From Pseudomonadota bacterium (lineage in GTDB: Bacteria; Pseudomonadota; Gammaproteobacteria; Burkholderiales; REEB80), in NCBI GenBank assembly GCA_028873515.1, contig JAGWIG010000009.1, positions 610-64,609 on the forward strand: a stretch of DNA of 64,000 nt. The letters run 5' to 3'. This document shows, piece after piece, positions 1 through 64,000 of this stretch. Position numbers and translations under genes: made by a program. Position 1 is the stretch's first letter. The number at the start of each line of letters is the position of its first letter. The notes beneath the pieces were generated by a model, which worked only from the letters and a program-made list of their open reading frames with translations, did no database searches and had not been told where the DNA came from.

Positions 1-203
1 CTCTTAATGCTGTGGATCGTATTCATGCACTCTTGACCGATACGGACGATCGTGCACAGGCCTGGTCTCAGGCCATGCAACTACTGGGGACTAATTTCTA
101 CCCTGGTGTACCAAGCAACCAAGAGTCGACTACCTGTAGTTCAGACATAGATTTACCTACCCCAGGGATAGTTACGGCACAGGAAACGAATAACCCCCTT
201 TAG
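1..203 (+). CDS. 3' end of a gene truncated by the window edge, possibly a DeoR/GlpR-family regulator C-terminus
   Basis: Frame 3 is open from the window start (LNAVDRIHALLTDTDD...) to TAG at 201-203; 'I.AL.TD' resembles DeoR C-terminal ends; weak. Confidence 0.35.
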   Translation, partial: LNAVDRIHALLTDTDDRAQAWSQAMQLLGTNFYPGVPSNQESTTCSSDIDLPTPGIVTAQETNNPL

Positions 204-249
204 GGTTTTTTGCGATGTTGAAGTTTAAGAATCCACACAAGGAGGGGAT

Positions 250-1326
250 ATGAGTTCTATGAATGATGCCAATCGTTATGGTCAGGGAATTTGGCTCGAT
301 AACCTGTCGCGCACTCTGCTCAAAGAAGGTGAACTTGCTGCTTTGATTTCTCGAGGGTTAGCTGGAGTAACATCTAATCCAAGCATTTTTTTGAATTCTA
401 TTACCCATTCCCCATATTATAGAGAAGACCTTAAACATCTTAAAACCACCGCTGCTCGGACCGAGGATCGCTTTGAAATTTTGGCTATTCCTGATATTCA
501 ATCGGCGTGTGATTTATTTTCCCCTGTGTATTTGGCCAGCCACGGCGAAGATGGTTATGTGAGCCTCGAAGTTTCTCCTGATTTGGCCTATGATGAGACG
601 GGTACTATTGCTGCAGGCAAGCGGCTATACCACTCTGTTTCGCGTGACAATCTGCTGGTTAAAGTTCCTGCTACTCCTGAGGGTATCAAGGCATTTGAAG
701 AACTTATTTTTGAAGGTATCAGTGTCAATGTGACTCTCATGTTTTCACTTTCACATGTTTCAACTGTTGCTGCTGCCTATTTACGTGGGTTACAGCGTAG
801 GTTGGCTTCTGGCGGTGATATTTCCCATATCAAGTCAGTTTCAAGCCTGTTTTTAAGCCGTGTGGATACACATGTGGATAAAAAGCTGGAATCCATTGGG
901 ACCGCCGAGGCACTCGCTCTTCGTGGCAAAGCAGCGATTTCGTTAGCAAAACTTGCTTACCAACGTTATTTGGAAATATTTAATGGTCCTGATTTTTCAG
1001 ACTTGCGTACAGCTGGAGCAAGGCCGCAGTACCTTCTCTGGGCCAGCACAGGCACAAAGAATCCGACGTACGACCCTCTTCATTATGTTGAACCACTAAT
1101 TGGTCCTCAGACCGTCAATACGATGCCAGATGAAACCCTTGCCACTTTTGAAAGAGATGGCAAAGTAAGCCTGACCCTGACACGGGACGTGGAGATGGCC
1201 CGTGCCACTTATTCATCTATTGAGCAGAATGATATTAATATGAATGCAGTGGGGGAAGTTCTTCAGGAAGAGGGTGTTCAGAAATTTAAGGATTCATTTA
1301 CGCAGTTATTGCAGTTTCTCGCTTGA
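250..1326 (+). CDS. tal: transaldolase (358-aa type)
   Basis: Motifs IWLDNLSR, GVTSNPSIF, VSLEVSP, VKVPAT, WASTGTKNP; SD GGAGGGG upstream. Confidence 0.95.
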   Translation: MSSMNDANRYGQGIWLDNLSRTLLKEGELAALISRGLAGVTSNPSIFLNSITHSPYYREDLKHLKTTAARTEDRFEILAIPDIQSACDLFSPVYLASHGEDGYVSLEVSPDLAYDETGTIAAGKRLYHSVSRDNLLVKVPATPEGIKAFEELIFEGISVNVTLMFSLSHVSTVAAAYLRGLQRRLASGGDISHIKSVSSLFLSRVDTHVDKKLESIGTAEALALRGKAAISLAKLAYQRYLEIFNGPDFSDLRTAGARPQYLLWASTGTKNPTYDPLHYVEPLIGPQTVNTMPDETLATFERDGKVSLTLTRDVEMARATYSSIEQNDINMNAVGEVLQEEGVQKFKDSFTQLLQFLA

Positions 1327-1350
1327 TTGTTTTGAGACGTATGCTGGATA

Positions 1351-1359
1351 TGTTATAAT
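1351..1359 (+). promoter_or_regulatory. extended -10 promoter of rpsB-tsf
   Basis: TGTTATAAT (TGn-TATAAT) followed by GC-rich discriminator CCGCACGCG, ~140 nt upstream of rpsB. Confidence 0.55.
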
Positions 1360-1417
1360 CCGCACGCGTCAAGATGATAATGTAAGAGATGTATTATATT
1401 ATCCAAGGACGCATATT

Positions 1418-1498
1418 TCGCACATCTGCCCCATATGAGGGTGCCCCAAGGGGTGAATTTAGGCAGGTGGAGGCTTAACCCTTAACTGGAGATAAATA
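1418..1498 (+). ncRNA. rpsB leader (t44-like S2 autoregulatory RNA)
   Basis: CACATCTGCC...GGGTGCCCCAAGGGGT...GGCAGGTGGAGGCTTAACCC matches the conserved rpsB 5'UTR pattern (GGGTGCCC / GGGGT / GTGGAGGC.TAACCC). Confidence 0.75.
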
Positions 1499-2242
1499 AT
1501 GGCCGTTACCATGCGCCAGATGCTTGAAGCTGGCGTCCATTTCGGGCATCAGACCCGTTACTGGAATCCCAAGATGGCGCCGTATATATTCGGCGATCGT
1601 AATAAAATTCATATCATCAATCTGGAAAAATCCCTACCTTTATTTGTTGAAGCCATGTCCTATATTCGTCGGCTTATTGCAAACAAGGGAACGGTTCTTT
1701 TTGTAAGCACCAAGCGACAGGCACGGGAAATTATCCGTGAAGAAGCGATTCGGGCTGGTGCTCCTTTTGTAGATCACCGCTGGCTAGGCGGAATGCTTAC
1801 TAATTTTAAGACTGTTAAACAGTCTATCAAACGTTTGCATGAAATGCAGGCAGCCTTGACTGATGGCGGCATTGAGCGCATGAGCAAGAAAGAAGCTCTT
1901 ATGTTCCAAAGAGAACTTGTGAAACTTGAACGCTCTCTTGGCGGAATCAAGGATATGAATGGCTTGCCTGATGCAATTTTTGTGATTGACGTTGGTTACG
2001 AGTCCGGCGCTGTAACTGAGGCAAAGAAATTGGGTATTCCTGTTATTGGAGTAGTCGATACCAATCATTCACCAACAGAGGTGGATTATGTTATTCCTGG
2101 TAACGATGATTCTTCCCGGGCTATCAGGCTTTATGCTCGTGGTGCTGCTGATGCGATTCTGGAAGGGCGGAGCCAGTCCATGCAGGAGATTACTGGTGAA
2201 GAATTCGTAGAAGTTAATGAGAGTGAATCTGCTCCTAATTAA
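1499..2242 (+). CDS. rpsB: 30S ribosomal protein S2
   Basis: [35 protein letters not shown]. Confidence 0.99.
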
Positions 2243-2257
2243 TCGAACTGCTTTATT

Positions 2258-2282
2258 GGGGCGGTTGTCGCCCCCTTTTTTT
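2258..2282 (+). terminator. intrinsic terminator/attenuator between rpsB and tsf
   Basis: GGGGCG-GTTGT-CGCCCC stem followed by a T run. Confidence 0.7.
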
Positions 2283-2330
2283 ATCTTGATTTTTCCGACT
2301 CTCTAGTCGGCGGTATGTAAGGAGTCAGAA

Positions 2331-3209
2331 ATGGTCGACATCACCGCATCGATGGTTAAACAATTGCGTGAACGTACAGATCTTGGCATGATGGAGTGCA
2401 AAAAAGCTCTTATCGAAACTGATGGTGACATGGATGCAGCTGAAAGCTTGCTTCGCATCAAATCAGGTGCTAAAGCAGGTAAGGCGGCATCGCGGGTTGC
2501 GGCTGAAGGTGTAATAACCTGTTATATTGATTCAGTATCTTCTGTTGGTGCATTGATTGAAGTAAACTGTGAAACAGACTTTGTTGCTAAAAATGATGAT
2601 TTTCTCGTTTTTGCGAAAAATCTGGCAGAACTTGTAGCTAAAAATAATCCTGCTGATGTAGAGGCCCTTTTGAATGCATCCATCAATGGTGTAAATGTGG
2701 AAGAACACCGTAAAACTTTGGTCATGAAGTTGGGGGAAAATATCAATATACGCCGATTTATTCGCTTCCAAGGTGGGCATAAGCTTGCTAGCTATCTTCA
2801 CGGGAGCAGGATTGGGGTCATGGTGGAATTTGATGGTGATGAACAATTAGGTAAGGATATTGCGATGCATGTTGCAGCATCTAAACCAGTTTGTGTATCG
2901 CCTAATGAGGTTCCAAGTAATTTGATTGCGCGTGAACGTGAAATTTATACGGCGCAGGCTGCAGAATCTGGAAAATCACCGGAGATAGCTGCGCGCATGG
3001 TTGATGGGCGTATTTCAAAATACCTTGCTGAAGTGACGCTTCTTGGACAGCCTTTTGTCAAGAATCCAGATATGACTGTAGAAAAATTACTCGCATCAAA
3101 AACAGCAAAAGTTTACCGTTTTGCGATGTATACGGTTGGTGAAGGGATTGAAAAAAAAGCGAGTGATTTTGCTGCCGAGGTTGCAGCGCAGGCGGGACAG
3201 GCAGGATAG
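2331..3209 (+). CDS. tsf: elongation factor Ts
   Basis: [29 protein letters not shown]. Confidence 0.99.
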
Positions 3210-3272
3210 CGTAAGAAACCTGTTTTATAATTTTGAGCTTTATGTTGTGCTCCTAACTACTGGCGCAATAAG

Positions 3273-4013
3273 ATGAATGTAACGCCTATCTATAAGCGTA
3301 TTCTCTTGAAATTGAGCGGCGAAGCCTTGATGGGTGACGACGCTTATGGGATTAATCGAGATGTCATTGAAAGGATTGTTCTGGAGATCCGTGAAGTGGT
3401 TCGTCTTGGTGTCCAGATTGCAATAGTGATAGGAGGTGGTAATATTTTCAGAGGTGTTGCCCCAGCTGCAGCAGGTATGGATCGTGCAACTGCAGATTAC
3501 ATGGGTATGCTGGCCACCGTCATGAATGCACTTGCTTTGCAGGATGCGCTACGTAGGGTTGAAATCGTATCGAGGGTTCAATCCGCCCTGACTATTCAAC
3601 AGGTTGCGGAGCCCTACGTGCGAGGCAAGGCAATGAGATACCTCGAAGAAGGCCGTGTGGTTATATTTGGCGCCGGTACAGGTAATCCCTTTTTTACCAC
3701 CGATACAGCTGCTGCGTTACGTGGCATGGAAATGAATGTGAATATTGTTCTTAAAGCAACTAAAGTTGATGGGGTATATACGTCAGATCCATTGCGGGAT
3801 AACAAGGCTGTTCGTTATGATTGCCTAACCTTCGACGAAGCCATTTCTCGAAACCTGAAAGTGATGGACGCAACCGCGCTCACTTTATGCCGGGATTACA
3901 ATATGCCACTTTGTGTTTTTTCTATCTTTAAGCCAGGTGCATTGAAGAGGGTGGTAATGGGTGAGGCTGAAGGAACTTTGGTCCGTAGTGTATTGCCTGG
4001 TGATGCGATTTGA
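3273..4013 (+). CDS. pyrH: UMP kinase
   Basis: [30 protein letters not shown]. Confidence 0.99.
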
Positions 4014-4023
4014 GGGTTTATTG

Positions 4024-4581
4024 ATGATTGCAGAAGTCAAGAAGTCAGCTGAACAAAAAATGCAGAAGTCTATCGAGTCATTGCGTGCAGAATTATCGAA
4101 AGTACGAACAGGTAGAGCGCATACAGGTTTGTTGGATCATGTGACTATTGATTATTATGGCAATCATGTTCCTCTGGGACAAGTTGCCAATTTGTCTTTA
4201 AGTGATTCGCGGACAATTACAGTTCAACCTTGGGAAAAAAAATTAGTTGGCGCAGTAGAAAAAGCGATTCGTGATGCAGATTTGGGACTGAACCCCTCAA
4301 CCTTTGGCGAAACCATACGTGTACCAATGCCATCTTTGACAGAAGAGAGACGACGCGAACTAATTAAAGTGGTTAGGAATGAAGCTGAAAATGCCAGAAT
4401 AGCTGTGCGTAATATTCGCCGAGATGCCAATGCCCATCTAAAAGAAATGATGAAATCTAAACAAATTAATGAAGATGATGAGCGGCGAGGGCAGGACGAG
4501 ATTCAGAAACTGACGGATCATTTCATTCAGGAAATCGATAAAACACTGCAGGCCAAGGAAATGGACCTGCTCGCTGTCTGA
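4024..4581 (+). CDS. frr: ribosome recycling factor
   Basis: [27 protein letters not shown]; start moved to ATG 4024 (185 aa). Confidence 0.97.
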
Positions 4582-4597
4582 CTGACGGGGCATTAAT

Positions 4598-5353
4598 TTG
4601 ACTTTATTTGGAAGCTCTACTCAGCACGTGCCTCTGGCCCGATGCGTTCCGCAACATATTGCAATTATTATGGACGGTAATGGTCGATGGGCAAAAAAAC
4701 GTTTTTTGCCAAGAGTAGCGGGCCATCGCCAGGGTGTAGTTGCTGTTCGTGAAACTATTCGCGCATGCGCTGAATTTGGTGTTGATTATTTAACGCTTTT
4801 CGCTTTTAGCAGTGAAAATTGGCGTCGCCCAAAAGAAGAAGTCAATCTCCTGATGGATTTGTTTGTTCGTTCCCTAGAAGCTGAAATTGAGGCGATGCAT
4901 GAAAATAACATACGCCTTAAGATTATTGGTGATATTGAGATATTTGCCCCAAGACTACAGGAACTTATTCAAGAAGGCATGCGTTGTACACAAAGTAATC
5001 TTGGCCTAACCTTGACTATTGCCGCGAACTATGGTGGGCGCTGGGATATCATGCAAGCCATGAAAAAGTTTGCCAAGGGGCGCACTGAACCATACGCAGA
5101 GTTGACAGAATCTGATCTTTCACCTTACCTTTCAATGCATTATGCACCAGAGCCTGATTTGTTCATAAGAACCGGTGGTGAAATGCGCATCTCAAATTTT
5201 CTCTTATGGCAGCTGGCTTATACAGAACTATATTTTACACCTATCCTGTGGCCTGATTTCGATAGAGTGGCATTGAATGATGCCATTGTTTCCTACCAGA
5301 GCAGGGAAAGACGTTTTGGCCGTACCAGTGAGCAGTTAAAAGAAAATGTCTGA
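4598..5353 (+). CDS. uppS: undecaprenyl diphosphate synthase
   Basis: HIAIIMDGNGRWA, FAFSSENWRRP, RTGGEMRISNFLLWQ. Confidence 0.98.
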   Translation: MTLFGSSTQHVPLARCVPQHIAIIMDGNGRWAKKRFLPRVAGHRQGVVAVRETIRACAEFGVDYLTLFAFSSENWRRPKEEVNLLMDLFVRSLEAEIEAMHENNIRLKIIGDIEIFAPRLQELIQEGMRCTQSNLGLTLTIAANYGGRWDIMQAMKKFAKGRTEPYAELTESDLSPYLSMHYAPEPDLFIRTGGEMRISNFLLWQLAYTELYFTPILWPDFDRVALNDAIVSYQSRERRFGRTSEQLKENV

Positions 5354-6116
5354 GCGCATCCGGACTGCGCTCTTAGCCGGGCTCCTTTTTGCTGTCATTC
5401 TTTTTTTCGCGCCTCGTATATTATGGGTTACAGTTGTCTTGGCCGGGTTTGCAGGTTGTGTTTCAGAATGGATTAAATTGTGTGGATATGCAGGGTGGAG
5501 GCTGCTTTCAATTACATTGACAGCTACCATTTTTGCACTGATTCTATTCTTTTTTATAGGCAATGTTGAGTTTGTCAAATGGCGCTGGTTGATTTATTCT
5601 GACCTTGTTTTCTGGATAGTCCTGGCACCTTTCTGGCTAGTTAAACCTATCATGTTTCGTGGCTGGTTTCTTGCTTTACTCGGTATTTTTTTGTTTATTC
5701 CTTTCGCATTAAGCCTTATTCTTTTGAGAGATATATCACCGGTAAGGCTTTTACGTTACATGGCAGTATTGTGGGTTTCTGATAGTTTCGCTTACTTTTC
5801 TGGACGTGCTGTAGGATATCACAAGCTTGCACCTGCAATTAGTCCGGGCAAGACATGGGAAGGGGTCGCTGGAGGCATGTTCGCTGTAGGACTTTACGCA
5901 ATCATTGTAAATTGGCCGTTATCCGGTTTTTTTCAGACCTGTGGTATGCTTGCAATGGCTGTCATTGGAATTATTGGTGATCTTTTTGAATCAAAAATAA
6001 AAAGATACGCAAATGTTAAAGATAGCGGTAATCTTCTACCGGGTCATGGGGGACTTCTTGACCGCTTGGATTCCCAGATTGCGGCACTGCCGCTAGCACT
6101 TCTTTTAATCAGGTAA
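5346..6116 (+). CDS. cdsA: phosphatidate cytidylyltransferase
   Basis: ISPGKTWEG, KDSGNLLPGHGGLLDRLDS; hydrophobic. Confidence 0.97.
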   Translation: MSERIRTALLAGLLFAVILFFAPRILWVTVVLAGFAGCVSEWIKLCGYAGWRLLSITLTATIFALILFFFIGNVEFVKWRWLIYSDLVFWIVLAPFWLVKPIMFRGWFLALLGIFLFIPFALSLILLRDISPVRLLRYMAVLWVSDSFAYFSGRAVGYHKLAPAISPGKTWEGVAGGMFAVGLYAIIVNWPLSGFFQTCGMLAMAVIGIIGDLFESKIKRYANVKDSGNLLPGHGGLLDRLDSQIAALPLALLLIR

Positions 6117-6122
6117 TGATAA

Positions 6123-7304
6123 ATGCGTTATATCACTATTCTTGGTGCAACTGGTTCAATTGGTGCCAGTACTCTTGAAGTTATTAAGCTTCATCCTGAT
6201 CGATATAAGGTGTTTGCTGTTACGGCCTATAACCAGATGGATCGCCTTGAACAGTGCTGTCTTGCCTATAACCCCACAATTGCAGTTGTATCCACACCCC
6301 AGCAGGCCAGAGCGCTCTCAAACATCTTGAAATCGGCCGGGCTTGATACAGAAGTTCTCTACGGAGAAGAAGGGTTGATTGCCGCAGCTTCGGATAGCCA
6401 GGCAGATACTGTGATGGCGGCTATTGTTGGTGCAGCAGGACTGAAGCCAACTCTTGCTGCAGCCAAGGCTGGTAAAAGAGTGTTGCTTGCCAATAAGGAA
6501 GCACTTGTAATGTCTGGTAAGATTTTTATGGATGCTGTGAACTCCAATCAAGCAAAGCTTTTACCGATTGATTCTGAACACAACGCTGTTTTTCAGTCTT
6601 TGCCTGCCCATTTCGATCGAGCTTCGCCTCTAGGTGTTCGTCGAATCCTACTGACAGCTTCAGGAGGACCATTTTTAAATCATAGCGAGGATATGCTTGC
6701 TGAAGTAACTCCTGATGCCGCAGTTCGACATCCAAATTGGGTCATGGGCAGAAAAATTTCGGTCGATTCCGCAAGTCTTATGAATAAGGGTCTGGAAGTA
6801 ATTGAAGCCCATTGGCTTTTTGGAGTTCCGGCTAATAAGATAGAAGTGATTGTCCATCCACAAAGTATTATCCACTCTCTAGTGGAATACATTGATGGTT
6901 CTGTGATAGCTGAGCTTGGAAATCCAGATATGCGAGTCCCTATTGCACATGCATTGGGCTATCCTGAAAGACTTACTTCAGGTGCAGATTTTCTTGATTT
7001 AATTCGCCATGGCAAACTTACTTTTACCTCACCTGATCCGAATCGCTTTCCATGTCTTAATCTTGCTTATGCTGCTCTTAATGCTGGCGGCTCTGCCCCA
7101 ACAGCCCTAAATGCAGCGAATGAAATTGCTGTTGCTGCATTTCTTGAAAACCGACTATCTTTCACATCTATCCCTTTACTCATTGAAGATGTCCTGGATA
7201 TGGTATCCTGCCCAGAAGTAAGTACGATTGAAGAAATTATCGAAGTGGATGCGGCAGCCCGCCACGCAGCAATGATGTTTATTGATCGCGCAACCGTACA
7301 TTGA
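6123..7304 (+). CDS. dxr: 1-deoxy-D-xylulose-5-phosphate reductoisomerase
   Basis: ILGATGSIG, LANKEAL, PIDSEH, HPNWVMGRKISVDSA. Confidence 0.99.
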   Translation: MRYITILGATGSIGASTLEVIKLHPDRYKVFAVTAYNQMDRLEQCCLAYNPTIAVVSTPQQARALSNILKSAGLDTEVLYGEEGLIAAASDSQADTVMAAIVGAAGLKPTLAAAKAGKRVLLANKEALVMSGKIFMDAVNSNQAKLLPIDSEHNAVFQSLPAHFDRASPLGVRRILLTASGGPFLNHSEDMLAEVTPDAAVRHPNWVMGRKISVDSASLMNKGLEVIEAHWLFGVPANKIEVIVHPQSIIHSLVEYIDGSVIAELGNPDMRVPIAHALGYPERLTSGADFLDLIRHGKLTFTSPDPNRFPCLNLAYAALNAGGSAPTALNAANEIAVAAFLENRLSFTSIPLLIEDVLDMVSCPEVSTIEEIIEVDAAARHAAMMFIDRATVH

Positions 7305-7314
7305 GGAGATAAGC

Positions 7315-8676
7315 TTGGGAATTGTAGTCACCATCGCAGCCTTTCTGGTAGCGATTGGCGTTCTGGTCGTTTTTCATGAATTTGGTCATTATTTGGTGGC
7401 AAGACTATGTAATGTCAAGGTTCTAAGATTTTCAATTGGTTTTGGTAAGCCACTTTGGATTAGGAAATTTGGCAAGGATTCCACCGAGTTGGCCGTGTGC
7501 CTGCTTCCCCTTGGCGGGTTCGTACGCATGCTTGATGAGCGCGAAGGTGAAGTATTTCCAGAGGAATTGCATCGGGCTTTTAATCGCCAGCACGTTATAC
7601 GTCGAATATTGATAGTTATTGCCGGTCCTGTAGCTAATTTATTTTTGGCATCATTTATATACACGGTTTTATTCATTCATGGCATTCCTGGGATACGACC
7701 CGTTCTTGGATTCGTGCCCCCCCATAGCATCGCTGCCGAGGCTCATTTGGCTCCTGGTGATGTGGTTGATACGATAGGAGGCCATCGAATATCAACCTGG
7801 CAATCAATGAGCGTACATTTAAGTGAGGCAGCTGCGAACGGTAAGACAGTGATTGTTACCGCAGCTAGACATGGAGTTAAACAAAATTTCAGACTTAATT
7901 TTTCTGGAATTGGTTCTTCCTCAATTAATTCAGGACTGATTGAACGATTAGGTTTTTTACCGCCTGAACCTTTTGTATCAGGAGTACTAGGTGAAATTGA
8001 GCCAGGGAGCCCGGCTAATCAATCAGGCCTTGTTCCAGGCGATAAGATTATGATGATTGAAGGTCAAGCGTATACAGGTTGGGAGGATTTGGTACAGGCC
8101 GTACGTTCCCACCCTGGAAAGCCTTTAAAATTAGTGGTAAATCATGGAAACAAGATTGAATATTTGACCATAAAACCCAAGTCAGTCAAAACTGGGGGAC
8201 GTAATATAGGCTGGATTGGTGCAGGACCCCTCATCGATCCCGCTCAAATCAAAGCACTTCGCACAACTGAACATTATGGTTTTATTGATGCCAGCATACA
8301 TGGAGTGACTCGTACCCTATCCATGTCCTGGTTTACCCTAGAAATGATAGCTAAACTCGTTATGGGGAATGCCGCATTAAGTAATTTATCCGGACCCTTG
8401 ACTATAGCCGATTATGCAGGCCAGTCAGCGAGAATGGGAATAATCCCTTATCTGACTTTCCTGGCACTTGTGAGCATCAGCCTGGGCATCTTAAATTTAT
8501 TACCTATTCCCTTATTGGATGGAGGGCATCTGTTGTATTATATGGCTGAGATTGTGAAGGGTGGGCCAGTTTCCGATAAAGCACAGGCAATTGGCCAGCG
8601 CATTGGTGGTGTTTTGCTGGTTGTTTTGATGGTGTTTGCTTTTTATAACGACATTAACCGGATTTTCATTGGTTAG
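7315..8676 (+). CDS. rseP: RIP metalloprotease RseP
   Basis: HEFGH zinc motif, two PDZ-like segments, NLLPIPLLDGG; likely TTG start at 7315 after GAGGAG. Confidence 0.96.
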   Translation: MGIVVTIAAFLVAIGVLVVFHEFGHYLVARLCNVKVLRFSIGFGKPLWIRKFGKDSTELAVCLLPLGGFVRMLDEREGEVFPEELHRAFNRQHVIRRILIVIAGPVANLFLASFIYTVLFIHGIPGIRPVLGFVPPHSIAAEAHLAPGDVVDTIGGHRISTWQSMSVHLSEAAANGKTVIVTAARHGVKQNFRLNFSGIGSSSINSGLIERLGFLPPEPFVSGVLGEIEPGSPANQSGLVPGDKIMMIEGQAYTGWEDLVQAVRSHPGKPLKLVVNHGNKIEYLTIKPKSVKTGGRNIGWIGAGPLIDPAQIKALRTTEHYGFIDASIHGVTRTLSMSWFTLEMIAKLVMGNAALSNLSGPLTIADYAGQSARMGIIPYLTFLALVSISLGILNLLPIPLLDGGHLLYYMAEIVKGGPVSDKAQAIGQRIGGVLLVVLMVFAFYNDINRIFIG

Positions 8677-8940
8677 ACCGTTTTACTGGAAACGGATGAT
8701 AATTTTTTTTGCACTTGTTTATCAAATAGCCATAGAGCAACTGTTTTTATTTTTCCTTTTAAATTTTTTTAAGTGGAAAAAATGTACTTGTGTGAATGTG
8801 ACGATTGCATGGCTAATTACTCTAGGGGTGCGACATCGGGTAAACCTTTGTTGTATCATGCCGAAGACCTGCATTTATTAAGGAAAGAGCCGTTTGCTTT
8901 GGGTTAGGTAGGTGTCTGGCCAAAGCGTACGCTGCATAAC

Positions 8941-11226
8941 ATGAAATTTAAACCTCTTGCCCTTTTGCTGCTGGGCACTCATGCCCTTTGCGCTTACGCA
9001 TTTTCAGATTTTACTGTTAAGGATATCCGGGTTGAAGGTATCCAGCGTATTGAACCTGGAACGATCTTTAATTACCTTCCTGTCAAGGTTGGTCAAACCA
9101 TGACAGGAAGCAAGGCTTCTGAAGCTATTCATAGCCTTTACGCAACCGGGTTCTTTACCAATGTGGATTTGGCAGATGATCATGGTGTGCTCGTCGTTAA
9201 GGTTCATGAACGTCCGGCTATAGCCAATATTAGCTTTAGTGGTAACCATACATTTAATAAAAAGGTATTGGATGGACTTCTAAAGGATGATGGCCTTGTC
9301 AGGGCGCGTATATTTGATCGCAGACAGCTTCAACGTGTAATTACGGATATCAAGGAAGGTTATTTTTCAAAAGGCAAGTATGGAGTTCAGGTAACTTCTA
9401 CGGTAACTTATCTTCCTCGTAACAGAGTAAGTATTAATTTACATATACTTGAAGGAAAAGTTGCCAAGATTCAACATATTAATATCGTAGGAAATCATGA
9501 TTTCTCGACATCTGACCTCCGTGGTGTGATGACCCTGAGGACGCCGGGATATACCACTTGGTTCACGGATGATGATCAATACTCGCGGGAAAAATTCGGC
9601 GCTGATCTGGAAGCATTAAGGTCCTTTTATATGGATCAAGGTTATCTTGATTTTCAGATTGTATCAACTCAGGTTGTTATGTCTCCCCAGAAAAATGGTG
9701 TTGATCTTACAATCAACCTGCATGAAGGTCGCCGCTACAAAGTTACGGCTTTTAATTTCAGCGGCAATCTTTTGTTACCAATAAAAAAATTACAGGCAGC
9801 GCTTGAACTTAAACCTGGTGAAGTGTTTTCTCGCAAAAAACTCACAGATTCCGTTAATAAACTCACTAATTTATATGGGGATGAAGGGTACGCATACGCG
9901 AATATTCAGGCGGTACCAGAACTGGACAAAAAGAATGGGACTGCCAGTTTTACTATTCTCATAGATCCAGGAGATCGCATCTATGTACGTCGTATTGACA
10001 TACATGGTAATGTACGAACCAAGGATGAAGTTATTCGCCGCGAGTTACGACAGCTCGAATCTTCTTGGTATTCCCAACAACGGATTAAACGATCCAAACA
10101 GCGGCTTGATAGATTAGGATTTTTTTCAAATGTAGATATTAATGCCAAGCCTGTTCCTGGATCACCAGATGAGGTGGACATTGACGTTGGTGTAACTGAA
10201 CGTTCAACGGGAACCATCATGGCTGGAATAGGTTATTCCAATCAATTGGGAGTTCTTTTAAATGGCTCCATTAGCCAGAACAATCTGTTTGGTACCGGTA
10301 ATGCCTTGTCGGTACAGGCAACGACGAGCCAGATTGTGCGAGATTATGAACTTTCCTATAACAACCCATATTTTACAGATAATGGTATTAGTCGCGGTTT
10401 TGATATTTATAAACGAAAATATGACACGATAGGGCAAAGCTTCGGGGATTATAATTCTGATACTACTGGGGGTGATGTTACCTTTGGTGTTCCTCTGACT
10501 GAGACCAGCAATGCAACCCTTGGGTTGGGTGCGGAAAGTACCAATATCGGAATTGATGTCAATTCTATTCAACCATATATTGATTTTGTTCATCAGTTTG
10601 GTGGGGTGAATAGTGTTACGGTTACTGATGTAACTGCCACTTTGGGATGGACGCGTGATACACGTGATTCTGTTTTATTTCCTACAAAAGGTCACCTTGA
10701 GAGCCTGACTGGCCAGGTAGGTTTACCTGGAGCTGACTTAACCTATTACATGCTTAACTACAAAGATCAATATCTGCAACCCCTGTCAACCAATGTTTCC
10801 TTAATGTTAAACGGTCAACTTGGATATATTAATGGATATCTTAATAAGCCTATCCCTTTTTTCAAGAATTTTTATGTTGGCGGGCCCGGTTCAGTACGTG
10901 GATTTGCCTATGGAGGCATAGGACCCCAGGAAAATGGATTTGGCCTGGGAGGGAATAAACAAGTTCTTGCAAGTGCTGATTTATTATTACCTTTCCCTGG
11001 GTTTGAACATAGCCAGGCACTTAGAATTTCAGCTTTTGTTGATTCTGGAGATGCTTATGGCCAGAATGAAAAAGTTAATTTGGCTAAGTTGCGTGTTTCG
11101 ACAGGCATAGCACTTGACTGGCGTTCTCCTGTAGGACCTATTACATTCAGTTATGCATATCCGATTCGAAAATTTCCCGGAGATCAGATACAGGAGTTTC
11201 AATTCAATATTGGATCAAGCTTCTAG
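8941..11226 (+). CDS. bamA: outer membrane protein assembly factor BamA
   Basis: DIRVEGIQRI POTRA start, VRGF motif, C-terminal FQFNIGSSF. Confidence 0.98.
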   Translation: MKFKPLALLLLGTHALCAYAFSDFTVKDIRVEGIQRIEPGTIFNYLPVKVGQTMTGSKASEAIHSLYATGFFTNVDLADDHGVLVVKVHERPAIANISFSGNHTFNKKVLDGLLKDDGLVRARIFDRRQLQRVITDIKEGYFSKGKYGVQVTSTVTYLPRNRVSINLHILEGKVAKIQHINIVGNHDFSTSDLRGVMTLRTPGYTTWFTDDDQYSREKFGADLEALRSFYMDQGYLDFQIVSTQVVMSPQKNGVDLTINLHEGRRYKVTAFNFSGNLLLPIKKLQAALELKPGEVFSRKKLTDSVNKLTNLYGDEGYAYANIQAVPELDKKNGTASFTILIDPGDRIYVRRIDIHGNVRTKDEVIRRELRQLESSWYSQQRIKRSKQRLDRLGFFSNVDINAKPVPGSPDEVDIDVGVTERSTGTIMAGIGYSNQLGVLLNGSISQNNLFGTGNALSVQATTSQIVRDYELSYNNPYFTDNGISRGFDIYKRKYDTIGQSFGDYNSDTTGGDVTFGVPLTETSNATLGLGAESTNIGIDVNSIQPYIDFVHQFGGVNSVTVTDVTATLGWTRDTRDSVLFPTKGHLESLTGQVGLPGADLTYYMLNYKDQYLQPLSTNVSLMLNGQLGYINGYLNKPIPFFKNFYVGGPGSVRGFAYGGIGPQENGFGLGGNKQVLASADLLLPFPGFEHSQALRISAFVDSGDAYGQNEKVNLAKLRVSTGIALDWRSPVGPITFSYAYPIRKFPGDQIQEFQFNIGSSF

Positions 11227-11243
11227 CTGGGCTAGGGGATAAA

Positions 11244-11783
11244 ATGGCAAACAATTTACTATACAAAAGACTGCTATCAAGTAAAACTAGATGGGTTTTT
11301 TTTCTGGCCTTTATGCTATCGCCACTAATGGCTTTAGCTGGCTCGCTTAATATTACGATTGGTGTCGTAAATACTGATCGAGTGTTCCGAGAATCCGCAC
11401 CTGCGATTAGGGCTGAAAAAAAGCTTGAAAAGGAATTTGCTCCCCGCGATCAATCCCTACAAAAACTTGCACAGCAGGCTAAAGATTTACAGTCTGATTT
11501 GGAACTTCATGGATCATCCATGTCTGTTGTAGATCGAAATGCACGTGAACGCCAGCTTGCAGCTTTGAGCGAACAGTTTGAACGGGCCCAACGGCAGTTC
11601 AGAGAAGATCTAAATATGAGGCGTAATGAAGAAATAGCCAGTTTACAGGATCGAGTTAAACAAGCAATTCTACAGGTTGCACAGCAAAATAAACTGGATC
11701 TTGTTCTTTATGAAGGTGTTTTTTATGCTAACCCCAAGATCGATATTACCAATAAGGTAATCGCAGCCCTTGCGAGCAAATAA
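11244..11783 (+). CDS. skp: periplasmic chaperone Skp/OmpH
   Basis: IGVVNTDRV, coiled-coil, DLVL...IDITNKVI; position between bamA and lpxD. Confidence 0.93.
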   Translation: MANNLLYKRLLSSKTRWVFFLAFMLSPLMALAGSLNITIGVVNTDRVFRESAPAIRAEKKLEKEFAPRDQSLQKLAQQAKDLQSDLELHGSSMSVVDRNARERQLAALSEQFERAQRQFREDLNMRRNEEIASLQDRVKQAILQVAQQNKLDLVLYEGVFYANPKIDITNKVIAALASK

Positions 11784-12847
11784 TGATCCATCCATTAAAT
11801 GCTCATTCACATCAGTCTGTAACCCTTGGTGAAATTGCCCGGTTACTGGATGCTGAGCTTATTGGGAATGCTATGCTTTTGGTCTCTAGGATAGCGTCTA
11901 TTCAAGAAGCCAGGGAAGGTGACCTGACTTTTTTGTCCAATCCCCATTACCGTAATCAACTTTTAACCTGTGGTGCCAGTGCTGTTATAGTAGGTAAAGA
12001 TGACAGGGACTGTACAAATCTTGTTCGTCTCGTAGTTCCAGATCCATATTCTGCATTTCGTCAGGTTGCACTGTTTTTTTCTCCATTACTGCCCGTCAAG
12101 GCAGGTATCAGCCCACAGGCTTTTGTGCATCAGACTGCTCATATTGAGCCCGATGTCCAGATTGATGCGTTCGCTTATATAGGTAAAGATGCAGTCATTG
12201 CCTCTGGCACTCGCATTGAGGCTTTTGCAGCAATTGGCGATGATGCAAAAGTCGGTAAAGACAGCCGAATCGGCCCACATACCCTAATTGGGCATAGTTG
12301 TATCCTGGGCGACAGGGCAATGATCTTTGGTGGGGCAATTATTGGCGGAGATGGTTTTGGTCTTGCGCCAGAAAATGGTGAATGGAAAAAGATACCCCAA
12401 ACTGGACGTGTCGTCATTGGATGTGACGTTGAAATTGGTGCAAATACAACTATTGATCGAGGCACTCTTGGTGACACAGTTATCGGAGATGGGGTTAAGC
12501 TCGATAATCTTATTCAGGTGGGTCATAACGTTATAATTGGTAATCATACAGCTATTGCAGGATGTGTAGGTATTGCAGGTAGCACTAAAATTGGTAGCCA
12601 TTGTACAATTGGGGGTGCTGCCATGATTCATGGTCATATTGAGATCTGTGATAAGGTTCAGATATCGGCTGCAACAGCAATTACCAAATCAATTGCAAAA
12701 CCTGGTATCTATACTTCGCTTATGCCCTTTTCAGAACACGAAGCTTGGCGCCGTAACGCCGTAAAATTGCGCCACCTTGATCTGATGAGTGAAAAAATAA
12801 AAGAGCTAGAACAAAAATTGCTGGCGCTGGAAAGGAAAAACCAATGA
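11783..12847 (+). CDS. lpxD: UDP-3-O-acylglucosamine N-acyltransferase
   Basis: Hexapeptide repeats, [27 protein letters not shown]. Confidence 0.98.
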
Positions 12848-13284
12848 GTATGGACATCCATGAAATTCGAAAATATTTACCGCATCGTTACCCGTTTCTT
12901 TTGGTAGATCGGGTAATTGGGCTGGAGCCAGGAAAATCCATTCTGGCACAAAAGAATGTAACTATAAACGAGCCTTTTTTTAATGGCCATTTTCCCAATC
13001 ATCCAGTTATGCCCGGAGTGTTGATTATTGAAGCTCTGGCGCAGGCAGCAGCAATTTTATCTTTTAGGACAATGAATATCTATCCTGATCCAGATTCAGT
13101 TTACTATTTTGTGGGGATTGATAATGCCCGTTTTAAAAAACCTGTAACCGCAGGAGATGTGTTGAAGCTTTCCGTTATTATTAATCGCCAAGTTCGTGGC
13201 GTCTGGAAGTATACAGCGCAGGCACTTGTAGAAAATCAAGTTGTAGCTGAAGCGGAACTCATGTGCACAATCCGGGCAATTTAG
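12844..13284 (+). CDS. fabZ: 3-hydroxyacyl-ACP dehydratase
   Basis: [33 protein letters not shown]. Confidence 0.99.
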
Positions 13285-13285
13285 C

Positions 13286-14059
13286 GTGAAGATTCACAAT
13301 ACTGCTATAGTCAATGAAGGGGCACGCATTGCTCCTGATGTTGAAATTGGGGCATATTCCATTATTGGCCCTCATGTCGAAGTAGGCTCGGGAACAGTTA
13401 TTGGCCCACATACCGTCATAGTTGGACATACCCGAATCGGGTCTCATAATCGGATTTTTCAGTTCGCGTCAATCGGTGAAATTCCTCAAGATAAAAAATA
13501 TGGTCATGAAGATACAATACTCGAGATTGGAGATCGTAACCTCATCCGTGAGTTCTGTACTTTGAATACTGGCACTGTACAGGGAGGAGGGATAACCCGG
13601 GTTGGCTCTGATAACTGGATTATGGCTTATGTTCATATCGCACATGATTGCCAGGTAGGTAATCATGTCACTTTTTCAAATAATGCATCCTTAGCTGGTC
13701 ATGCTGAAATTGGAGACTGGGCAGTTTTGGGTGGTTTCACTCTTGTGCATCAATTTTGTCGCATTGGCGCGCATGTCATGATTGGGATGGGATCAGGGAT
13801 TACACAGGATGTCCCACCCTTTATTACTGCTGCAGGCCATCCTGCAAAACCATTTGGCATCAATATTGAAGGTCTGAAGCGTCGACAATATTCTTCCGAA
13901 CAATTGTCTCGCCTTAAACAGGCATACAAGATTCTTTACAAATCCGGCATGAGCTTAAAAGAAGCTCAAGTTGAGCTTGAGAATCGCGGTAATGCGGATA
14001 CAGATGTACGGTTATTTGCCGAATTTGTCGGTCATAGCCAACGTGGAATTATCCGATAG
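13286..14059 (+). CDS. lpxA: UDP-N-acetylglucosamine acyltransferase
   Basis: PQDKKY, HIAHDC, LAGH, VHQFCRIG, GLKRR. Confidence 0.99.
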   Translation: MKIHNTAIVNEGARIAPDVEIGAYSIIGPHVEVGSGTVIGPHTVIVGHTRIGSHNRIFQFASIGEIPQDKKYGHEDTILEIGDRNLIREFCTLNTGTVQGGGITRVGSDNWIMAYVHIAHDCQVGNHVTFSNNASLAGHAEIGDWAVLGGFTLVHQFCRIGAHVMIGMGSGITQDVPPFITAAGHPAKPFGINIEGLKRRQYSSEQLSRLKQAYKILYKSGMSLKEAQVELENRGNADTDVRLFAEFVGHSQRGIIR

Positions 14060-14062
14060 ATT

Positions 14063-15229
14063 ATGCGGAATATTAAAATAGGCATAGTTGCTGGTGAAGC
14101 TTCAGGCGATCTACTGGGATCGAATCTGATTGCAGCGGTAAAGACACGGATCCCAGGAGTCCGCTTTATTGGGATCTGCGGTCCGAAAATGCAGGCGCAA
14201 GGCGGGGAATCGCTTTATCCAATGGATACCTTATCGGTACGTGGGTATGTTGAAGTTTTACGTAATCTTAAACAGATTTTTAAAATACGTAAGAGTCTTA
14301 AACAATACTTTCTTAATAATCCACCAGATCTTTTTATTGGTATCGATGCCCCAGATTTTAACCTTGGCCTTGAAACACGACTTAAAGCCCGAGGTATTCC
14401 AGTTTTACATTACGTAAGTCCGAGCATATGGGCATGGAGAAAAGAACGGCTTCATGACATGAAAGCAGCAGCCGATCATGTTTTAACACTTTTTCCATTT
14501 GAAAAAACTCTTTATGACAAAGCTGGCATTACTTCAACCTATGTAGGGCATCCCCTCGCCGACATCCTCCCACTACAAGGGGACATCTTGCAAGCAAGAA
14601 AAACACTCCGGCTTGATGTTGCTTCGCCGGTAATTGCAGTTTTGCCCGGCAGCCGTCTTGCGGAAATTGATCATCTTGCTTTGGTATTTATTAAGGCAAT
14701 GAGTGAAATTGAGGCTCGATTACCGGATGTGCAGTTTCTACTCCCTTTTATTAATCAGGAAACACGCCGTCGGTTTGAACAGGCACTCAGTAATGTCGAC
14801 AACTCTCCTCAAAAAATGTACCTCATGTTTGGTCATGCACATGAAGCAATGACAGCAGCAAATGTTGTTTTGCTGGCATCCGGTACTGCAAGCCTTGAAG
14901 CAGCCCTTATTGGAAGACCTATGGTAATAGCATATAAGATGCCTAGGCTATCATGGTTAATGTTGCGCCATAAAGCCTACCTTCCTTGGGTCGGGTTACC
15001 AAATATCCTTGCAAAGGAAACACTGGTTCCAGAATTTTTGCAAAAGGCAGCAACACCCCAAGCCATAGCTGACGCTGTTTTGGACTATTTTAATGATAAA
15101 AAGACTGTGAATGAGCTTAAATTCAAGTTTTCATTGATTCATAATGAGTTACGCCAGGGCGCAGCGAACCGTGCCGCTGGCGTAGTAGAGCATATGCTGG
15201 CCGAGGCTACATCGCAATGTAGCGTTTAA
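14063..15229 (+). CDS. lpxB: lipid-A-disaccharide synthase
   Basis: VAGEASGD, IDAPDFN, YVSPSIWAWR, LPGSR, ASGTASLE. Confidence 0.98.
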   Translation: MRNIKIGIVAGEASGDLLGSNLIAAVKTRIPGVRFIGICGPKMQAQGGESLYPMDTLSVRGYVEVLRNLKQIFKIRKSLKQYFLNNPPDLFIGIDAPDFNLGLETRLKARGIPVLHYVSPSIWAWRKERLHDMKAAADHVLTLFPFEKTLYDKAGITSTYVGHPLADILPLQGDILQARKTLRLDVASPVIAVLPGSRLAEIDHLALVFIKAMSEIEARLPDVQFLLPFINQETRRRFEQALSNVDNSPQKMYLMFGHAHEAMTAANVVLLASGTASLEAALIGRPMVIAYKMPRLSWLMLRHKAYLPWVGLPNILAKETLVPEFLQKAATPQAIADAVLDYFNDKKTVNELKFKFSLIHNELRQGAANRAAGVVEHMLAEATSQCSV

Positions 15230-15632
15230 GCATTGTATTCTCATATTCCGCCTCATTCAGGCAAGCTCGTGCCACGTCATGTAAGGAGATGACACCAATT
15301 AAATGTTCGCCTTCCAGAACAGGTAGATGTGAAACATGATTATCAGTCATGACCGCACGTACATATTCAACACTACTATCTGGTGCGCCAATAACTGGAT
15401 TTTTTTGCATGATTTCAGAGACATGCATATCACCGAATTCACGACCATAGTGGCTAAAACCTCGCAGTATTTCACGTAAAGTCAATAAACCGACCATACG
15501 TGCTTCCTGCAAAACGACAAGTGAGCCTATATCAAGTTTTACCATTTTATCAATGGCAACACTTACAGGCTCATCTGGATAAATACCATGTATGTCAGGG
15601 GATTTTGTAAGCAGGATATCGCGGATAAGCAT
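15207..15632 (-). CDS. CBS-pair domain protein
   Basis: Two CBS repeats (IGSLVV...GLLTLRE; HLPV...GVISLHDV); SD GGAGG upstream. Confidence 0.9.
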   Translation of the reverse strand: MLIRDILLTKSPDIHGIYPDEPVSVAIDKMVKLDIGSLVVLQEARMVGLLTLREILRGFSHYGREFGDMHVSEIMQKNPVIGAPDSSVEYVRAVMTDNHVSHLPVLEGEHLIGVISLHDVARACLNEAEYENTMLKRYIAM

Positions 15633-15793
15633 AATCGCCTCCTGTACGGGTAAGGTTGTACCATGTACTACGTTTTATAGTAACAGATTCTTCAAAGTTT
15701 CCATAGAATGAGCAAGTTGCTTACCATATTTATACAGATAATTTATAGTGTTTTCTACCGGCCTACATTTTTTGGAATATCACTGGAAATATC

Positions 15794-16663
15794 ATGAAAC
15801 CACTTTTATTGCGATCGTCCTTATATATGCCAGCAGTAAATGTTCGTGCACTTGAAAAAGCCCATAGTCTAGATATAGATGCCATCATTGCAGATCTCGA
15901 AGACGGAGTAGCGTTGATAAAAAAAAATGAGGCCCGTAAGATTGTAGCCGATGCATTTTCAGAAAATTATGGCTTTCGTTTGAAAGTTCTGCGTATTAAT
16001 GGGCCTACTACACCTTATGTAGATGAAGACATACACCTGGCTGCCAAGATAAATCCTGATGCACTATTGTTAACCAAAATCAACACGCCAGATGAACTAA
16101 ATAAAACACTGAAAAAATTAGACGCAATAAGCCACGTTTCATTTCCAGTATGGTTAATGATTGAAACACCGTCAGCCGTAATAAACATTGATAAACTTGC
16201 ACAAAACAGGCGCGTAAAATGCCTTGTTATGGGCACTAATGATTTAGGTTATGCATTGCATTCCCGACATATTCCTGGTCGAATCCCTTTTTTGTATTCA
16301 TTTTCAAAGGTAATTTTAGCTGGACGAGCAAATGGTCTCGCGGTACTGGACGGGGTTTATTCCAATCTGCAAGATTTAGATGGGTTTAAGAATTACTGTA
16401 ACCAAGGAAGAAATCTAGGTTTTGATGGCGTGACACTGATACATCCTTCTCAAGTGGCGATTGCTAACGAAGAATATAGTGTTTCTATCCATGAAATCGA
16501 ATGGGCGCATAAGGTTTGCAAGGCATGGGATGAGGCCCAACGAAAGGGTCAAGGTGTGGCAACCGTAGAAGGTTGGTTTATTGAAAATTTGCATGTAGAT
16601 GAGGCCAAAAGATTATTGGGGCTTGAGACATCCATTCGCAAACGTACATCTGGAAAAATTTAG
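15794..16663 (+). CDS. CitE/HpcH-HpaI family CoA-ester lyase (malyl-CoA lyase-like)
   Basis: RSSLYMP, DLEDGV, MIETP, MGTNDL, GFDG.TLIHPSQ. Confidence 0.9.
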   Translation: MKPLLLRSSLYMPAVNVRALEKAHSLDIDAIIADLEDGVALIKKNEARKIVADAFSENYGFRLKVLRINGPTTPYVDEDIHLAAKINPDALLLTKINTPDELNKTLKKLDAISHVSFPVWLMIETPSAVINIDKLAQNRRVKCLVMGTNDLGYALHSRHIPGRIPFLYSFSKVILAGRANGLAVLDGVYSNLQDLDGFKNYCNQGRNLGFDGVTLIHPSQVAIANEEYSVSIHEIEWAHKVCKAWDEAQRKGQGVATVEGWFIENLHVDEAKRLLGLETSIRKRTSGKI

Positions 16664-16872
16664 TTTTCAGCTGCAAGTTAAAATATGCCATTTTAGCGTA
16701 TTGATTAATTGTTGAAGAATTTATGGGAATTCATTTCCGGGGCTTTGATCCCCTGTTTTTTATAACAATATTTTTTAAATTGAATAATACTTTGATAAGT
16801 AAGCATTTTTGTGAGAATAAATGATTTCATCAGTAAAAGATTGTTTATCAACATCTATAGAAATTCGCATAA

Positions 16873-17652
16873 ATGAGCGTATTTAAGCAAATTGCCTCAT
16901 CTGAAAACGTACTCTATAAAAGACTTCATAAACTTGCAGGATCACATCGGTTTCGCAAACAGTCCAACCATGTTCTTCTTGACGGAATCCATTTGTTAGT
17001 TGCGGCCCGGGAGGCCGGGCTTAAACCTGATTTGTTAGTAATTACGGCTCGATCGCGTAATCATCCTGAGGTGGCTGCTCAATTAGCACACTATCAAGGG
17101 GATATTATTGAATTATCAGATCATTTATTTTTAACCCTGTCCTCCACTCACCCGGAAGTTGGGCTTATCAGCCGTATTGAGCGCCCTGTGATAAGGTCAA
17201 TAACAGAGTCATTCGTGCTTCTTCTCGAAGAAATCCAGGATCCGGGAAACCTTGGGAACATATTAAGAACTGCAGCCGCAGCGGGTGTCGATACTGTTTA
17301 CCTATCCAGCGGTTGTGCCGATGCTTATTCATCCCGCGCACTTCGGGCAGGGCAGGGTGCTCATTTTTTTCTTTCCATTCAAGAACAGCAAAATCTGTTA
17401 AAGGTAGGAAATGCCTTTAACGGTAAACTTTATGCAACCTCTCCAATTAACGGTACCTCTTTGTTCGACACGAATTTTATTGCGCCTGTGGCATTTGTTT
17501 TTGGTAACGAAGGCTCTGGTATCAGCCCTTCACTTATGGCATTGGCAGCTAAGCAAATTAAAATTCCTATGGCAGGAAAAATGGAGTCACTGAATGTAGC
17601 TGCTTCGGTAGCTATTTGCCTTTTTGAGTGTGTACGGCAATTGAAAAACTAA
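16873..17652 (+). CDS. TrmH/SpoU-family RNA methyltransferase
   Basis: IQDPGNLGNILRTA, FGNEGSG, IPM...ESLNVAAS. Confidence 0.95.
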   Translation: MSVFKQIASSENVLYKRLHKLAGSHRFRKQSNHVLLDGIHLLVAAREAGLKPDLLVITARSRNHPEVAAQLAHYQGDIIELSDHLFLTLSSTHPEVGLISRIERPVIRSITESFVLLLEEIQDPGNLGNILRTAAAAGVDTVYLSSGCADAYSSRALRAGQGAHFFLSIQEQQNLLKVGNAFNGKLYATSPINGTSLFDTNFIAPVAFVFGNEGSGISPSLMALAAKQIKIPMAGKMESLNVAASVAICLFECVRQLKN

Positions 17653-18416
17653 GGGCGCACATAAACAGGATTTGACGTATTTGAGGTGTGCGACTCGAGA
17701 TGGTAGCCTTCAGCACTAAAAGCAGCAAGATCTTCAATACCTGTCGGTTTATTTTGAAGGATCCATCGTGTCATGAGTCCTCGAGCATATTTTGCATAAA
17801 ATGAAATCATCCGGTAACGCCCATCCATACCATCAAGAAACTTGGGTGTCACAACACGTGCGTTAATTTTTGAGAAGTCAATTGAAACATAATATTCTTG
17901 CGACGCAAGATTGATAAGGATGTCATCTCCCTGATGAGCAAGATCCTGTTGGACTATCTTGCTGATTGTTTTTTTCCAGTAAGCATATAAATCCTTACCT
18001 TGAGGATTAGGGAGTTTTATTCCCATTTCCAGCCGGTATGGCTGAATAAGATCAAGTGGCCTTAATACTCCGTAAAGTCCTGAAAGAATACGCAAATGAA
18101 TTTGAGCGAACTGAATTTCACTCGTGTCAAGATGTTCAGCATTTAGACCATCATAAACATCTCCTTTAAATGCAAATAAAGCCGGCTTCGAATTGTTTAC
18201 TGTAAATGGCCTTGACCAATTCTTGAATCGGTCATGATTGAGGTTTGAAAGTTTATCGCTTATATTCATAATATTAGCTATTGCTGCTGGTGAAAACTTT
18301 CTGAGTTGATTAATCAGTATTTCCGATTCATCTAGCTGACGAGGCAAACTGGTTTCTGGGTAGGAATGAGCATGGACAAAATCCTGGGTTTTTGAGGGGG
18401 ATAACAGAATTAGCAT
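17649..18416 (-). CDS. yaaA: peroxide stress protein YaaA (UPF0246)
   Basis: MLILLSPSK, FKGDVY, LSGLYGVLRPLDLIQPYRLEMG, NLASQEY; start set at ATG 18416 after GAGG. Confidence 0.95.
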   Translation of the reverse strand: MLILLSPSKTQDFVHAHSYPETSLPRQLDESEILINQLRKFSPAAIANIMNISDKLSNLNHDRFKNWSRPFTVNNSKPALFAFKGDVYDGLNAEHLDTSEIQFAQIHLRILSGLYGVLRPLDLIQPYRLEMGIKLPNPQGKDLYAYWKKTISKIVQQDLAHQGDDILINLASQEYYVSIDFSKINARVVTPKFLDGMDGRYRMISFYAKYARGLMTRWILQNKPTGIEDLAAFSAEGYHLESHTSNTSNPVYVRP

Positions 18417-18706
18417 ATCGTGCCTCTTGTTTTTAATTAAGCAGTTTTTTCGTATTATTTTTATAAACCATAAATTATGATAGATTATCCCCAGCAACAA
18501 TATAAATTCAACTGGCTTCATCCAAAGATCAATTATCCTTCATGTTTTTTAAATCATGCTTGATTTATGAATGATTGAGATAGCTTAAAAATCAAATACA
18601 TGAACTTGTTTCTACATTAAAGCAATAAAAGCATCTTGTTTTTCTTCAGCATTTTGCGCAATATTTTAGTAAATTCCAGTATTCGCTGAATCGGATAACT
18701 GAACTC

Positions 18707-19183
18707 ATGAGCCATCAGCCTCTATTAATCAGACAGCTCGGGACAGATGATTTTAGTGTGCTTTTACATCGTAATGTATCCATGACACCAATTCAGAGAA
18801 GCATATTTTTGATGGTAACCCTGTTTTGGTCGTTTGCTGTTGGATTATTTTATTTGCTTCATGGTTACTGGCTGGTATTGCCTTACAGTATTATTGAAAT
18901 GACCGCCTTGGTTGTGGCCTTCAGACTAGTTGCCCGCCATGATGATGATATCGAATCCATACAGCTTTGTGGGGACATTCTAACAGTTGTTCAAACTATT
19001 GCCGGTCATTCAGTGCGTCGCGAATATAACCGATACTGGGTACAGGTTTTGGTCATTCATCATTTTGATGATCCTTCAATCTTATTGCGTTCGCATGGTA
19101 AAGAATGGCCTATCGCCACATTTTTACCAGCCTCCGAAAGACTTGCACTGGCAGAAAATCTTCGGTTACATCTAGCTGCTTGA
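18707..19183 (+). CDS. DUF2244-family integral membrane protein
   Basis: RN.SM, G.W.VLP...E, ESI, W..V, LRSHG...IA.FL...ER..LA pattern. Confidence 0.8.
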   Translation: MSHQPLLIRQLGTDDFSVLLHRNVSMTPIQRSIFLMVTLFWSFAVGLFYLLHGYWLVLPYSIIEMTALVVAFRLVARHDDDIESIQLCGDILTVVQTIAGHSVRREYNRYWVQVLVIHHFDDPSILLRSHGKEWPIATFLPASERLALAENLRLHLAA

Positions 19184-19270
19184 TTGATAAGTTTTTTATT
19201 TCACGGGATTGTTTTTTCCATTTTTTATAAAAATTTCTAAATGGATTGATAACTCGTGCTAAATAGCGCT

Positions 19271-19597
19271 TCAGTTACGACTGTTGCCTTCAGTCTGTTT
19301 TTTCTGCTGATGAGTCGAGTTGTCACTGTGCCCAAGAGAACGTTCTGGGTTAACATGGTCTCGTATGGCTTGCTTGATTTCACGTGCTTCAGGGAATTTC
19401 CCAGTTTCTTTTCTGTCCCATATTTTTTTATTATTTATCCAAATTTCAAATAAGCCACCTGATGCCGGAATAAGTGAAACTTCATTTAGTTCATCAGAGA
19501 AGGTTGAAAGTATTTCCTGTGCCATCCATGTAGCACGCAACATCCAATTGCATTGAGTGCAATAGTAGATTTTAAGATGATTAATGGGTTGAGACAT
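19271..19597 (-). CDS. SelT/SelW/SelH (Rdx) family protein
   Basis: IYYCTQCNWMLRATWMAQEILSTF, GGLFEI, FPEA..IKQ.IRD...P.R.LGHSD. Confidence 0.92.
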   Translation of the reverse strand: MSQPINHLKIYYCTQCNWMLRATWMAQEILSTFSDELNEVSLIPASGGLFEIWINNKKIWDRKETGKFPEAREIKQAIRDHVNPERSLGHSDNSTHQQKKQTEGNSRN

Positions 19598-19712
19598 CAA
19601 CGTGTTTTCCTAATTCATAGCCCGCAACTCCTCCCGCAGCAACGGCGAGACACCCACTAAGCAAAGTTGGAAGAATAACAAGTATCGTAATATATTTGAT
19701 CAACCGGCTCAT
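19581..19712 (-). CDS. small lipoprotein (43 aa) with glycine-zipper-like segment; absent from the ORF track
   Basis: Hand translation MSRLIKYITILVILPTLLSGCLAVAAGGVAGYELGKHVDVSTH*; SD AAAGGAGA; lipobox LSGC; stop overlaps the start of the SelW-like gene. Confidence 0.75.
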   Translation of the reverse strand: MSRLIKYITILVILPTLLSGCLAVAAGGVAGYELGKHVDVSTH

Positions 19713-19833
19713 GAAGTCTCCTTTGATTCCCAAGTATGTGTAGTCTAATCAAGTCTTCTGTAACCGGCAATAAAACCTGATGGGTATCGCTACCTTAGCG
19801 CGTTTCATTGTGGGGGAGGGGACTTTCAGGTAA

Positions 19834-22334
<2,501 letters not shown>

Positions 22335-22354
22335 TTTTAAATCAGGCCCATTAA

Positions 22355-23671
<1,317 letters not shown>

Positions 23672-23703
23672 TATTTATTAAGTATCATAGGGAGTGGGGC
23701 CCT

Positions 23704-24048
23704 TTGCGCTGGTTGACTCTGACATTGCTAGTTTTGCTTGCTGCCATACAATACCCATTGTGGCTTGGCAAAGGGGGTTGGATACATGTCTACAGCTTAA
23801 AGCGGCAGATAGCAGATCAGAAAACTTTAAATGCAGCGCTTGATCGGCGAAATGAAGCTCTTGCGGCTGAAGTCGTTGATCTTAAAACAGGTTATTCGGC
23901 AATTGAAGAACGTGCGCGTTATGAGTTAGGGATGGTTAAAAGGAATGAAAAATTTGTACAGATAATTGGTGATCCGATAAGCGCACCGCCTGCAAATGTT
24001 GCTGAAATAGCAGCTAATTCTTTGAAAACAAACAAGCAAACTCAGTAA
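23704..24048 (+). CDS. ftsB: cell division protein FtsB
   Basis: QYPLWLGKGGW, RN..L.AEV.DLK.G..AIEERAR.ELGM. Confidence 0.95.
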   Translation: MRWLTLTLLVLLAAIQYPLWLGKGGWIHVYSLKRQIADQKTLNAALDRRNEALAAEVVDLKTGYSAIEERARYELGMVKRNEKFVQIIGDPISAPPANVAEIAANSLKTNKQTQ

Positions 24049-24331
24049 ATTTTTCTGTTACCCTTTCAAGACCCATGGTGTCATAGGCATTGCGCCAGTC
24101 TTTAGAGACGGTTTCCATTTCAATTTCAAATGTTTCAGGATCTGAAATTCCTTCGTATATTTCAAGCCAGGTATTTGCTAAATCATTCTTTTTGAGCAAT
24201 CGGCCACTAACCCCTGTTCTGTGCAGGATATTTTGCATCAGACTCAAGGTAAGATTAAAAACTTCGTCTTCATCACGCGCACCAAGAGAATAATAGATAA
24301 AGTAGTGGTAGATACCCTCTTTATTTGCCAT
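24014..24331 (-). CDS. DUF4936-family protein
   Basis: YFIYY...TGVSGRLL...TWLEIYE...R..E.F pattern; downstream of ygfZ. Confidence 0.75.
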   Translation of the reverse strand: MANKEGIYHYFIYYSLGARDEDEVFNLTLSLMQNILHRTGVSGRLLKKNDLANTWLEIYEGISDPETFEIEMETVSKDWRNAYDTMGLERVTEKFTEFACLFSKN

Positions 24332-24411
24332 AGATCCTCCAATAATTTTTTTGTGTGTTAGCCATTAAACAGGCTAAAGATTGATTTGGTAAACAGAGAC
24401 ACAAGAATCAA

Positions 24412-25377
24412 TCAGTCTTGTAATGTAAATTCGTCTATTATTTTCAGGGTGTTGATATACTTATCATTAATTTTCAAGCCACTAATTCTAGTATCTACTG
24501 GTAATACGGCAAGTGCAGTGTAACCTAATGCTTCAGGCTCTGCATTGACGACATGTCCAATCTGGGAGTCATGTTTCATGACTGGATCTCCAGGTTTTGC
24601 AATGCCTTCCACAGCGCTTATACGATACATGATTCTACCTGGCGTCCCCCTGTATTGCATACGCGCAACAATTTCCTGCCCGGGGTAGCACCCTTTTTTG
24701 AAACTTATACCTCCTGATTTTTCCAGGTTGACCATTTGCGGAACAAATAAACCCTGTGTTTCTGGAAGAATAACAGGCCAACCTCTTTCAATATCCATTT
24801 TTCTCCAGATATTCGATCCAACTTTAAGCATGTTATCCATAACTGGTTGGATATCCTTGGTTGTGACCTGATTTCCAATGATTTCAACCCTTTCATGGGT
24901 AAGCCGTAATATGCTTATATTTTTGAAGCTACACAAGGTATGATTTACACTGGGAAAACAGAAGTCTTTGGCTAGAAGTGGCTCAGCTTTTATAAGTCCG
25001 TAGCACGAAATTTCGTCAGAGGCATTTCGAATGCCAACTTTGTCCCGTAAGACGAACTTTTTAAAATGAGCCATAACTGGTTCAAGAAGAGACTTGGGCA
25101 ATTGCATCATGAATTCATCACCCATACGCCAAAGCATGAATGTACATAAAAGCCGACCTTTTGCAGTTAGATAACCGCCCGGTGTGGCGTGATCCTTTGA
25201 TAATCCCGCCACATCGCAGGTTAATTGACTATGTAGAAACTTCTGTGCATCTTGATCAGAAAAAACCAATACTCCCAGGTGATCAAGAACAGTTATCATG
25301 CTAACGCTTGAATTATGCTGATTAAGAGATTGAGACTGATGTTCCTGCTTTAGGGGCATGAATTTTCCTTCAAACAA
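24412..25377 (-). CDS. ygfZ: folate-binding Fe-S/tRNA-modification protein YgfZ
   Basis: DAQKFLHSQLTCD, FVPQMVN, KGCYPGQE signature; exact start uncertain. Confidence 0.93.
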   Translation of the reverse strand: MFEGKFMPLKQEHQSQSLNQHNSSVSMITVLDHLGVLVFSDQDAQKFLHSQLTCDVAGLSKDHATPGGYLTAKGRLLCTFMLWRMGDEFMMQLPKSLLEPVMAHFKKFVLRDKVGIRNASDEISCYGLIKAEPLLAKDFCFPSVNHTLCSFKNISILRLTHERVEIIGNQVTTKDIQPVMDNMLKVGSNIWRKMDIERGWPVILPETQGLFVPQMVNLEKSGGISFKKGCYPGQEIVARMQYRGTPGRIMYRISAVEGIAKPGDPVMKHDSQIGHVVNAEPEALGYTALAVLPVDTRISGLKINDKYINTLKIIDEFTLQD

Positions 25378-26974
25378 AACTTATGCTTTTGGATATTTCA
25401 GGTAGAGAATGAAGAATGGTAGGAAGGGCTATTTCAAGTTGATGAGGGTAATCCCGACTATAATGCAGTCCTCGGCTTTCCTTTCTTGCAAGTGCTGAGC
25501 GAACAATCAAATCTGCTGTGACTACCAAATTACGTAATTCCAGTAAATCATGACTAACTCTATAGTTGCTGTAGAATTCATCAATTTCTTCACGTAAAAG
25601 CTCAATCCGGTGCATTGCCCGGGTAAGACGTTTTGTAGTGCGAACAATTCCGACGTAATCCCACATGAAACGTCGAAGTTCTTCCCAATTATGGGCAATT
25701 ACAATTTCCTCGTCTGCATCAGTGACGCGGCTTTCATCCCATGGAGGAAGAACAGGTCGGGCCGGTTTAGATGATCCAAGAATATCTTGTACTGCCGAGA
25801 AAGAAAAAACTATGCATTCAAGCAAGGAATTTGATGCTAGGCGGTTCGCACCATGCAAGCCTGTGCAGGCGACTTCACCTACGGCATAGAGGTTTGGAAT
25901 GCTGGTGCAGGCCTTTTCATCGGTTAAAAGCCCTCCGCATAGATAATGAGCAGCAGGTACTACTGGGATTGGAACATTAGTAATATCGATGCCAAAGGTA
26001 AGGCAGCGTGCATAAATAGTTGGAAAGTGAGCTTTAATAAATTCCTCACCTTTATGTGTAATGTCTAGATAGACACAATCAAGCCCTCGCTTCTTCATTT
26101 CAAAGTCAATAGCCCTGGCAACAATATCGCGAGGCGCAAGCTCTCCACGCTCATCATGCCAAGGCATGAAGCGCTCACCATCTGGCAACCTGAGAATACC
26201 TCCTTCTCCACGCACAGATTCTGAAATCAAAAAGGATTTGGCATGAGGATGATAAAGGCAAGTTGGATGAAACTGGATAAATTCCATGTTTGCAACATCA
26301 CAGCCAGCTCGCCAACCCATGGCAATTCCATCACCAGTTGATACGTCAGGATTGGTTGTGTAAAGATAAACTTTTCCAGCACCTCCTGTAGCAAGGATGG
26401 TGTAATCCGATTGAAAAGTGATGACCTTACCTGATCTGCTGTTAAAAATATAAGCTCCAAAGCAACGATTTTCTGGCAGGCCAAGCTTGTTTCCTGTAAT
26501 AAGATCAATAGCGATATGATGCTCAAAAATACTGATATTAGGGTGAGCAATAACCTTTTTAGCCAATGCATGCTGTACCGCTCCCCCCGTCGCATCAGCT
26601 GAATGAACAATTCTCCTTTGGCTATGCCCTCCTTCCCTCGTGAGATGTAGATGCTTGGAAACATCAGTTTCTCTATCAAACTCAACACCATTATTTATTA
26701 GCCAGTTTATGGCTTTTGGTGCAGCAGTTGCTACAAGACGGGAAATTTGAGGGTCACTCAGTCCGGCACCTGCAATGAGCGTATCATTTATATGTGATTC
26801 AATGCTGTCGTTTTCTCCAACTGCAGCTGCGATGCCACCCTGGGCCCAATTACTTGACCCATCCAGTAGCAGTCTTTTGGTTATCAACGCGACTTTTTTA
26901 TGATCGGCAAGATTAAGGGCACTTGTCAGACCTGCAAGCCCGCTACCAATTATGACAACATCAAAACGAAGCAC
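25370..26974 (-). CDS. nadB: L-aspartate oxidase
   Basis: IGSGLAG, WAQGGIAA, REGGHS.RRI.H, QFHPT, GLHGANRLASNSLLE. Confidence 0.98.
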   Translation of the reverse strand: MLRFDVVIIGSGLAGLTSALNLADHKKVALITKRLLLDGSSNWAQGGIAAAVGENDSIESHINDTLIAGAGLSDPQISRLVATAAPKAINWLINNGVEFDRETDVSKHLHLTREGGHSQRRIVHSADATGGAVQHALAKKVIAHPNISIFEHHIAIDLITGNKLGLPENRCFGAYIFNSRSGKVITFQSDYTILATGGAGKVYLYTTNPDVSTGDGIAMGWRAGCDVANMEFIQFHPTCLYHPHAKSFLISESVRGEGGILRLPDGERFMPWHDERGELAPRDIVARAIDFEMKKRGLDCVYLDITHKGEEFIKAHFPTIYARCLTFGIDITNVPIPVVPAAHYLCGGLLTDEKACTSIPNLYAVGEVACTGLHGANRLASNSLLECIVFSFSAVQDILGSSKPARPVLPPWDESRVTDADEEIVIAHNWEELRRFMWDYVGIVRTTKRLTRAMHRIELLREEIDEFYSNYRVSHDLLELRNLVVTADLIVRSALARKESRGLHYSRDYPHQLEIALPTILHSLPEISKSISFV

Positions 26975-27732
26975 TGTTTCATCCTGATAAAAATAACGTT
27001 GTAGTTTAACATGTCTTCGAGTATGCCTGCATCCGGCTAACTAGCTATAAGCATAAAGTAATAGGTATACTTATCCCGTGATTGATGGCTGTTTTATCCC
27101 TGTTTAAATTAAAATGGAAACGAGCTCTCCCTTTTTTACAATTTCATCTGATATGATTATGTTAAAAATACTTTATTGCAAGGTATCGGGATTTAAAACC
27201 TCTTTGCATCCATGGGTGCTCAATTTTATCAGCTAACTTACCTCTGAGTTTTACACTTTCCAATATTCAGGCGACCATGTTTTTATTGAATGCATGATGA
27301 AGGTATTTGGTGGATGCCAATAATAGAAATATTGCACCTAGTCGGGCCGAATCGATTATCTTGTCTGTTATCAGGAGCAGATCTGTGAAATATTGCTTTT
27401 TCTGGGGAACATCTGGTTGATCTGCTTCCTCGAGGAACCAGCTATCAGGATATATATGCAAGTATGCGCCTGCGCTCCCGCGGGCTTTAAGTTTATGCTA
27501 CCGGCTTAATGAACGCCATTATCAAATTATATAGGAGGCAGTCATGAGTTCATGCATGAGAGACTGAAGGAAAGAACAGGATTGAACATGGATCTGTCTA
27601 ACTGCTTGCAACCTGTCATGATGAAGCCAAAACTTGCAATATTTCTATCTATATGCAGGAATGCTAGAAAAAAACTCGAAAACAGGTTCGTTACCTTAAA
27701 ATAATAAATATGTTCACTCCGGGATTCGATAA

Positions 27733-28974
27733 ATGTCTGCAACAGCACATCGCGGTTCACGTATGTTAACAGTCGATAAATTATTTTTTCGTATGGAAAG
27801 AGAAGGAGCCCTCAAATCAGAAGCAACTGGAAATGGGCGAAGCTTACCCGTATTCTCGCACTCATTTTGGACGCCAAAACAACGACAGGCCTCCAGCCTG
27901 CAGGAAATTTCATATCGAGCCTGCTTCAAACCCCAGTTGCCGGCATTTTTTATCGATGCATTAAGTGAAGCTGGAGACAGGGTTTATGACCCCTTTTCAG
28001 GTCGTGGTACAACTCCTATTGAAGCAGCATTAAAAAATCGACGTATTGCTGCCAACGACATTAATCCGTTATCCCCGATTCTTTATTCGCCTCGACTAAA
28101 TCCGCCTTCATTTGATGAAATAAAAAAAAGGCTTGATGGTTTGACCTGGACTCATGAATTGAAACCTGATTTTGATCTTTCAATGTTTTATCATGAACAG
28201 ACATTGCTTGAATTGCTTAATTTGCGCGCCTATCTTTCAGAAAGGCGTCTTGCAGGAGTTGAAGACAGTCTGGATACCTGGATACGCATGGTAGCAACCA
28301 ACCGCTTGTCTGGTCATTCCCCCGGATTTTTTTCAGTGTATACGCTACCGCCTAATCAAGCTGTTCTTCCTGAAAGGCAACGCAAAATCAATCTTGCCCG
28401 CAACCAGATGCCCACATATCGCCCAGTTGCCGAATTGATATTGAAAAAATCACGACAGCTTTTGCGTGATGTAGACAATAATATCAGGCAGGTTCTTAAT
28501 ATCAGAAACAAAGATGCTATTATTCTTTCTAATGATGCTCGAAACACTCCTGAAATTGCTAATGAATCGATCAAACTGACCATTACTTCCCCACCATTTC
28601 TGGATATAGTTCATTATGGAAATGATAACTGGTTACGTCTATGGTTTAATGAATTGGATGAAGAAGCAATTTTATCCAGAATGACTCTGTCCCGTTCACT
28701 TGACAACTGGTCATCGATAATGGCAGAAGTTTTTCACGAATTATTTCGAATCACATGCTTTGGTGGTTTTGTTGCTTTTGAAGTTGGTGAAGTGCGGTGT
28801 GGAAGTGTTCGTTTGGAAGACAACCTTTTGCCCAGCGCACACAAAGCTGGATTTATACCGCGCGCACTATTAATCAATGTTCAACATTTTACCAAGACTG
28901 CCAATATCTGGGGCATAGGCAACAATCAGGATGGTACTCTCACAAACCGTATTATTCTTCTAGAAAAAAACTAG
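27733..28974 (+). CDS. orphan amino-DNA methyltransferase (N4-C/N6-A type; motif I precedes motif IV)
   Basis: YDPFSGRGTT (SAM-binding) near the N-terminus and ITSPPF (SPPY-like catalytic motif) later; start may be 27763. Confidence 0.85.
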   Translation: MSATAHRGSRMLTVDKLFFRMEREGALKSEATGNGRSLPVFSHSFWTPKQRQASSLQEISYRACFKPQLPAFFIDALSEAGDRVYDPFSGRGTTPIEAALKNRRIAANDINPLSPILYSPRLNPPSFDEIKKRLDGLTWTHELKPDFDLSMFYHEQTLLELLNLRAYLSERRLAGVEDSLDTWIRMVATNRLSGHSPGFFSVYTLPPNQAVLPERQRKINLARNQMPTYRPVAELILKKSRQLLRDVDNNIRQVLNIRNKDAIILSNDARNTPEIANESIKLTITSPPFLDIVHYGNDNWLRLWFNELDEEAILSRMTLSRSLDNWSSIMAEVFHELFRITCFGGFVAFEVGEVRCGSVRLEDNLLPSAHKAGFIPRALLINVQHFTKTANIWGIGNNQDGTLTNRIILLEKN

Positions 28975-29111
28975 AGAATTTATTTTATAGCTTGAAATAA
29001 AAAAACCAATAAAATAAATACGTATTTTTGTAATAAGGATTGTGATAATCAATTCAGCATGAACATGGCAGATGCCGCGATCAGAACATCAAGCGATATT
29101 TGCTCCGGAAT

Positions 29112-29138
29112 GAACTATTTCACGCATTGGCTGTCGAA
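29112..29138 (+). promoter_or_regulatory. sigma-E-type promoter upstream of rpoE
   Basis: GAACTA-N16-TCGAA resembles the sigma-E consensus GAACTT-N16-TCnAA. Confidence 0.6.
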
Positions 29139-29215
29139 AGGCTAATTGACCCTGCATTGCCCCTAATCGATATAGGGTATACTGGACATTAATTCGATCA
29201 GGAGAGGATGGGTCA

Positions 29216-29815
29216 ATGGGGCAGCGTGAAGTCGATCAGAAACTGGTCGAACGCGTCCAGCGAGGAGATAAAAGAGCTTTTGGCCTACTTGTCGAAAAAT
29301 ATCAGCACAAGTTAGGTAGGCTCCTATCTCGTTTTGTACCGGATTCCTCGGACATAGAGGATGTCACGCAAGAAACTTTTATTCGGGCATATAGGGCTCT
29401 ACCAGCATTTCGTAATGAAAGTGCTTTCTACACATGGCTTTATCGGATTGGCATTAATACAGCTAAAAACTACCTCGTCGCTCGAAATCGTCGCCCACCG
29501 ACCGTGACAGAGTTTGATGCTGAAGAAGCCGAAGGATTTGAAGGTGGAGAATTGCTTAGAAACTATTCGACACCTGAGACGGAGTTGATGAGTAAACAGA
29601 TAGTTCAGACTGTCAATGCTGCGATGGACAAGTTACCAGAAGATTTGCGGACAGCTATTACGCTTCGTGAAATCGAAGGAATGACTTATGAAGATATTGC
29701 TAACATGATGGGTTGTCCTGTTGGAACAGTTCGCTCAAGGATTTACCGGGCACGTGAAGTAATTGCTGATGAATTGAAACCGGTACTTAATACTCACGAC
29801 AAGAAGAGATGGTAG
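29216..29815 (+). CDS. rpoE: ECF sigma factor RpoE
   Basis: DQ.LVERVQRGDKRAF, SAFYTWLYRIGINTAKNYL, CPVGTVRSRI.RAR. Confidence 0.98.
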   Translation: MGQREVDQKLVERVQRGDKRAFGLLVEKYQHKLGRLLSRFVPDSSDIEDVTQETFIRAYRALPAFRNESAFYTWLYRIGINTAKNYLVARNRRPPTVTEFDAEEAEGFEGGELLRNYSTPETELMSKQIVQTVNAAMDKLPEDLRTAITLREIEGMTYEDIANMMGCPVGTVRSRIYRAREVIADELKPVLNTHDKKRW

Positions 29816-29904
29816 CCTAAAATGGATTTTTTATGTTTTGTTTGTAAGTGCAATATGATTTTGACGTAAATGCTGGATATAAGCGGCAATTCGGAGTTTA
29901 TGAA

Positions 29905-30393
29905 ATGAAAGAGCAGATCTCCATGCTGGTGGACGGTGAAATTTCATCAAGAGATGCAATGCAACTTATCAGTCAGTTATGCATAGATGAAGAATTAGGC
30001 AGGAAATGGGAACTATATCACCTTATTGGTGATAGTCTTCGTCAACACCTGTCCTATCCCTGCAATTTAAGCAAGAAAATTGAAAAGCAGTTAATGCTGG
30101 AACCTGCTATCGTTGCACCGCGGAAATTGCGTTTGCGTCAGCCGCTTCTTTATCTTTCCGCAGCCGCTTCAGTTGCAATCTTTGTCGCAGGAACCTGGGT
30201 AGTTCTTGGAGGCTCTCCATCACCTGGACAAACCAGGCTATCATCAGAAGCTTTGCCATCTGCAGCAGCCAACCCGAAAGCTGATATTAGTCCCTATCTT
30301 TTAGCTCATGAGGAATTTACACCTGCCTCGGAAATACAGGGTGCTGAGACATATATACGCTCTGTTTCCTTTCAGGCGGGTGCGTCACAATGA
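29905..30393 (+). CDS. rseA: anti-sigma-E factor RseA
   Basis: EQIS.LVDGE, W..YHLIGD.LR, TM segment, YL.AH. Confidence 0.93.
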   Translation: MKEQISMLVDGEISSRDAMQLISQLCIDEELGRKWELYHLIGDSLRQHLSYPCNLSKKIEKQLMLEPAIVAPRKLRLRQPLLYLSAAASVAIFVAGTWVVLGGSPSPGQTRLSSEALPSAAANPKADISPYLLAHEEFTPASEIQGAETYIRSVSFQAGASQ

Positions 30394-31376
30394 AACTGGT
30401 TTTTGGTTCTGTCCTTTTTTTGTTTCTTGCACCTGCATTTGCTTTTGGTGCAAACACTGTGGTCCAACCTAAAGATGGGCTAGGCTGGTTGGAAAAGAGT
30501 GCACTTGCTGCGCATAACCTTAATTATCAGGGCATATTTGTCTATCAGCACGGGCATTATACTGAAACTTCACGCATTCTTCACAGAATTGGACAATCAG
30601 GGGAATTAGAACGTCTTGAATCCCTTGACCGCACTCCACGGGTTATTATCCGCACCAGCCAAAATATCCGTTATTATAATCTTGATCAACGAATTGAGAT
30701 GGTGGAGCCTTTACCATCAGATAATGCATTTCCAGCTATTTTTCCAGAGCAAATGTCTCGTCTGTCCAATTATTACAATATCGCACTTGGCCCGCTGTCA
30801 CGATATAGTGGTTTACCATGTCAGATGGTGAAGTTAACCCCAATTGATAATTTACGTTATGCAAGACATATGTGCATAGGGCTTGGCAGTGGCCTGCTGC
30901 TGCATGATAGCGTATTGAACAGTAAACATAAACCGGTTGAGAACCTGACTTTTACTGAGCTTGCCATAGGTGGTAATATCAAGAAGTCAGACATTTTCGA
31001 AGGACTGGGCGGTACCTGGCAAATCAAAAAATCATCCCTTAATGAAAACATGAAAGGTAGCGTGGATTTCAAGCTGGAACCACTTCCCGCCGGTTTTCAT
31101 AAAGTAGCTGAGATGATGCGGGATATGCCGGGTCGTTCGCAACCTGTCGAACACCTGATTTATACAGATGGTTTGACTGCTGTTTCTCTTTTCATAGAAC
31201 CTTCTGGTGCAAACCCTGTTTTCAGGATTGGTTTGTCATGTGCAGGTGTAATTCATGTTTATACCCGTATCGAAAATGGCTATACCATTACTGCGCTTGG
31301 GGAAGTACCTGCTGTTACGGTGAAAAAATTTGCCAGGGCAGTGACCTTGAACTCACCTGAAGGAAATTTACACTAG
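30390..31376 (+). CDS. rseB: RseB/MucB negative regulator
   Basis: LNYQGIFVYQ, ERLESLD, YTDGL..VSLFIE, GEVP. Confidence 0.93.
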   Translation: MKLVFGSVLFLFLAPAFAFGANTVVQPKDGLGWLEKSALAAHNLNYQGIFVYQHGHYTETSRILHRIGQSGELERLESLDRTPRVIIRTSQNIRYYNLDQRIEMVEPLPSDNAFPAIFPEQMSRLSNYYNIALGPLSRYSGLPCQMVKLTPIDNLRYARHMCIGLGSGLLLHDSVLNSKHKPVENLTFTELAIGGNIKKSDIFEGLGGTWQIKKSSLNENMKGSVDFKLEPLPAGFHKVAEMMRDMPGRSQPVEHLIYTDGLTAVSLFIEPSGANPVFRIGLSCAGVIHVYTRIENGYTITALGEVPAVTVKKFARAVTLNSPEGNLH

Positions 31377-31542
31377 ATTGATTAAAGCAGTTCATTAATT
31401 TAACAAGTTAATTGACTGTTTTTAGAGTAGTTAAATATCTTAATCCTCAAGGATAATAAGTTCATCTTATAATTAAGTTGAACTGGGTAAAGATGGTCAG
31501 CAGTTTTTGTAAAATTTATACTTTAGGAAGGGCCTTACAACG

Positions 31543-32937
31543 ATGAGAAATGCCATGAGTCAATATGGTCGTATTTTGGCGTTCTTGATCCTGGTTTTAC
31601 CAGTGACGGTTTTTGCGAATACCTTGCCGGATTTTACTTCGATTGTGCAGAAATATGGTAATGCTGTCGTCAATATCAGCACAACCCAGACTATTCGTGA
31701 ACAGGGTATTCCTGAATTTAACTTCCCGGAAGGAGATCCTTTTGCCCAGCTGTTTAAACAACTGATACCCCCAGAGATGAATCAGCCCCACAATGTTACT
31801 GAACGCTCGCTTGGTTCAGGGTTCATTATCAGCCCAGATGGCTACATTCTTACCAATGCTCATGTTGTTGATGGGGCAGATTCGATCGTTGTTAAACTGA
31901 CTGACAGACGACAGTTCAAGGGTAAGCTTATCGGTGAAGATAAGCGTACCGATGTGGCTCTCGTTAAGATTAATGCTAAAAATTTGCCTACGGTTAAAAT
32001 CGGTAATCCTGCCACATTGAAGCCTGGCCAGTGGGTGGTTGCGATTGGCGCTCCGTTCGGGTTTGATAACAGTGTTACTGCAGGCGTAGTCAGTGCACTC
32101 GGACGTTCTTTGCCAGATGACAATTACGTTCCGTTTATTCAAACTGACGTGCCTATAAACCCGGGTAATTCAGGAGGGCCATTATTTAATTTAGATGGTG
32201 AAGTAGTGGGTATCAATTCTCAGATATATTCCAAAACAGGGGGGTACATGGGTTTAAGTTTTGCCATCCCGATTGATGTAGCCCTTAATGTTAGCCAGCA
32301 GTTGCGTCAATATGGAAAAGCAAGCCATGGCAAGCTAGGCGTAGGTATCCAGGAAGTTACACCGGAACTTGCTCAATCCTTTGGATTGGCACAATCTCGT
32401 GGGGCGCTGGTGTCCAGTGTTGATCCTCATGGCCCGGCTGCCAAAGCAGGCATTAAGGTAAGTGATATCATTCTTTCCTACAATGGTCATAATATTCGTG
32501 ATGCAACTGATTTGCCTCGGCTCGTTGGCGATACCAGACCTGGCACCAAAGTCAGCGTGGGTTTATGGCGGCATGGCCATCAGTTGAACGTTGAGGTAAC
32601 TGTTGGAGCGCTCAGTTCTGGCAATGCGCCGTCTCCAGCCGTTCAAAAAGCTGCTAAGGTTGATCGTCTCGGATTAGCAGTGCGCATCCTGACAAAAGAT
32701 GAACGGCAAAAATTAAATATTAAGCATGGGGTAGTAGTAGTTCGTGTCAAAGGTATTGCAGCCAATGTAGGGATTGAAGCAGGTGATGTAATTCTTGCAA
32801 TCAACAATACGAGTATAAGTAATGTTGAAATGTTCAATCAATTGGTTGCCAAGGCGGCTCCAGGAAAGAATATAGCCTTATTGATCATGCGCGGAAATAC
32901 CTCCATTTATGTACCTTTGGAAGTGCCAGGTCATTGA
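31543..32937 (+). CDS. degP: DegP/DegQ (MucD-like) periplasmic serine protease
   Basis: LPDF, GSGFII, TNAHVV, GNSGGPL, two PDZ domains. Confidence 0.92.
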   Translation: MRNAMSQYGRILAFLILVLPVTVFANTLPDFTSIVQKYGNAVVNISTTQTIREQGIPEFNFPEGDPFAQLFKQLIPPEMNQPHNVTERSLGSGFIISPDGYILTNAHVVDGADSIVVKLTDRRQFKGKLIGEDKRTDVALVKINAKNLPTVKIGNPATLKPGQWVVAIGAPFGFDNSVTAGVVSALGRSLPDDNYVPFIQTDVPINPGNSGGPLFNLDGEVVGINSQIYSKTGGYMGLSFAIPIDVALNVSQQLRQYGKASHGKLGVGIQEVTPELAQSFGLAQSRGALVSSVDPHGPAAKAGIKVSDIILSYNGHNIRDATDLPRLVGDTRPGTKVSVGLWRHGHQLNVEVTVGALSSGNAPSPAVQKAAKVDRLGLAVRILTKDERQKLNIKHGVVVVRVKGIAANVGIEAGDVILAINNTSISNVEMFNQLVAKAAPGKNIALLIMRGNTSIYVPLEVPGH

Positions 32938-33179
32938 GCCGAAACCTGAGAATTTTAAGTCGAAAAGGTTGCCATCTGTGCGATAAGGTAATTGAACCAC
33001 TAGCACAGATGGCAGCGGCTTTAGCTACCTTTACTGTTGAAATTATAGATGTGGACACCAATGAAGGCCTCGCGCAGGAATATGGCCTGCTTATCCCGGT
33101 CGTCCTTGATGGGGATAATGAATTGTTCCGGTATGGCATGGATACTATAAAGCTGGAACAATGGCTTGAGAACTGTTAA
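32934..33179 (+). CDS. glutaredoxin-like protein (DUF836)
   Basis: SRKGCHLCD, DVD...L...YG..IPV. Confidence 0.85.
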   Translation: MSRNLRILSRKGCHLCDKVIEPLAQMAAALATFTVEIIDVDTNEGLAQEYGLLIPVVLDGDNELFRYGMDTIKLEQWLENC

Positions 33180-33277
33180 TTTAATTTGTCAATATCTCCT
33201 GTTCCTATGACTGAAGAAGCCAGAACCGGTAAAAATAAGATACAATTACCTACTTTTTCCGGACATTCCAGATTTTC

Positions 33278-35068
33278 ATGAACCGAATCCGTAATTTTTC
33301 CATTATCGCCCATATTGATCATGGCAAATCTACTCTTGCAGATCGATTCATTCAATATTGCGGTGGGCTTAGTGCTCGTGAAATGGAGGCACAGGTACTG
33401 GATTCAATGGAACTTGAGCGCGAACGTGGAATTACCATAAAAGCGCAGACTGCTGCACTTCAATATCGAGCTCGAGACGGTGAGACTTATCATCTTAACC
33501 TAATTGATACTCCAGGGCATGTTGATTTTTCTTACGAAGTTTCGCGTTCTCTTGCAGCTTGTGAGGGGGCATTACTTGTTGTGGATGTTTCCCAGGGTGT
33601 AGAGGCACAAACAGTCGCGAATTGCTATACCGCAATCGAACAGGGCATTGAAGTCATACCGGTACTAAACAAAATTGATTTACCTGCTGCAGATCCGGAA
33701 AGAGTTATTGAAGAAATCGAGGATGTAATAGGTATAGATGCACAAAATGCAGTTCGTTGTTCAGCAAAAACTGGCGAAGGTGTTGAAGACGTGTTAGAAG
33801 CCGTTATTGCAATGATTCCGCCTCCTGCTGGGAAAACCAATGGGCCACTTAAGGCATTAATCATTGACTCCTGGTTTGATAATTATGTTGGAGTGGTCAT
33901 GCTTGTGCGTGTATTTGATGGAACAATTAAGACGCGTGATAAAATCAAGCTTATGGCAACAAGTGCTAGCTACATTTGTGAGCAGGTTGGTATATTTACA
34001 CCAAAGGCTGTCACGCGTTCTCAACTTTCTGCGGGCGAAGTCGGTTTTGTCATCGCTGGCATAAAAGAACTTAAAGCTGCGAAGGTGGGCGATACTGTAA
34101 CCCTTGTCGACAAACCCGCAACTGAGCCTTTGGCAGGGTTCAAAGAAATCAAGCCCCAGGTTTTTGCCGGATTATATCCGGTAGAATCAAACCAGTATGA
34201 TGCCTTGCGTGATGCACTCGAGAAATTGAAGCTAAATGATGCGTCGCTGATGTACGAACCCGAAACTTCACAAGCTTTAGGTTTCGGGTTTCGTTGTGGT
34301 TTTCTTGGCCTGTTGCATATGGATATCGTGCAGGAACGGTTGGAACGTGAGTACGATATGGATCTGGTAACGACAGCGCCAACCGTTGTATATCAAGTTG
34401 AACTTCATGACGGCACCATCATGGAAATCGAAAACCCTTCCAGGTTGCCTGATCTTTCTAAAATCAATGAAATCCGTGAGCCAGTAATCTTGGCCCGAAT
34501 CCTGATGCCGCAGGAATATCTTGGTCCCGTAATGACACTTTGTGAGTCCAAGCGTGGAACTCAAAAGAACCTGCAATATTTGGGTCGTCAGGTCATGCTA
34601 ACCTATGAACTTCCGCTTAATGAAGTCGTTATGGATTTTTTTGATCGCTTAAAATCGGTATCCCGAGGTTATGCATCGATGGATTATGAACTGGCTGCAT
34701 TTAAACCTGGTGATCTGGTTAAACTGGATATTCTTATTAATGGGGAAAAGGTAGATGCCTTGTCAGTGATAGTACATCGCGCCAATGCCCCATTCCGTGG
34801 ACGGGAAATTGCAGCTAAGATGCGCGTGCTGATCCCTCGACAAATGTTTGACATTGCCGTTCAAGCTGCGATTGGTTCCCATATTATTGCACGTGAAAAT
34901 ATCAAAGCGTTGCGTAAAAATGTGCTTGCCAAATGTTATGGTGGAGATATTACGCGTAAACGTAAACTTCTTGAAAAACAGAAAGCCGGCAAAAAACGGA
35001 TGAAACAGGTCGGTAATGTGGAAATTCCTCAGGAAGCCTTTCTCGCGGTTTTGCAGGTTGATAAATAA
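33278..35068 (+). CDS. lepA: translation elongation factor 4
   Basis: [41 protein letters not shown]. Confidence 0.99.
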
Positions 35069-35082
35069 CTCTTGGAGTAGAC

Positions 35083-35886
35083 ATGGATTTTGCCCTGTTC
35101 ATGATCATTGCACTTATTGTTACTGGCGCAATCTGGCTTTTTGATTCCTTGATATTCAAGAGAAAACGTGCTCCCAGTGAACATGAGCCCATTATTGTCG
35201 AGTATTCTCGAAGTTTTTTCCCCGTTATCCTTGTGGTTTTTCTTCTGCGCTCATTTTTGGTTGAGCCGTTTAAGATACCATCTGGATCAATGATGCCCAC
35301 TTTGATACCTGGAGATTTCATCCTGGTTAACAAGTTTGATTATGGTATCCGTGTTCCTGTACTTAACTGGAAAATTTTCAATGTTCACAAACCGCAACGT
35401 GGTGATGTTGTCGTTTTTCGCTACCCTGATGATATCAATGTTGATTTTATTAAACGTCTTATTGGACTGCCTGGGGATGTAGTAAGCTATCATCATAAGA
35501 ATCTTTCCATCAATGGCGTACCTGTCACACTTGAAAAAGCTGGTGGATACAGCTATTCCACTCCAGGGTATAACTATGTCTCAACTGTGCGATATCATGA
35601 AAAGCTTGGCAATGTAACACATGACATCATTCTGAATCCGGATGAGCCAACAGTTAGGCCCGGGGATGTGGTCAATTTTCCTGACAAAAATCATTGTACC
35701 TACTCCAATGGAGGGTTTACGTGCAAGGTGCCTGCTCACGAGTACCTGATGCTCGGAGATAACCGCGATGACAGCCGGGATTCCCGTTATTGGGGGTTTG
35801 TGCCTGACAGCGACTTAATCGGTAAGGCCTTTTTGATTTGGTTTAATTTCAAGGAGCCCAGAAGAATTGGGACGATTATTCACTAA
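35083..35886 (+). CDS. lepB: signal peptidase I
   Basis: IPSGSMMPTL, FIKRLIGLPGD, GDNRD.S.DSRYWG. Confidence 0.98.
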   Translation: MDFALFMIIALIVTGAIWLFDSLIFKRKRAPSEHEPIIVEYSRSFFPVILVVFLLRSFLVEPFKIPSGSMMPTLIPGDFILVNKFDYGIRVPVLNWKIFNVHKPQRGDVVVFRYPDDINVDFIKRLIGLPGDVVSYHHKNLSINGVPVTLEKAGGYSYSTPGYNYVSTVRYHEKLGNVTHDIILNPDEPTVRPGDVVNFPDKNHCTYSNGGFTCKVPAHEYLMLGDNRDDSRDSRYWGFVPDSDLIGKAFLIWFNFKEPRRIGTIIH

Positions 35887-35895
35887 GGGGGATCA

Positions 35896-36255
35896 ATGCG
35901 GACACAGAATGGTGGGATACTGACTGTTATTTTGTGGCTATTTGTACTTGTTATTGGTGGGATTATTGCGATTCGGGTTATTCCTGCCTACATTGAGTTC
36001 TATGCAGTCAATACATCAGTCAAAAGTATTGTTAACGATCCATTGGAAGCTACTCAATCTCACGATACCATACTTCTTGATCTTAAAAAACGATTGAATA
36101 TTAACAATGTAAAACATGTCCATGATAAAGATATCCATATCACTGAAACCAATGGACATCTGTCCATAACTGTCCACTATCATGTCAAGGCACCTTTGTT
36201 CAGTCGCTTTAGTCTTGTTATGGATTTTACGGCACATGCCCCTGAAGGAGCCTAA
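35896..36255 (+). CDS. DUF4845-family protein
   Basis: Pilin-like N-terminus then P.YIE; conserved position between lepB and rnc. Confidence 0.8.
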   Translation: MRTQNGGILTVILWLFVLVIGGIIAIRVIPAYIEFYAVNTSVKSIVNDPLEATQSHDTILLDLKKRLNINNVKHVHDKDIHITETNGHLSITVHYHVKAPLFSRFSLVMDFTAHAPEGA

Positions 36256-36929
36256 TGCAAATCGAGGAACGTTTAATCCGTCATCTTGGACATCAATTTA
36301 GCGATCCAGTATTGTTTAGTCTGGCGCTGACTCATCGTTCCCTTGGCATGCCTAACAATGAACGTATGGAATTTCTTGGGGATAGCGTGCTTAACATGGT
36401 TATGGCTGAACATATTTATGTGCGCTATCCCAAGCTTTCAGAAGGAGATCTCAGTCGTCTACGTGCTCACCTTGTCTGCGCAGAAACTCTTTATAGTATT
36501 GCACAGGACCTCGATCTTGGTAATTATCTAAAATTAGGTGAGGGTGAGCTCAAAAGTGGTGGGTTCCGCCGACAGTCTATATTATCCGATACCCTTGAAG
36601 CCCTTATCGGCGCGATTTTTCTTGATGCGGGTTTTGATGCGGCACGACAGGCAATATTAAAACTTTATGCTTCACGTATCGATGCTGTAGATCCTGTCAG
36701 CTTAAGTAAAGATGCAAAAACCACTTTACAGGAATATTTGCAGAACAAGCACATCGGGTTACCTGTCTATTCCGTTATCGAGGTAAGTGGGCAGGCTCAC
36801 GATCAGCATTTTGAGGTCGAATGCTATGTGGCTGCCTTTAATTTACGTACCAAAGGAGAAGGGTCTAGCAGAAGGACCGCGGAACAAGCTGCAGCCCAAT
36901 CCGCTTATGACAGAGTGCAACAGCCTTGA
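36255..36929 (+). CDS. rnc: ribonuclease III
   Basis: ALTHRS, NERMEFLGDS, EALIGAIFLD, C-terminal dsRBD. Confidence 0.98.
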   Translation: MQIEERLIRHLGHQFSDPVLFSLALTHRSLGMPNNERMEFLGDSVLNMVMAEHIYVRYPKLSEGDLSRLRAHLVCAETLYSIAQDLDLGNYLKLGEGELKSGGFRRQSILSDTLEALIGAIFLDAGFDAARQAILKLYASRIDAVDPVSLSKDAKTTLQEYLQNKHIGLPVYSVIEVSGQAHDQHFEVECYVAAFNLRTKGEGSSRRTAEQAAAQSAYDRVQQP

Positions 36930-37825
36930 ATATAGAGAATTCAGAATGGCGAACTGGGTACATTAGTATAGTAGGTCGGCCCAATGTTGGCAAATCCACG
37001 CTGATGAACCATCTGATTGGCACAAAACTATCAATCACTTCAAGACGAGTACAAACAACCAGACATCGCATCCATGGCATCTTGACGCGGAGGATGACAC
37101 AGTTTGTATTTGTGGATACACCCGGTTTCCAACGGGTTCATCTTAATGCCTTGAACCGCAGTTTAAATCGCTCGGTAATCCAGACTTTACAGGATATTGA
37201 TCTGGTGCTTTGGGTAATAGAGGCACTCAAATACACCCATGCCGACGATGAGATATTAAAACTTCTTCCAAAGAATGTGCCTGTCCTTCTCATAATCAAC
37301 AAAATTGATAAAATATCGAATAAATCTCGTCTGTTGCCTTTTATTTATGATTTAAGCCATAAATTTGAATTTGCTGGAATTATACCAGTTAGCGCAGCTT
37401 CAGATATACAACTTGATACTGTTTTAAATGATATAGAAACATATCTACCCTTACGTGAACCAGTTTTCGAAAGCGATTGTATAACCGATCGGAGTGAACG
37501 TTTTCTGGCGGCAGAGATTATTCGCGAAAAAATTTTTCGTAGTTTAGGCGATGAGGTGCCTTATAGCACTTTTGTTGAAATCGTGTCCTTTGAAGAAATT
37601 GGTAACTTGCGCCATATCCACGCCACTATTACGGTAGAACGATCAGGACAGAAAGCAATGTTGATCGGGGAAAAGGGAACAAGGTTGAAGCAAATTGGTA
37701 CGGAAGCCCGGCTGGATATGGAAAAACTTTTTGGGGGTAAGGTACATCTGAACCTTTGGGTAAAAATTAAAGGCGGCTGGGCTGATAGTGATCGGGCACT
37801 AAAAAGCCTGGGTTTTGAATCCTAG
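36926..37825 (+). CDS. era: GTPase Era
   Basis: GRPNVGKSTL, QTTR, DTPG, NKID, KH domain. Confidence 0.98.
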   Translation: MNIENSEWRTGYISIVGRPNVGKSTLMNHLIGTKLSITSRRVQTTRHRIHGILTRRMTQFVFVDTPGFQRVHLNALNRSLNRSVIQTLQDIDLVLWVIEALKYTHADDEILKLLPKNVPVLLIINKIDKISNKSRLLPFIYDLSHKFEFAGIIPVSAASDIQLDTVLNDIETYLPLREPVFESDCITDRSERFLAAEIIREKIFRSLGDEVPYSTFVEIVSFEEIGNLRHIHATITVERSGQKAMLIGEKGTRLKQIGTEARLDMEKLFGGKVHLNLWVKIKGGWADSDRALKSLGFES

Positions 37826-37833
37826 GAGGCGTT

Positions 37834-38559
37834 TTGGAGCAGATAAGGGTTGATAATGAGCCTTCCTTTGTGCTGCACACCTATGCATATCGGGAAACAA
37901 GCTATATTGTTGAAATTTTTGGACGAAATATCGGCCGTGTTGGGATGGTCGCAAGAGGAGCCAGAAGACCTAAGTCAGATTTACGTGGCTTGTTAATGCC
38001 ATTTCAACCTCTACTTCTAAGTGCTCGTGGAAAAGGAGAATTATTAACCCTTACCCGGGCTGAGTGGATAGGCGGGCAAAAATTACTGACAGGACAAGCA
38101 TTATTTTGCGGCTTTTATCTAAATGAAATCTTGCTCAAGTTAATGATGCGGCATGATGCTCATGAAACACTATTTGATGAGTATGAATCCACCCTCAAAT
38201 CACTCGGAGAAAACAGCCAGAATCAGTCAGCAGTGCTAAGAAGATTTGAAACCCGCCTTCTCAGTGCATTGGGGTATGGACTTCTTCTAGATGCAGAAGC
38301 ATTTACAAACCATTCTATTGATCCTGCTGCTTTATATGACTATTTCATCGAACAAGGTCCGATACGTAGTTCACAAACACTTAGCACCAGCCTGCTGGTT
38401 ATCGGACAGACTTTGATTGACATGCATCATGAACAATATGAAAGTGCCCGCTCTCTTAAAGAAGCCAGACAGCTATTACGCCAAGTCATAGCACATTATC
38501 TGGATGGACAGTCTTTACGGACAGTGCAATTAATGAAGGATCTGAAAGAATGGAAATAA
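37834..38559 (+). CDS. recO: DNA repair protein RecO
   Basis: FVLH...YRETS, ARGAR, L.PFQPL, CGFYLNE. Confidence 0.96.
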   Translation: MEQIRVDNEPSFVLHTYAYRETSYIVEIFGRNIGRVGMVARGARRPKSDLRGLLMPFQPLLLSARGKGELLTLTRAEWIGGQKLLTGQALFCGFYLNEILLKLMMRHDAHETLFDEYESTLKSLGENSQNQSAVLRRFETRLLSALGYGLLLDAEAFTNHSIDPAALYDYFIEQGPIRSSQTLSTSLLVIGQTLIDMHHEQYESARSLKEARQLLRQVIAHYLDGQSLRTVQLMKDLKEWK

Positions 38560-38610
38560 GACTAAAATGGTCAATGTCTCTATTTAGCAAAATACTTTAT
38601 TGGACTTAAA

Positions 38611-39336
38611 ATGTTAAAACTCGGTGTCAACATTGATCATGTGGCAACTTTACGTGAAGTGCGCAAAACCATATACCCAAGTCCACTTGCCGCAGCGCTT
38701 ATAGCTGAACAGCATGGGGCAGATTTTATTACATTACATCTCAGAGAGGATAGGCGCCATATTCAGGACCGAGATGTTTTATTGATACGTGAATCCATTT
38801 CAACACACATGAATCTTGAGCTTGCCTTGACAGAGGAAATGATTGAGCACGCCTTGACCATATTACCCCAGGATGTTTGTTTAGTTCCTGAAAAACGTGA
38901 GGAGCGTACAACTGAAGGTGGACTTGATGTAGTACAGTGTATCAATTCTGTGAAAGCAGCCGTAAACCGTTTCTCTGGTGCTGGCGTACGAGTTTCACTT
39001 TTTATTGAGCCTGATCTAGAACAGATCCGCGCTTCTCATGAAGCTGGTGCTCATACAGTTGAAATTCACACAGGTCAGTATGCAGATGCAGTAGATGATG
39101 TTTTTCGTGAAGCAGAACTGGAACGTATACGCAAGGCAGCTCTACTTGCTAGAGATTTAGGCTTAAAGGTTAATGCTGGCCATGGCCTGAATTATCATAA
39201 TGTCTCTGACATTGCATCCTTAGGGTTTTTTTCTGAACTAAATATTGGACATGCCATTATTGCCCAAGCAGTTTTTTGTGGCCTTGGTCAGGCTGTTCAT
39301 GACATGAAGCAACTCATATTGGAAATCCATTCATGA
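38611..39336 (+). CDS. pdxJ: pyridoxine 5'-phosphate synthase
   Basis: LGVNIDHVATLR, HLREDRRHIQ, TTEGGLD, NAGHGL, ELNIGH. Confidence 0.98.
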   Translation: MLKLGVNIDHVATLREVRKTIYPSPLAAALIAEQHGADFITLHLREDRRHIQDRDVLLIRESISTHMNLELALTEEMIEHALTILPQDVCLVPEKREERTTEGGLDVVQCINSVKAAVNRFSGAGVRVSLFIEPDLEQIRASHEAGAHTVEIHTGQYADAVDDVFREAELERIRKAALLARDLGLKVNAGHGLNYHNVSDIASLGFFSELNIGHAIIAQAVFCGLGQAVHDMKQLILEIHS

Positions 39337-39713
39337 TTTATGGTATTGGCACAGACCTGGTAGCTATTTCCCGAATGGACGACCTCGTAAACCGTTATGG
39401 CCGCCGTTTTGCATCGCGGATACTCACAAGGCTTGAGCTGATTGAATACGATGAAACAAAAAGACCATCAGTTTTCCTTGCCAAACATTTTGCAGCAAAA
39501 GAAGCCTTTGCCAAGGCAATAGGTTCAGGATTACGTTCACCAGTTAACCTGAAAAGCATAGGAATCGAACATGATATACTTGGCGCGCCAAACTTTATTC
39601 TTGATGATACCCTCAACAAGCATTTGGCAAAATTAGGCATTAAGCGTTCGTTATTATCCATTACTGATGAAATAAGCCATGCGATGGCATTTGTTGTGCT
39701 TGAAAAACTATGA
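39333..39713 (+). CDS. acpS: holo-ACP synthase
   Basis: GIGTDLV, FAAKEAFAKA.G.G. Confidence 0.96.
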   Translation: MIYGIGTDLVAISRMDDLVNRYGRRFASRILTRLELIEYDETKRPSVFLAKHFAAKEAFAKAIGSGLRSPVNLKSIGIEHDILGAPNFILDDTLNKHLAKLGIKRSLLSITDEISHAMAFVVLEKL

Positions 39714-40777
39714 AATGCCCACCTGGCACGATAATGCTAGATATTGTTTCAACAAAGCTGAACCAGAAAGAACGTCAACGATTGATGCACCCATTGACCG
39801 GTGGGCTTATTTTCTTCACACGCAATTTTGATACTCCGGAGCAGCTTCGTAACTTGATTACGGAAATCAGGAGCTTAAGACCTGAATTACTGATTGCTGT
39901 TGATCATGAAGGAGGAAGAGTACAGCGTTTCAGGCAGGGTTTCACCTTAATACCTTCTATGGGGCAGATAGGGGAGCAACCTCTCCCCTATGCAAAAAAA
40001 CTCGCATTTTCTGCTGGATATGTATTGAGCTATGAATTAAGCCAGTATGATATTGATTTTAGTTTTACACCTGTTTTGGATATAGATTTTGGGCGTAGTA
40101 AGGTGATCGGAAATCGCGCCTTTTCATCAGCCCCAGAAACTGTTGGGGAACTTGCCGGTTATCTGATTGATGGTATGCACGCAAATGGCATGAAATGCTG
40201 TGCCAAACATTTTCCAGGGCATGGCTACGCGAAGGCTGATTCACATTTAACACTTCCCGTAGACCAGCGTTCCTGGCCTGAAATCGAAAATCAGGATTTG
40301 CTTCCCTATAAAATGCTTGCCCATTCTCACCTCGACTCCATTATGCCAGCTCATGTCCTTTATCCATCTGTTGATAAAATTATGCCTGCCGGTTTCTCAA
40401 ATATCTGGCTCAAGAGAATTTTACGTGGTGAAATGGGATTTGAAGGGGTGATTTTTAGCGATGATCTGGGTATGGCTGGTGCAGCCATAGCTGGAAATAT
40501 AGTTGAACGTGCTAAAACTGCAGTTCAAGCGGGTTGTGACATGATTTTAATATGCAATCAACCTGACCTGGCCGAGCAAGTGCTTGCTAGTTTTACTGTC
40601 GATGGTGATAGCCACACAGCCAGCGCTAAACGCCTTGCTGGTATGCGCAGAGCGAGACTAGAGGGTATTAAAACAAAAAATATTGCATCCCAATATGCTG
40701 AAGCCAAGCTTGAGCTATCCCGGCTTAATCAATGTGCTGATAAACCTTCTTATAATGACATTGTGGGAAATCTCTAA
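39710..40777 (+). CDS. nagZ: beta-N-acetylhexosaminidase
   Basis: AVDHEGGRVQRF, KHFPGHG...DSH, FSDDL.M. Confidence 0.97.
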   Translation: MKCPPGTIMLDIVSTKLNQKERQRLMHPLTGGLIFFTRNFDTPEQLRNLITEIRSLRPELLIAVDHEGGRVQRFRQGFTLIPSMGQIGEQPLPYAKKLAFSAGYVLSYELSQYDIDFSFTPVLDIDFGRSKVIGNRAFSSAPETVGELAGYLIDGMHANGMKCCAKHFPGHGYAKADSHLTLPVDQRSWPEIENQDLLPYKMLAHSHLDSIMPAHVLYPSVDKIMPAGFSNIWLKRILRGEMGFEGVIFSDDLGMAGAAIAGNIVERAKTAVQAGCDMILICNQPDLAEQVLASFTVDGDSHTASAKRLAGMRRARLEGIKTKNIASQYAEAKLELSRLNQCADKPSYNDIVGNL

Positions 40778-41059
40778 CTTTTAATAACTTTATGAAATTT
40801 GACTACTCCGATTTGTTTTTGTCCAAAGTGCCATTATTTTCTGGCTTTATGATTATCTGATCGACTGATTATGATAAAAGGAAGTTAACGGCTTTTGTAT
40901 TTTTAGATTTGATCTATTTGATTAAGTTAATATTATCCATTAAAACGTAGCTTGCTAAAGCCCCGGTATTTTTAATACAAATACAGCAAAAATCCTTTTG
41001 CTGTGGTTATAATCAATACCTTGATATTAGTTACCAATCAGGTTTTTTATATTCCTACC

Positions 41060-42859
41060 ATGTTTGATCATAAATCATTTCTTTTAGAACTAACCTCTTT
41101 ACCAGGGGTATATCGAATGATAAATAAACAAGGGGAGGTAATATATGTCGGCAAAGCCAAGAATCTGAAAAAACGTGTTGCCTCCTATTTCCGAAAATCT
41201 GGATTGACTGCACGTACTCAACTAATGGTTTCCAGAATAAACAATATTGAAATAACTGTGACCCGTTCTGAATCTGAAGCTCTTTTACTAGAAAATAATC
41301 TGATCAAGTCTTTTAGTCCCCGTTTTAATATATTATTTCGTGACGATAAATCCTACCCATACGTTATTTTAACTGGGCATGATTTTCCAAAACTTGGTAT
41401 TTTTCGCGGTACTCCGGAAAAACCCAATCATTGTTTTGGCCCATTTCCAAATGCCGGGGCAGTCAGAGAAAGTGTGCACCTGTTACAGAAAGTTTTTCGG
41501 TTACGAACATGCGAGGATTCTGTATTTAGTAATCGCTCTCGCCCATGTATGCTTTATCAGATAAAACGGTGCTCTGCACCTTGCACTAATTTAATTAGCA
41601 AATTTTCTTATGGCGAAGATGTAAAGCACGCAGAGTTATTTTTACATGGAAAACAAAACGAGGTTATAGATAATCTCGGTATCAAAATGTACAAAGCTGC
41701 AGTTGAACAGCATTTTGAAACAGCCGCCCAGATTAGGGATCAGATTTTTTCTTTACGCAAAATACAGGAGAAACAGTTTGTAGCTTCTGGAAATAACCGG
41801 GATATTGATGTTATTGGCTCCGTCATGCATAAAGGGCAGGCATGTGTCAACCTTGTCATGATACGCAATGGCCAACATCTCGGAGATAAAAGTTTTTTTC
41901 CTGGGCATGTAGGTGAGGCTATCGAATCATCAATTGCTGAATCCTTTATTAGCCAATATTATCTTTCCAAACCAGCCCCACCCCTTATTCTTGTTAATGA
42001 AGACTTCGATGTTACTTTACTAGAAGAAATTCTTGGCAATCACAGTGGATACCGTGTTCGTATTGTATCAAAACTCCAGGGTGAGAAACGTATCTGGATA
42101 GAAATGGCACAAAAAAATGCTGAACTTGCCATTACTCATCGCAATACACAAATTTCAACCCAGGGTGACCGACTTTTAGCCCTCCAGAAAGCCCTGGGAC
42201 TACCAGCGAAAACAAACCGGATAGAATGCTTCGATATCAGCCATATGATGGGTGAAGCAACAGTTGCCTCCTGTGTTGTTTATGATAATCTTACGCTGCA
42301 ACCATCTCAGTATCGACGGTACAATATAACTGGGATTACCCCAGGTGATGATTTCGCAGCTATGAAAGACGCGCTTACACGACGGTACCGTAAAATTGTA
42401 TCGGGTATGGAGCAGGCCCCTGATTTAATACTGGTTGACGGGGGTAGGGGACAGGTTAACACGGCTGTCAATGTCCTAAACGATACGGGTTTAAGCCATA
42501 TTGCTGTGTTAGGAGTATCAAAAGGGCCTGATAGAAAAGTAGGTCTTGAACAATTGATTTTTCCAGATCGCCAAAACCCGTTACAATTACCAAAAGATCA
42601 CCCGGGGTTGTTACTAATTCAGACAATTCGTGATGAAGCCCATCGTTTTGCCATTACGGGACATCGTGCGAAACGGGGTAAATCGCGTACACAATCTTCT
42701 CTTGAGGATATCGCGGGTGTAGGAGCAAAACGTCGTCAGAAGCTTTTATCAGCGTTTGGCGGCATCAGGGGGGTTAAAGCAGCGAGTGTTGATGATCTTA
42801 TGCACGTAAATGGCATAAGTAGAGCACTTGCTGAAACCATATACAGGGAACTGCATTAG
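41060..42859 (+). CDS. uvrC: excinuclease ABC subunit C
   Basis: PGVYRM..YVGKAKNLKKRV (GIY-YIG), IECFDISH, DGG.GQ, RDEAHRFA; start set at ATG 41060. Confidence 0.98.
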   Translation: MFDHKSFLLELTSLPGVYRMINKQGEVIYVGKAKNLKKRVASYFRKSGLTARTQLMVSRINNIEITVTRSESEALLLENNLIKSFSPRFNILFRDDKSYPYVILTGHDFPKLGIFRGTPEKPNHCFGPFPNAGAVRESVHLLQKVFRLRTCEDSVFSNRSRPCMLYQIKRCSAPCTNLISKFSYGEDVKHAELFLHGKQNEVIDNLGIKMYKAAVEQHFETAAQIRDQIFSLRKIQEKQFVASGNNRDIDVIGSVMHKGQACVNLVMIRNGQHLGDKSFFPGHVGEAIESSIAESFISQYYLSKPAPPLILVNEDFDVTLLEEILGNHSGYRVRIVSKLQGEKRIWIEMAQKNAELAITHRNTQISTQGDRLLALQKALGLPAKTNRIECFDISHMMGEATVASCVVYDNLTLQPSQYRRYNITGITPGDDFAAMKDALTRRYRKIVSGMEQAPDLILVDGGRGQVNTAVNVLNDTGLSHIAVLGVSKGPDRKVGLEQLIFPDRQNPLQLPKDHPGLLLIQTIRDEAHRFAITGHRAKRGKSRTQSSLEDIAGVGAKRRQKLLSAFGGIRGVKAASVDDLMHVNGISRALAETIYRELH

Positions 42860-42866
42860 GCCCTAC

Positions 42867-43448
42867 ATGCCTTTAAATATACCTAACCTTCTGACCTACC
42901 TACGAATTTTGTTGGTACCGGTCTTTACCGCCGTATTTTATCTTCCAGGAACATGGCTAGCCCCCCACTGGGTAAATACACTTGGATCCATTACTTTTAT
43001 TTTAGCGGCATTAACGGATTGGCTGGATGGTTATCTTGCACGAAAATTAAATCAGATGTCTGCATTTGGTGCATTTCTAGATCCTGTTGCTGACAAGCTT
43101 ATGGTTGCAGCCGCTCTGATAATTTTAGTTGAAATTAATAGGGTTGGGGCATTTATTGCCCTAATTATTATTGGCCGTGAAATCGCAATATCTGCTCTGC
43201 GAGAGTGGATGGCCCAGATTGGTAAGCGAAAAAGTGTGGCTGTAAGCTTTATAGGTAAAATTAAAACCGCATCTCAAATGGTTGCCATTTCCCTTCTTCT
43301 TTATCATGATCCTATTATTGGGGGTATTAAGGCTCAATTATTAGGGACTTTACTTATTTATGTTGCTGCCATATTGACCTTATGGTCAATGATTTATTAT
43401 TTACGCATTGCCATGCCAGAGCTAGTTAGCCGCCAATCGGCCGGATAG
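42867..43448 (+). CDS. pgsA: CDP-diacylglycerol--glycerol-3-phosphate 3-phosphatidyltransferase
   Basis: NIPNLLT..R, TDWLDGYLAR, GAFLDPVADK; start set at ATG 42867. Confidence 0.97.
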   Translation: MPLNIPNLLTYLRILLVPVFTAVFYLPGTWLAPHWVNTLGSITFILAALTDWLDGYLARKLNQMSAFGAFLDPVADKLMVAAALIILVEINRVGAFIALIIIGREIAISALREWMAQIGKRKSVAVSFIGKIKTASQMVAISLLLYHDPIIGGIKAQLLGTLLIYVAAILTLWSMIYYLRIAMPELVSRQSAG

Positions 43449-43452
43449 TCGC

Positions 43453-43480
43453 TTGACAGGCTGTTTCCGTCGGATATAAT
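43453..43480 (+). promoter_or_regulatory. sigma-70 promoter of the tRNA operon
   Basis: Perfect TTGACA (43453-58) - 16 bp - TATAAT (43475-80), followed by GC-rich discriminator GGCCGG. Confidence 0.85.
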
Positions 43481-43495
43481 GGCCGGATTGACAGC

Positions 43496-43570
43496 GCGGG
43501 AATAGCTCAGTGGTAGAGCACAACCTTGCCAAGGTTGGGGTCGCGAGTTCGAACCTCGTTTCCCGCTCCA
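43496..43570 (+). tRNA. tRNA-Gly(GCC)
   Basis: GCGGGAATAGCTCAG...anticodon GCC at 43528-30...GTTCGAAC...TCCCGCTCCA; full cloverleaf with encoded CCA. Confidence 0.98.
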
Positions 43571-43578
43571 ACTCGTTG

Positions 43579-43606
43579 GGGGAAGCTAAAAGGCTTTCCC
43601 TTTTTT
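43579..43606 (+). terminator. terminator-like hairpin between the tRNAs
   Basis: GGGGAAGC-loop-GCTTTCCC followed by T6. Confidence 0.55.
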
Positions 43607-43626
43607 CATTGGGTTCATATGTTAAT

Positions 43627-43700
43627 GGCGGGGTGGCAGAGTGGTTATGCAGCGGCCTGCAAAGCCGTGGACGCCGGTTCGATTCCGACCCCCGCCTCCA
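43627..43700 (+). tRNA. tRNA-Cys(GCA); likely ICE integration site
   Basis: GGCGGGGTGGCAGAGTGG...anticodon GCA at 43659-61...GTTCGATTCC...CCCCGCCTCCA. Confidence 0.97.
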
Positions 43701-43704
43701 TTAA

Positions 43705-43800
43705 AATCAACGACTTATAATTCAATAAATCTTGAAAATACCCTAGTAATGGAGTATAAGGGAGCCTAAAGGAGCCTATCGCCACCCAAGAAAAGGTGGC
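43705..43800 (+). promoter_or_regulatory. attL accessory sites: IHF site and putative integrase arm-type repeats
   Basis: AATCAACGACTTA (43705-17) fits IHF consensus WATCAANNNNTTR; 10-bp-period repeats GGAGTATAAG/GGAGCCTAAA/GGAGCCTATC (43751-80); GCCACC...GGTGGC inverted repeat (43781-800). Confidence 0.6.
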
Positions 43801-43847
43801 AAACTACCATGAATTCGGCTGTGTGGCCGTATACGCGAGTTTGTTGA

Positions 43848-44981
43848 ATGGCAACCAAAAGATTCCGGAATAATTCTTGGCGATATACCGTTAAAAACGG
43901 TAAGGTTTTGCCACGCCCGTTATACCTGACATTTAAGGATGAAAGTGAAGGGGATGAATATGTCGCGCGTCTCGAAAACATGCTTGAACGAGGAATTGTT
44001 CCAGATAATTTAAAGGAAAACCTAACCCGTCTGGTTTATGTTGCCGATGTTATTCGTGAATACGTTAAATTCAATACCATTTCTGATTCCGATAATCAGT
44101 TATTAGGTGTCGCAATTGAGCGTATAGGTGATGTTAAACTTTCAGCTATAACTTATTCATGGGTAGAGAATTATATTTCATCCATGAAAAAACCTCAGAT
44201 TTACAATAGGAATTCTAACAACAAAATTGCCCGCCCTCTTGCCCCGGATACAATCAGGCATCATGTTGGTGCCCTTGCAAGGTGTCTGGATTGGGTAGTC
44301 CGAAAATATCCAGCCACACTTCCATTCAACCCTATTCGACTGCTTCCTAAAAGATATGCCAGTTACAAGCCAAGTAAATCCTCCAATGATTATCGAATGG
44401 ATATCGAACGAGACCGGCGACTGACGCTTGAAGAAGAAATCCGTATACGCTGTATTCTTGCTGGTAACAAGCCAGAAAACCGTCAAAGATCTTTAGAGCT
44501 GAAAAATAAGGAAATGCTGATATTGCTTTTTGATCTTGCCCTGGAGTCAGGAATGAGGTTAAGAGAAATGTTTACACTTTCCATGAAGCAGATTGATATC
44601 ATCAAAAGAACCATATTTCTGGATAAAACAAAAAACGGGGACAAGAGACAGGTGCCTTTGTCAACCACAGCAATTGAAATGTTAAAAGGGCACGTTACAA
44701 TGCATGCCCAGCAGTTATTATTTCCATGGTGGGATGGTAAGGATCTTTCGCTCAGAAAAACGACTTCAAGATTATCGCGGCAATTTGCAAGAATTTTTAA
44801 TGCAGCAGCTTGTCAAGATTTGCATTTCCACGACTTGCGCCATGAATTCACATGCCGTTTGTATGAACGAACAACTTTGAGTGACTTGCAGATTGCCCTG
44901 ATTACCGGACATAAAGATTTACGGATGTTGAAACGCTACGCAAATTTGAGGGGAAGCGATCTGGCTGCCAGGATGTGGTAA
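43848..44981 (+). CDS. tyrosine recombinase/integrase (Rci/HP1-like catalytic domain)
   Basis: Catalytic set intact: SGMR, KTKNG, FHDLRH, TGHK, KRY. Confidence 0.95.
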   Translation: MATKRFRNNSWRYTVKNGKVLPRPLYLTFKDESEGDEYVARLENMLERGIVPDNLKENLTRLVYVADVIREYVKFNTISDSDNQLLGVAIERIGDVKLSAITYSWVENYISSMKKPQIYNRNSNNKIARPLAPDTIRHHVGALARCLDWVVRKYPATLPFNPIRLLPKRYASYKPSKSSNDYRMDIERDRRLTLEEEIRIRCILAGNKPENRQRSLELKNKEMLILLFDLALESGMRLREMFTLSMKQIDIIKRTIFLDKTKNGDKRQVPLSTTAIEMLKGHVTMHAQQLLFPWWDGKDLSLRKTTSRLSRQFARIFNAAACQDLHFHDLRHEFTCRLYERTTLSDLQIALITGHKDLRMLKRYANLRGSDLAARMW

Positions 44982-45260
44982 TCAGGTTTTGTCCAAATCA
45001 GGCTTCCAGCCCCTTGGTTTTCTATCTTTTCTCAACAGACTTTCCACTCCTGTAATCTCATCTTGATGATTACGCCTTTCTTTAGTCTGCTCACGGGATT
45101 TCATTCGTAAATAAGTTTCAAGGTCTCGTTCCATGAAAACCCAGGCTCGCCCAATCTTGGCCGCGTATAGTTCTCCAGACTGGGCTAATTCAGTTAATGT
45201 TTTTGGATGGATTTTTAATATCTCAGCCGCCTCGACAAGATCATATGTTTTCATAATCAA
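44982..45260 (-). CDS. excisionase-like HTH (HTH_17) protein
   Basis: YDL.EAAEILKIHPKTL..LA.SGEL.AAKIGRAW; convergent with and abutting the integrase. Confidence 0.85.
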   Translation of the reverse strand: MIMKTYDLVEAAEILKIHPKTLTELAQSGELYAAKIGRAWVFMERDLETYLRMKSREQTKERRNHQDEITGVESLLRKDRKPRGWKPDLDKT

Positions 45261-45266
45261 GAAAAT

Positions 45267-45752
45267 TCACTGATCACAAATCGGGCATATGGTTATGTCC
45301 CGTGGATAGAGTTGGCTGACAATAACTTTCATGGAACAACATCGACATGGAACAAGTTTAAGCTTTTTGGTCCGCATATGGATCGTCAGGTTCCATGCCC
45401 TGTCAAAGGGGATCTGCGCATTAGAGCCGTATATCAAAATATAACTTATATAAGCTCTCAACACCCTTTCCGCTTCCATGTCATCAGGATGCGTTGTACA
45501 CACCTTATCAAAAAGATTAGCAAAGGCACTTGATTGCATGACCATGGGGCCAAGAAAGAATTTTGCATCCCATGGCGATTGGCCGCTTGTGGATGAGCGA
45601 TTTGAAATAAATTTATGCATTTTCCTGGCTCGGGCAATCGATAAGCCCAAGGCTTGGGCAATGGTAGGCGATCTTGCTCCGGCATAAATCATGCGTTCTG
45701 CAATCTTGTATTTTTGGTGATTAAGCTGTTCCATCGTGTTAGTCCTTGGCAA
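45267..45752 (-). CDS. FlhC-family transcriptional activator
   Basis: A..MI.AGAR, G.SP...FF, AY..Y, RAW.L, C-terminal zinc site CRCC...CPIC. Confidence 0.88.
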   Translation of the reverse strand: MPRTNTMEQLNHQKYKIAERMIYAGARSPTIAQALGLSIARARKMHKFISNRSSTSGQSPWDAKFFLGPMVMQSSAFANLFDKVCTTHPDDMEAERVLRAYISYILIYGSNAQIPFDRAWNLTIHMRTKKLKLVPCRCCSMKVIVSQLYPRDITICPICDQ

Positions 45753-46089
45753 TGATCAAGGCACGGACAATTTCATCAATTTTCGCGTTGATATCACCAT
45801 TTTCCTGGTTTGCAACAATTTTTCTCAACAAATCCAAATCATGCAGCCTGGGTGTAAACAACATGATTCCGCGTTGGGCCAGCTTGCATTTGGTTGAATA
45901 GTCGAGGGAGCTATAAACTTCAATCAGCCCTGTCCCGTTGGCTCTGCCAATCAGTGTATTGGCATCATCCACATGCGTCATGGATAAACTGCTCAATGTT
46001 TGCAATCCAACCATGTTGAATTGCGAAACCTGCCGAGATATTGTTTCAATTTGCTGTTTTACTTCACCACTTAATAATGCAGTAACCAT
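45739..46089 (-). CDS. FlhD-like activator subunit
   Basis: 116 aa, overlaps the FlhC-like start; FN...L and KLAQRGIMLFTPRL resemble FlhD N/C motifs. Confidence 0.65.
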   Translation of the reverse strand: MVTALLSGEVKQQIETISRQVSQFNMVGLQTLSSLSMTHVDDANTLIGRANGTGLIEVYSSLDYSTKCKLAQRGIMLFTPRLHDLDLLRKIVANQENGDINAKIDEIVRALIIAKD

Positions 46090-46090
46090 T

Positions 46091-46381
46091 TCAAATATCT
46101 CCCTCGTTACTCAGGTTAATATTGCTAATAGCTTGCAATTTGTCCCGGAAACTCAAAATTGCCTGTTCAATAATCATTCGATTTTTCCAGCCATTCATGG
46201 CTTCTATATCCTTGAGTGCTCGGCTGGCCGCTTCAGACAAAATAACGTGCACATTCTTTCGGCCCTGATTCTGGTATTCATTTAAACGTTGCCTTTCTTT
46301 GGCAGAATCGTATTGCCGAGATTTGGTGGTGCGGCCAGATTCCATTCCACCCAAGGATTCAGGTGGGATGGATGATGTCAT
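46091..46381 (-). CDS. small ribbon-helix-helix-like DNA-binding protein
   Basis: RKNVHVILSEAASRALKDI....GW.NRMIIEQAI: alternating beta-strand followed by two helices. Confidence 0.6.
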   Translation of the reverse strand: MTSSIPPESLGGMESGRTTKSRQYDSAKERQRLNEYQNQGRKNVHVILSEAASRALKDIEAMNGWKNRMIIEQAILSFRDKLQAISNINLSNEGDI

Positions 46382-47361
46382 TTAATTTTCTCGATTGAAT
46401 CGATTACAGCCTTTATCTGGATCGAGTGACTGTTTATTACCTGGAGAATGCTTTTGAATTCACCAATCATTTCTTTGGATAAATCGCCACTCGCAGATAT
46501 CAGGTTGGCTTCCTGTGACCAGGCCAGCACTTCGCTGAGTTTGTTTCGATAATTGATAAGCTTGTCAGTCAACGCACGTTGGCGTTGGCGATCAAGTTTT
46601 TGTTTGGAAATATCGTTTTGAAGTTCATCGCGTTGTTTTGCAAGCTTTGCAATTTCGCTGGAGCAGGTAATTTTTTCTCGTTCAAGGCGTTTGGCCTCTT
46701 CTCTCAGGACTTTAACCTTGTCCTCATCTTCTTTACCGGCATTTTTTAGTCTTTCCAACTCCTTGGATACTTCCTGCAGTCGCGTATGGATTTCAATCCC
46801 TTTTGCAGAAAGCCCATCTATATTCTGGTGTGCAGTGTCGCGTTCCTTTTCAAGTACTTTAATTTGTTCCGTCATTTTCCGAAGCTGGATTTTTACATCG
46901 ACATCCATTTCCTTTATGGCTTCTTCTTTTGCAGCTTCAATTTGTCTGCGTATTTCATCTGCATTAATGCTTTCACCGCTTTCTAATCTTTCGATGGTGG
47001 AATCTAGAACTTCCGCTGGGGCTGTTTCTACCAATTCGTAGAGTATCTTTGCTGGTAAAGCCATATTCTGCATCGGTACATTATGAAATTTTTCGGCTAC
47101 TGCAATATAGCGCTGCATGGAACGACGCGAATATCCAAACTCTGCTTCTGCCCATGTCATGAATTTCTTTTCTGGTAACCGCCGTCTTGCCTCAATCAGT
47201 AAATTGCCAATTTCAATAATGGATTCAGCCACTGATTTATTTAGCGAACGAAGACGATAAGTGATGCTGATGATGTGTTCCCTGTCTTGCACAGGAATGG
47301 AATTGAAATCGAATACCACAAGAGCTGAGTTATTTTCAGTGCTGACGACTGCTTCTTTCAT
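46378..47361 (-). CDS. DUF3102-domain protein with long C-terminal coiled coil
   Basis: IIEIGNLLIEAR..LP...F..W.E.EF.YS.RS.QRYI.VA signature; start at ATG 47361 after GGAGG. Confidence 0.85.
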   Translation of the reverse strand: MKEAVVSTENNSALVVFDFNSIPVQDREHIISITYRLRSLNKSVAESIIEIGNLLIEARRRLPEKKFMTWAEAEFGYSRRSMQRYIAVAEKFHNVPMQNMALPAKILYELVETAPAEVLDSTIERLESGESINADEIRRQIEAAKEEAIKEMDVDVKIQLRKMTEQIKVLEKERDTAHQNIDGLSAKGIEIHTRLQEVSKELERLKNAGKEDEDKVKVLREEAKRLEREKITCSSEIAKLAKQRDELQNDISKQKLDRQRQRALTDKLINYRNKLSEVLAWSQEANLISASGDLSKEMIGEFKSILQVINSHSIQIKAVIDSIEKIK

Positions 47362-47465
47362 ACAACCTCCTTTTGAATATGCCTTAGTGCATTTTGCAAA
47401 AAAATAAGTGCATGAAGCGGATGAATGATGCAAAAAAAAGCGCATCAATCAAAAACTCAAGCTTC

Positions 47466-47492
47466 ATCATAGCCATTATTTTTTTTTGTCAA
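47466..47492 (-). promoter_or_regulatory. putative sigma-70 promoter of the ICE regulatory operon
   Basis: Minus strand TTGACA (47492-87) - 15 bp containing an A-tract - TATGAT (47471-66). Confidence 0.55.
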
Positions 47493-47581
47493 GGGAGGTA
47501 AAAATTCTGGTTGTCGAGCTAAAAACCGATTGGCTGGAAAAAAGAATTTCGGGAAAGTAATGCTGGATTGTACTGATAACA

Positions 47582-47723
47582 AGCCTAAAACGTGTACACG
47601 TCACCATATAATAAAATCAACAGGTTATCAAAAATTCGTAAAATGGGCACCGTGCCCATTTTTCTATGATAATTGTAACTTATTGATATTATTTGTTTAT
47701 GAAAAATCAGGTATGTACACGTA
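47582..47723. repeat. symmetric IHF/palindrome module, copy 1
   Basis: ACGTGTACACGT (47590-601), AATCAACAGGTTA (47615-27), AAAATGGGCAC-C-GTGCCCATTTT (47640-62), inverted IHF TAACTTATTGATA (47676-88), TGTACACGTA (47714-23). Confidence 0.9.
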
Positions 47724-47807
47724 TCAAGTAATGCTGAATTAAAACGTATTAAATATACAGCGTTTTTCAAAATCATTAATTGTTTTAATGTAACCAGAAT
47801 ATTCGAC

Positions 47808-48938
47808 ATGAATATCCTATCCTTTTTTAATAAAAAACAGGGGTCAATAATTGTCCATGAAGGGAATAAGCCTGGTGTGTCACCTGTTTTGACTGGGCTG
47901 CCTGGTTCGATGCCTCATGATATCCGGTGCGCCCTCGATGAAAAAATAAAAGTTTTGCTGGACACATTAATTGTCGATCGGCCGCTGATTATTGATCCTG
48001 TAAACCTGCTTCTGAAGTGGGTTTCCTATGCCCCACGGTATCAGGACGATGCCAAATACGGCCTTGCCCTGCAATCTGTTGATACAGCCATAGTCGCTTC
48101 TAAAATTGCTGATGGAACATTATTCACTGGGCTTGAGTCCTCTGAAAAGAGAAGAGTGTTAGAACCCCGTTATCGGTATGCGGCATTTATTGCGGGACTT
48201 TTTTCAAACCTGCCCTCCCTGGCCAGTGCCCAGGTCATGAGCGAAGACAAGATATGGTCGCCCATGAATGAGCCTTTGCATGACTTTGTATTACGTAATG
48301 GAGATTTTCATCTTGTCTGGTCTGGGGTAACGCGAGAATCGGCGCTATGGATTGTATCGAGACACATTCCCGAACCGGTAATCAGTTATTTAAATGAGGC
48401 CAATCCATCGATCCTGTTTGAAATGCTGGCTGCCATTGCCCCCGAAAAACCATTATCCCGCCTTCAACAGGTTGTTTCTACTTCTATGGAACGTGTCATC
48501 AGCCAGTATAAATCCCAATCAACCATACCTGTGGACAAACCTGTTGCTCAACAAATTAATCTGGAAAATGTCTCGGCAAAAACAAAAGAAACTCCAACTG
48601 TAAAAGCTGAGCTCATTACTACTCCACACCCAGATAAAAAGGAACAATCCCAATCCGGATTGAAAGCCGAAGATTTATATAAATCAATGGGGGAAGCCAC
48701 GGCTGCACTATTTCAATCCATTGCCGAGGATACTGAAAGAAAACCGGAAGTGGCTGAACAAATCAAGCCTTCAGAATCTGGCATTGCAATACCTCTGGCC
48801 TTGATTGCAGGGTATGGGGTAGTCAAGGCAGTGGTGCTGGATGGATTAAAACGATCGGGAATCATGATAGAGCAAACCAGAACACACATCATCATCAGTC
48901 ATGAAGCATCATCAGTGATTTTCAGGAAATCCAAATAA
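47808..48938 (+). CDS. MOBH/TraI_2-like relaxase homologue with degenerate HD active site
   Basis: F....E.RR.LEPRYRYAAFIAGL, W.P..EPL and EML.AI match MOBH relaxases, but the HHH, H and HD positions read RYQD, Q and SN. Confidence 0.75.
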   Translation: MNILSFFNKKQGSIIVHEGNKPGVSPVLTGLPGSMPHDIRCALDEKIKVLLDTLIVDRPLIIDPVNLLLKWVSYAPRYQDDAKYGLALQSVDTAIVASKIADGTLFTGLESSEKRRVLEPRYRYAAFIAGLFSNLPSLASAQVMSEDKIWSPMNEPLHDFVLRNGDFHLVWSGVTRESALWIVSRHIPEPVISYLNEANPSILFEMLAAIAPEKPLSRLQQVVSTSMERVISQYKSQSTIPVDKPVAQQINLENVSAKTKETPTVKAELITTPHPDKKEQSQSGLKAEDLYKSMGEATAALFQSIAEDTERKPEVAEQIKPSESGIAIPLALIAGYGVVKAVVLDGLKRSGIMIEQTRTHIIISHEASSVIFRKSK

Positions 48939-50773
48939 TGGCCCTTTCCAAATATGCCAACATCTGGCGCATACCGTACGAAGGCTATGCCGCCCTGGCC
49001 TGGCTAGCCGCCAGTGGGCTGACTCTTGTTTTTTATGGAATAGATGATTATACGGCCATGATTATTGCGTTGATTGCTGCAATTGCTGGCATCAGGCGTT
49101 TTTTTCAGGCCAAGCGGTTAATTGAACAAAGAGTCTCTCTCTCTGGAAATGCTGGCATTATAACCATGACTCGTCAGGAACTTTTAAATATATCTTCTTT
49201 GGATCCGGATGGAATGTTTTTGGGATTGGGATGGAAGTGGCAACCAAGACATGCACGTTTATGCAGGGAACTGTTCGCAAAAAATGATGATGAAATGCCA
49301 ACTGTTCCCAAATGGATGCTAAAAATATTCGGTCATACCAGAGCTCCTGAAGAGACAATCGGGAACCCCAGAATTCATGGACTGGAAACACGTGATACCA
49401 ATATTTATGCCATGCTGGAGGCACTAGCTGGCCATACCTTGATTGTTGGCACAACAGGTAGTGGGAAAACCCGTCTTTATGAAGTCCTGGTTACTCAAGC
49501 CATTGCCGCTAACGCAGTGGTTATTTTCATCGATCCAAAAGGCGATCGGGATCTCGAACTACGGATGCGTGATGAATGCAAAAAATCTGGCCGTGATTTT
49601 CTGTTTTTCCATCCTGCATTTCCAAGCAAAAGCATCCGTTTCAATCCTTTGAAAAACTGGCACAGTCCAAGTGAAATTGCTTCCCGCATTGCCCAGCTTC
49701 TTGGTAATGGTGATAACGATAACTTTGTGCAGTTTGCTCACCTGACTATTGATCGGGTTATTAATGGTCTACTTGCCATAGGTGAACGGCCCAGCCTGAG
49801 AAAAATCATGGAGTATGTCCAAATCGGGGTTGATCCGTTGCTGGATAAACTGCTTGATCAATATTTGTTTGAAATATTTGGGTCAGGATGGGAAGGAAAG
49901 CTAACCGGATATCTGCAGGACAAGAAAGCAGGTAATGTCAGTCGTACTGACGCCAAGATTGCACTTTATACCGCTGAAGTAAGAGGGGCAAATCCCAATG
50001 ATGTCATGGATGGGCTGGTTAGTATCTATCACCACAGCAAAGAGCATTACAACAAGATGATCCTGGCTCTACTCCCTTTGCTGCAGCAACTTACCAGTGG
50101 AGAAATTGGGGAAATGCTCTCACCCGAGCATGAAAACATGGATGATCCACGACCCATCTTTGATTCAGAAAAAATCATCAAAGGGGGAAAGGTTTTTTAC
50201 ATGGCAACCAATTCATTGTCAAACAAACAGGTTGCAACCGCCATTACTTCCATTGCCCTTGCTGACTTTGCTGCTGTCGCTGGATCCATTTACAACTTTG
50301 AGGATGCCAAACAAGACATCTATTTGATGGTGGATGAAGCAGGTGAGGGGATTAATGATCAGTTTACACAAATCCTGAATAAAGGTCGTGGGGCAGGGTA
50401 CAAGACTTTTTTTGCTACTCAGACACTATCTGATCTGGAAGTGCGCCTGGGTAGCAAACAAAAGGCCAATCAAACTATCGGCAATGCCAATAACATGATT
50501 TCTTTGCGCCTGCAGGACACCGACACGGCAAAATATATTGCGGATAAATTTGGAGAAACGACCGTTCGCAGTATTAGTGTATCGCAATCGAATCGTGCCG
50601 AATCCGAAGCCAACATGATGGAATTTGGTGGCACGGTAACGAGAGCCATGAAAGAGGAACAGACTGAACTTATGCCCATGAATGTTTTAAAGCGGTTGCC
50701 AAACCTGCAGTTTGTTGCCCTGGTCGCTGGTGGAAATCTATACAAGGGCCGTATCCCAATTATAACCAACTAA
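48938..50773 (+). CDS. traD: type IV coupling protein TraD (SXT/IncC-like)
   Basis: N-terminal TM pair, LGLGWKW, Walker A GTTGSGKT, IDPKGD, FHPAFP..S.R.NPL, Walker B VDEA, NKGRGAG. Confidence 0.92.
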   Translation: MALSKYANIWRIPYEGYAALAWLAASGLTLVFYGIDDYTAMIIALIAAIAGIRRFFQAKRLIEQRVSLSGNAGIITMTRQELLNISSLDPDGMFLGLGWKWQPRHARLCRELFAKNDDEMPTVPKWMLKIFGHTRAPEETIGNPRIHGLETRDTNIYAMLEALAGHTLIVGTTGSGKTRLYEVLVTQAIAANAVVIFIDPKGDRDLELRMRDECKKSGRDFLFFHPAFPSKSIRFNPLKNWHSPSEIASRIAQLLGNGDNDNFVQFAHLTIDRVINGLLAIGERPSLRKIMEYVQIGVDPLLDKLLDQYLFEIFGSGWEGKLTGYLQDKKAGNVSRTDAKIALYTAEVRGANPNDVMDGLVSIYHHSKEHYNKMILALLPLLQQLTSGEIGEMLSPEHENMDDPRPIFDSEKIIKGGKVFYMATNSLSNKQVATAITSIALADFAAVAGSIYNFEDAKQDIYLMVDEAGEGINDQFTQILNKGRGAGYKTFFATQTLSDLEVRLGSKQKANQTIGNANNMISLRLQDTDTAKYIADKFGETTVRSISVSQSNRAESEANMMEFGGTVTRAMKEEQTELMPMNVLKRLPNLQFVALVAGGNLYKGRIPIITN

Positions 50774-50788
50774 TGCTACAGGAAATAC

Positions 50789-51301
50789 ATGATGGAAATT
50801 GATGCTTACCACGAATTAAATAAGGCCATTAAAGCTTCCGGAAGAAAAAAGGAGGCATCGGTGTGGTTCTCTTCATGGCCGAATATCCGGGAATTGGCTA
50901 TGCGTTTAACGGAATACATCCCAATGTGCGTGCCTGACGTTGAAACAGGCAGGCCTCTGCTTGTCCGTTGTATTGAGGAAGCGTTTGATGCAATCAACAT
51001 GGATTGGTTAAACCCGGAAAATGAAAAAAAATTCATATCAGGTTTAATGAAACCCACGCCGTCCATACTTAACCTGCGCATCGGGATAACCCATAATGGT
51101 TGTTTTACTCCATGGAATCCGGCTATTGAATCACTGATGAAATTCATCAACAGCCAACCCGGAGATCTCACCATTATTGAAGAACCATTTTTCGATATGC
51201 CACCTTATGAAGTAAGGATGATTCTGGCATCCAGAATCATGGACATGATTGATATCAACAGAATTGGAATTAAAAATGTCATTTGCGAACAGGATATTTG
51301 A
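50789..51301 (+). CDS. hypothetical protein in the transfer region
   Basis: 170-aa ORF, SD AGGA, co-oriented within the operon; no recognised motif. Confidence 0.7.
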   Translation: MMEIDAYHELNKAIKASGRKKEASVWFSSWPNIRELAMRLTEYIPMCVPDVETGRPLLVRCIEEAFDAINMDWLNPENEKKFISGLMKPTPSILNLRIGITHNGCFTPWNPAIESLMKFINSQPGDLTIIEEPFFDMPPYEVRMILASRIMDMIDINRIGIKNVICEQDI

Positions 51302-51533
51302 AAGGCAGAAGCTGGTAAGCAAACAGGATCTGGATGATGTCATTCAATGCATTAGAGAAAAGAAAGAAGCCAGGGTGCCTGAATGGGCCAGGTCTGATAA
51401 GTTTTCAGCCGTTAAATTTGCGCTGTTATACGCCTCCTTGAAGCGGCCAGTCATATCTATCGGATGTCTGGCTGCAACGGGTTATATTTTCTGCGCGACT
51501 ATCATACAGGCACTGTCCTATTTCATGAGGTGA
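51276..51533 (+). CDS. small hypothetical protein with C-terminal TM helix
   Basis: MSFANRIF...; hydrophobic C-terminus; overlaps the previous ORF and ends 7 nt before DUF4400. Confidence 0.6.
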   Translation: MSFANRIFERQKLVSKQDLDDVIQCIREKKEARVPEWARSDKFSAVKFALLYASLKRPVISIGCLAATGYIFCATIIQALSYFMR

Positions 51534-51540
51534 TTTTTTT

Positions 51541-52194
51541 ATGGCCAGTCCCACCCGTTCAAAGTTTACCAGCCATTTACTACTGTGGATTATATTGTCA
51601 TTTGCAGTTGAGGCCATGGTCATGCCAGCATTGATTAGCCCCGTCAAAGAAATGGCACTTATAAACACTGAAATGAAAATAAACAAGGCGTTTATGGGGA
51701 GAGGGCAGGGCACGATTACAAATCGGGCAACATGGGCTTTCAAAGGTTTGTTCGTCAACAACGGTATCATGGCGAAATCGGCGCATTTCTTCCAACCGTC
51801 TGAAAGTTCTGACGTGCTTGGATTGGGTCGAATCTATAAAGGGATCTCAGCCAAATGGATTGATAATTTCTGGATGTCTGTTTATCTTTTTTTGTATCGC
51901 TTTTTTCTCATGATTTACTGGATTATTCCAGCATCACTGTTTATAGGTGCTGCTGCCGTAGATGGGTTTACCATCTGGCAAATCAAGAAAACTGAATTCG
52001 GTGTCTCCAATCCGATTGCATTCAAGATTGCATCGATGTCTATAGCCCACATTACAGGGTTCATGGTCTTTTTGGGATTTGTCCCTTTGCCCATGCCTCC
52101 ATTTATCTGGCCTTTCTTTACAGCAATGATTGCTTCAAGCGTATGGATAACTGCAGCCAACTTCCAGAGCGGGTTGAGTAGCCCTGGTATCTAA
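51541..52194 (+). CDS. DUF4400 membrane protein (SXT TraJ-like)
   Basis: Y...YR, AA.VDG...W.IKK..F...NP, P.P.PP and C-terminal NFQ pattern; downstream of traD. Confidence 0.8.
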   Translation: MASPTRSKFTSHLLLWIILSFAVEAMVMPALISPVKEMALINTEMKINKAFMGRGQGTITNRATWAFKGLFVNNGIMAKSAHFFQPSESSDVLGLGRIYKGISAKWIDNFWMSVYLFLYRFFLMIYWIIPASLFIGAAAVDGFTIWQIKKTEFGVSNPIAFKIASMSIAHITGFMVFLGFVPLPMPPFIWPFFTAMIASSVWITAANFQSGLSSPGI

Positions 52195-52382
52195 GACTTA
52201 TTCGTTCTGTTCGCCCCTTTTCCATGTATTGGAGATATTCGGGAACGATTCCATTTTGCGTACCATGGTTTACGCAAGCCAATCCAATTTGCTGAAACGA
52301 TAGCCTATCAAGCCTGAAAACTGGCTGTATTACGTCATCATTCAAACTTAATCCATAAAGTCGTCTTCCCATAATTTTGGGC

Positions 52383-53384
52383 ATGAACGGCCTTGATATA
52401 CCTGATGATTCGACCCACGCCGTATTTCTGGATCTGGTCAAAAATATTGTTCCCTATATGGCAGACAAATCTGTCAGTGAAATCATGGTGAACAGGCCTA
52501 ATGATGTATGGATTAAACAAAACGGAAGCCTGGTTAAAGTGGATTGCGACCTTGATGGAATCAGCATTAGAAGCGCCATGCAGGCTTTGGCTCGAATTGA
52601 GCAGAAGGAAATTCAGGAAAATACCGAAGCGGCCATCCTGGATTGCCATATCGGTCCATTCCGGATTGCCTGTGTAATGAGTCCTACCGCCGTAGATGGG
52701 CACGCAATGTGTATCAGGAAGCACTCAAGTTCAAATATGACGCTTGATGATTACAGGGAAAACGGTTTTTTTAATCCACCAGAGACGAATGATAGCGTAA
52801 GCAATGGCAGCCTTGAGCTGTGGGATATTTTAAGGAATGCGGTAAAAAACAAAAAAAACATACTGGTAGCTGGAGGTACTGATACAGGTAAAACCACCAT
52901 GCTTAACGCCTTAATTGCCGAAATACCGGGTTCTGACCGGGTGATTTCGATAGAGGACACGATTGAATTGAATGTACGGGTTCAAAACAAGGTTCGCCTT
53001 CTCTCCAATGCACAGGCCGGCATCCATATGCGGGATTTGTTAAGGCTTTCTTTGAGAATGAGACCGGATCGGATTGTAGTCGGAGAAGTTCGAGGTGAAG
53101 AAGCCTACGATTTGCTTCAGGTTTTTAACAGTGGACATGATGGCGGGTTTGCCACCATTCATGCGTCAAATGGAAAAAAAGCATTGATGCGTCTCGAATC
53201 GCTTGTCATGCAATCCGAAGCCGCAAAAATGGGTTATGAAGCGATCAAGCTGATGGTGGCTTCCACCATCAATTACGTTGTTTTTCTGAAATCTTCGGGT
53301 GGGAAACGCTACCTGTCGGAACTATTGGAAATCACTGATTTTGATGATGGAAAATACGTTATGAATAATCTGGTTAGGAGATAA
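52383..53384 (+). CDS. trbB: VirB11/TrbB traffic ATPase
   Basis: VSEIMVN.P, IRK, GGTDTGKTT, IEDT.EL, LRMRPDRIVVGEVRG, SGHDGG.ATIHA. Confidence 0.92.
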   Translation: MNGLDIPDDSTHAVFLDLVKNIVPYMADKSVSEIMVNRPNDVWIKQNGSLVKVDCDLDGISIRSAMQALARIEQKEIQENTEAAILDCHIGPFRIACVMSPTAVDGHAMCIRKHSSSNMTLDDYRENGFFNPPETNDSVSNGSLELWDILRNAVKNKKNILVAGGTDTGKTTMLNALIAEIPGSDRVISIEDTIELNVRVQNKVRLLSNAQAGIHMRDLLRLSLRMRPDRIVVGEVRGEEAYDLLQVFNSGHDGGFATIHASNGKKALMRLESLVMQSEAAKMGYEAIKLMVASTINYVVFLKSSGGKRYLSELLEITDFDDGKYVMNNLVRR

Positions 53385-53387
53385 AAA

Positions 53388-53672
53388 ATGAACTTTAAAC
53401 GTACCCTGTTCAGCTTGTCGCTACTGTTGTTTTCAAGCTCCGTATTTGCCGTAGGGATGCCATGGGACGGACTGTTATGTGCAATTGTAACGGATTTACG
53501 AAGCACGGTTGCTGCCGCTGTGGCTGTTGTCGCAATAGTCATTGCTGGATTATCTTTCGCGCATTCTGATGCAGACTGGTTCAAGCTTTTAATGGCCGTC
53601 ATCATGGGAATTGGTATTGCTGCGGGGTCAGTGGTTCTTGTATCCATGATGGGTCTGACCTTTACCTGCTGA
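53388..53672 (+). CDS. trbC: TrbC/VirB2 pilin
   Basis: Signal peptide, GMPW motif, two hydrophobic helices. Confidence 0.88.
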   Translation: MNFKRTLFSLSLLLFSSSVFAVGMPWDGLLCAIVTDLRSTVAAAVAVVAIVIAGLSFAHSDADWFKLLMAVIMGIGIAAGSVVLVSMMGLTFTC

Positions 53673-53682
53673 TGGAATCATT

Positions 53683-53988
53683 ATGCGAAAAAACCCGTTT
53701 TACCGCTCCTTGAATTTGGTTGAAACCGCGGGTGGTGCAGAAAAATCATTGGCTGTCCTGAATTTCACCCTGGGGTTGGCTTTTGTGTATGCCACCAAAA
53801 TACTTTGGCTTCCCATCCCTTTTGCGTTCATGCATATATTTTTACGGTGGTTAACCAAAAAAGATCCATTTATCCGGAAAAGCTATATCAAGTACAACCG
53901 CATGTCAGACAGGCTGGATCCGTGGCCTAGCCAGAACATGAAAAAAGCTTGGCGGCCAGAAGGATTTTGCAGGGGAATTATGTGGTAA
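53683..53988 (+). CDS. trbD: TrbD/VirB3
   Basis: YRSLN....GGAE, two TM segments, KKDP. Confidence 0.88.
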   Translation: MRKNPFYRSLNLVETAGGAEKSLAVLNFTLGLAFVYATKILWLPIPFAFMHIFLRWLTKKDPFIRKSYIKYNRMSDRLDPWPSQNMKKAWRPEGFCRGIMW

Positions 53989-56462
53989 ACGCAATCAGGA
54001 TCAAGAAATCACTGGATAAGGATACGCACCCATCATTGAGTGTGGTTCCCTATCTCTGCATGGTTCGCCCGGGAATTATCCTGAACAAGGATGGTTCCCT
54101 CATGGCATGCTTCCAGTTTGACGGACAAGATATTGACAGTATCGGGGAAAACGATCTCGACAGTATATGTGACACGGTTGAGCACTCGCTGAAACTGCTC
54201 AATGAAAGATTTACCTTGTGGTGGACGGTTCGAAGAAGAAAAAGCGCTTCCTATCCTGCTGCTGATTTTGGTGATAATGATATAGCAAAGCTGATTGATG
54301 ACACTCACCAGAAAAACTTTAAACAAGGTTCTCTCTACGAAAACACGCATTACCTGACAATACTGTTTACCCAGTTTTCGGGGATGGATGGATTTTTTGA
54401 ACGCCTGTCCATGCATATGCGAAAAGAAAAGACGAGTGTTATAGGCGCTTTCGCCTCGTCCATACAGGAATCCATTTTCTTGCGTAACCGGTTCCAGTTT
54501 GAAGCCAATCAACTGGATGAGGCCATTACCCAGTTCGAAAATATCATTACCGAATTTTATGCAACCTTGTCTACAGCAAAGTTCAAAAGGCTTGAACTCC
54601 AGGACATGCTGGGATTTCTGAATGCCTGTGTCAATCCGGCTGTGCAGAAACCCCGCCCCGTTGCCATCCCCAGGACTTCCATGCTTGACGCCTACCTTCA
54701 TGACACGACAATCACGATAGGCAGGGAAGCGATGGTTTTTCAGTCTGACAAGGATTATTTTGTTTCTGCTCTTTCCATCAAGGATTATCCAGATATGTCC
54801 CGGGCCGGGATACTGGATTCATTGCTTGCAATCGACGGAGAAATAACCGTTTCTATTGTTTATAAAATTCTTGAACAGGATAAAGCAAGGCATTTTATTG
54901 AAAAAAAGAGAAAACACTTTCTTTTTACTCAAAAATCCCTGATTCAATATGTCAAGGATTCCTTGTTTAAAACCAATTCTGCGCCTGATCCAGGTAAAGC
55001 TTCCATGGCCAAGGAAGCCTCGATAGCATTGGGCAACATCACGGAAGTCAATGCGCATTACGGTTATTTCAATTTTACTTTGTTGTGTGGGGGTGATTCC
55101 ATTGATGAAGTTGAAAATACAATACGCCTTGCTACTGCAGCCATCAATCATCTTGGCTTTATTTCTGTCCGCGAGCGCATAGGCTTGCAGTCAGCCTATC
55201 AGGCTACCATTCCAGGCCAATGGGGCGGTGTGTTCAGGTGGCATCTTGTTTCATCAGCCAATATGGCGGATATGGCGCCAATCAGAACCCTGGATCCCGG
55301 GGAAAAAATCAACCGGTATCTTACGGAACAGCTTGGTTCGGAACAGCATGCCACTTCCATTTTCCATACGCTGTTCAATACACCCTATAGCTTTAATTTT
55401 CATAATGGGGATATTGGGCATTTTCTGGTAATTGGGCCAACCGGTTCCGGCAAAAGTATATTTATCAATTTTCTTATTGCCCAATACCAGAAATACAACC
55501 CCATTACTATTGTCTTTGACAAGGATCGAACCTGTCGTATACCGATCCTGCTGCAGAATGGAAATTACGTCGATATTGATGGTGGAGATATTAAACTTAA
55601 CCCTGTTCGGCTGATTGAGGATAAAAAGCATTGGGCATTTTTAGCCAGGTGGATTGAAATGTTGCTGACCTATCGGGGGTACAGCCTAAGTTCCGGGGAT
55701 GATAAGCAGATTCAGCATGCCATAGAAGGGGTCAGCCGAATGAATCCTGATCTGTGGCGTCTTAGCAGTATCCGTACCCAGCTTTCAGGCGCATTGGGTA
55801 ATGAACTCGATGCATGGGTAGGCAAGGGGCAGTTTTCCCATATATTTGACAATAAGGAGGATGGTTTCAGTCTGGGCTTATTCAATGGAATGGAAATGGG
55901 CGGCTTGATGCTGCGGTTTCCAAAAGCTGCCGGAGCTTTTATGGAGTATGCCTTTTACAGGATTGATCAGGTTGTTGGAAAAGGCCGTCCGGCTTTCATC
56001 TATGTGGAAGAAGCCTGGTTTATGCTTGGCGACCCCGTTTTTGCAAGGCGGCTGGATGACTGGTTAAGGACCTTGCGCAAGAAAAATGCCGTGATTGGCA
56101 TGGCTACCCAGTCCCTTGCTGAAATTGAAAATTCGGATATCTTTTCATCGGTCATTGATAGCATTCCAAACAAGATCTATCTGCCCAATCGTGAAGCCTT
56201 TGCGCATCGCGTCGCATATAAGGAAAAATTTTCCTTAACGGATGATCAAATCAAGAGAATCGTCAGCGCCGAGCCAAAGCGTCATTATTATCTGGTCAAT
56301 TCATCACTTCGGCGCATGCTGGATGTCCCTATGAGCAAGGAGATCCTTGCCTGTTTGCGCTCGGATGTCAAAGCCCAGAATGTTTTTGATCAATATTACC
56401 AGAACAAGGATTCTAATCCGAACTGGAAGTTTGATTACCTAAAGGAGATTGCCCGTGAATAA
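53982..56462 (+). CDS. trbE: TrbE/VirB4 ATPase
   Basis: ILNKDGSL, GH.LVIGPTGSGKS, FDKD, EEAW, WLRTLRKKN...ATQS; GTG start at 53982 likely. Confidence 0.95.
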   Translation: MVNAIRIKKSLDKDTHPSLSVVPYLCMVRPGIILNKDGSLMACFQFDGQDIDSIGENDLDSICDTVEHSLKLLNERFTLWWTVRRRKSASYPAADFGDNDIAKLIDDTHQKNFKQGSLYENTHYLTILFTQFSGMDGFFERLSMHMRKEKTSVIGAFASSIQESIFLRNRFQFEANQLDEAITQFENIITEFYATLSTAKFKRLELQDMLGFLNACVNPAVQKPRPVAIPRTSMLDAYLHDTTITIGREAMVFQSDKDYFVSALSIKDYPDMSRAGILDSLLAIDGEITVSIVYKILEQDKARHFIEKKRKHFLFTQKSLIQYVKDSLFKTNSAPDPGKASMAKEASIALGNITEVNAHYGYFNFTLLCGGDSIDEVENTIRLATAAINHLGFISVRERIGLQSAYQATIPGQWGGVFRWHLVSSANMADMAPIRTLDPGEKINRYLTEQLGSEQHATSIFHTLFNTPYSFNFHNGDIGHFLVIGPTGSGKSIFINFLIAQYQKYNPITIVFDKDRTCRIPILLQNGNYVDIDGGDIKLNPVRLIEDKKHWAFLARWIEMLLTYRGYSLSSGDDKQIQHAIEGVSRMNPDLWRLSSIRTQLSGALGNELDAWVGKGQFSHIFDNKEDGFSLGLFNGMEMGGLMLRFPKAAGAFMEYAFYRIDQVVGKGRPAFIYVEEAWFMLGDPVFARRLDDWLRTLRKKNAVIGMATQSLAEIENSDIFSSVIDSIPNKIYLPNREAFAHRVAYKEKFSLTDDQIKRIVSAEPKRHYYLVNSSLRRMLDVPMSKEILACLRSDVKAQNVFDQYYQNKDSNPNWKFDYLKEIARE

Positions 56463-57240
56463 ACTGGTTAAACATGGCGTTGGAATCATCCTGTCTATCT
56501 ATGCAGGTCTGGCTATTGCTGGTGGGGGTCCTTCAGCGGCAGGTAGCAGCCTGGTTTTTGATCCGACCAATTACATCAAAAATACCCTTACCGCACAAAC
56601 CGCAGTCCAGGAAGAACAGCAACTGGTGCAGCAATATATAACGCAGCTTCAGCAACTGGCATTACAGAAAGCCAATTCGATCGGGTTATCGCAACAGCAG
56701 CTAAATGTTTCCCAAACAGCGTTGCAAAACCAGATCGTTCAATACAGTGACTATAACAATTCGCTCAAAAACCTGTATGGAAGCCTGGGCGGAGCAAACC
56801 AGTACATGAATAATGTCCAGTCCATGGTCAGCGCATCCAACCTGTCCGAACAGGATTGGTATGATCGGGAACAGTCTCTGGCTTCTCAAGGCAATGCCCA
56901 GGCTACAGTCCTGTTTAACCAGGGCCAGTCAGTGATTGGCCAGGTTAATGATGATATGGCGGTTCGTGCCCAGTTGCAGTCCAGCCTGCAAGGCTCGCCT
57001 GGACTCAATAAGACCATGAGTACCACCACGCAATACCTGGATCTGGTGTCAGAGCAGAATGCCCAGGCTTTGCAGATCATGGCAGCAAGAGAACAAAACG
57101 ATGCGGTGAAACAGTCTATCCAGGATTCAAGAGAGAAAGCGGAATCCAGTGCCTATAACCAGCAGATTCAAAAAATGAATCAGGAAAACCAGCAGTACAA
57201 CAATGCCATTCAGAGCAATACCAAGCCATATACTTTTTAA
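56455..57240 (+). CDS. trbJ: TrbJ/VirB5-like protein
   Basis: Signal peptide, VFDPTNY motif, Gln-rich coiled coil. Confidence 0.88.
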   Translation: MNKLVKHGVGIILSIYAGLAIAGGGPSAAGSSLVFDPTNYIKNTLTAQTAVQEEQQLVQQYITQLQQLALQKANSIGLSQQQLNVSQTALQNQIVQYSDYNNSLKNLYGSLGGANQYMNNVQSMVSASNLSEQDWYDREQSLASQGNAQATVLFNQGQSVIGQVNDDMAVRAQLQSSLQGSPGLNKTMSTTTQYLDLVSEQNAQALQIMAAREQNDAVKQSIQDSREKAESSAYNQQIQKMNQENQQYNNAIQSNTKPYTF

Positions 57241-57249
57241 GGGTTAACC

Positions 57250-58269
57250 ATGCGGTATTTTCTTCCTGTTTTAATCCTGATCATCCTGGGCATGATGCCC
57301 ATCAGCCAGGCCATGGCAAACGGATACCCGGATCCATCCCAGATTGCTGGCAATCCAGCCCCAGCCGCGTCCTCATCTTCTACAACCACACAGGGTCAGA
57401 ATCCGCAGCTTGAGGCCAATACGGTGATCAAAGAACTGGACAAGCTGGAAACCAATAGTGTGTTTACGCAAGCTTACGCGCTTGCGGCGAAAATGATGCC
57501 TACCGCGACTAAAATGCTGGGATTGCTTTCCGTGCTGATTATAACTCTGGCCGGAATAAGATTTGCCTTTACGGACAATCCAAACATCATCTTTGGAGAA
57601 TTGATCAGTAACATCCTTCAAATCGGTCTGTTCTCATTTCTACTTTTTAACTACCCCTTATTCATAGAGAACCTGAACTGGCTGTTTGAAACGTTACGAA
57701 CCGTAGTCAATGCAAATTTTGAGGTGGCATGGCAAGCCATTGTTGGTACTTCAGTAACCGCGTTTAATGAAGCGATGAGCTTACATTTTCCATCCATCTG
57801 GATGCATCCGTCGCTGTGGTTTAACATGGCCATGACAGCCAGTATTTCCTTGCTGTCTTCCCTGGCCATGCTATTTACGGGGCTGCTCTTTGTGCTCTAC
57901 TGGTTTTTAAGTGATGCGCTTGCGGCTATCGCCATTGCCCTGGGACCTATATTTGTCTCAGTGGGCGTATGGGATGTCACCAAAGGCTTTTTTGAATCCT
58001 GGCTGGGTTTTTTTGTAAGCGCATTGGGGTACAAGCTCATTGCTGGCGTCATGATTAGCCTGATGAGCCAGACCATCCTTAGTTCATTTACAGCAGATGC
58101 AGGCCACGCATCACCTGGAACAGCAGTGGGATCCCTGATCATGTCTGTGGCGTTTTCATATGTATTCATGCAGACGCCGAAAATCGCCTCAGCTTTATTT
58201 GGCGGGATAGCAGTCGGGGAATTCAAGATACCCAAAATGCCGGGTCCTAAAACACCTCCACCAGCCTAA
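57250..58269 (+). CDS. trbL: TrbL/VirB6 polytopic membrane protein
   Basis: Multiple TM helices, GPIF....W..T..FF..W, P.IA..L.GG. Confidence 0.88.
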   Translation: MRYFLPVLILIILGMMPISQAMANGYPDPSQIAGNPAPAASSSSTTTQGQNPQLEANTVIKELDKLETNSVFTQAYALAAKMMPTATKMLGLLSVLIITLAGIRFAFTDNPNIIFGELISNILQIGLFSFLLFNYPLFIENLNWLFETLRTVVNANFEVAWQAIVGTSVTAFNEAMSLHFPSIWMHPSLWFNMAMTASISLLSSLAMLFTGLLFVLYWFLSDALAAIAIALGPIFVSVGVWDVTKGFFESWLGFFVSALGYKLIAGVMISLMSQTILSSFTADAGHASPGTAVGSLIMSVAFSYVFMQTPKIASALFGGIAVGEFKIPKMPGPKTPPPA

Positions 58270-58394
58270 AACGTGTACACGTCATGGCTTAATAAAATCA
58301 GCATGTTATAAAAATAACCGGAAATGGGCACGGTGCCCATTTTCTATAAATCACGTAACTCATTGAAAACAATAATGCCAGTTTTGTACACGTA
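58263..58394. repeat. symmetric IHF/palindrome module, copy 2
   Basis: First 22 bp AGCCTAAAACGTGTACACGTCA identical to copy 1; AATCAGCATGTTA (58296-308); AAATGGGCAC-G-GTGCCCATTT (58322-42); TAACTCATTGAAA (58356-68); TGTACACGTA (58385-94). Confidence 0.9.
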
Positions 58395-58557
58395 TTGATA
58401 TTAGCTGCCTCTTTCATCTTAGATTATTCCGGACTTGTACCAACAATTTATTTGGTTCAAGTCTGAAAACTAGTTAAAAAATTTGACTATTCAAAAAATT
58501 TAGTGGCATGGATACCCCCAAAATAACTGGGACACATCAATCTGGAGTAGGTTTGCC

Positions 58558-59259
58558 GTGAAGTTTCCAGGAATAAAGCACAAAGATAATTTATCTCCGA
58601 TCCCACATGAGAATATTGGAGAAGGTAAAAAAGAATGGTTTGAAGCTTTTGGTGCGCCTACTGTCAATGCAAACAGATGGTTCTTGATTTCCATGGCTCT
58701 TGCAGTCTGTCTTGTCGCCTTGTCTATTGCCTTTGCCCACCTGTTCCCCCTTAAAACCGTGGTTCCCTATATTGTGAGTGTGGATCAAAGTGGGTATGTT
58801 TCAGCCGATTCGGCTACAGCACAACATTACGTGCCAGGAGAAGCTGAAAAACGTTACTTCCTTGCAAAATGGGTCAGGGATTTATATACGATAGACAATA
58901 CCCTGACCGTGCAGTACCTCAAGGATGACTATTCTGTAACGATGGATAAGGCCATCCCTGAATTCAAGGATTTCATGCACCAGGACAATCCTCTCCAGCA
59001 ATTATCGGATAATCCGCAAACCATCCGAACCGTCACCATTAATTCTGTTTCTTTTGTCTCAAGCAGTACGGCCTTAATCAGGTTTGTCACTGAAAAACGG
59101 AACGCCGACGGTTCACTGTCCAATCGCACAATGCGACTTGCAGCCATAGATTTCAAGATTATTCCCCCTACCACGGCACAGGAAATCCTTACCAATCCGA
59201 TTGGTCTTTTTATCGATAACTTCGACATTACCGACGATACCAATTCAACAGGAGATTAG
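58558..59259 (+). CDS. trbF: TrbF/VirB8
   Basis: W.E.FG, TM helix, PLKTVVPYIVSVD..G, C-terminal NPIGLFI..F. Confidence 0.9.
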   Translation: MKFPGIKHKDNLSPIPHENIGEGKKEWFEAFGAPTVNANRWFLISMALAVCLVALSIAFAHLFPLKTVVPYIVSVDQSGYVSADSATAQHYVPGEAEKRYFLAKWVRDLYTIDNTLTVQYLKDDYSVTMDKAIPEFKDFMHQDNPLQQLSDNPQTIRTVTINSVSFVSSSTALIRFVTEKRNADGSLSNRTMRLAAIDFKIIPPTTAQEILTNPIGLFIDNFDITDDTNSTGD

Positions 59260-59264
59260 TCAGC

Positions 59265-60053
59265 ATGAAATACGTACAATCCATCATACTTGTGTTGACC
59301 ATGCTGCTTGGCATGTCTGGAATAGCCTTTGCCGATGCACAGGCTTACCCTATGCCGACTGACAACCATCTGGTCGAATTCCAGTATGATCCTGATCAAA
59401 CCTATACCATCCTGGCCATACCCGATGCGGTAACCGATATCCAGATCGGAAAAGATGAAACCTTGATTGGCCCTCCGGCCATCGGGGATTCCATTGAATG
59501 GAAAGTTGCCGTCCTTGGGCGTCATATATTTATCAAGCCGGTTCGAAACAACCTGTTTACCAGCATGACCATTGTCACCAATAAACGGGCATACCAGCTT
59601 ACCCTGCGATCCAGTCCGACAGGAGGTAAATGGTACCAGCATGTAAGCTGGCAGTATCCCGATATCATCATCTCAAATCTCAAGATTGCTCAGGCAAATA
59701 TTGAAAAATCCAAACAGGAAAAGCAACGTCTTTCCAGTATCAATGTATCCGCAGTACCTGACTATACCAATCTGAATTTTGATTACAGCGTGAGTGGTGA
59801 TGATGACCTGAAACCCACCACGGTTTTCGATGACGGTAAATTCACCTATATCCGCCTTAAGCAGAGCATGCAGGAAATGCCAGCCCTGTTTATAGATGAG
59901 AACGGTAAAAGCGAACTGGTGAACTATAACGTGCATGGTGAATATCTTGTCGTCCAACGAACGGCTGCTAGATTTGTTCTGAAATTAGGCAAGCAGGAAG
60001 TGCATTTAACGAACAACAAATTAAACAAAAGATTCTTTCATTCGTTCTGGTAA
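59265..60053 (+). CDS. trbG: TrbG/VirB9
   Basis: IGDS.EW, IKP, TNKR.Y, VSW.YP, LNFDY, P..VFDDGKFTYI, LVNY. Confidence 0.93.
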   Translation: MKYVQSIILVLTMLLGMSGIAFADAQAYPMPTDNHLVEFQYDPDQTYTILAIPDAVTDIQIGKDETLIGPPAIGDSIEWKVAVLGRHIFIKPVRNNLFTSMTIVTNKRAYQLTLRSSPTGGKWYQHVSWQYPDIIISNLKIAQANIEKSKQEKQRLSSINVSAVPDYTNLNFDYSVSGDDDLKPTTVFDDGKFTYIRLKQSMQEMPALFIDENGKSELVNYNVHGEYLVVQRTAARFVLKLGKQEVHLTNNKLNKRFFHSFW

Positions 60054-60069
60054 GCACGGGATAAAAACA

Positions 60070-61365
60070 ATGAAAATGAATATCAATCAATCGCCTGGGC
60101 CAGACGAACAAAGCCTGAAAGGCAAGCCAAGGCGTAATATCCATCGAATATTGGCGGTGCTGATCTCCACAGTTCTGGTTACAGCCATCTTTTATGGCGC
60201 ATATAAACACCGGCATGAAGTTAAAGCAGAAAAACTGAAATCGGATCAACTAACCAACACCCAGATTCAAACGCCTACACAATCTGAAATTGAGCGCCTT
60301 ATCAAGACCGATGTTGCCAATGCAGAAAAGGACAAGCAAAAAGTCAAGCCTATTGAACCTAAGCAGGGTCCAAATGGCATTCCACCAGAATTAAAGAAAA
60401 TTATCGAAAAGGGCAGAATAGAAAACAATGAACCGATAACAGGAAACGACAGCCCGAATCCTTCTGCTTCCAGCAAAATTCCGGCAGCGGTAGCACAGCG
60501 TCAGGAAGCGGCTGCAGCATCTTCCATTTTAATTCAGTATCAGCCACAGAATGACTACGAGAACTCTACAAGTCCAGGCGCTGCTTCGAATGCACCCCCT
60601 CAGCCTGTTGTCCCGGCCAGTCCTGCCAGTGATCAGAACATCACGCCTAAAGACCTGGCCCAGGCCTTGAATTCGGGTCGGCCACAAGGACCGGAAACAG
60701 TCAATGACCATAACAACCAGTGGCTAACATCGCAGTCAGATTCTTCCCAGACCGGGGTGATTAAGATTGTAAAGAACCAGTCACAGTATGTCATTAATCA
60801 GGGAACCATTATTCCTGCCGTGCTGGTAACCAGACTGGATAGTGACTTACCGGGTATGGTTGTTGCACGGGTCACCACGGATGTTTATGACACCATTAAT
60901 GAGCATTATCTTCTGATCCCAAAAGGGTCCAGATTGATAGGACAATATGACAGCAATATCAGCACAGGACAGGAACGACTTCTTATTGCCTTCAACCGGA
61001 TTATTCTTCCAAACGGAAATTCTGCCTATCTCGGCGGCATGCAGGGCGCAAGTGATACCGGGGAATCCGGATTCAGCGATCAGGTTAACAACCATTTCTG
61101 GAAAATCTTTGGCTCATCTTTTCTGATTGCGGGACTGACGCAATGGGCTCAGGGAAACAATGCCACAACCCTGAACATGTACGGGGTGCCTCTTGGAGCC
61201 ATGATGGGGAATGCAGCAGGTCAGGCCATGCTCAGCACGTCCAATGCCATTCTTGCCAAAAACCAGAATATCCAGCCAACACTGATTATACGGCAAGGCT
61301 ATCGCTTTAATGTCATGGTAGCCAGGGATATGCAGATGATGCCATATCAAGGGGCAGGCAATTGA
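60070..61365 (+). CDS. trbI: TrbI/VirB10
   Basis: GT.IPAVL.T.L.SDLPG, VYD, LLIPKGSRLIG.Y, D.VNNHF, IQPTL.IR.G. Confidence 0.95.
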   Translation: MKMNINQSPGPDEQSLKGKPRRNIHRILAVLISTVLVTAIFYGAYKHRHEVKAEKLKSDQLTNTQIQTPTQSEIERLIKTDVANAEKDKQKVKPIEPKQGPNGIPPELKKIIEKGRIENNEPITGNDSPNPSASSKIPAAVAQRQEAAAASSILIQYQPQNDYENSTSPGAASNAPPQPVVPASPASDQNITPKDLAQALNSGRPQGPETVNDHNNQWLTSQSDSSQTGVIKIVKNQSQYVINQGTIIPAVLVTRLDSDLPGMVVARVTTDVYDTINEHYLLIPKGSRLIGQYDSNISTGQERLLIAFNRIILPNGNSAYLGGMQGASDTGESGFSDQVNNHFWKIFGSSFLIAGLTQWAQGNNATTLNMYGVPLGAMMGNAAGQAMLSTSNAILAKNQNIQPTLIIRQGYRFNVMVARDMQMMPYQGAGN

Positions 61366-62012
61366 GATCTGCCCTTTTCGCAGCCCTTTTTTACATGCTG
61401 GCCCTACCTATGATGGCCTATGCAGGGCAGCAGGGCTGTAACCAGCCGGTAAGAAGCAATTCTGTCCAGAAAATACTCGATGGCAAAGCCATTCCTGCAT
61501 CCATCCAGTATTACTGGTACATGGATGAGGCGAGAGCAGAACATATTGGTTTTTGGGCTTGCCAGCCGATTACAGATATCTTTTCCCAGGTGGCTACACT
61601 GTCAGGCGTTCCTAAAATTGTCCTGACGGCCATTTCCATGAATGAATCTTCCAGAAATGGAATTCCATGGCCATGGACATTAAATATCAAGGGCAGGGCG
61701 TTTTATTTTCAGACACGTGAAGATGCCTATGCAGCAATCAAAGCCCTTCTGGCCCATCACATCGATATGTTTGATGTCGGCATCATGCAGGTGAACTGGA
61801 AATATAACGGATGGCGATTCAAGAATGCATGGGAAGCCTTGCAACCTTCCATAAATATCGCCATTGCCGCCAACATCCTGAATGAAAACCACCAGAAAAC
61901 AGGAGACTGGGCCAAAGCGGTGGCGTTATATCACAGCGCAAATCCAGGCATGGACCATCAGTACCTTCAGGATTTCGTTACGCATATGCGTCTCGTTGTG
62001 GCTGAAAGGTAA
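61362..62012 (+). CDS. lytic transglycosylase (SLT, VirB1-like role)
   Basis: AI...ESS, PWPWTLN, DVG.MQVN, NI..AA.IL, A...YHS. Confidence 0.9.
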   Translation: MRSALFAALFYMLALPMMAYAGQQGCNQPVRSNSVQKILDGKAIPASIQYYWYMDEARAEHIGFWACQPITDIFSQVATLSGVPKIVLTAISMNESSRNGIPWPWTLNIKGRAFYFQTREDAYAAIKALLAHHIDMFDVGIMQVNWKYNGWRFKNAWEALQPSINIAIAANILNENHQKTGDWAKAVALYHSANPGMDHQYLQDFVTHMRLVVAER

Positions 62013-62082
62013 TCAATATATTGAACTATTCAGAAATGTTTAATGTGGGCCTTAACCCATAATGTTCTTGAAAGGGAACTTC

Positions 62083-63336
62083 ATGATTACAGGATTCAAT
62101 AAGACCATTCTTGCGCTGGCCGTCAGCCTGGTATGCACTTCTGCCTACGCTGGAGATTATGGCGGTTTTGATTTCAATTACGATGTTGAGGGTGCATCCC
62201 GTCCGCAAATTGTTTTTGATGATGGAAGCCATGTCTTTTTTCAGGTTGGCAAAGCCCATCCAGATATTTCATGTCTGGATGGAGGCATTACTCCTTTACA
62301 TACCGAAGTGGTTGGTCCTTATATACAAGTCAACAAGCTGTGTGAAGGATATCTGGTTTCAGGTGACGGGCTGATGTCTACCGTTCAATATACAGGAGTA
62401 CATGTTCGCTGGAAAAACCCGCCACAAACACCTGCTGCACCCGTTTCCACGCGGTTGTTGAAGCCCGCTACCCCCCAGCCGCTCAACCAGTTTGTTCCAC
62501 TTCGTCATATCAGCGATTCTGGAATGGCGCCACCTTTACCAGTTAGCCACTTTGAATTCACTCATGCCATGCTGTTAATGGCCCTGAATGCGATCATTCC
62601 ATCTTCAATGGATGCTGAAATAGATAAAAACATCAATGTGGTGGATACCAAAATTACGTTGCGACGCACTGGAAAATGGACGGATGTGCTTGAATATCTC
62701 ATGCTCAAGACGGGTATGTATGCACGGATTGACTGGACTACCCGGAAAGTCTATATCGCCCGATCCTATCGAACAACCCTAGAGGCAGACACTCCAGCGA
62801 CTCCATTTTTCAAAACAAAAAATCCACAGGTTCTATCGGCTTCGATTCATGTTACGCCCAAGACTCGTAAGCTGATCGTCATGTCCAGACCTTCCATGCC
62901 GCTTTCGGTATCCCGGAAACCTGTCGTTCACGCTGATCATCAATTAAGGGTGAATCACCAGCCTTTTAGCCGGGTTGTGCAGAAGGCACAGCAACCCATA
63001 CAGCCTGTTGTTGCCGTCCAGGCCCGGCTACCTGTCCTGATTCATCCGGTTGTAAAACCAAAGCCTCCTGTCATTTCTGCAAAACCTGAAATGATAGAAA
63101 TGAAAGATGGAGACATGCTGTCAGACATTATTCGTAAGTATGTCAGCAGCTATGGGTATTCGAATGTGTTGTGGCAGGCAAGCTATGACATCCGGATTGT
63201 TCATGATCTAAACATCCAGAAACCTGCATCCATGGACAGCGGTCTGGAGCTTTTCCTTAAACCCGCTGGGCTCAAAGCCACAGTGTATGGAGATGGCAAA
63301 ACGATTGTCATCAACGATATCGGGAGCGAATCGTGA
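62083..63336 (+). CDS. exported protein: VirB9-C-like N-terminus plus TcpQ/PilL-like domains
   Basis: Signal peptide; FDFNY...RP..VFDDG...FFQ; W.DVL...ID.....V.I; C-terminal GD.LS.....Y..V.W.A.YD; start at ATG 62083 after AAGGGA. Confidence 0.65.
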   Translation: MITGFNKTILALAVSLVCTSAYAGDYGGFDFNYDVEGASRPQIVFDDGSHVFFQVGKAHPDISCLDGGITPLHTEVVGPYIQVNKLCEGYLVSGDGLMSTVQYTGVHVRWKNPPQTPAAPVSTRLLKPATPQPLNQFVPLRHISDSGMAPPLPVSHFEFTHAMLLMALNAIIPSSMDAEIDKNINVVDTKITLRRTGKWTDVLEYLMLKTGMYARIDWTTRKVYIARSYRTTLEADTPATPFFKTKNPQVLSASIHVTPKTRKLIVMSRPSMPLSVSRKPVVHADHQLRVNHQPFSRVVQKAQQPIQPVVAVQARLPVLIHPVVKPKPPVISAKPEMIEMKDGDMLSDIIRKYVSSYGYSNVLWQASYDIRIVHDLNIQKPASMDSGLELFLKPAGLKATVYGDGKTIVINDIGSES

Positions 63337-64000
63337 AAACAAAACCCATTTTTCTCGCCTGTGTACTGGTCTTTGCGCTGGAAGGCTGCGCATCCATGCC
63401 TGACGCACATCGGCAAGTATCTCTGGCTGTAGCGCAAACGGTAAAACAGATCAATAACAGCCAGCAGTCTGTGGTTAATCAGGCGGGACCTTACCTGCAA
63501 TATGAGCGTGTTCCCATTGTCAATGACGGAATAACTGCAGAATTGGCAGGGGCCAATTTCATTGATGCCATCAACGCTATTGCAAAAAAAGAAAACTATA
63601 GTGTCATGGTCATGGATGATGTCAATCGTGCGCAAACAGTTAACCTCGTACTGCACAATCAACGACCGGAAGAAGCCATACGCAATATCGCCTTTGCGGC
63701 GGGTTATGTCGCCGTGTTCAACCCACTTAATCGAACGATCGATATTGCCAAAACAGCAACCTATACTTTTCGGGTGCCCAACAGTGTCATGGAAAACCTC
63801 GCTACAAGCATGACAGTAGGGGGCAGCCCTGTTGCAGGCAGCTCATCGGGTAGCGGATCTTCAGGTGCAGGCGGAATGCCCAGTGTTTCAACCTCCATGG
63901 CAGGTTCTCCTGGGAGTCCTGGGGGAAGCAATAGTAGCGGAGCCATCGATTCAAACTTCATGGTAAGCGGCCATTATTCCAATAACATGCTTGCTATCAA
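63333..64000 (+). CDS. secretin-like lipoprotein (PilN/BfpB type), truncated by the window edge; absent from the ORF track
   Basis: GTG overlaps the previous stop (GTGA); MKTKPIFLACVLVFALEGC lipobox; N-domain-like region, T.TF motif and Ser/Gly-rich spacer; frame open to the window end. Confidence 0.7.
   Translation, partial: MKTKPIFLACVLVFALEGCASMPDAHRQVSLAVAQTVKQINNSQQSVVNQAGPYLQYERVPIVNDGITAELAGANFIDAINAIAKKENYSVMVMDDVNRAQTVNLVLHNQRPEEAIRNIAFAAGYVAVFNPLNRTIDIAKTATYTFRVPNSVMENLATSMTVGGSPVAGSSSGSGSSGAGGMPSVSTSMAGSPGSPGGSNSSGAIDSNFMVSGHYSNNMLAI

Follow-up and report, generated by a model that had tools for sequence, protein, structure and literature searches.

Two similar non-coding modules flank a 10.7-kb block of transfer genes in an ICE of a Pseudomonadota bacterium, raising the question of whether they act as a pair that brackets this block or belong to something larger. 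In the 64,000-nucleotide stretch of DNA that we analyzed (the window), both modules, termed m1 and m2, were found where an initial annotation had first placed them and share an identical first 22 bp (AGCCTAAAACGTGTACACGTCA at 47582-47603 and 58263-58284). The 10,681-bp offset between them holds for the outer palindrome, the IHF-like sites, and the central palindrome, and a repeat search of the window returned one direct repeat of 84 nt with 81% identity and a start-to-start distance of 10,681. The modules lie in the same orientation. Also in agreement with the initial annotation, m1 sits between the genes for a DUF3102 protein and a TraI_2 relaxase, and m2 overlaps the stop of trbL, whose ORF ends inside the conserved left edge of the module, and precedes trbF. 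The modules and their neighboring genes are as follows:

45267-45752, minus strand: FlhC-like regulator gene (PF05280, 3.9e-14; NF009365)
45739-46089: 116-aa ORF that overlaps and precedes the FlhC-like gene
46378-47448, minus strand: DUF3102 protein with a long coiled-coil tail (Pfam PF11300; weak SMC-like coiled-coil matches); start codon 142 bp from the m1 left outer palindrome
47585-47726, plus strand: module m1, class A, whole element (nhmmer E 7.6e-36; covariance model R1 130.8 bits at C132:48194-48335)
47590-47601, unstranded: m1 left outer palindrome ACGTGTACACGT with conserved 9-mer ACGTGTACA; left 9-mer block identical in 5/5 class A copies
47615-47627, plus strand: m1 left IHF-consensus match AATCAACAGGTTA, with its ATCA starting 35 bp from the dyad center
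47640-47662, unstranded: m1 central palindrome AAAATGGGCACCGTGCCCATTTT; terminator-like hairpin with a 10-pair stem and a loop of 3, -12.6 to -13.8 kcal/mol
47676-47688, minus strand: m1 right IHF-consensus match TATCAATAAGTTA, inverted
47714-47722, unstranded: m1 right outer 9-mer TGTACACGT, TGTACA center 65.5 bp from the dyad center (long arm)
47808-48938, plus strand: short TraI_2/MobH-type relaxase gene, first of the bracketed block (PF07514; 24-31% identity to annotated MobH relaxases)
57250-58269, plus strand: trbL (VirB6-like), last gene of the block (PF04610); stop inside the m2 left edge
58266-58397, plus strand: module m2, class A, whole element, between trbL and trbF (nhmmer E 4.6e-31; R1 128.4 bits at C132:58875-59006)
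58271-58282, unstranded: m2 left outer palindrome, exact match to ACGTGTACACGT
58296-58308, plus strand: m2 left IHF-like site AATCAGCATGTTA, one mismatch to the consensus
58322-58342, unstranded: m2 central palindrome AAATGGGCACGGTGCCCATTT; hairpin of -15.4 kcal/mol
58356-58368, minus strand: m2 right IHF-like site, plus-strand sequence TAACTCATTGAAA, one mismatch
58385-58393, unstranded: m2 right outer 9-mer TGTACACGT, TGTACA center 55.5 bp from the dyad center
58558-59259, plus strand: trbF (VirB8-like), first gene past m2 (PF04335, 1.3e-37)

With up to three mismatches, AATGGGCACNGTGCCCATT matched twice in the window against 0.03 expected matches, and none of 100 shuffles gave at least two. 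Exact ACGTGTACACGT occurred twice, both times inside a module, and allowing up to two mismatches gave three matches against 0.90 expected. The IHF consensus WATCAANNNNTTR has a perfect match in each arm of m1, with one-mismatch versions in m2 at corresponding offsets. Because the window holds 11 matches to this consensus against 5.64 expected, the consensus alone is weak and carries little information. The central 7-mers CACCGTG and CACGGTG, which had been described as reverse complements of each other, do differ by C or G, and this difference amounts to the single unpaired center base of the palindrome. In module orientation, this base is C in six of the seven copies that we detected genome-wide and G only in m2.

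These seven copies were recovered alike by an nhmmer profile and by covariance model R1, whose 14 matches correspond to seven loci each hit on both strands; five carry the exact palindrome, and nhmmer added two diverged copies. Each is 131-143 bp long and consists of an outer 9-mer (ACRTGTACA), an IHF-type site, a central palindrome of 21-23 bp, an inverted IHF-type site, and an inverted outer 9-mer. Two specificity classes coexist: class A (n = 5) and class B (n = 2), the latter defined by symmetric changes in the central and outer palindromes. The unit has been copied in its entirety into non-coding gaps, both in the ICE and in other accessory DNA. All seven copies are intergenic and adjoin mobile-element or accessory genes. 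Besides the genes around m1 and m2, neighbors included integrase and ParB-like genes, a type IV CRISPR-Cas operon, a ParM/PRTRC-D-like gene, a Fic gene, and a HigBA-like toxin-antitoxin pair. Three copies lie by segregation-type genes encoding the DUF3102 coiled-coil protein, the ParM/PRTRC-D-like protein, and the ParB-like protein (1.26 kb away). Copies m1, m4, and m5 are upstream of divergent genes, m3 and m7 lie between convergent genes at their 3' ends, and m6 is downstream of the 3' end of a gene.

In each copy, motif blocks and spacing have held while spacers diverged. Within class A, identity was 1.00 and 0.91 for the outer 9-mers, 0.92 for the center, and 0.77 and 0.75 for the IHF-like blocks, against 0.35-0.56 for the spacers, almost the level of unrelated sequence. 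No stem position varied among the five class A copies, and the sequence is therefore read rather than just its pairing. In line with this, spacer pairing was not predicted, and the RNAalifold covariation term was 0.02. Dyad symmetry was strong, as 92.6% of alignment cells were complementary versus 24.8-52.3% when partner columns were slid by 1-3. Between the classes, three pairs changed on both sides (columns 11/141, 64/78, and 65/77), so the central and outer sites have been switched symmetrically. In every copy, both IHF-like sites are 34-36 bp away from the dyad. The left TGTACA is 55.5 bp from the dyad in six copies and 56.5 bp in one; the right TGTACA is 55.5-56.5 bp away in four copies and 65.5-66.5 bp away in three. 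One arm is thus 10-11 bp longer in three copies, or about one helical turn, although only one or two events may lie behind this variant. Conserved blocks and spacing, diverged spacers, the arm variant, and the symmetric class B changes all speak for the structured protein-DNA site that the initial annotation had suspected.

The modules very probably form a family of protein-binding sites that was duplicated as a unit and maintained by selection, not a functional twin bracket. The initial annotation had treated m1 and m2 as a special pair around the block from the relaxase gene to trbL. Because they are two of seven copies scattered through the mobile DNA of the genome, the modules do not specially mark this 10.7-kb block.

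We looked for the module in other genomes. It was absent from two close genomes, from three syntenic relatives of the ICE, and from every collection searched. The three relatives (L149, L150, and L151) have a common gene order from the relaxase to TrbG or beyond, at 24-53% amino-acid identity, and lack the module both at matching sites and genome-wide. Together with the longer trbL-trbF gap here, this absence speaks for gain of the module as a unit. The divergent DUF3102 gene is kept in L149 and L151 by gene-order comparison (orthologues are counted in all three), and L149 also has an FlhC-like gene. That relatives with these genes are module-free argues against a conserved operator of DUF3102 or FlhC-like proteins, as had been proposed. 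Pfam, NCBIfam, and PDB sequence searches did not bear out the RHH and FlhD-like labels given to the 96-aa and 116-aa ORFs. In tblastn searches of the genome, HTH_17, FlhC, orf116, orf96, and DUF3102 proteins had no match outside the ICE region of the window; class B copies are not beside any paralogue of an ICE regulator.

One possibility, which we consider rather unlikely, is a selfish, non-autonomous MITE-like element. A transposase would bind its outer 9-mers as terminal inverted repeats, assembly of the transposition complex would be helped by the IHF-type sites, located about 20-25 bp in from each end, and conservation would reflect the needs of mobility. IHF-type sites assist in this manner at the ends of IS10/Tn10, Tn1000, and Tn4652. 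Consistent with such an element, the module is small, has inverted termini of 9-14 bp and no coding capacity, and occurs as seven copies in two subfamilies confined to one genome, which has many transposases (18 Y1_Tnp matches, for example). Positions relative to genes are mixed (5', 3', and between cistrons), and gain resembles insertion, as the trbL-trbF gap is 67 bp in L149 and 59 bp in L150 versus 288 bp here. However, no target-site duplication was seen at any of the seven copies, and inverted ACRTGTACA pairs 60-5000 bp apart occurred only in modules, leaving no longer element with these termini. Near-perfect blocks amid diverged spacers in every copy are better explained by locus-by-locus selection than by post-insertion decay. 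A simple transposon-end model also gives the invariant central palindrome nothing to do, and the copies are few and all in accessory DNA.

Recombination between the modules had also been suggested, and the layout does resemble that of a lambda attP intasome. The central palindrome would be the core, in which two binding arms enclose a 7-bp overlap (CACSGTG); the outer 9-mers would be arm-type sites with IHF bends between, and a tyrosine recombinase would invert, delete, or swap the DNA between pairs of sites. The order and distances of arm, IHF, core, IHF, and arm fit this design, an Integrase_1-family tyrosine recombinase gene stops 7 bp before m3 begins, the bases that changed from class A to class B are in the presumed core arms with none in the central 7 bp, the center base is inverted in m2 alone, and the toxin-antitoxin, Fic, and CRISPR-Cas neighbors are of a cassette type. 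Nevertheless, we regard such a site as improbable. Among the assembled contigs of four DNA runs, three of which cover the stretch, no inversion or deletion joint was detected at a level visible in contigs, where rare forms do not appear; the loose contig ends at 47690 and 58267 were flanks of m4 and m3. Integrase homologues occur in 15 of 400 other genomes, but none of 10 loci examined had a module downstream, and in genome G052 the homologue shares a contig with a module-free related ICE. Moreover, because m1 and m2 are direct repeats, recombination between them would cost the ICE its relaxase and half of its type IV secretion genes, and a fully palindromic core gives the reaction no direction.

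We give no more credence to a DNA-processing site for conjugation, either an oriT with mimics on mobilizable islands or a hairpin at which single-strand priming or initiation would aid conversion of the transferred strand to duplex. The IncA/C oriT spans about 150 AT-rich bp that contain several inverted repeats and adjoin a relaxosome gene, and dual oriTs have been cited for ICEclc (PMC5587640; PMC6561031). These precedents, the position of m1 directly upstream of a MobH-type relaxase gene, the shared orientation of m1 and m2, and the location of all copies in accessory, possibly transferable DNA favor such a site, as does folding of the whole module into a long imperfect hairpin (z-scores of -4.71 and -4.74). 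However, seven origins per genome, one inside the trb operon, would be unlike known systems, and a covariance model search found no module at a second relaxase/coupling-protein locus (C55) or a second Trb cluster (C212). Origins are asymmetric around the nick site but the module is two-fold symmetric, and unpaired spacers with invariant class A stems point to reading of sequence and not to folding.

More doubtful still are SetCD/AcaCD-type boxes through which an FlhDC-like activator of the ICE would switch on the transfer operons, a view near the operator option raised initially. The FlhC-like gene with its overlapping upstream ORF, the MobH-type relaxase, and the placement of m1 before the relaxase gene and m2 before trbF are compatible with this view, and SXT/R391 ICEs provide a precedent, as SetCD there binds next to the -35 element of about ten promoters (PMC4344509). 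However, the box it recognizes is described as one 19-bp site that immediately precedes this element, unlike the 135-bp symmetric unit here. Furthermore, m3 and m7 lie at gene 3' ends, and L149 has no repeated box of any sequence in matching gaps. The nearest start codons are 85-260 bp from the modules, and inspection of the long-arm side by eye showed no conserved -10 element at a constant distance. Nor did we find a conserved sigma-70 promoter inside the modules (around m1, 6 promoter-like sites versus 2.5 expected; around m2, 0 versus 1.4).

Least probable are bidirectional intrinsic terminators, transcription insulators, or RNA-level structures on a duplicated stretch. In their favor, the central palindromes of m1 and m2 are terminator-like (-12.6 to -15.4 kcal/mol; z-scores of -3.3 to -4.2), convergent genes flank m3 and m7, and m2 is just past the trbL stop. 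However, T runs of 3-5 are short, a terminator depends on pairing and would not require the invariant class A stem sequence, the outer 9-mers and fixed-distance IHF-like sites are left unexplained, m1, m4, and m5 are where a terminator is useless, and no Rfam family scored below E = 0.6 (the two listed, at 0.61 and 0.85, are snoRNA families).

Our preferred, still tentative explanation is that the modules form a class-specific, dispersed network of operators or anchors for element-encoded proteins. Dispersed sites of this kind include the KorB and KorA operators of IncP-1 plasmids and the centromere sites of phage N15, to both of which we liken the network. Several points weigh against it. The dispersed operators known to date are short sites (13-20 bp) that arise in situ, whereas copying of an entire unit of about 135 bp is the behavior of a mobile repeat. 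Copies m3 and m7 lie at gene 3' ends and m6 lies downstream of one, where an operator has no obvious promoter. The module-free relatives with DUF3102 and FlhC-like genes, the lack of a conserved sigma-70 promoter inside the modules, the low information of the IHF consensus, the few events that may lie behind the arm variant, and the absence of ICE-regulator paralogues beside class B copies also count against it. Two IHF/HU-type bends, placed about 30-35 bp from the dyad of the double-stranded DNA, would fold the outer 9-mers back beside the central palindrome, and the genome encodes three HU/IHF-family proteins. Dimeric, class-specific proteins encoded by the elements would then clamp the folded complex, which would have no specific action on the 10.7-kb block. 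The most likely output would be transcription control or insulation at the borders of mobile-DNA operons, to which the terminator-like center may add a block to transcription.

Two non-coding modules in the window, m1 (47585-47726) and m2 (58266-58397), are real and non-random, lie where the initial annotation had placed them and, as it reported, are identical over their first 22 bp. An 84-nt stretch common to both is 81% identical with a start-to-start offset of 10,681 bp, and searching the window with the central palindrome pattern (up to 3 mismatches) gave 2 matches against 0.03 expected. The sequence ACGTGTACACGT occurs exactly twice in the window, once in each module. We also observed two perfect IHF-consensus matches at mirror positions in m1, although this consensus is weak alone (11 matches in the window versus 5.64 expected).

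Genome-wide, the exact central palindrome occurs five times, and all five occurrences carry the full architecture with both arms. A profile made from those five copies detected two further, diverged copies, and a covariance model of the module (R1) recovered exactly seven loci, each on both strands, and nothing else in the genome. The copies fall into two classes, A and B, and are found in the following settings.

The seven module copies
m1, this window, class A: between the DUF3102 gene and the relaxase gene
m2, this window, class A: between trbL and trbF
m3, contig C167, class A: begins 7 bp past the stop codon of an Integrase_1-family gene and overlaps the 3' end of a convergent ATP-grasp gene
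m4, contig C181, class A: between a 369-aa ORF and a divergent type IV CRISPR-Cas operon (Csf3-like, RAMP, DinG-type helicase, Cas1-like)
m5, contig C241, class A: upstream of a Rha/Bro-N-ParM-like (PRTRC protein D) gene
m6, contig C145, class B: near a Fic gene and downstream of a gene's 3' end
m7, contig C118, class B: between a HigBA-like pair and a convergent AHSA1-family gene

Class A copies thus listed occupy 5' and 3' positions and positions between cistrons, and 2/5 are on the ICE contig. Since m1 and m2 are two of seven dispersed copies, their initial description as a twin bracket around the relaxase-to-trbL block is unsupported. A ParB-like gene lies 1.26 kb from m3, and the Rha/Bro-N-ParM-like gene lies 233 bp from m5. 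The latter (locus L006, C241:2-1606, minus strand) encodes a 535-aa protein that is an unusual fusion of phage Rha and Bro-N DNA-binding domains with an actin-like ParM/PRTRC protein D domain. The CRISPR-Cas operon beside m4 (locus L005, C181:20319-26362) is type IV-like, with Cas6-type, Csf3-like, RAMP, and DinG-type helicase genes and an adjacent Cas1-like gene. A CRISPR array with ~28-nt repeats starts at C181:26698, and the reversed repeat closes contig C167 (C167:17554-18444); this repeat is unrelated to the module palindrome. The genome also contains 18 matches to IS200/IS605-type Y1 transposases (e.g., C167:1062-1424, C55:23522-23884, and C212:103-468), several at contig ends and on contigs with mobile-element genes, and one on C167 has an in-frame TAG.

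Each module is composed, in order, of an outer 9-mer, an IHF-type site, a central palindrome, an inverted IHF-type site, and an inverted outer 9-mer. Counting from the center base of the palindrome, we found the center of the left TGTACA at 55.5 bp from the dyad in six copies and 56.5 bp in one, and that of the right TGTACA at 55.5-56.5 bp in 4/7 copies and 65.5-66.5 bp in 3/7, a difference in right-arm length of 10-11 bp or about one helical turn. IHF-like sites lie 34-36 bp from the dyad on both sides of all seven copies, with TCA-N5-TTR invariant in the left arm and its complement YAA-N5-TGA invariant in the right arm (7/7 each). Full matches to the IHF consensus WATCAANNNNTTR, scored by eye, are present in the left arms of m1, m5, m6, and m7 and in the right arms of m1, m4, and m7; the remaining IHF-like arms have 1-2 mismatches to a consensus with little specificity on its own. 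Three HU/IHF-family proteins are encoded in the genome.

Mean pairwise identity among class A copies
Outer 9-mers: 1.00 and 0.91
Central block: 0.92
IHF-like blocks: 0.77 and 0.75
Four spacers: 0.35-0.56

Spacer identity is close to the level of unrelated sequence for A/T-rich DNA, yet indels in the spacers are limited to shifts of a single base and to the 10-11-bp arm difference. Across 31 column pairs, 92.6% of cells are complementary between the arms, compared with 24.8-52.3% when partners were slid by 1-3 columns. Classes A and B are separated by symmetric double changes at both kinds of site: going from A to B, ATGGGCAC becomes AGTGGCAC in the central palindrome and ACGTGTACA becomes ACATGTACA in the outer 9-mers, each with its mirror change on the opposite arm. 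No position varies in the class A stems. The whole module is predicted to fold as a long imperfect hairpin (z-scores of -4.71 and -4.74), with no predicted pairing in the spacers and a covariation term of 0.02. An Rfam search with the module gave no match below E = 0.6.

Because five blocks in a fixed order and spacing cannot arise seven times, the module, judged by its sequence, is a unit that was copied whole. Divergence of the spacers alongside blocks that are near-perfect in every copy implies either that selection has acted on the individual copies where they lie, which is more likely, or that all copies derive very recently from masters under strong constraint. Since the class A stems are invariant although a hairpin tolerates compensated changes, and since the spacers are not predicted to pair, the pattern points to two-fold symmetric proteins that would read the sequence on duplex DNA rather than to an RNA or single-strand fold. 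The arm variant of one helical turn, which may represent only one or two events, would fit proteins bound to one face of the helix, and the A/B switch in both kinds of palindrome would fit two cognate sets of proteins.

The ICE that contains m1 and m2 starts after tRNA-Cys and carries the following genes.

Minus strand: integrase, HTH_17, FlhC-like, 116-aa ORF, 96-aa ORF, DUF3102
Plus strand: short TraI_2/MobH-type relaxase, coupling protein, DUF4400, TrbB, TrbC, TrbD, TrbE, 263-aa ORF, TrbL
Plus strand, after m2: TrbF, TrbG, TrbI, transglycosylase

Most gene labels of the initial annotation hold, except that RHH and FlhD assignments for two small ORFs were not confirmed by Pfam, other profile, or PDB sequence searches; PDB sequence searches with the 96-aa, 116-aa, and DUF3102 proteins gave no meaningful match. 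The 263-aa ORF in the TrbJ position has no Pfam match and aligns with ORFs at the same position in relatives, and a type IV pilus cluster runs on to the contig end. Across window positions 43848-64000 and the adjoining locus L008 (C132:64000-78388), the element has a Trb-type secretion system (TrbBCDEJLFGI) together with DUF4400, a coupling protein of the TraD/TraG type, and a 376-aa relaxase of the TraI_2/MobH type, and the same ICE also has the pilus cluster (secretin, PilB-like, PilC-like, pilin, and PilT-like). The nearest plasmid matches to the relaxase and TrbL are 24-31% identical. A perfect IHF-consensus match, AATCAACGACTTA, at window 43705-43717, 5 bp past tRNA-Cys and ahead of the integrase gene, is possibly part of the ICE attachment site. 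ICE-linked contigs encode ParB-like, ParM-like, and coiled-coil KfrA-style proteins. The genome has a second set of Trb-type secretion genes on contig C212, in two blocks separated by ~27 kb, and contig C55 encodes another MobH-like relaxase along with a coupling protein. Our covariance model search of the genome found no module at either locus; on C212, the outer palindrome has a single near-match ahead of the second trbF, which is not a module.

A relaxase profile search among 400 genomes of the order identified three syntenic relatives (loci L149, L150, and L151) in which relaxase, coupling protein, and Trb genes follow one another as they do here, at 24-53% protein identity. Synteny extends to TrbG in L150, where the fetched locus ends, and to the transglycosylase in the others; TrbL was not detected in L151, and the divergent DUF3102 gene is present in L149 and L151. 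We found no module or repeated analogue in the matching gaps of these distant ICEs and no module elsewhere in their genomes. The trbL-trbF gap is 67 bp in L149 and 59 bp in L150 compared with 288 bp here, so m2 looks like an insertion into an otherwise tight operon. A search for empty sites revealed no shared flanks in the two closest genomes, nor any close relative in which the flanks match. In G052, the genome with L149, the ICE contig also carries homologues of two genes, the integrase next to m3 and the ParM-like gene next to m5, and this co-location makes it likely that C167 and C241 are part of the present ICE too. The relaxase/DUF3102 intergenic region of L149 (G052:C3, 15827-16427) has a LexA-box-like sequence, CTGTATATTCTTACAG, in an A/T-rich stretch, and a perfect 28-nt tandem repeat (16362-16417) directly upstream of the DUF3102 gene, and its control region therefore has a different design.

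Searches for the module elsewhere gave 0/400 genomes of the order with the composite pattern, and with the covariance model 0/5 chosen genomes and 0/150 genomes of the order (22 candidates per genome scored). The loose palindrome pattern returned only noise in 60 relatives, and module DNA had no match among plasmids. In 185,579 species genomes, the exact palindrome occurred in three stretches, none module-like (two tRNA-flanking repeats in one genome and one coding). An unrelated genome has this 19-bp palindrome directly after a tRNA-like 3' end (L009 5990-6080 and L010 4780-4870), with three GTGCCCAT direct repeats behind it and two copies on one contig, an arrangement that resembles an integrase attachment region. 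The composite pattern matched viral contigs once, within a coding region; among the 80 of 87 metagenome matches listed, none had AAAT|ATTT flanks or an A/T-rich setting, and the sole two-armed match among those listed (L113) was G+C-rich with other flanks. The relaxase matched only itself and one 42%-identical protein in the protein database, and had no relatives in viral or metagenome contigs. A literature text search found the five module motif strings in 6 papers only, all of them unrelated.

By its sequence, the module is best described as an intergenic mosaic repeat or a type of dispersed operator, with unusually strict two-fold geometry and what would be two specificity classes. We tentatively favor a role as a class-specific operator or anchor, dispersed over several loci and folded by IHF-type bends, through which transcription would be controlled or insulated. 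Two such bends ~30-35 bp from the dyad would place the outer 9-mers beside the central palindrome. The nucleoprotein site proposed in the initial annotation is reasonable and now better founded, apart from the emphasis on a twin bracket. We base the choice of an operator or anchor on the selection that seemingly acts at each locus, the restriction to accessory and mobile DNA, the nearness to segregation and regulation genes, and the precedent of dispersed KorB/KorA-type networks on Trb-type plasmids. The KorB OB and KorA OA sites of IncP-1 plasmids (RK2/RP4) and the centromere sites of phage N15 are palindromes for element-encoded proteins; each mobile element has many of them, positioned at or away from promoters as well as between operons, and also in the tra/trb regions of a Trb-type transfer system. 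Like them, the same palindromic module is repeated here at promoter and non-promoter positions. However, OB and OA are single 12-13-bp sites without IHF sites at fixed distances, whereas the module is a 135-bp five-block unit with predicted ones; in addition, the whole unit is homologous between copies and thus copied, unlike OB/OA. Candidate binders are encoded by the ParB-like gene on C167, the gene for the DUF3102 coiled-coil protein, and the Rha/Bro-N-ParM-like gene. Counting against an operator or anchor are the positions of m3 and m7 at the 3' ends of convergent genes and of m6 downstream of a 3' end, the lack of the module in relatives with orthologous regulators, and the copying of the 135-bp unit whole, which is the behavior of a mobile repeat.

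Such behavior raises the rather unlikely alternative of a MITE-like element, which would account for the spread and the inverted ends. The seven units, of 131-143 bp, end in ACRTGTACA and TGTACAYGT, with A/T-rich extensions of up to 14 bp in m7. However, aligning the flanks of all seven copies and comparing them by eye revealed no consistent direct repeat indicative of target duplication, and no parent element was found, inverted 9-mer pairs 60-5000 bp apart occurring in 5 modules only, although this search could miss an insertion sequence collapsed in an assembly of 275 contigs. The 9-mers occur 22 times in forward and 14 times in reverse orientation genome-wide versus ~26 expected per strand. 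A MITE also leaves the invariant center without a role. Related in form are two groups of intergenic repeats that are mosaic in structure and contain an IHF site, namely BIME-1/RIB (RIP) of E. coli and the Correia elements (NEMIS) of Neisseria. The module shares with these a non-coding intergenic location, often at 3' ends or between genes, rough two-fold symmetry, a length of 100-160 bp, an IHF-binding sequence (predicted here), a lineage-specific distribution, and a possible long-hairpin fold. Its layout is reversed relative to BIME-1/RIB, with a central palindrome flanked by two IHF-like sites instead of one IHF site between two palindromic units, and it has seven copies, all in accessory or mobile DNA and with strong block-versus-spacer contrast, instead of tens to hundreds. 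Layout and copy number thus set it apart from the BIME-1/RIB REP mosaics, and we found no TA duplication, REP sequence, or linked RAYT gene at the modules.

A recombination site, including one able to invert or delete the 10.7-kb block as initially proposed, is improbable. In lambda-type attP, IHF bends separate inverted core binding sites from distal arm-type sites at tens of bp, and the module, whose core/IHF/arm layout is intasome-like in form, would fold by the same logic, with arm sites carried to the core. However, lambda attP has arms that do not mirror each other and is present once per element, whereas the module is symmetric and has seven copies, and its core is a perfect palindrome with a 1-bp center, so that an overlap region cannot be defined. 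Nor does the module show recombination products or a conserved integrase link: contigs, which drop rare forms, assembled from 4 DNA runs, 3 of them covering the stretch, contained no inversion or deletion joints, an integrase adjoins the module at m3 only, and 10/10 examined homologue loci elsewhere lack it. An oriT or priming site, suggested by the relaxase gene beside m1, seems just as doubtful, since m1 alone of seven copies adjoins such a gene, the second relaxase locus has no module, and the module is two-fold symmetric. The oriT of MobH-family elements comprises one, rarely two, cis sites beside relaxosome genes, with an asymmetric nick region.

Activator boxes of the SetCD type are more improbable still, even though the MobH-type relaxase, the FlhC-like regulator, and a repeated DNA motif ahead of transfer operons all recall the SetCD/AcaCD elements (PMC4344509). 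As described there, those boxes in MobH-family elements are single 19-bp sites abutting the -35 element, unlike a symmetric module of 131-143 bp that also lies at 3' ends and outside transfer operons. Plain terminators have very little probability, for while the central palindrome of m1 and m2 is predicted to be terminator-like on the minus strand, and the plus strand has 4-5 T, they leave the fixed outer architecture unaccounted for.

Extending the operator/anchor reading, we consider it conceivable, if somewhat unlikely, that the modules are cis sites of an undescribed class-specific nucleoprotein system, a "folded operator" in which two IHF bends would clamp the distal 9-mers onto the central palindrome. 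Element-encoded binders, with at least two specificities per cell, would at once silence or insulate operons and mark the element's DNA, either for segregation or so that co-resident elements could tell self from non-self, and the site would spread as a portable 135-bp cassette. If the modules are instead an ordinary miniature transposon, their value would be lesser, as a new repeat family and as a warning that a genome-wide copy count is needed before symmetric, "regulatory-looking" pairs in ICEs are interpreted. If bound as we infer, the module would be a compact natural case of regulation or anchoring by DNA folding, built from three palindromic sites and two bends made by host factors, at spacings maintained to the base pair. 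The two specificity classes in one genome would then constitute a ready-made experiment on the co-evolution of protein-DNA specificity, and a composite control site would be seen to move as a cassette into a conjugative backbone, and even to break up a trb operon that relatives keep intact.
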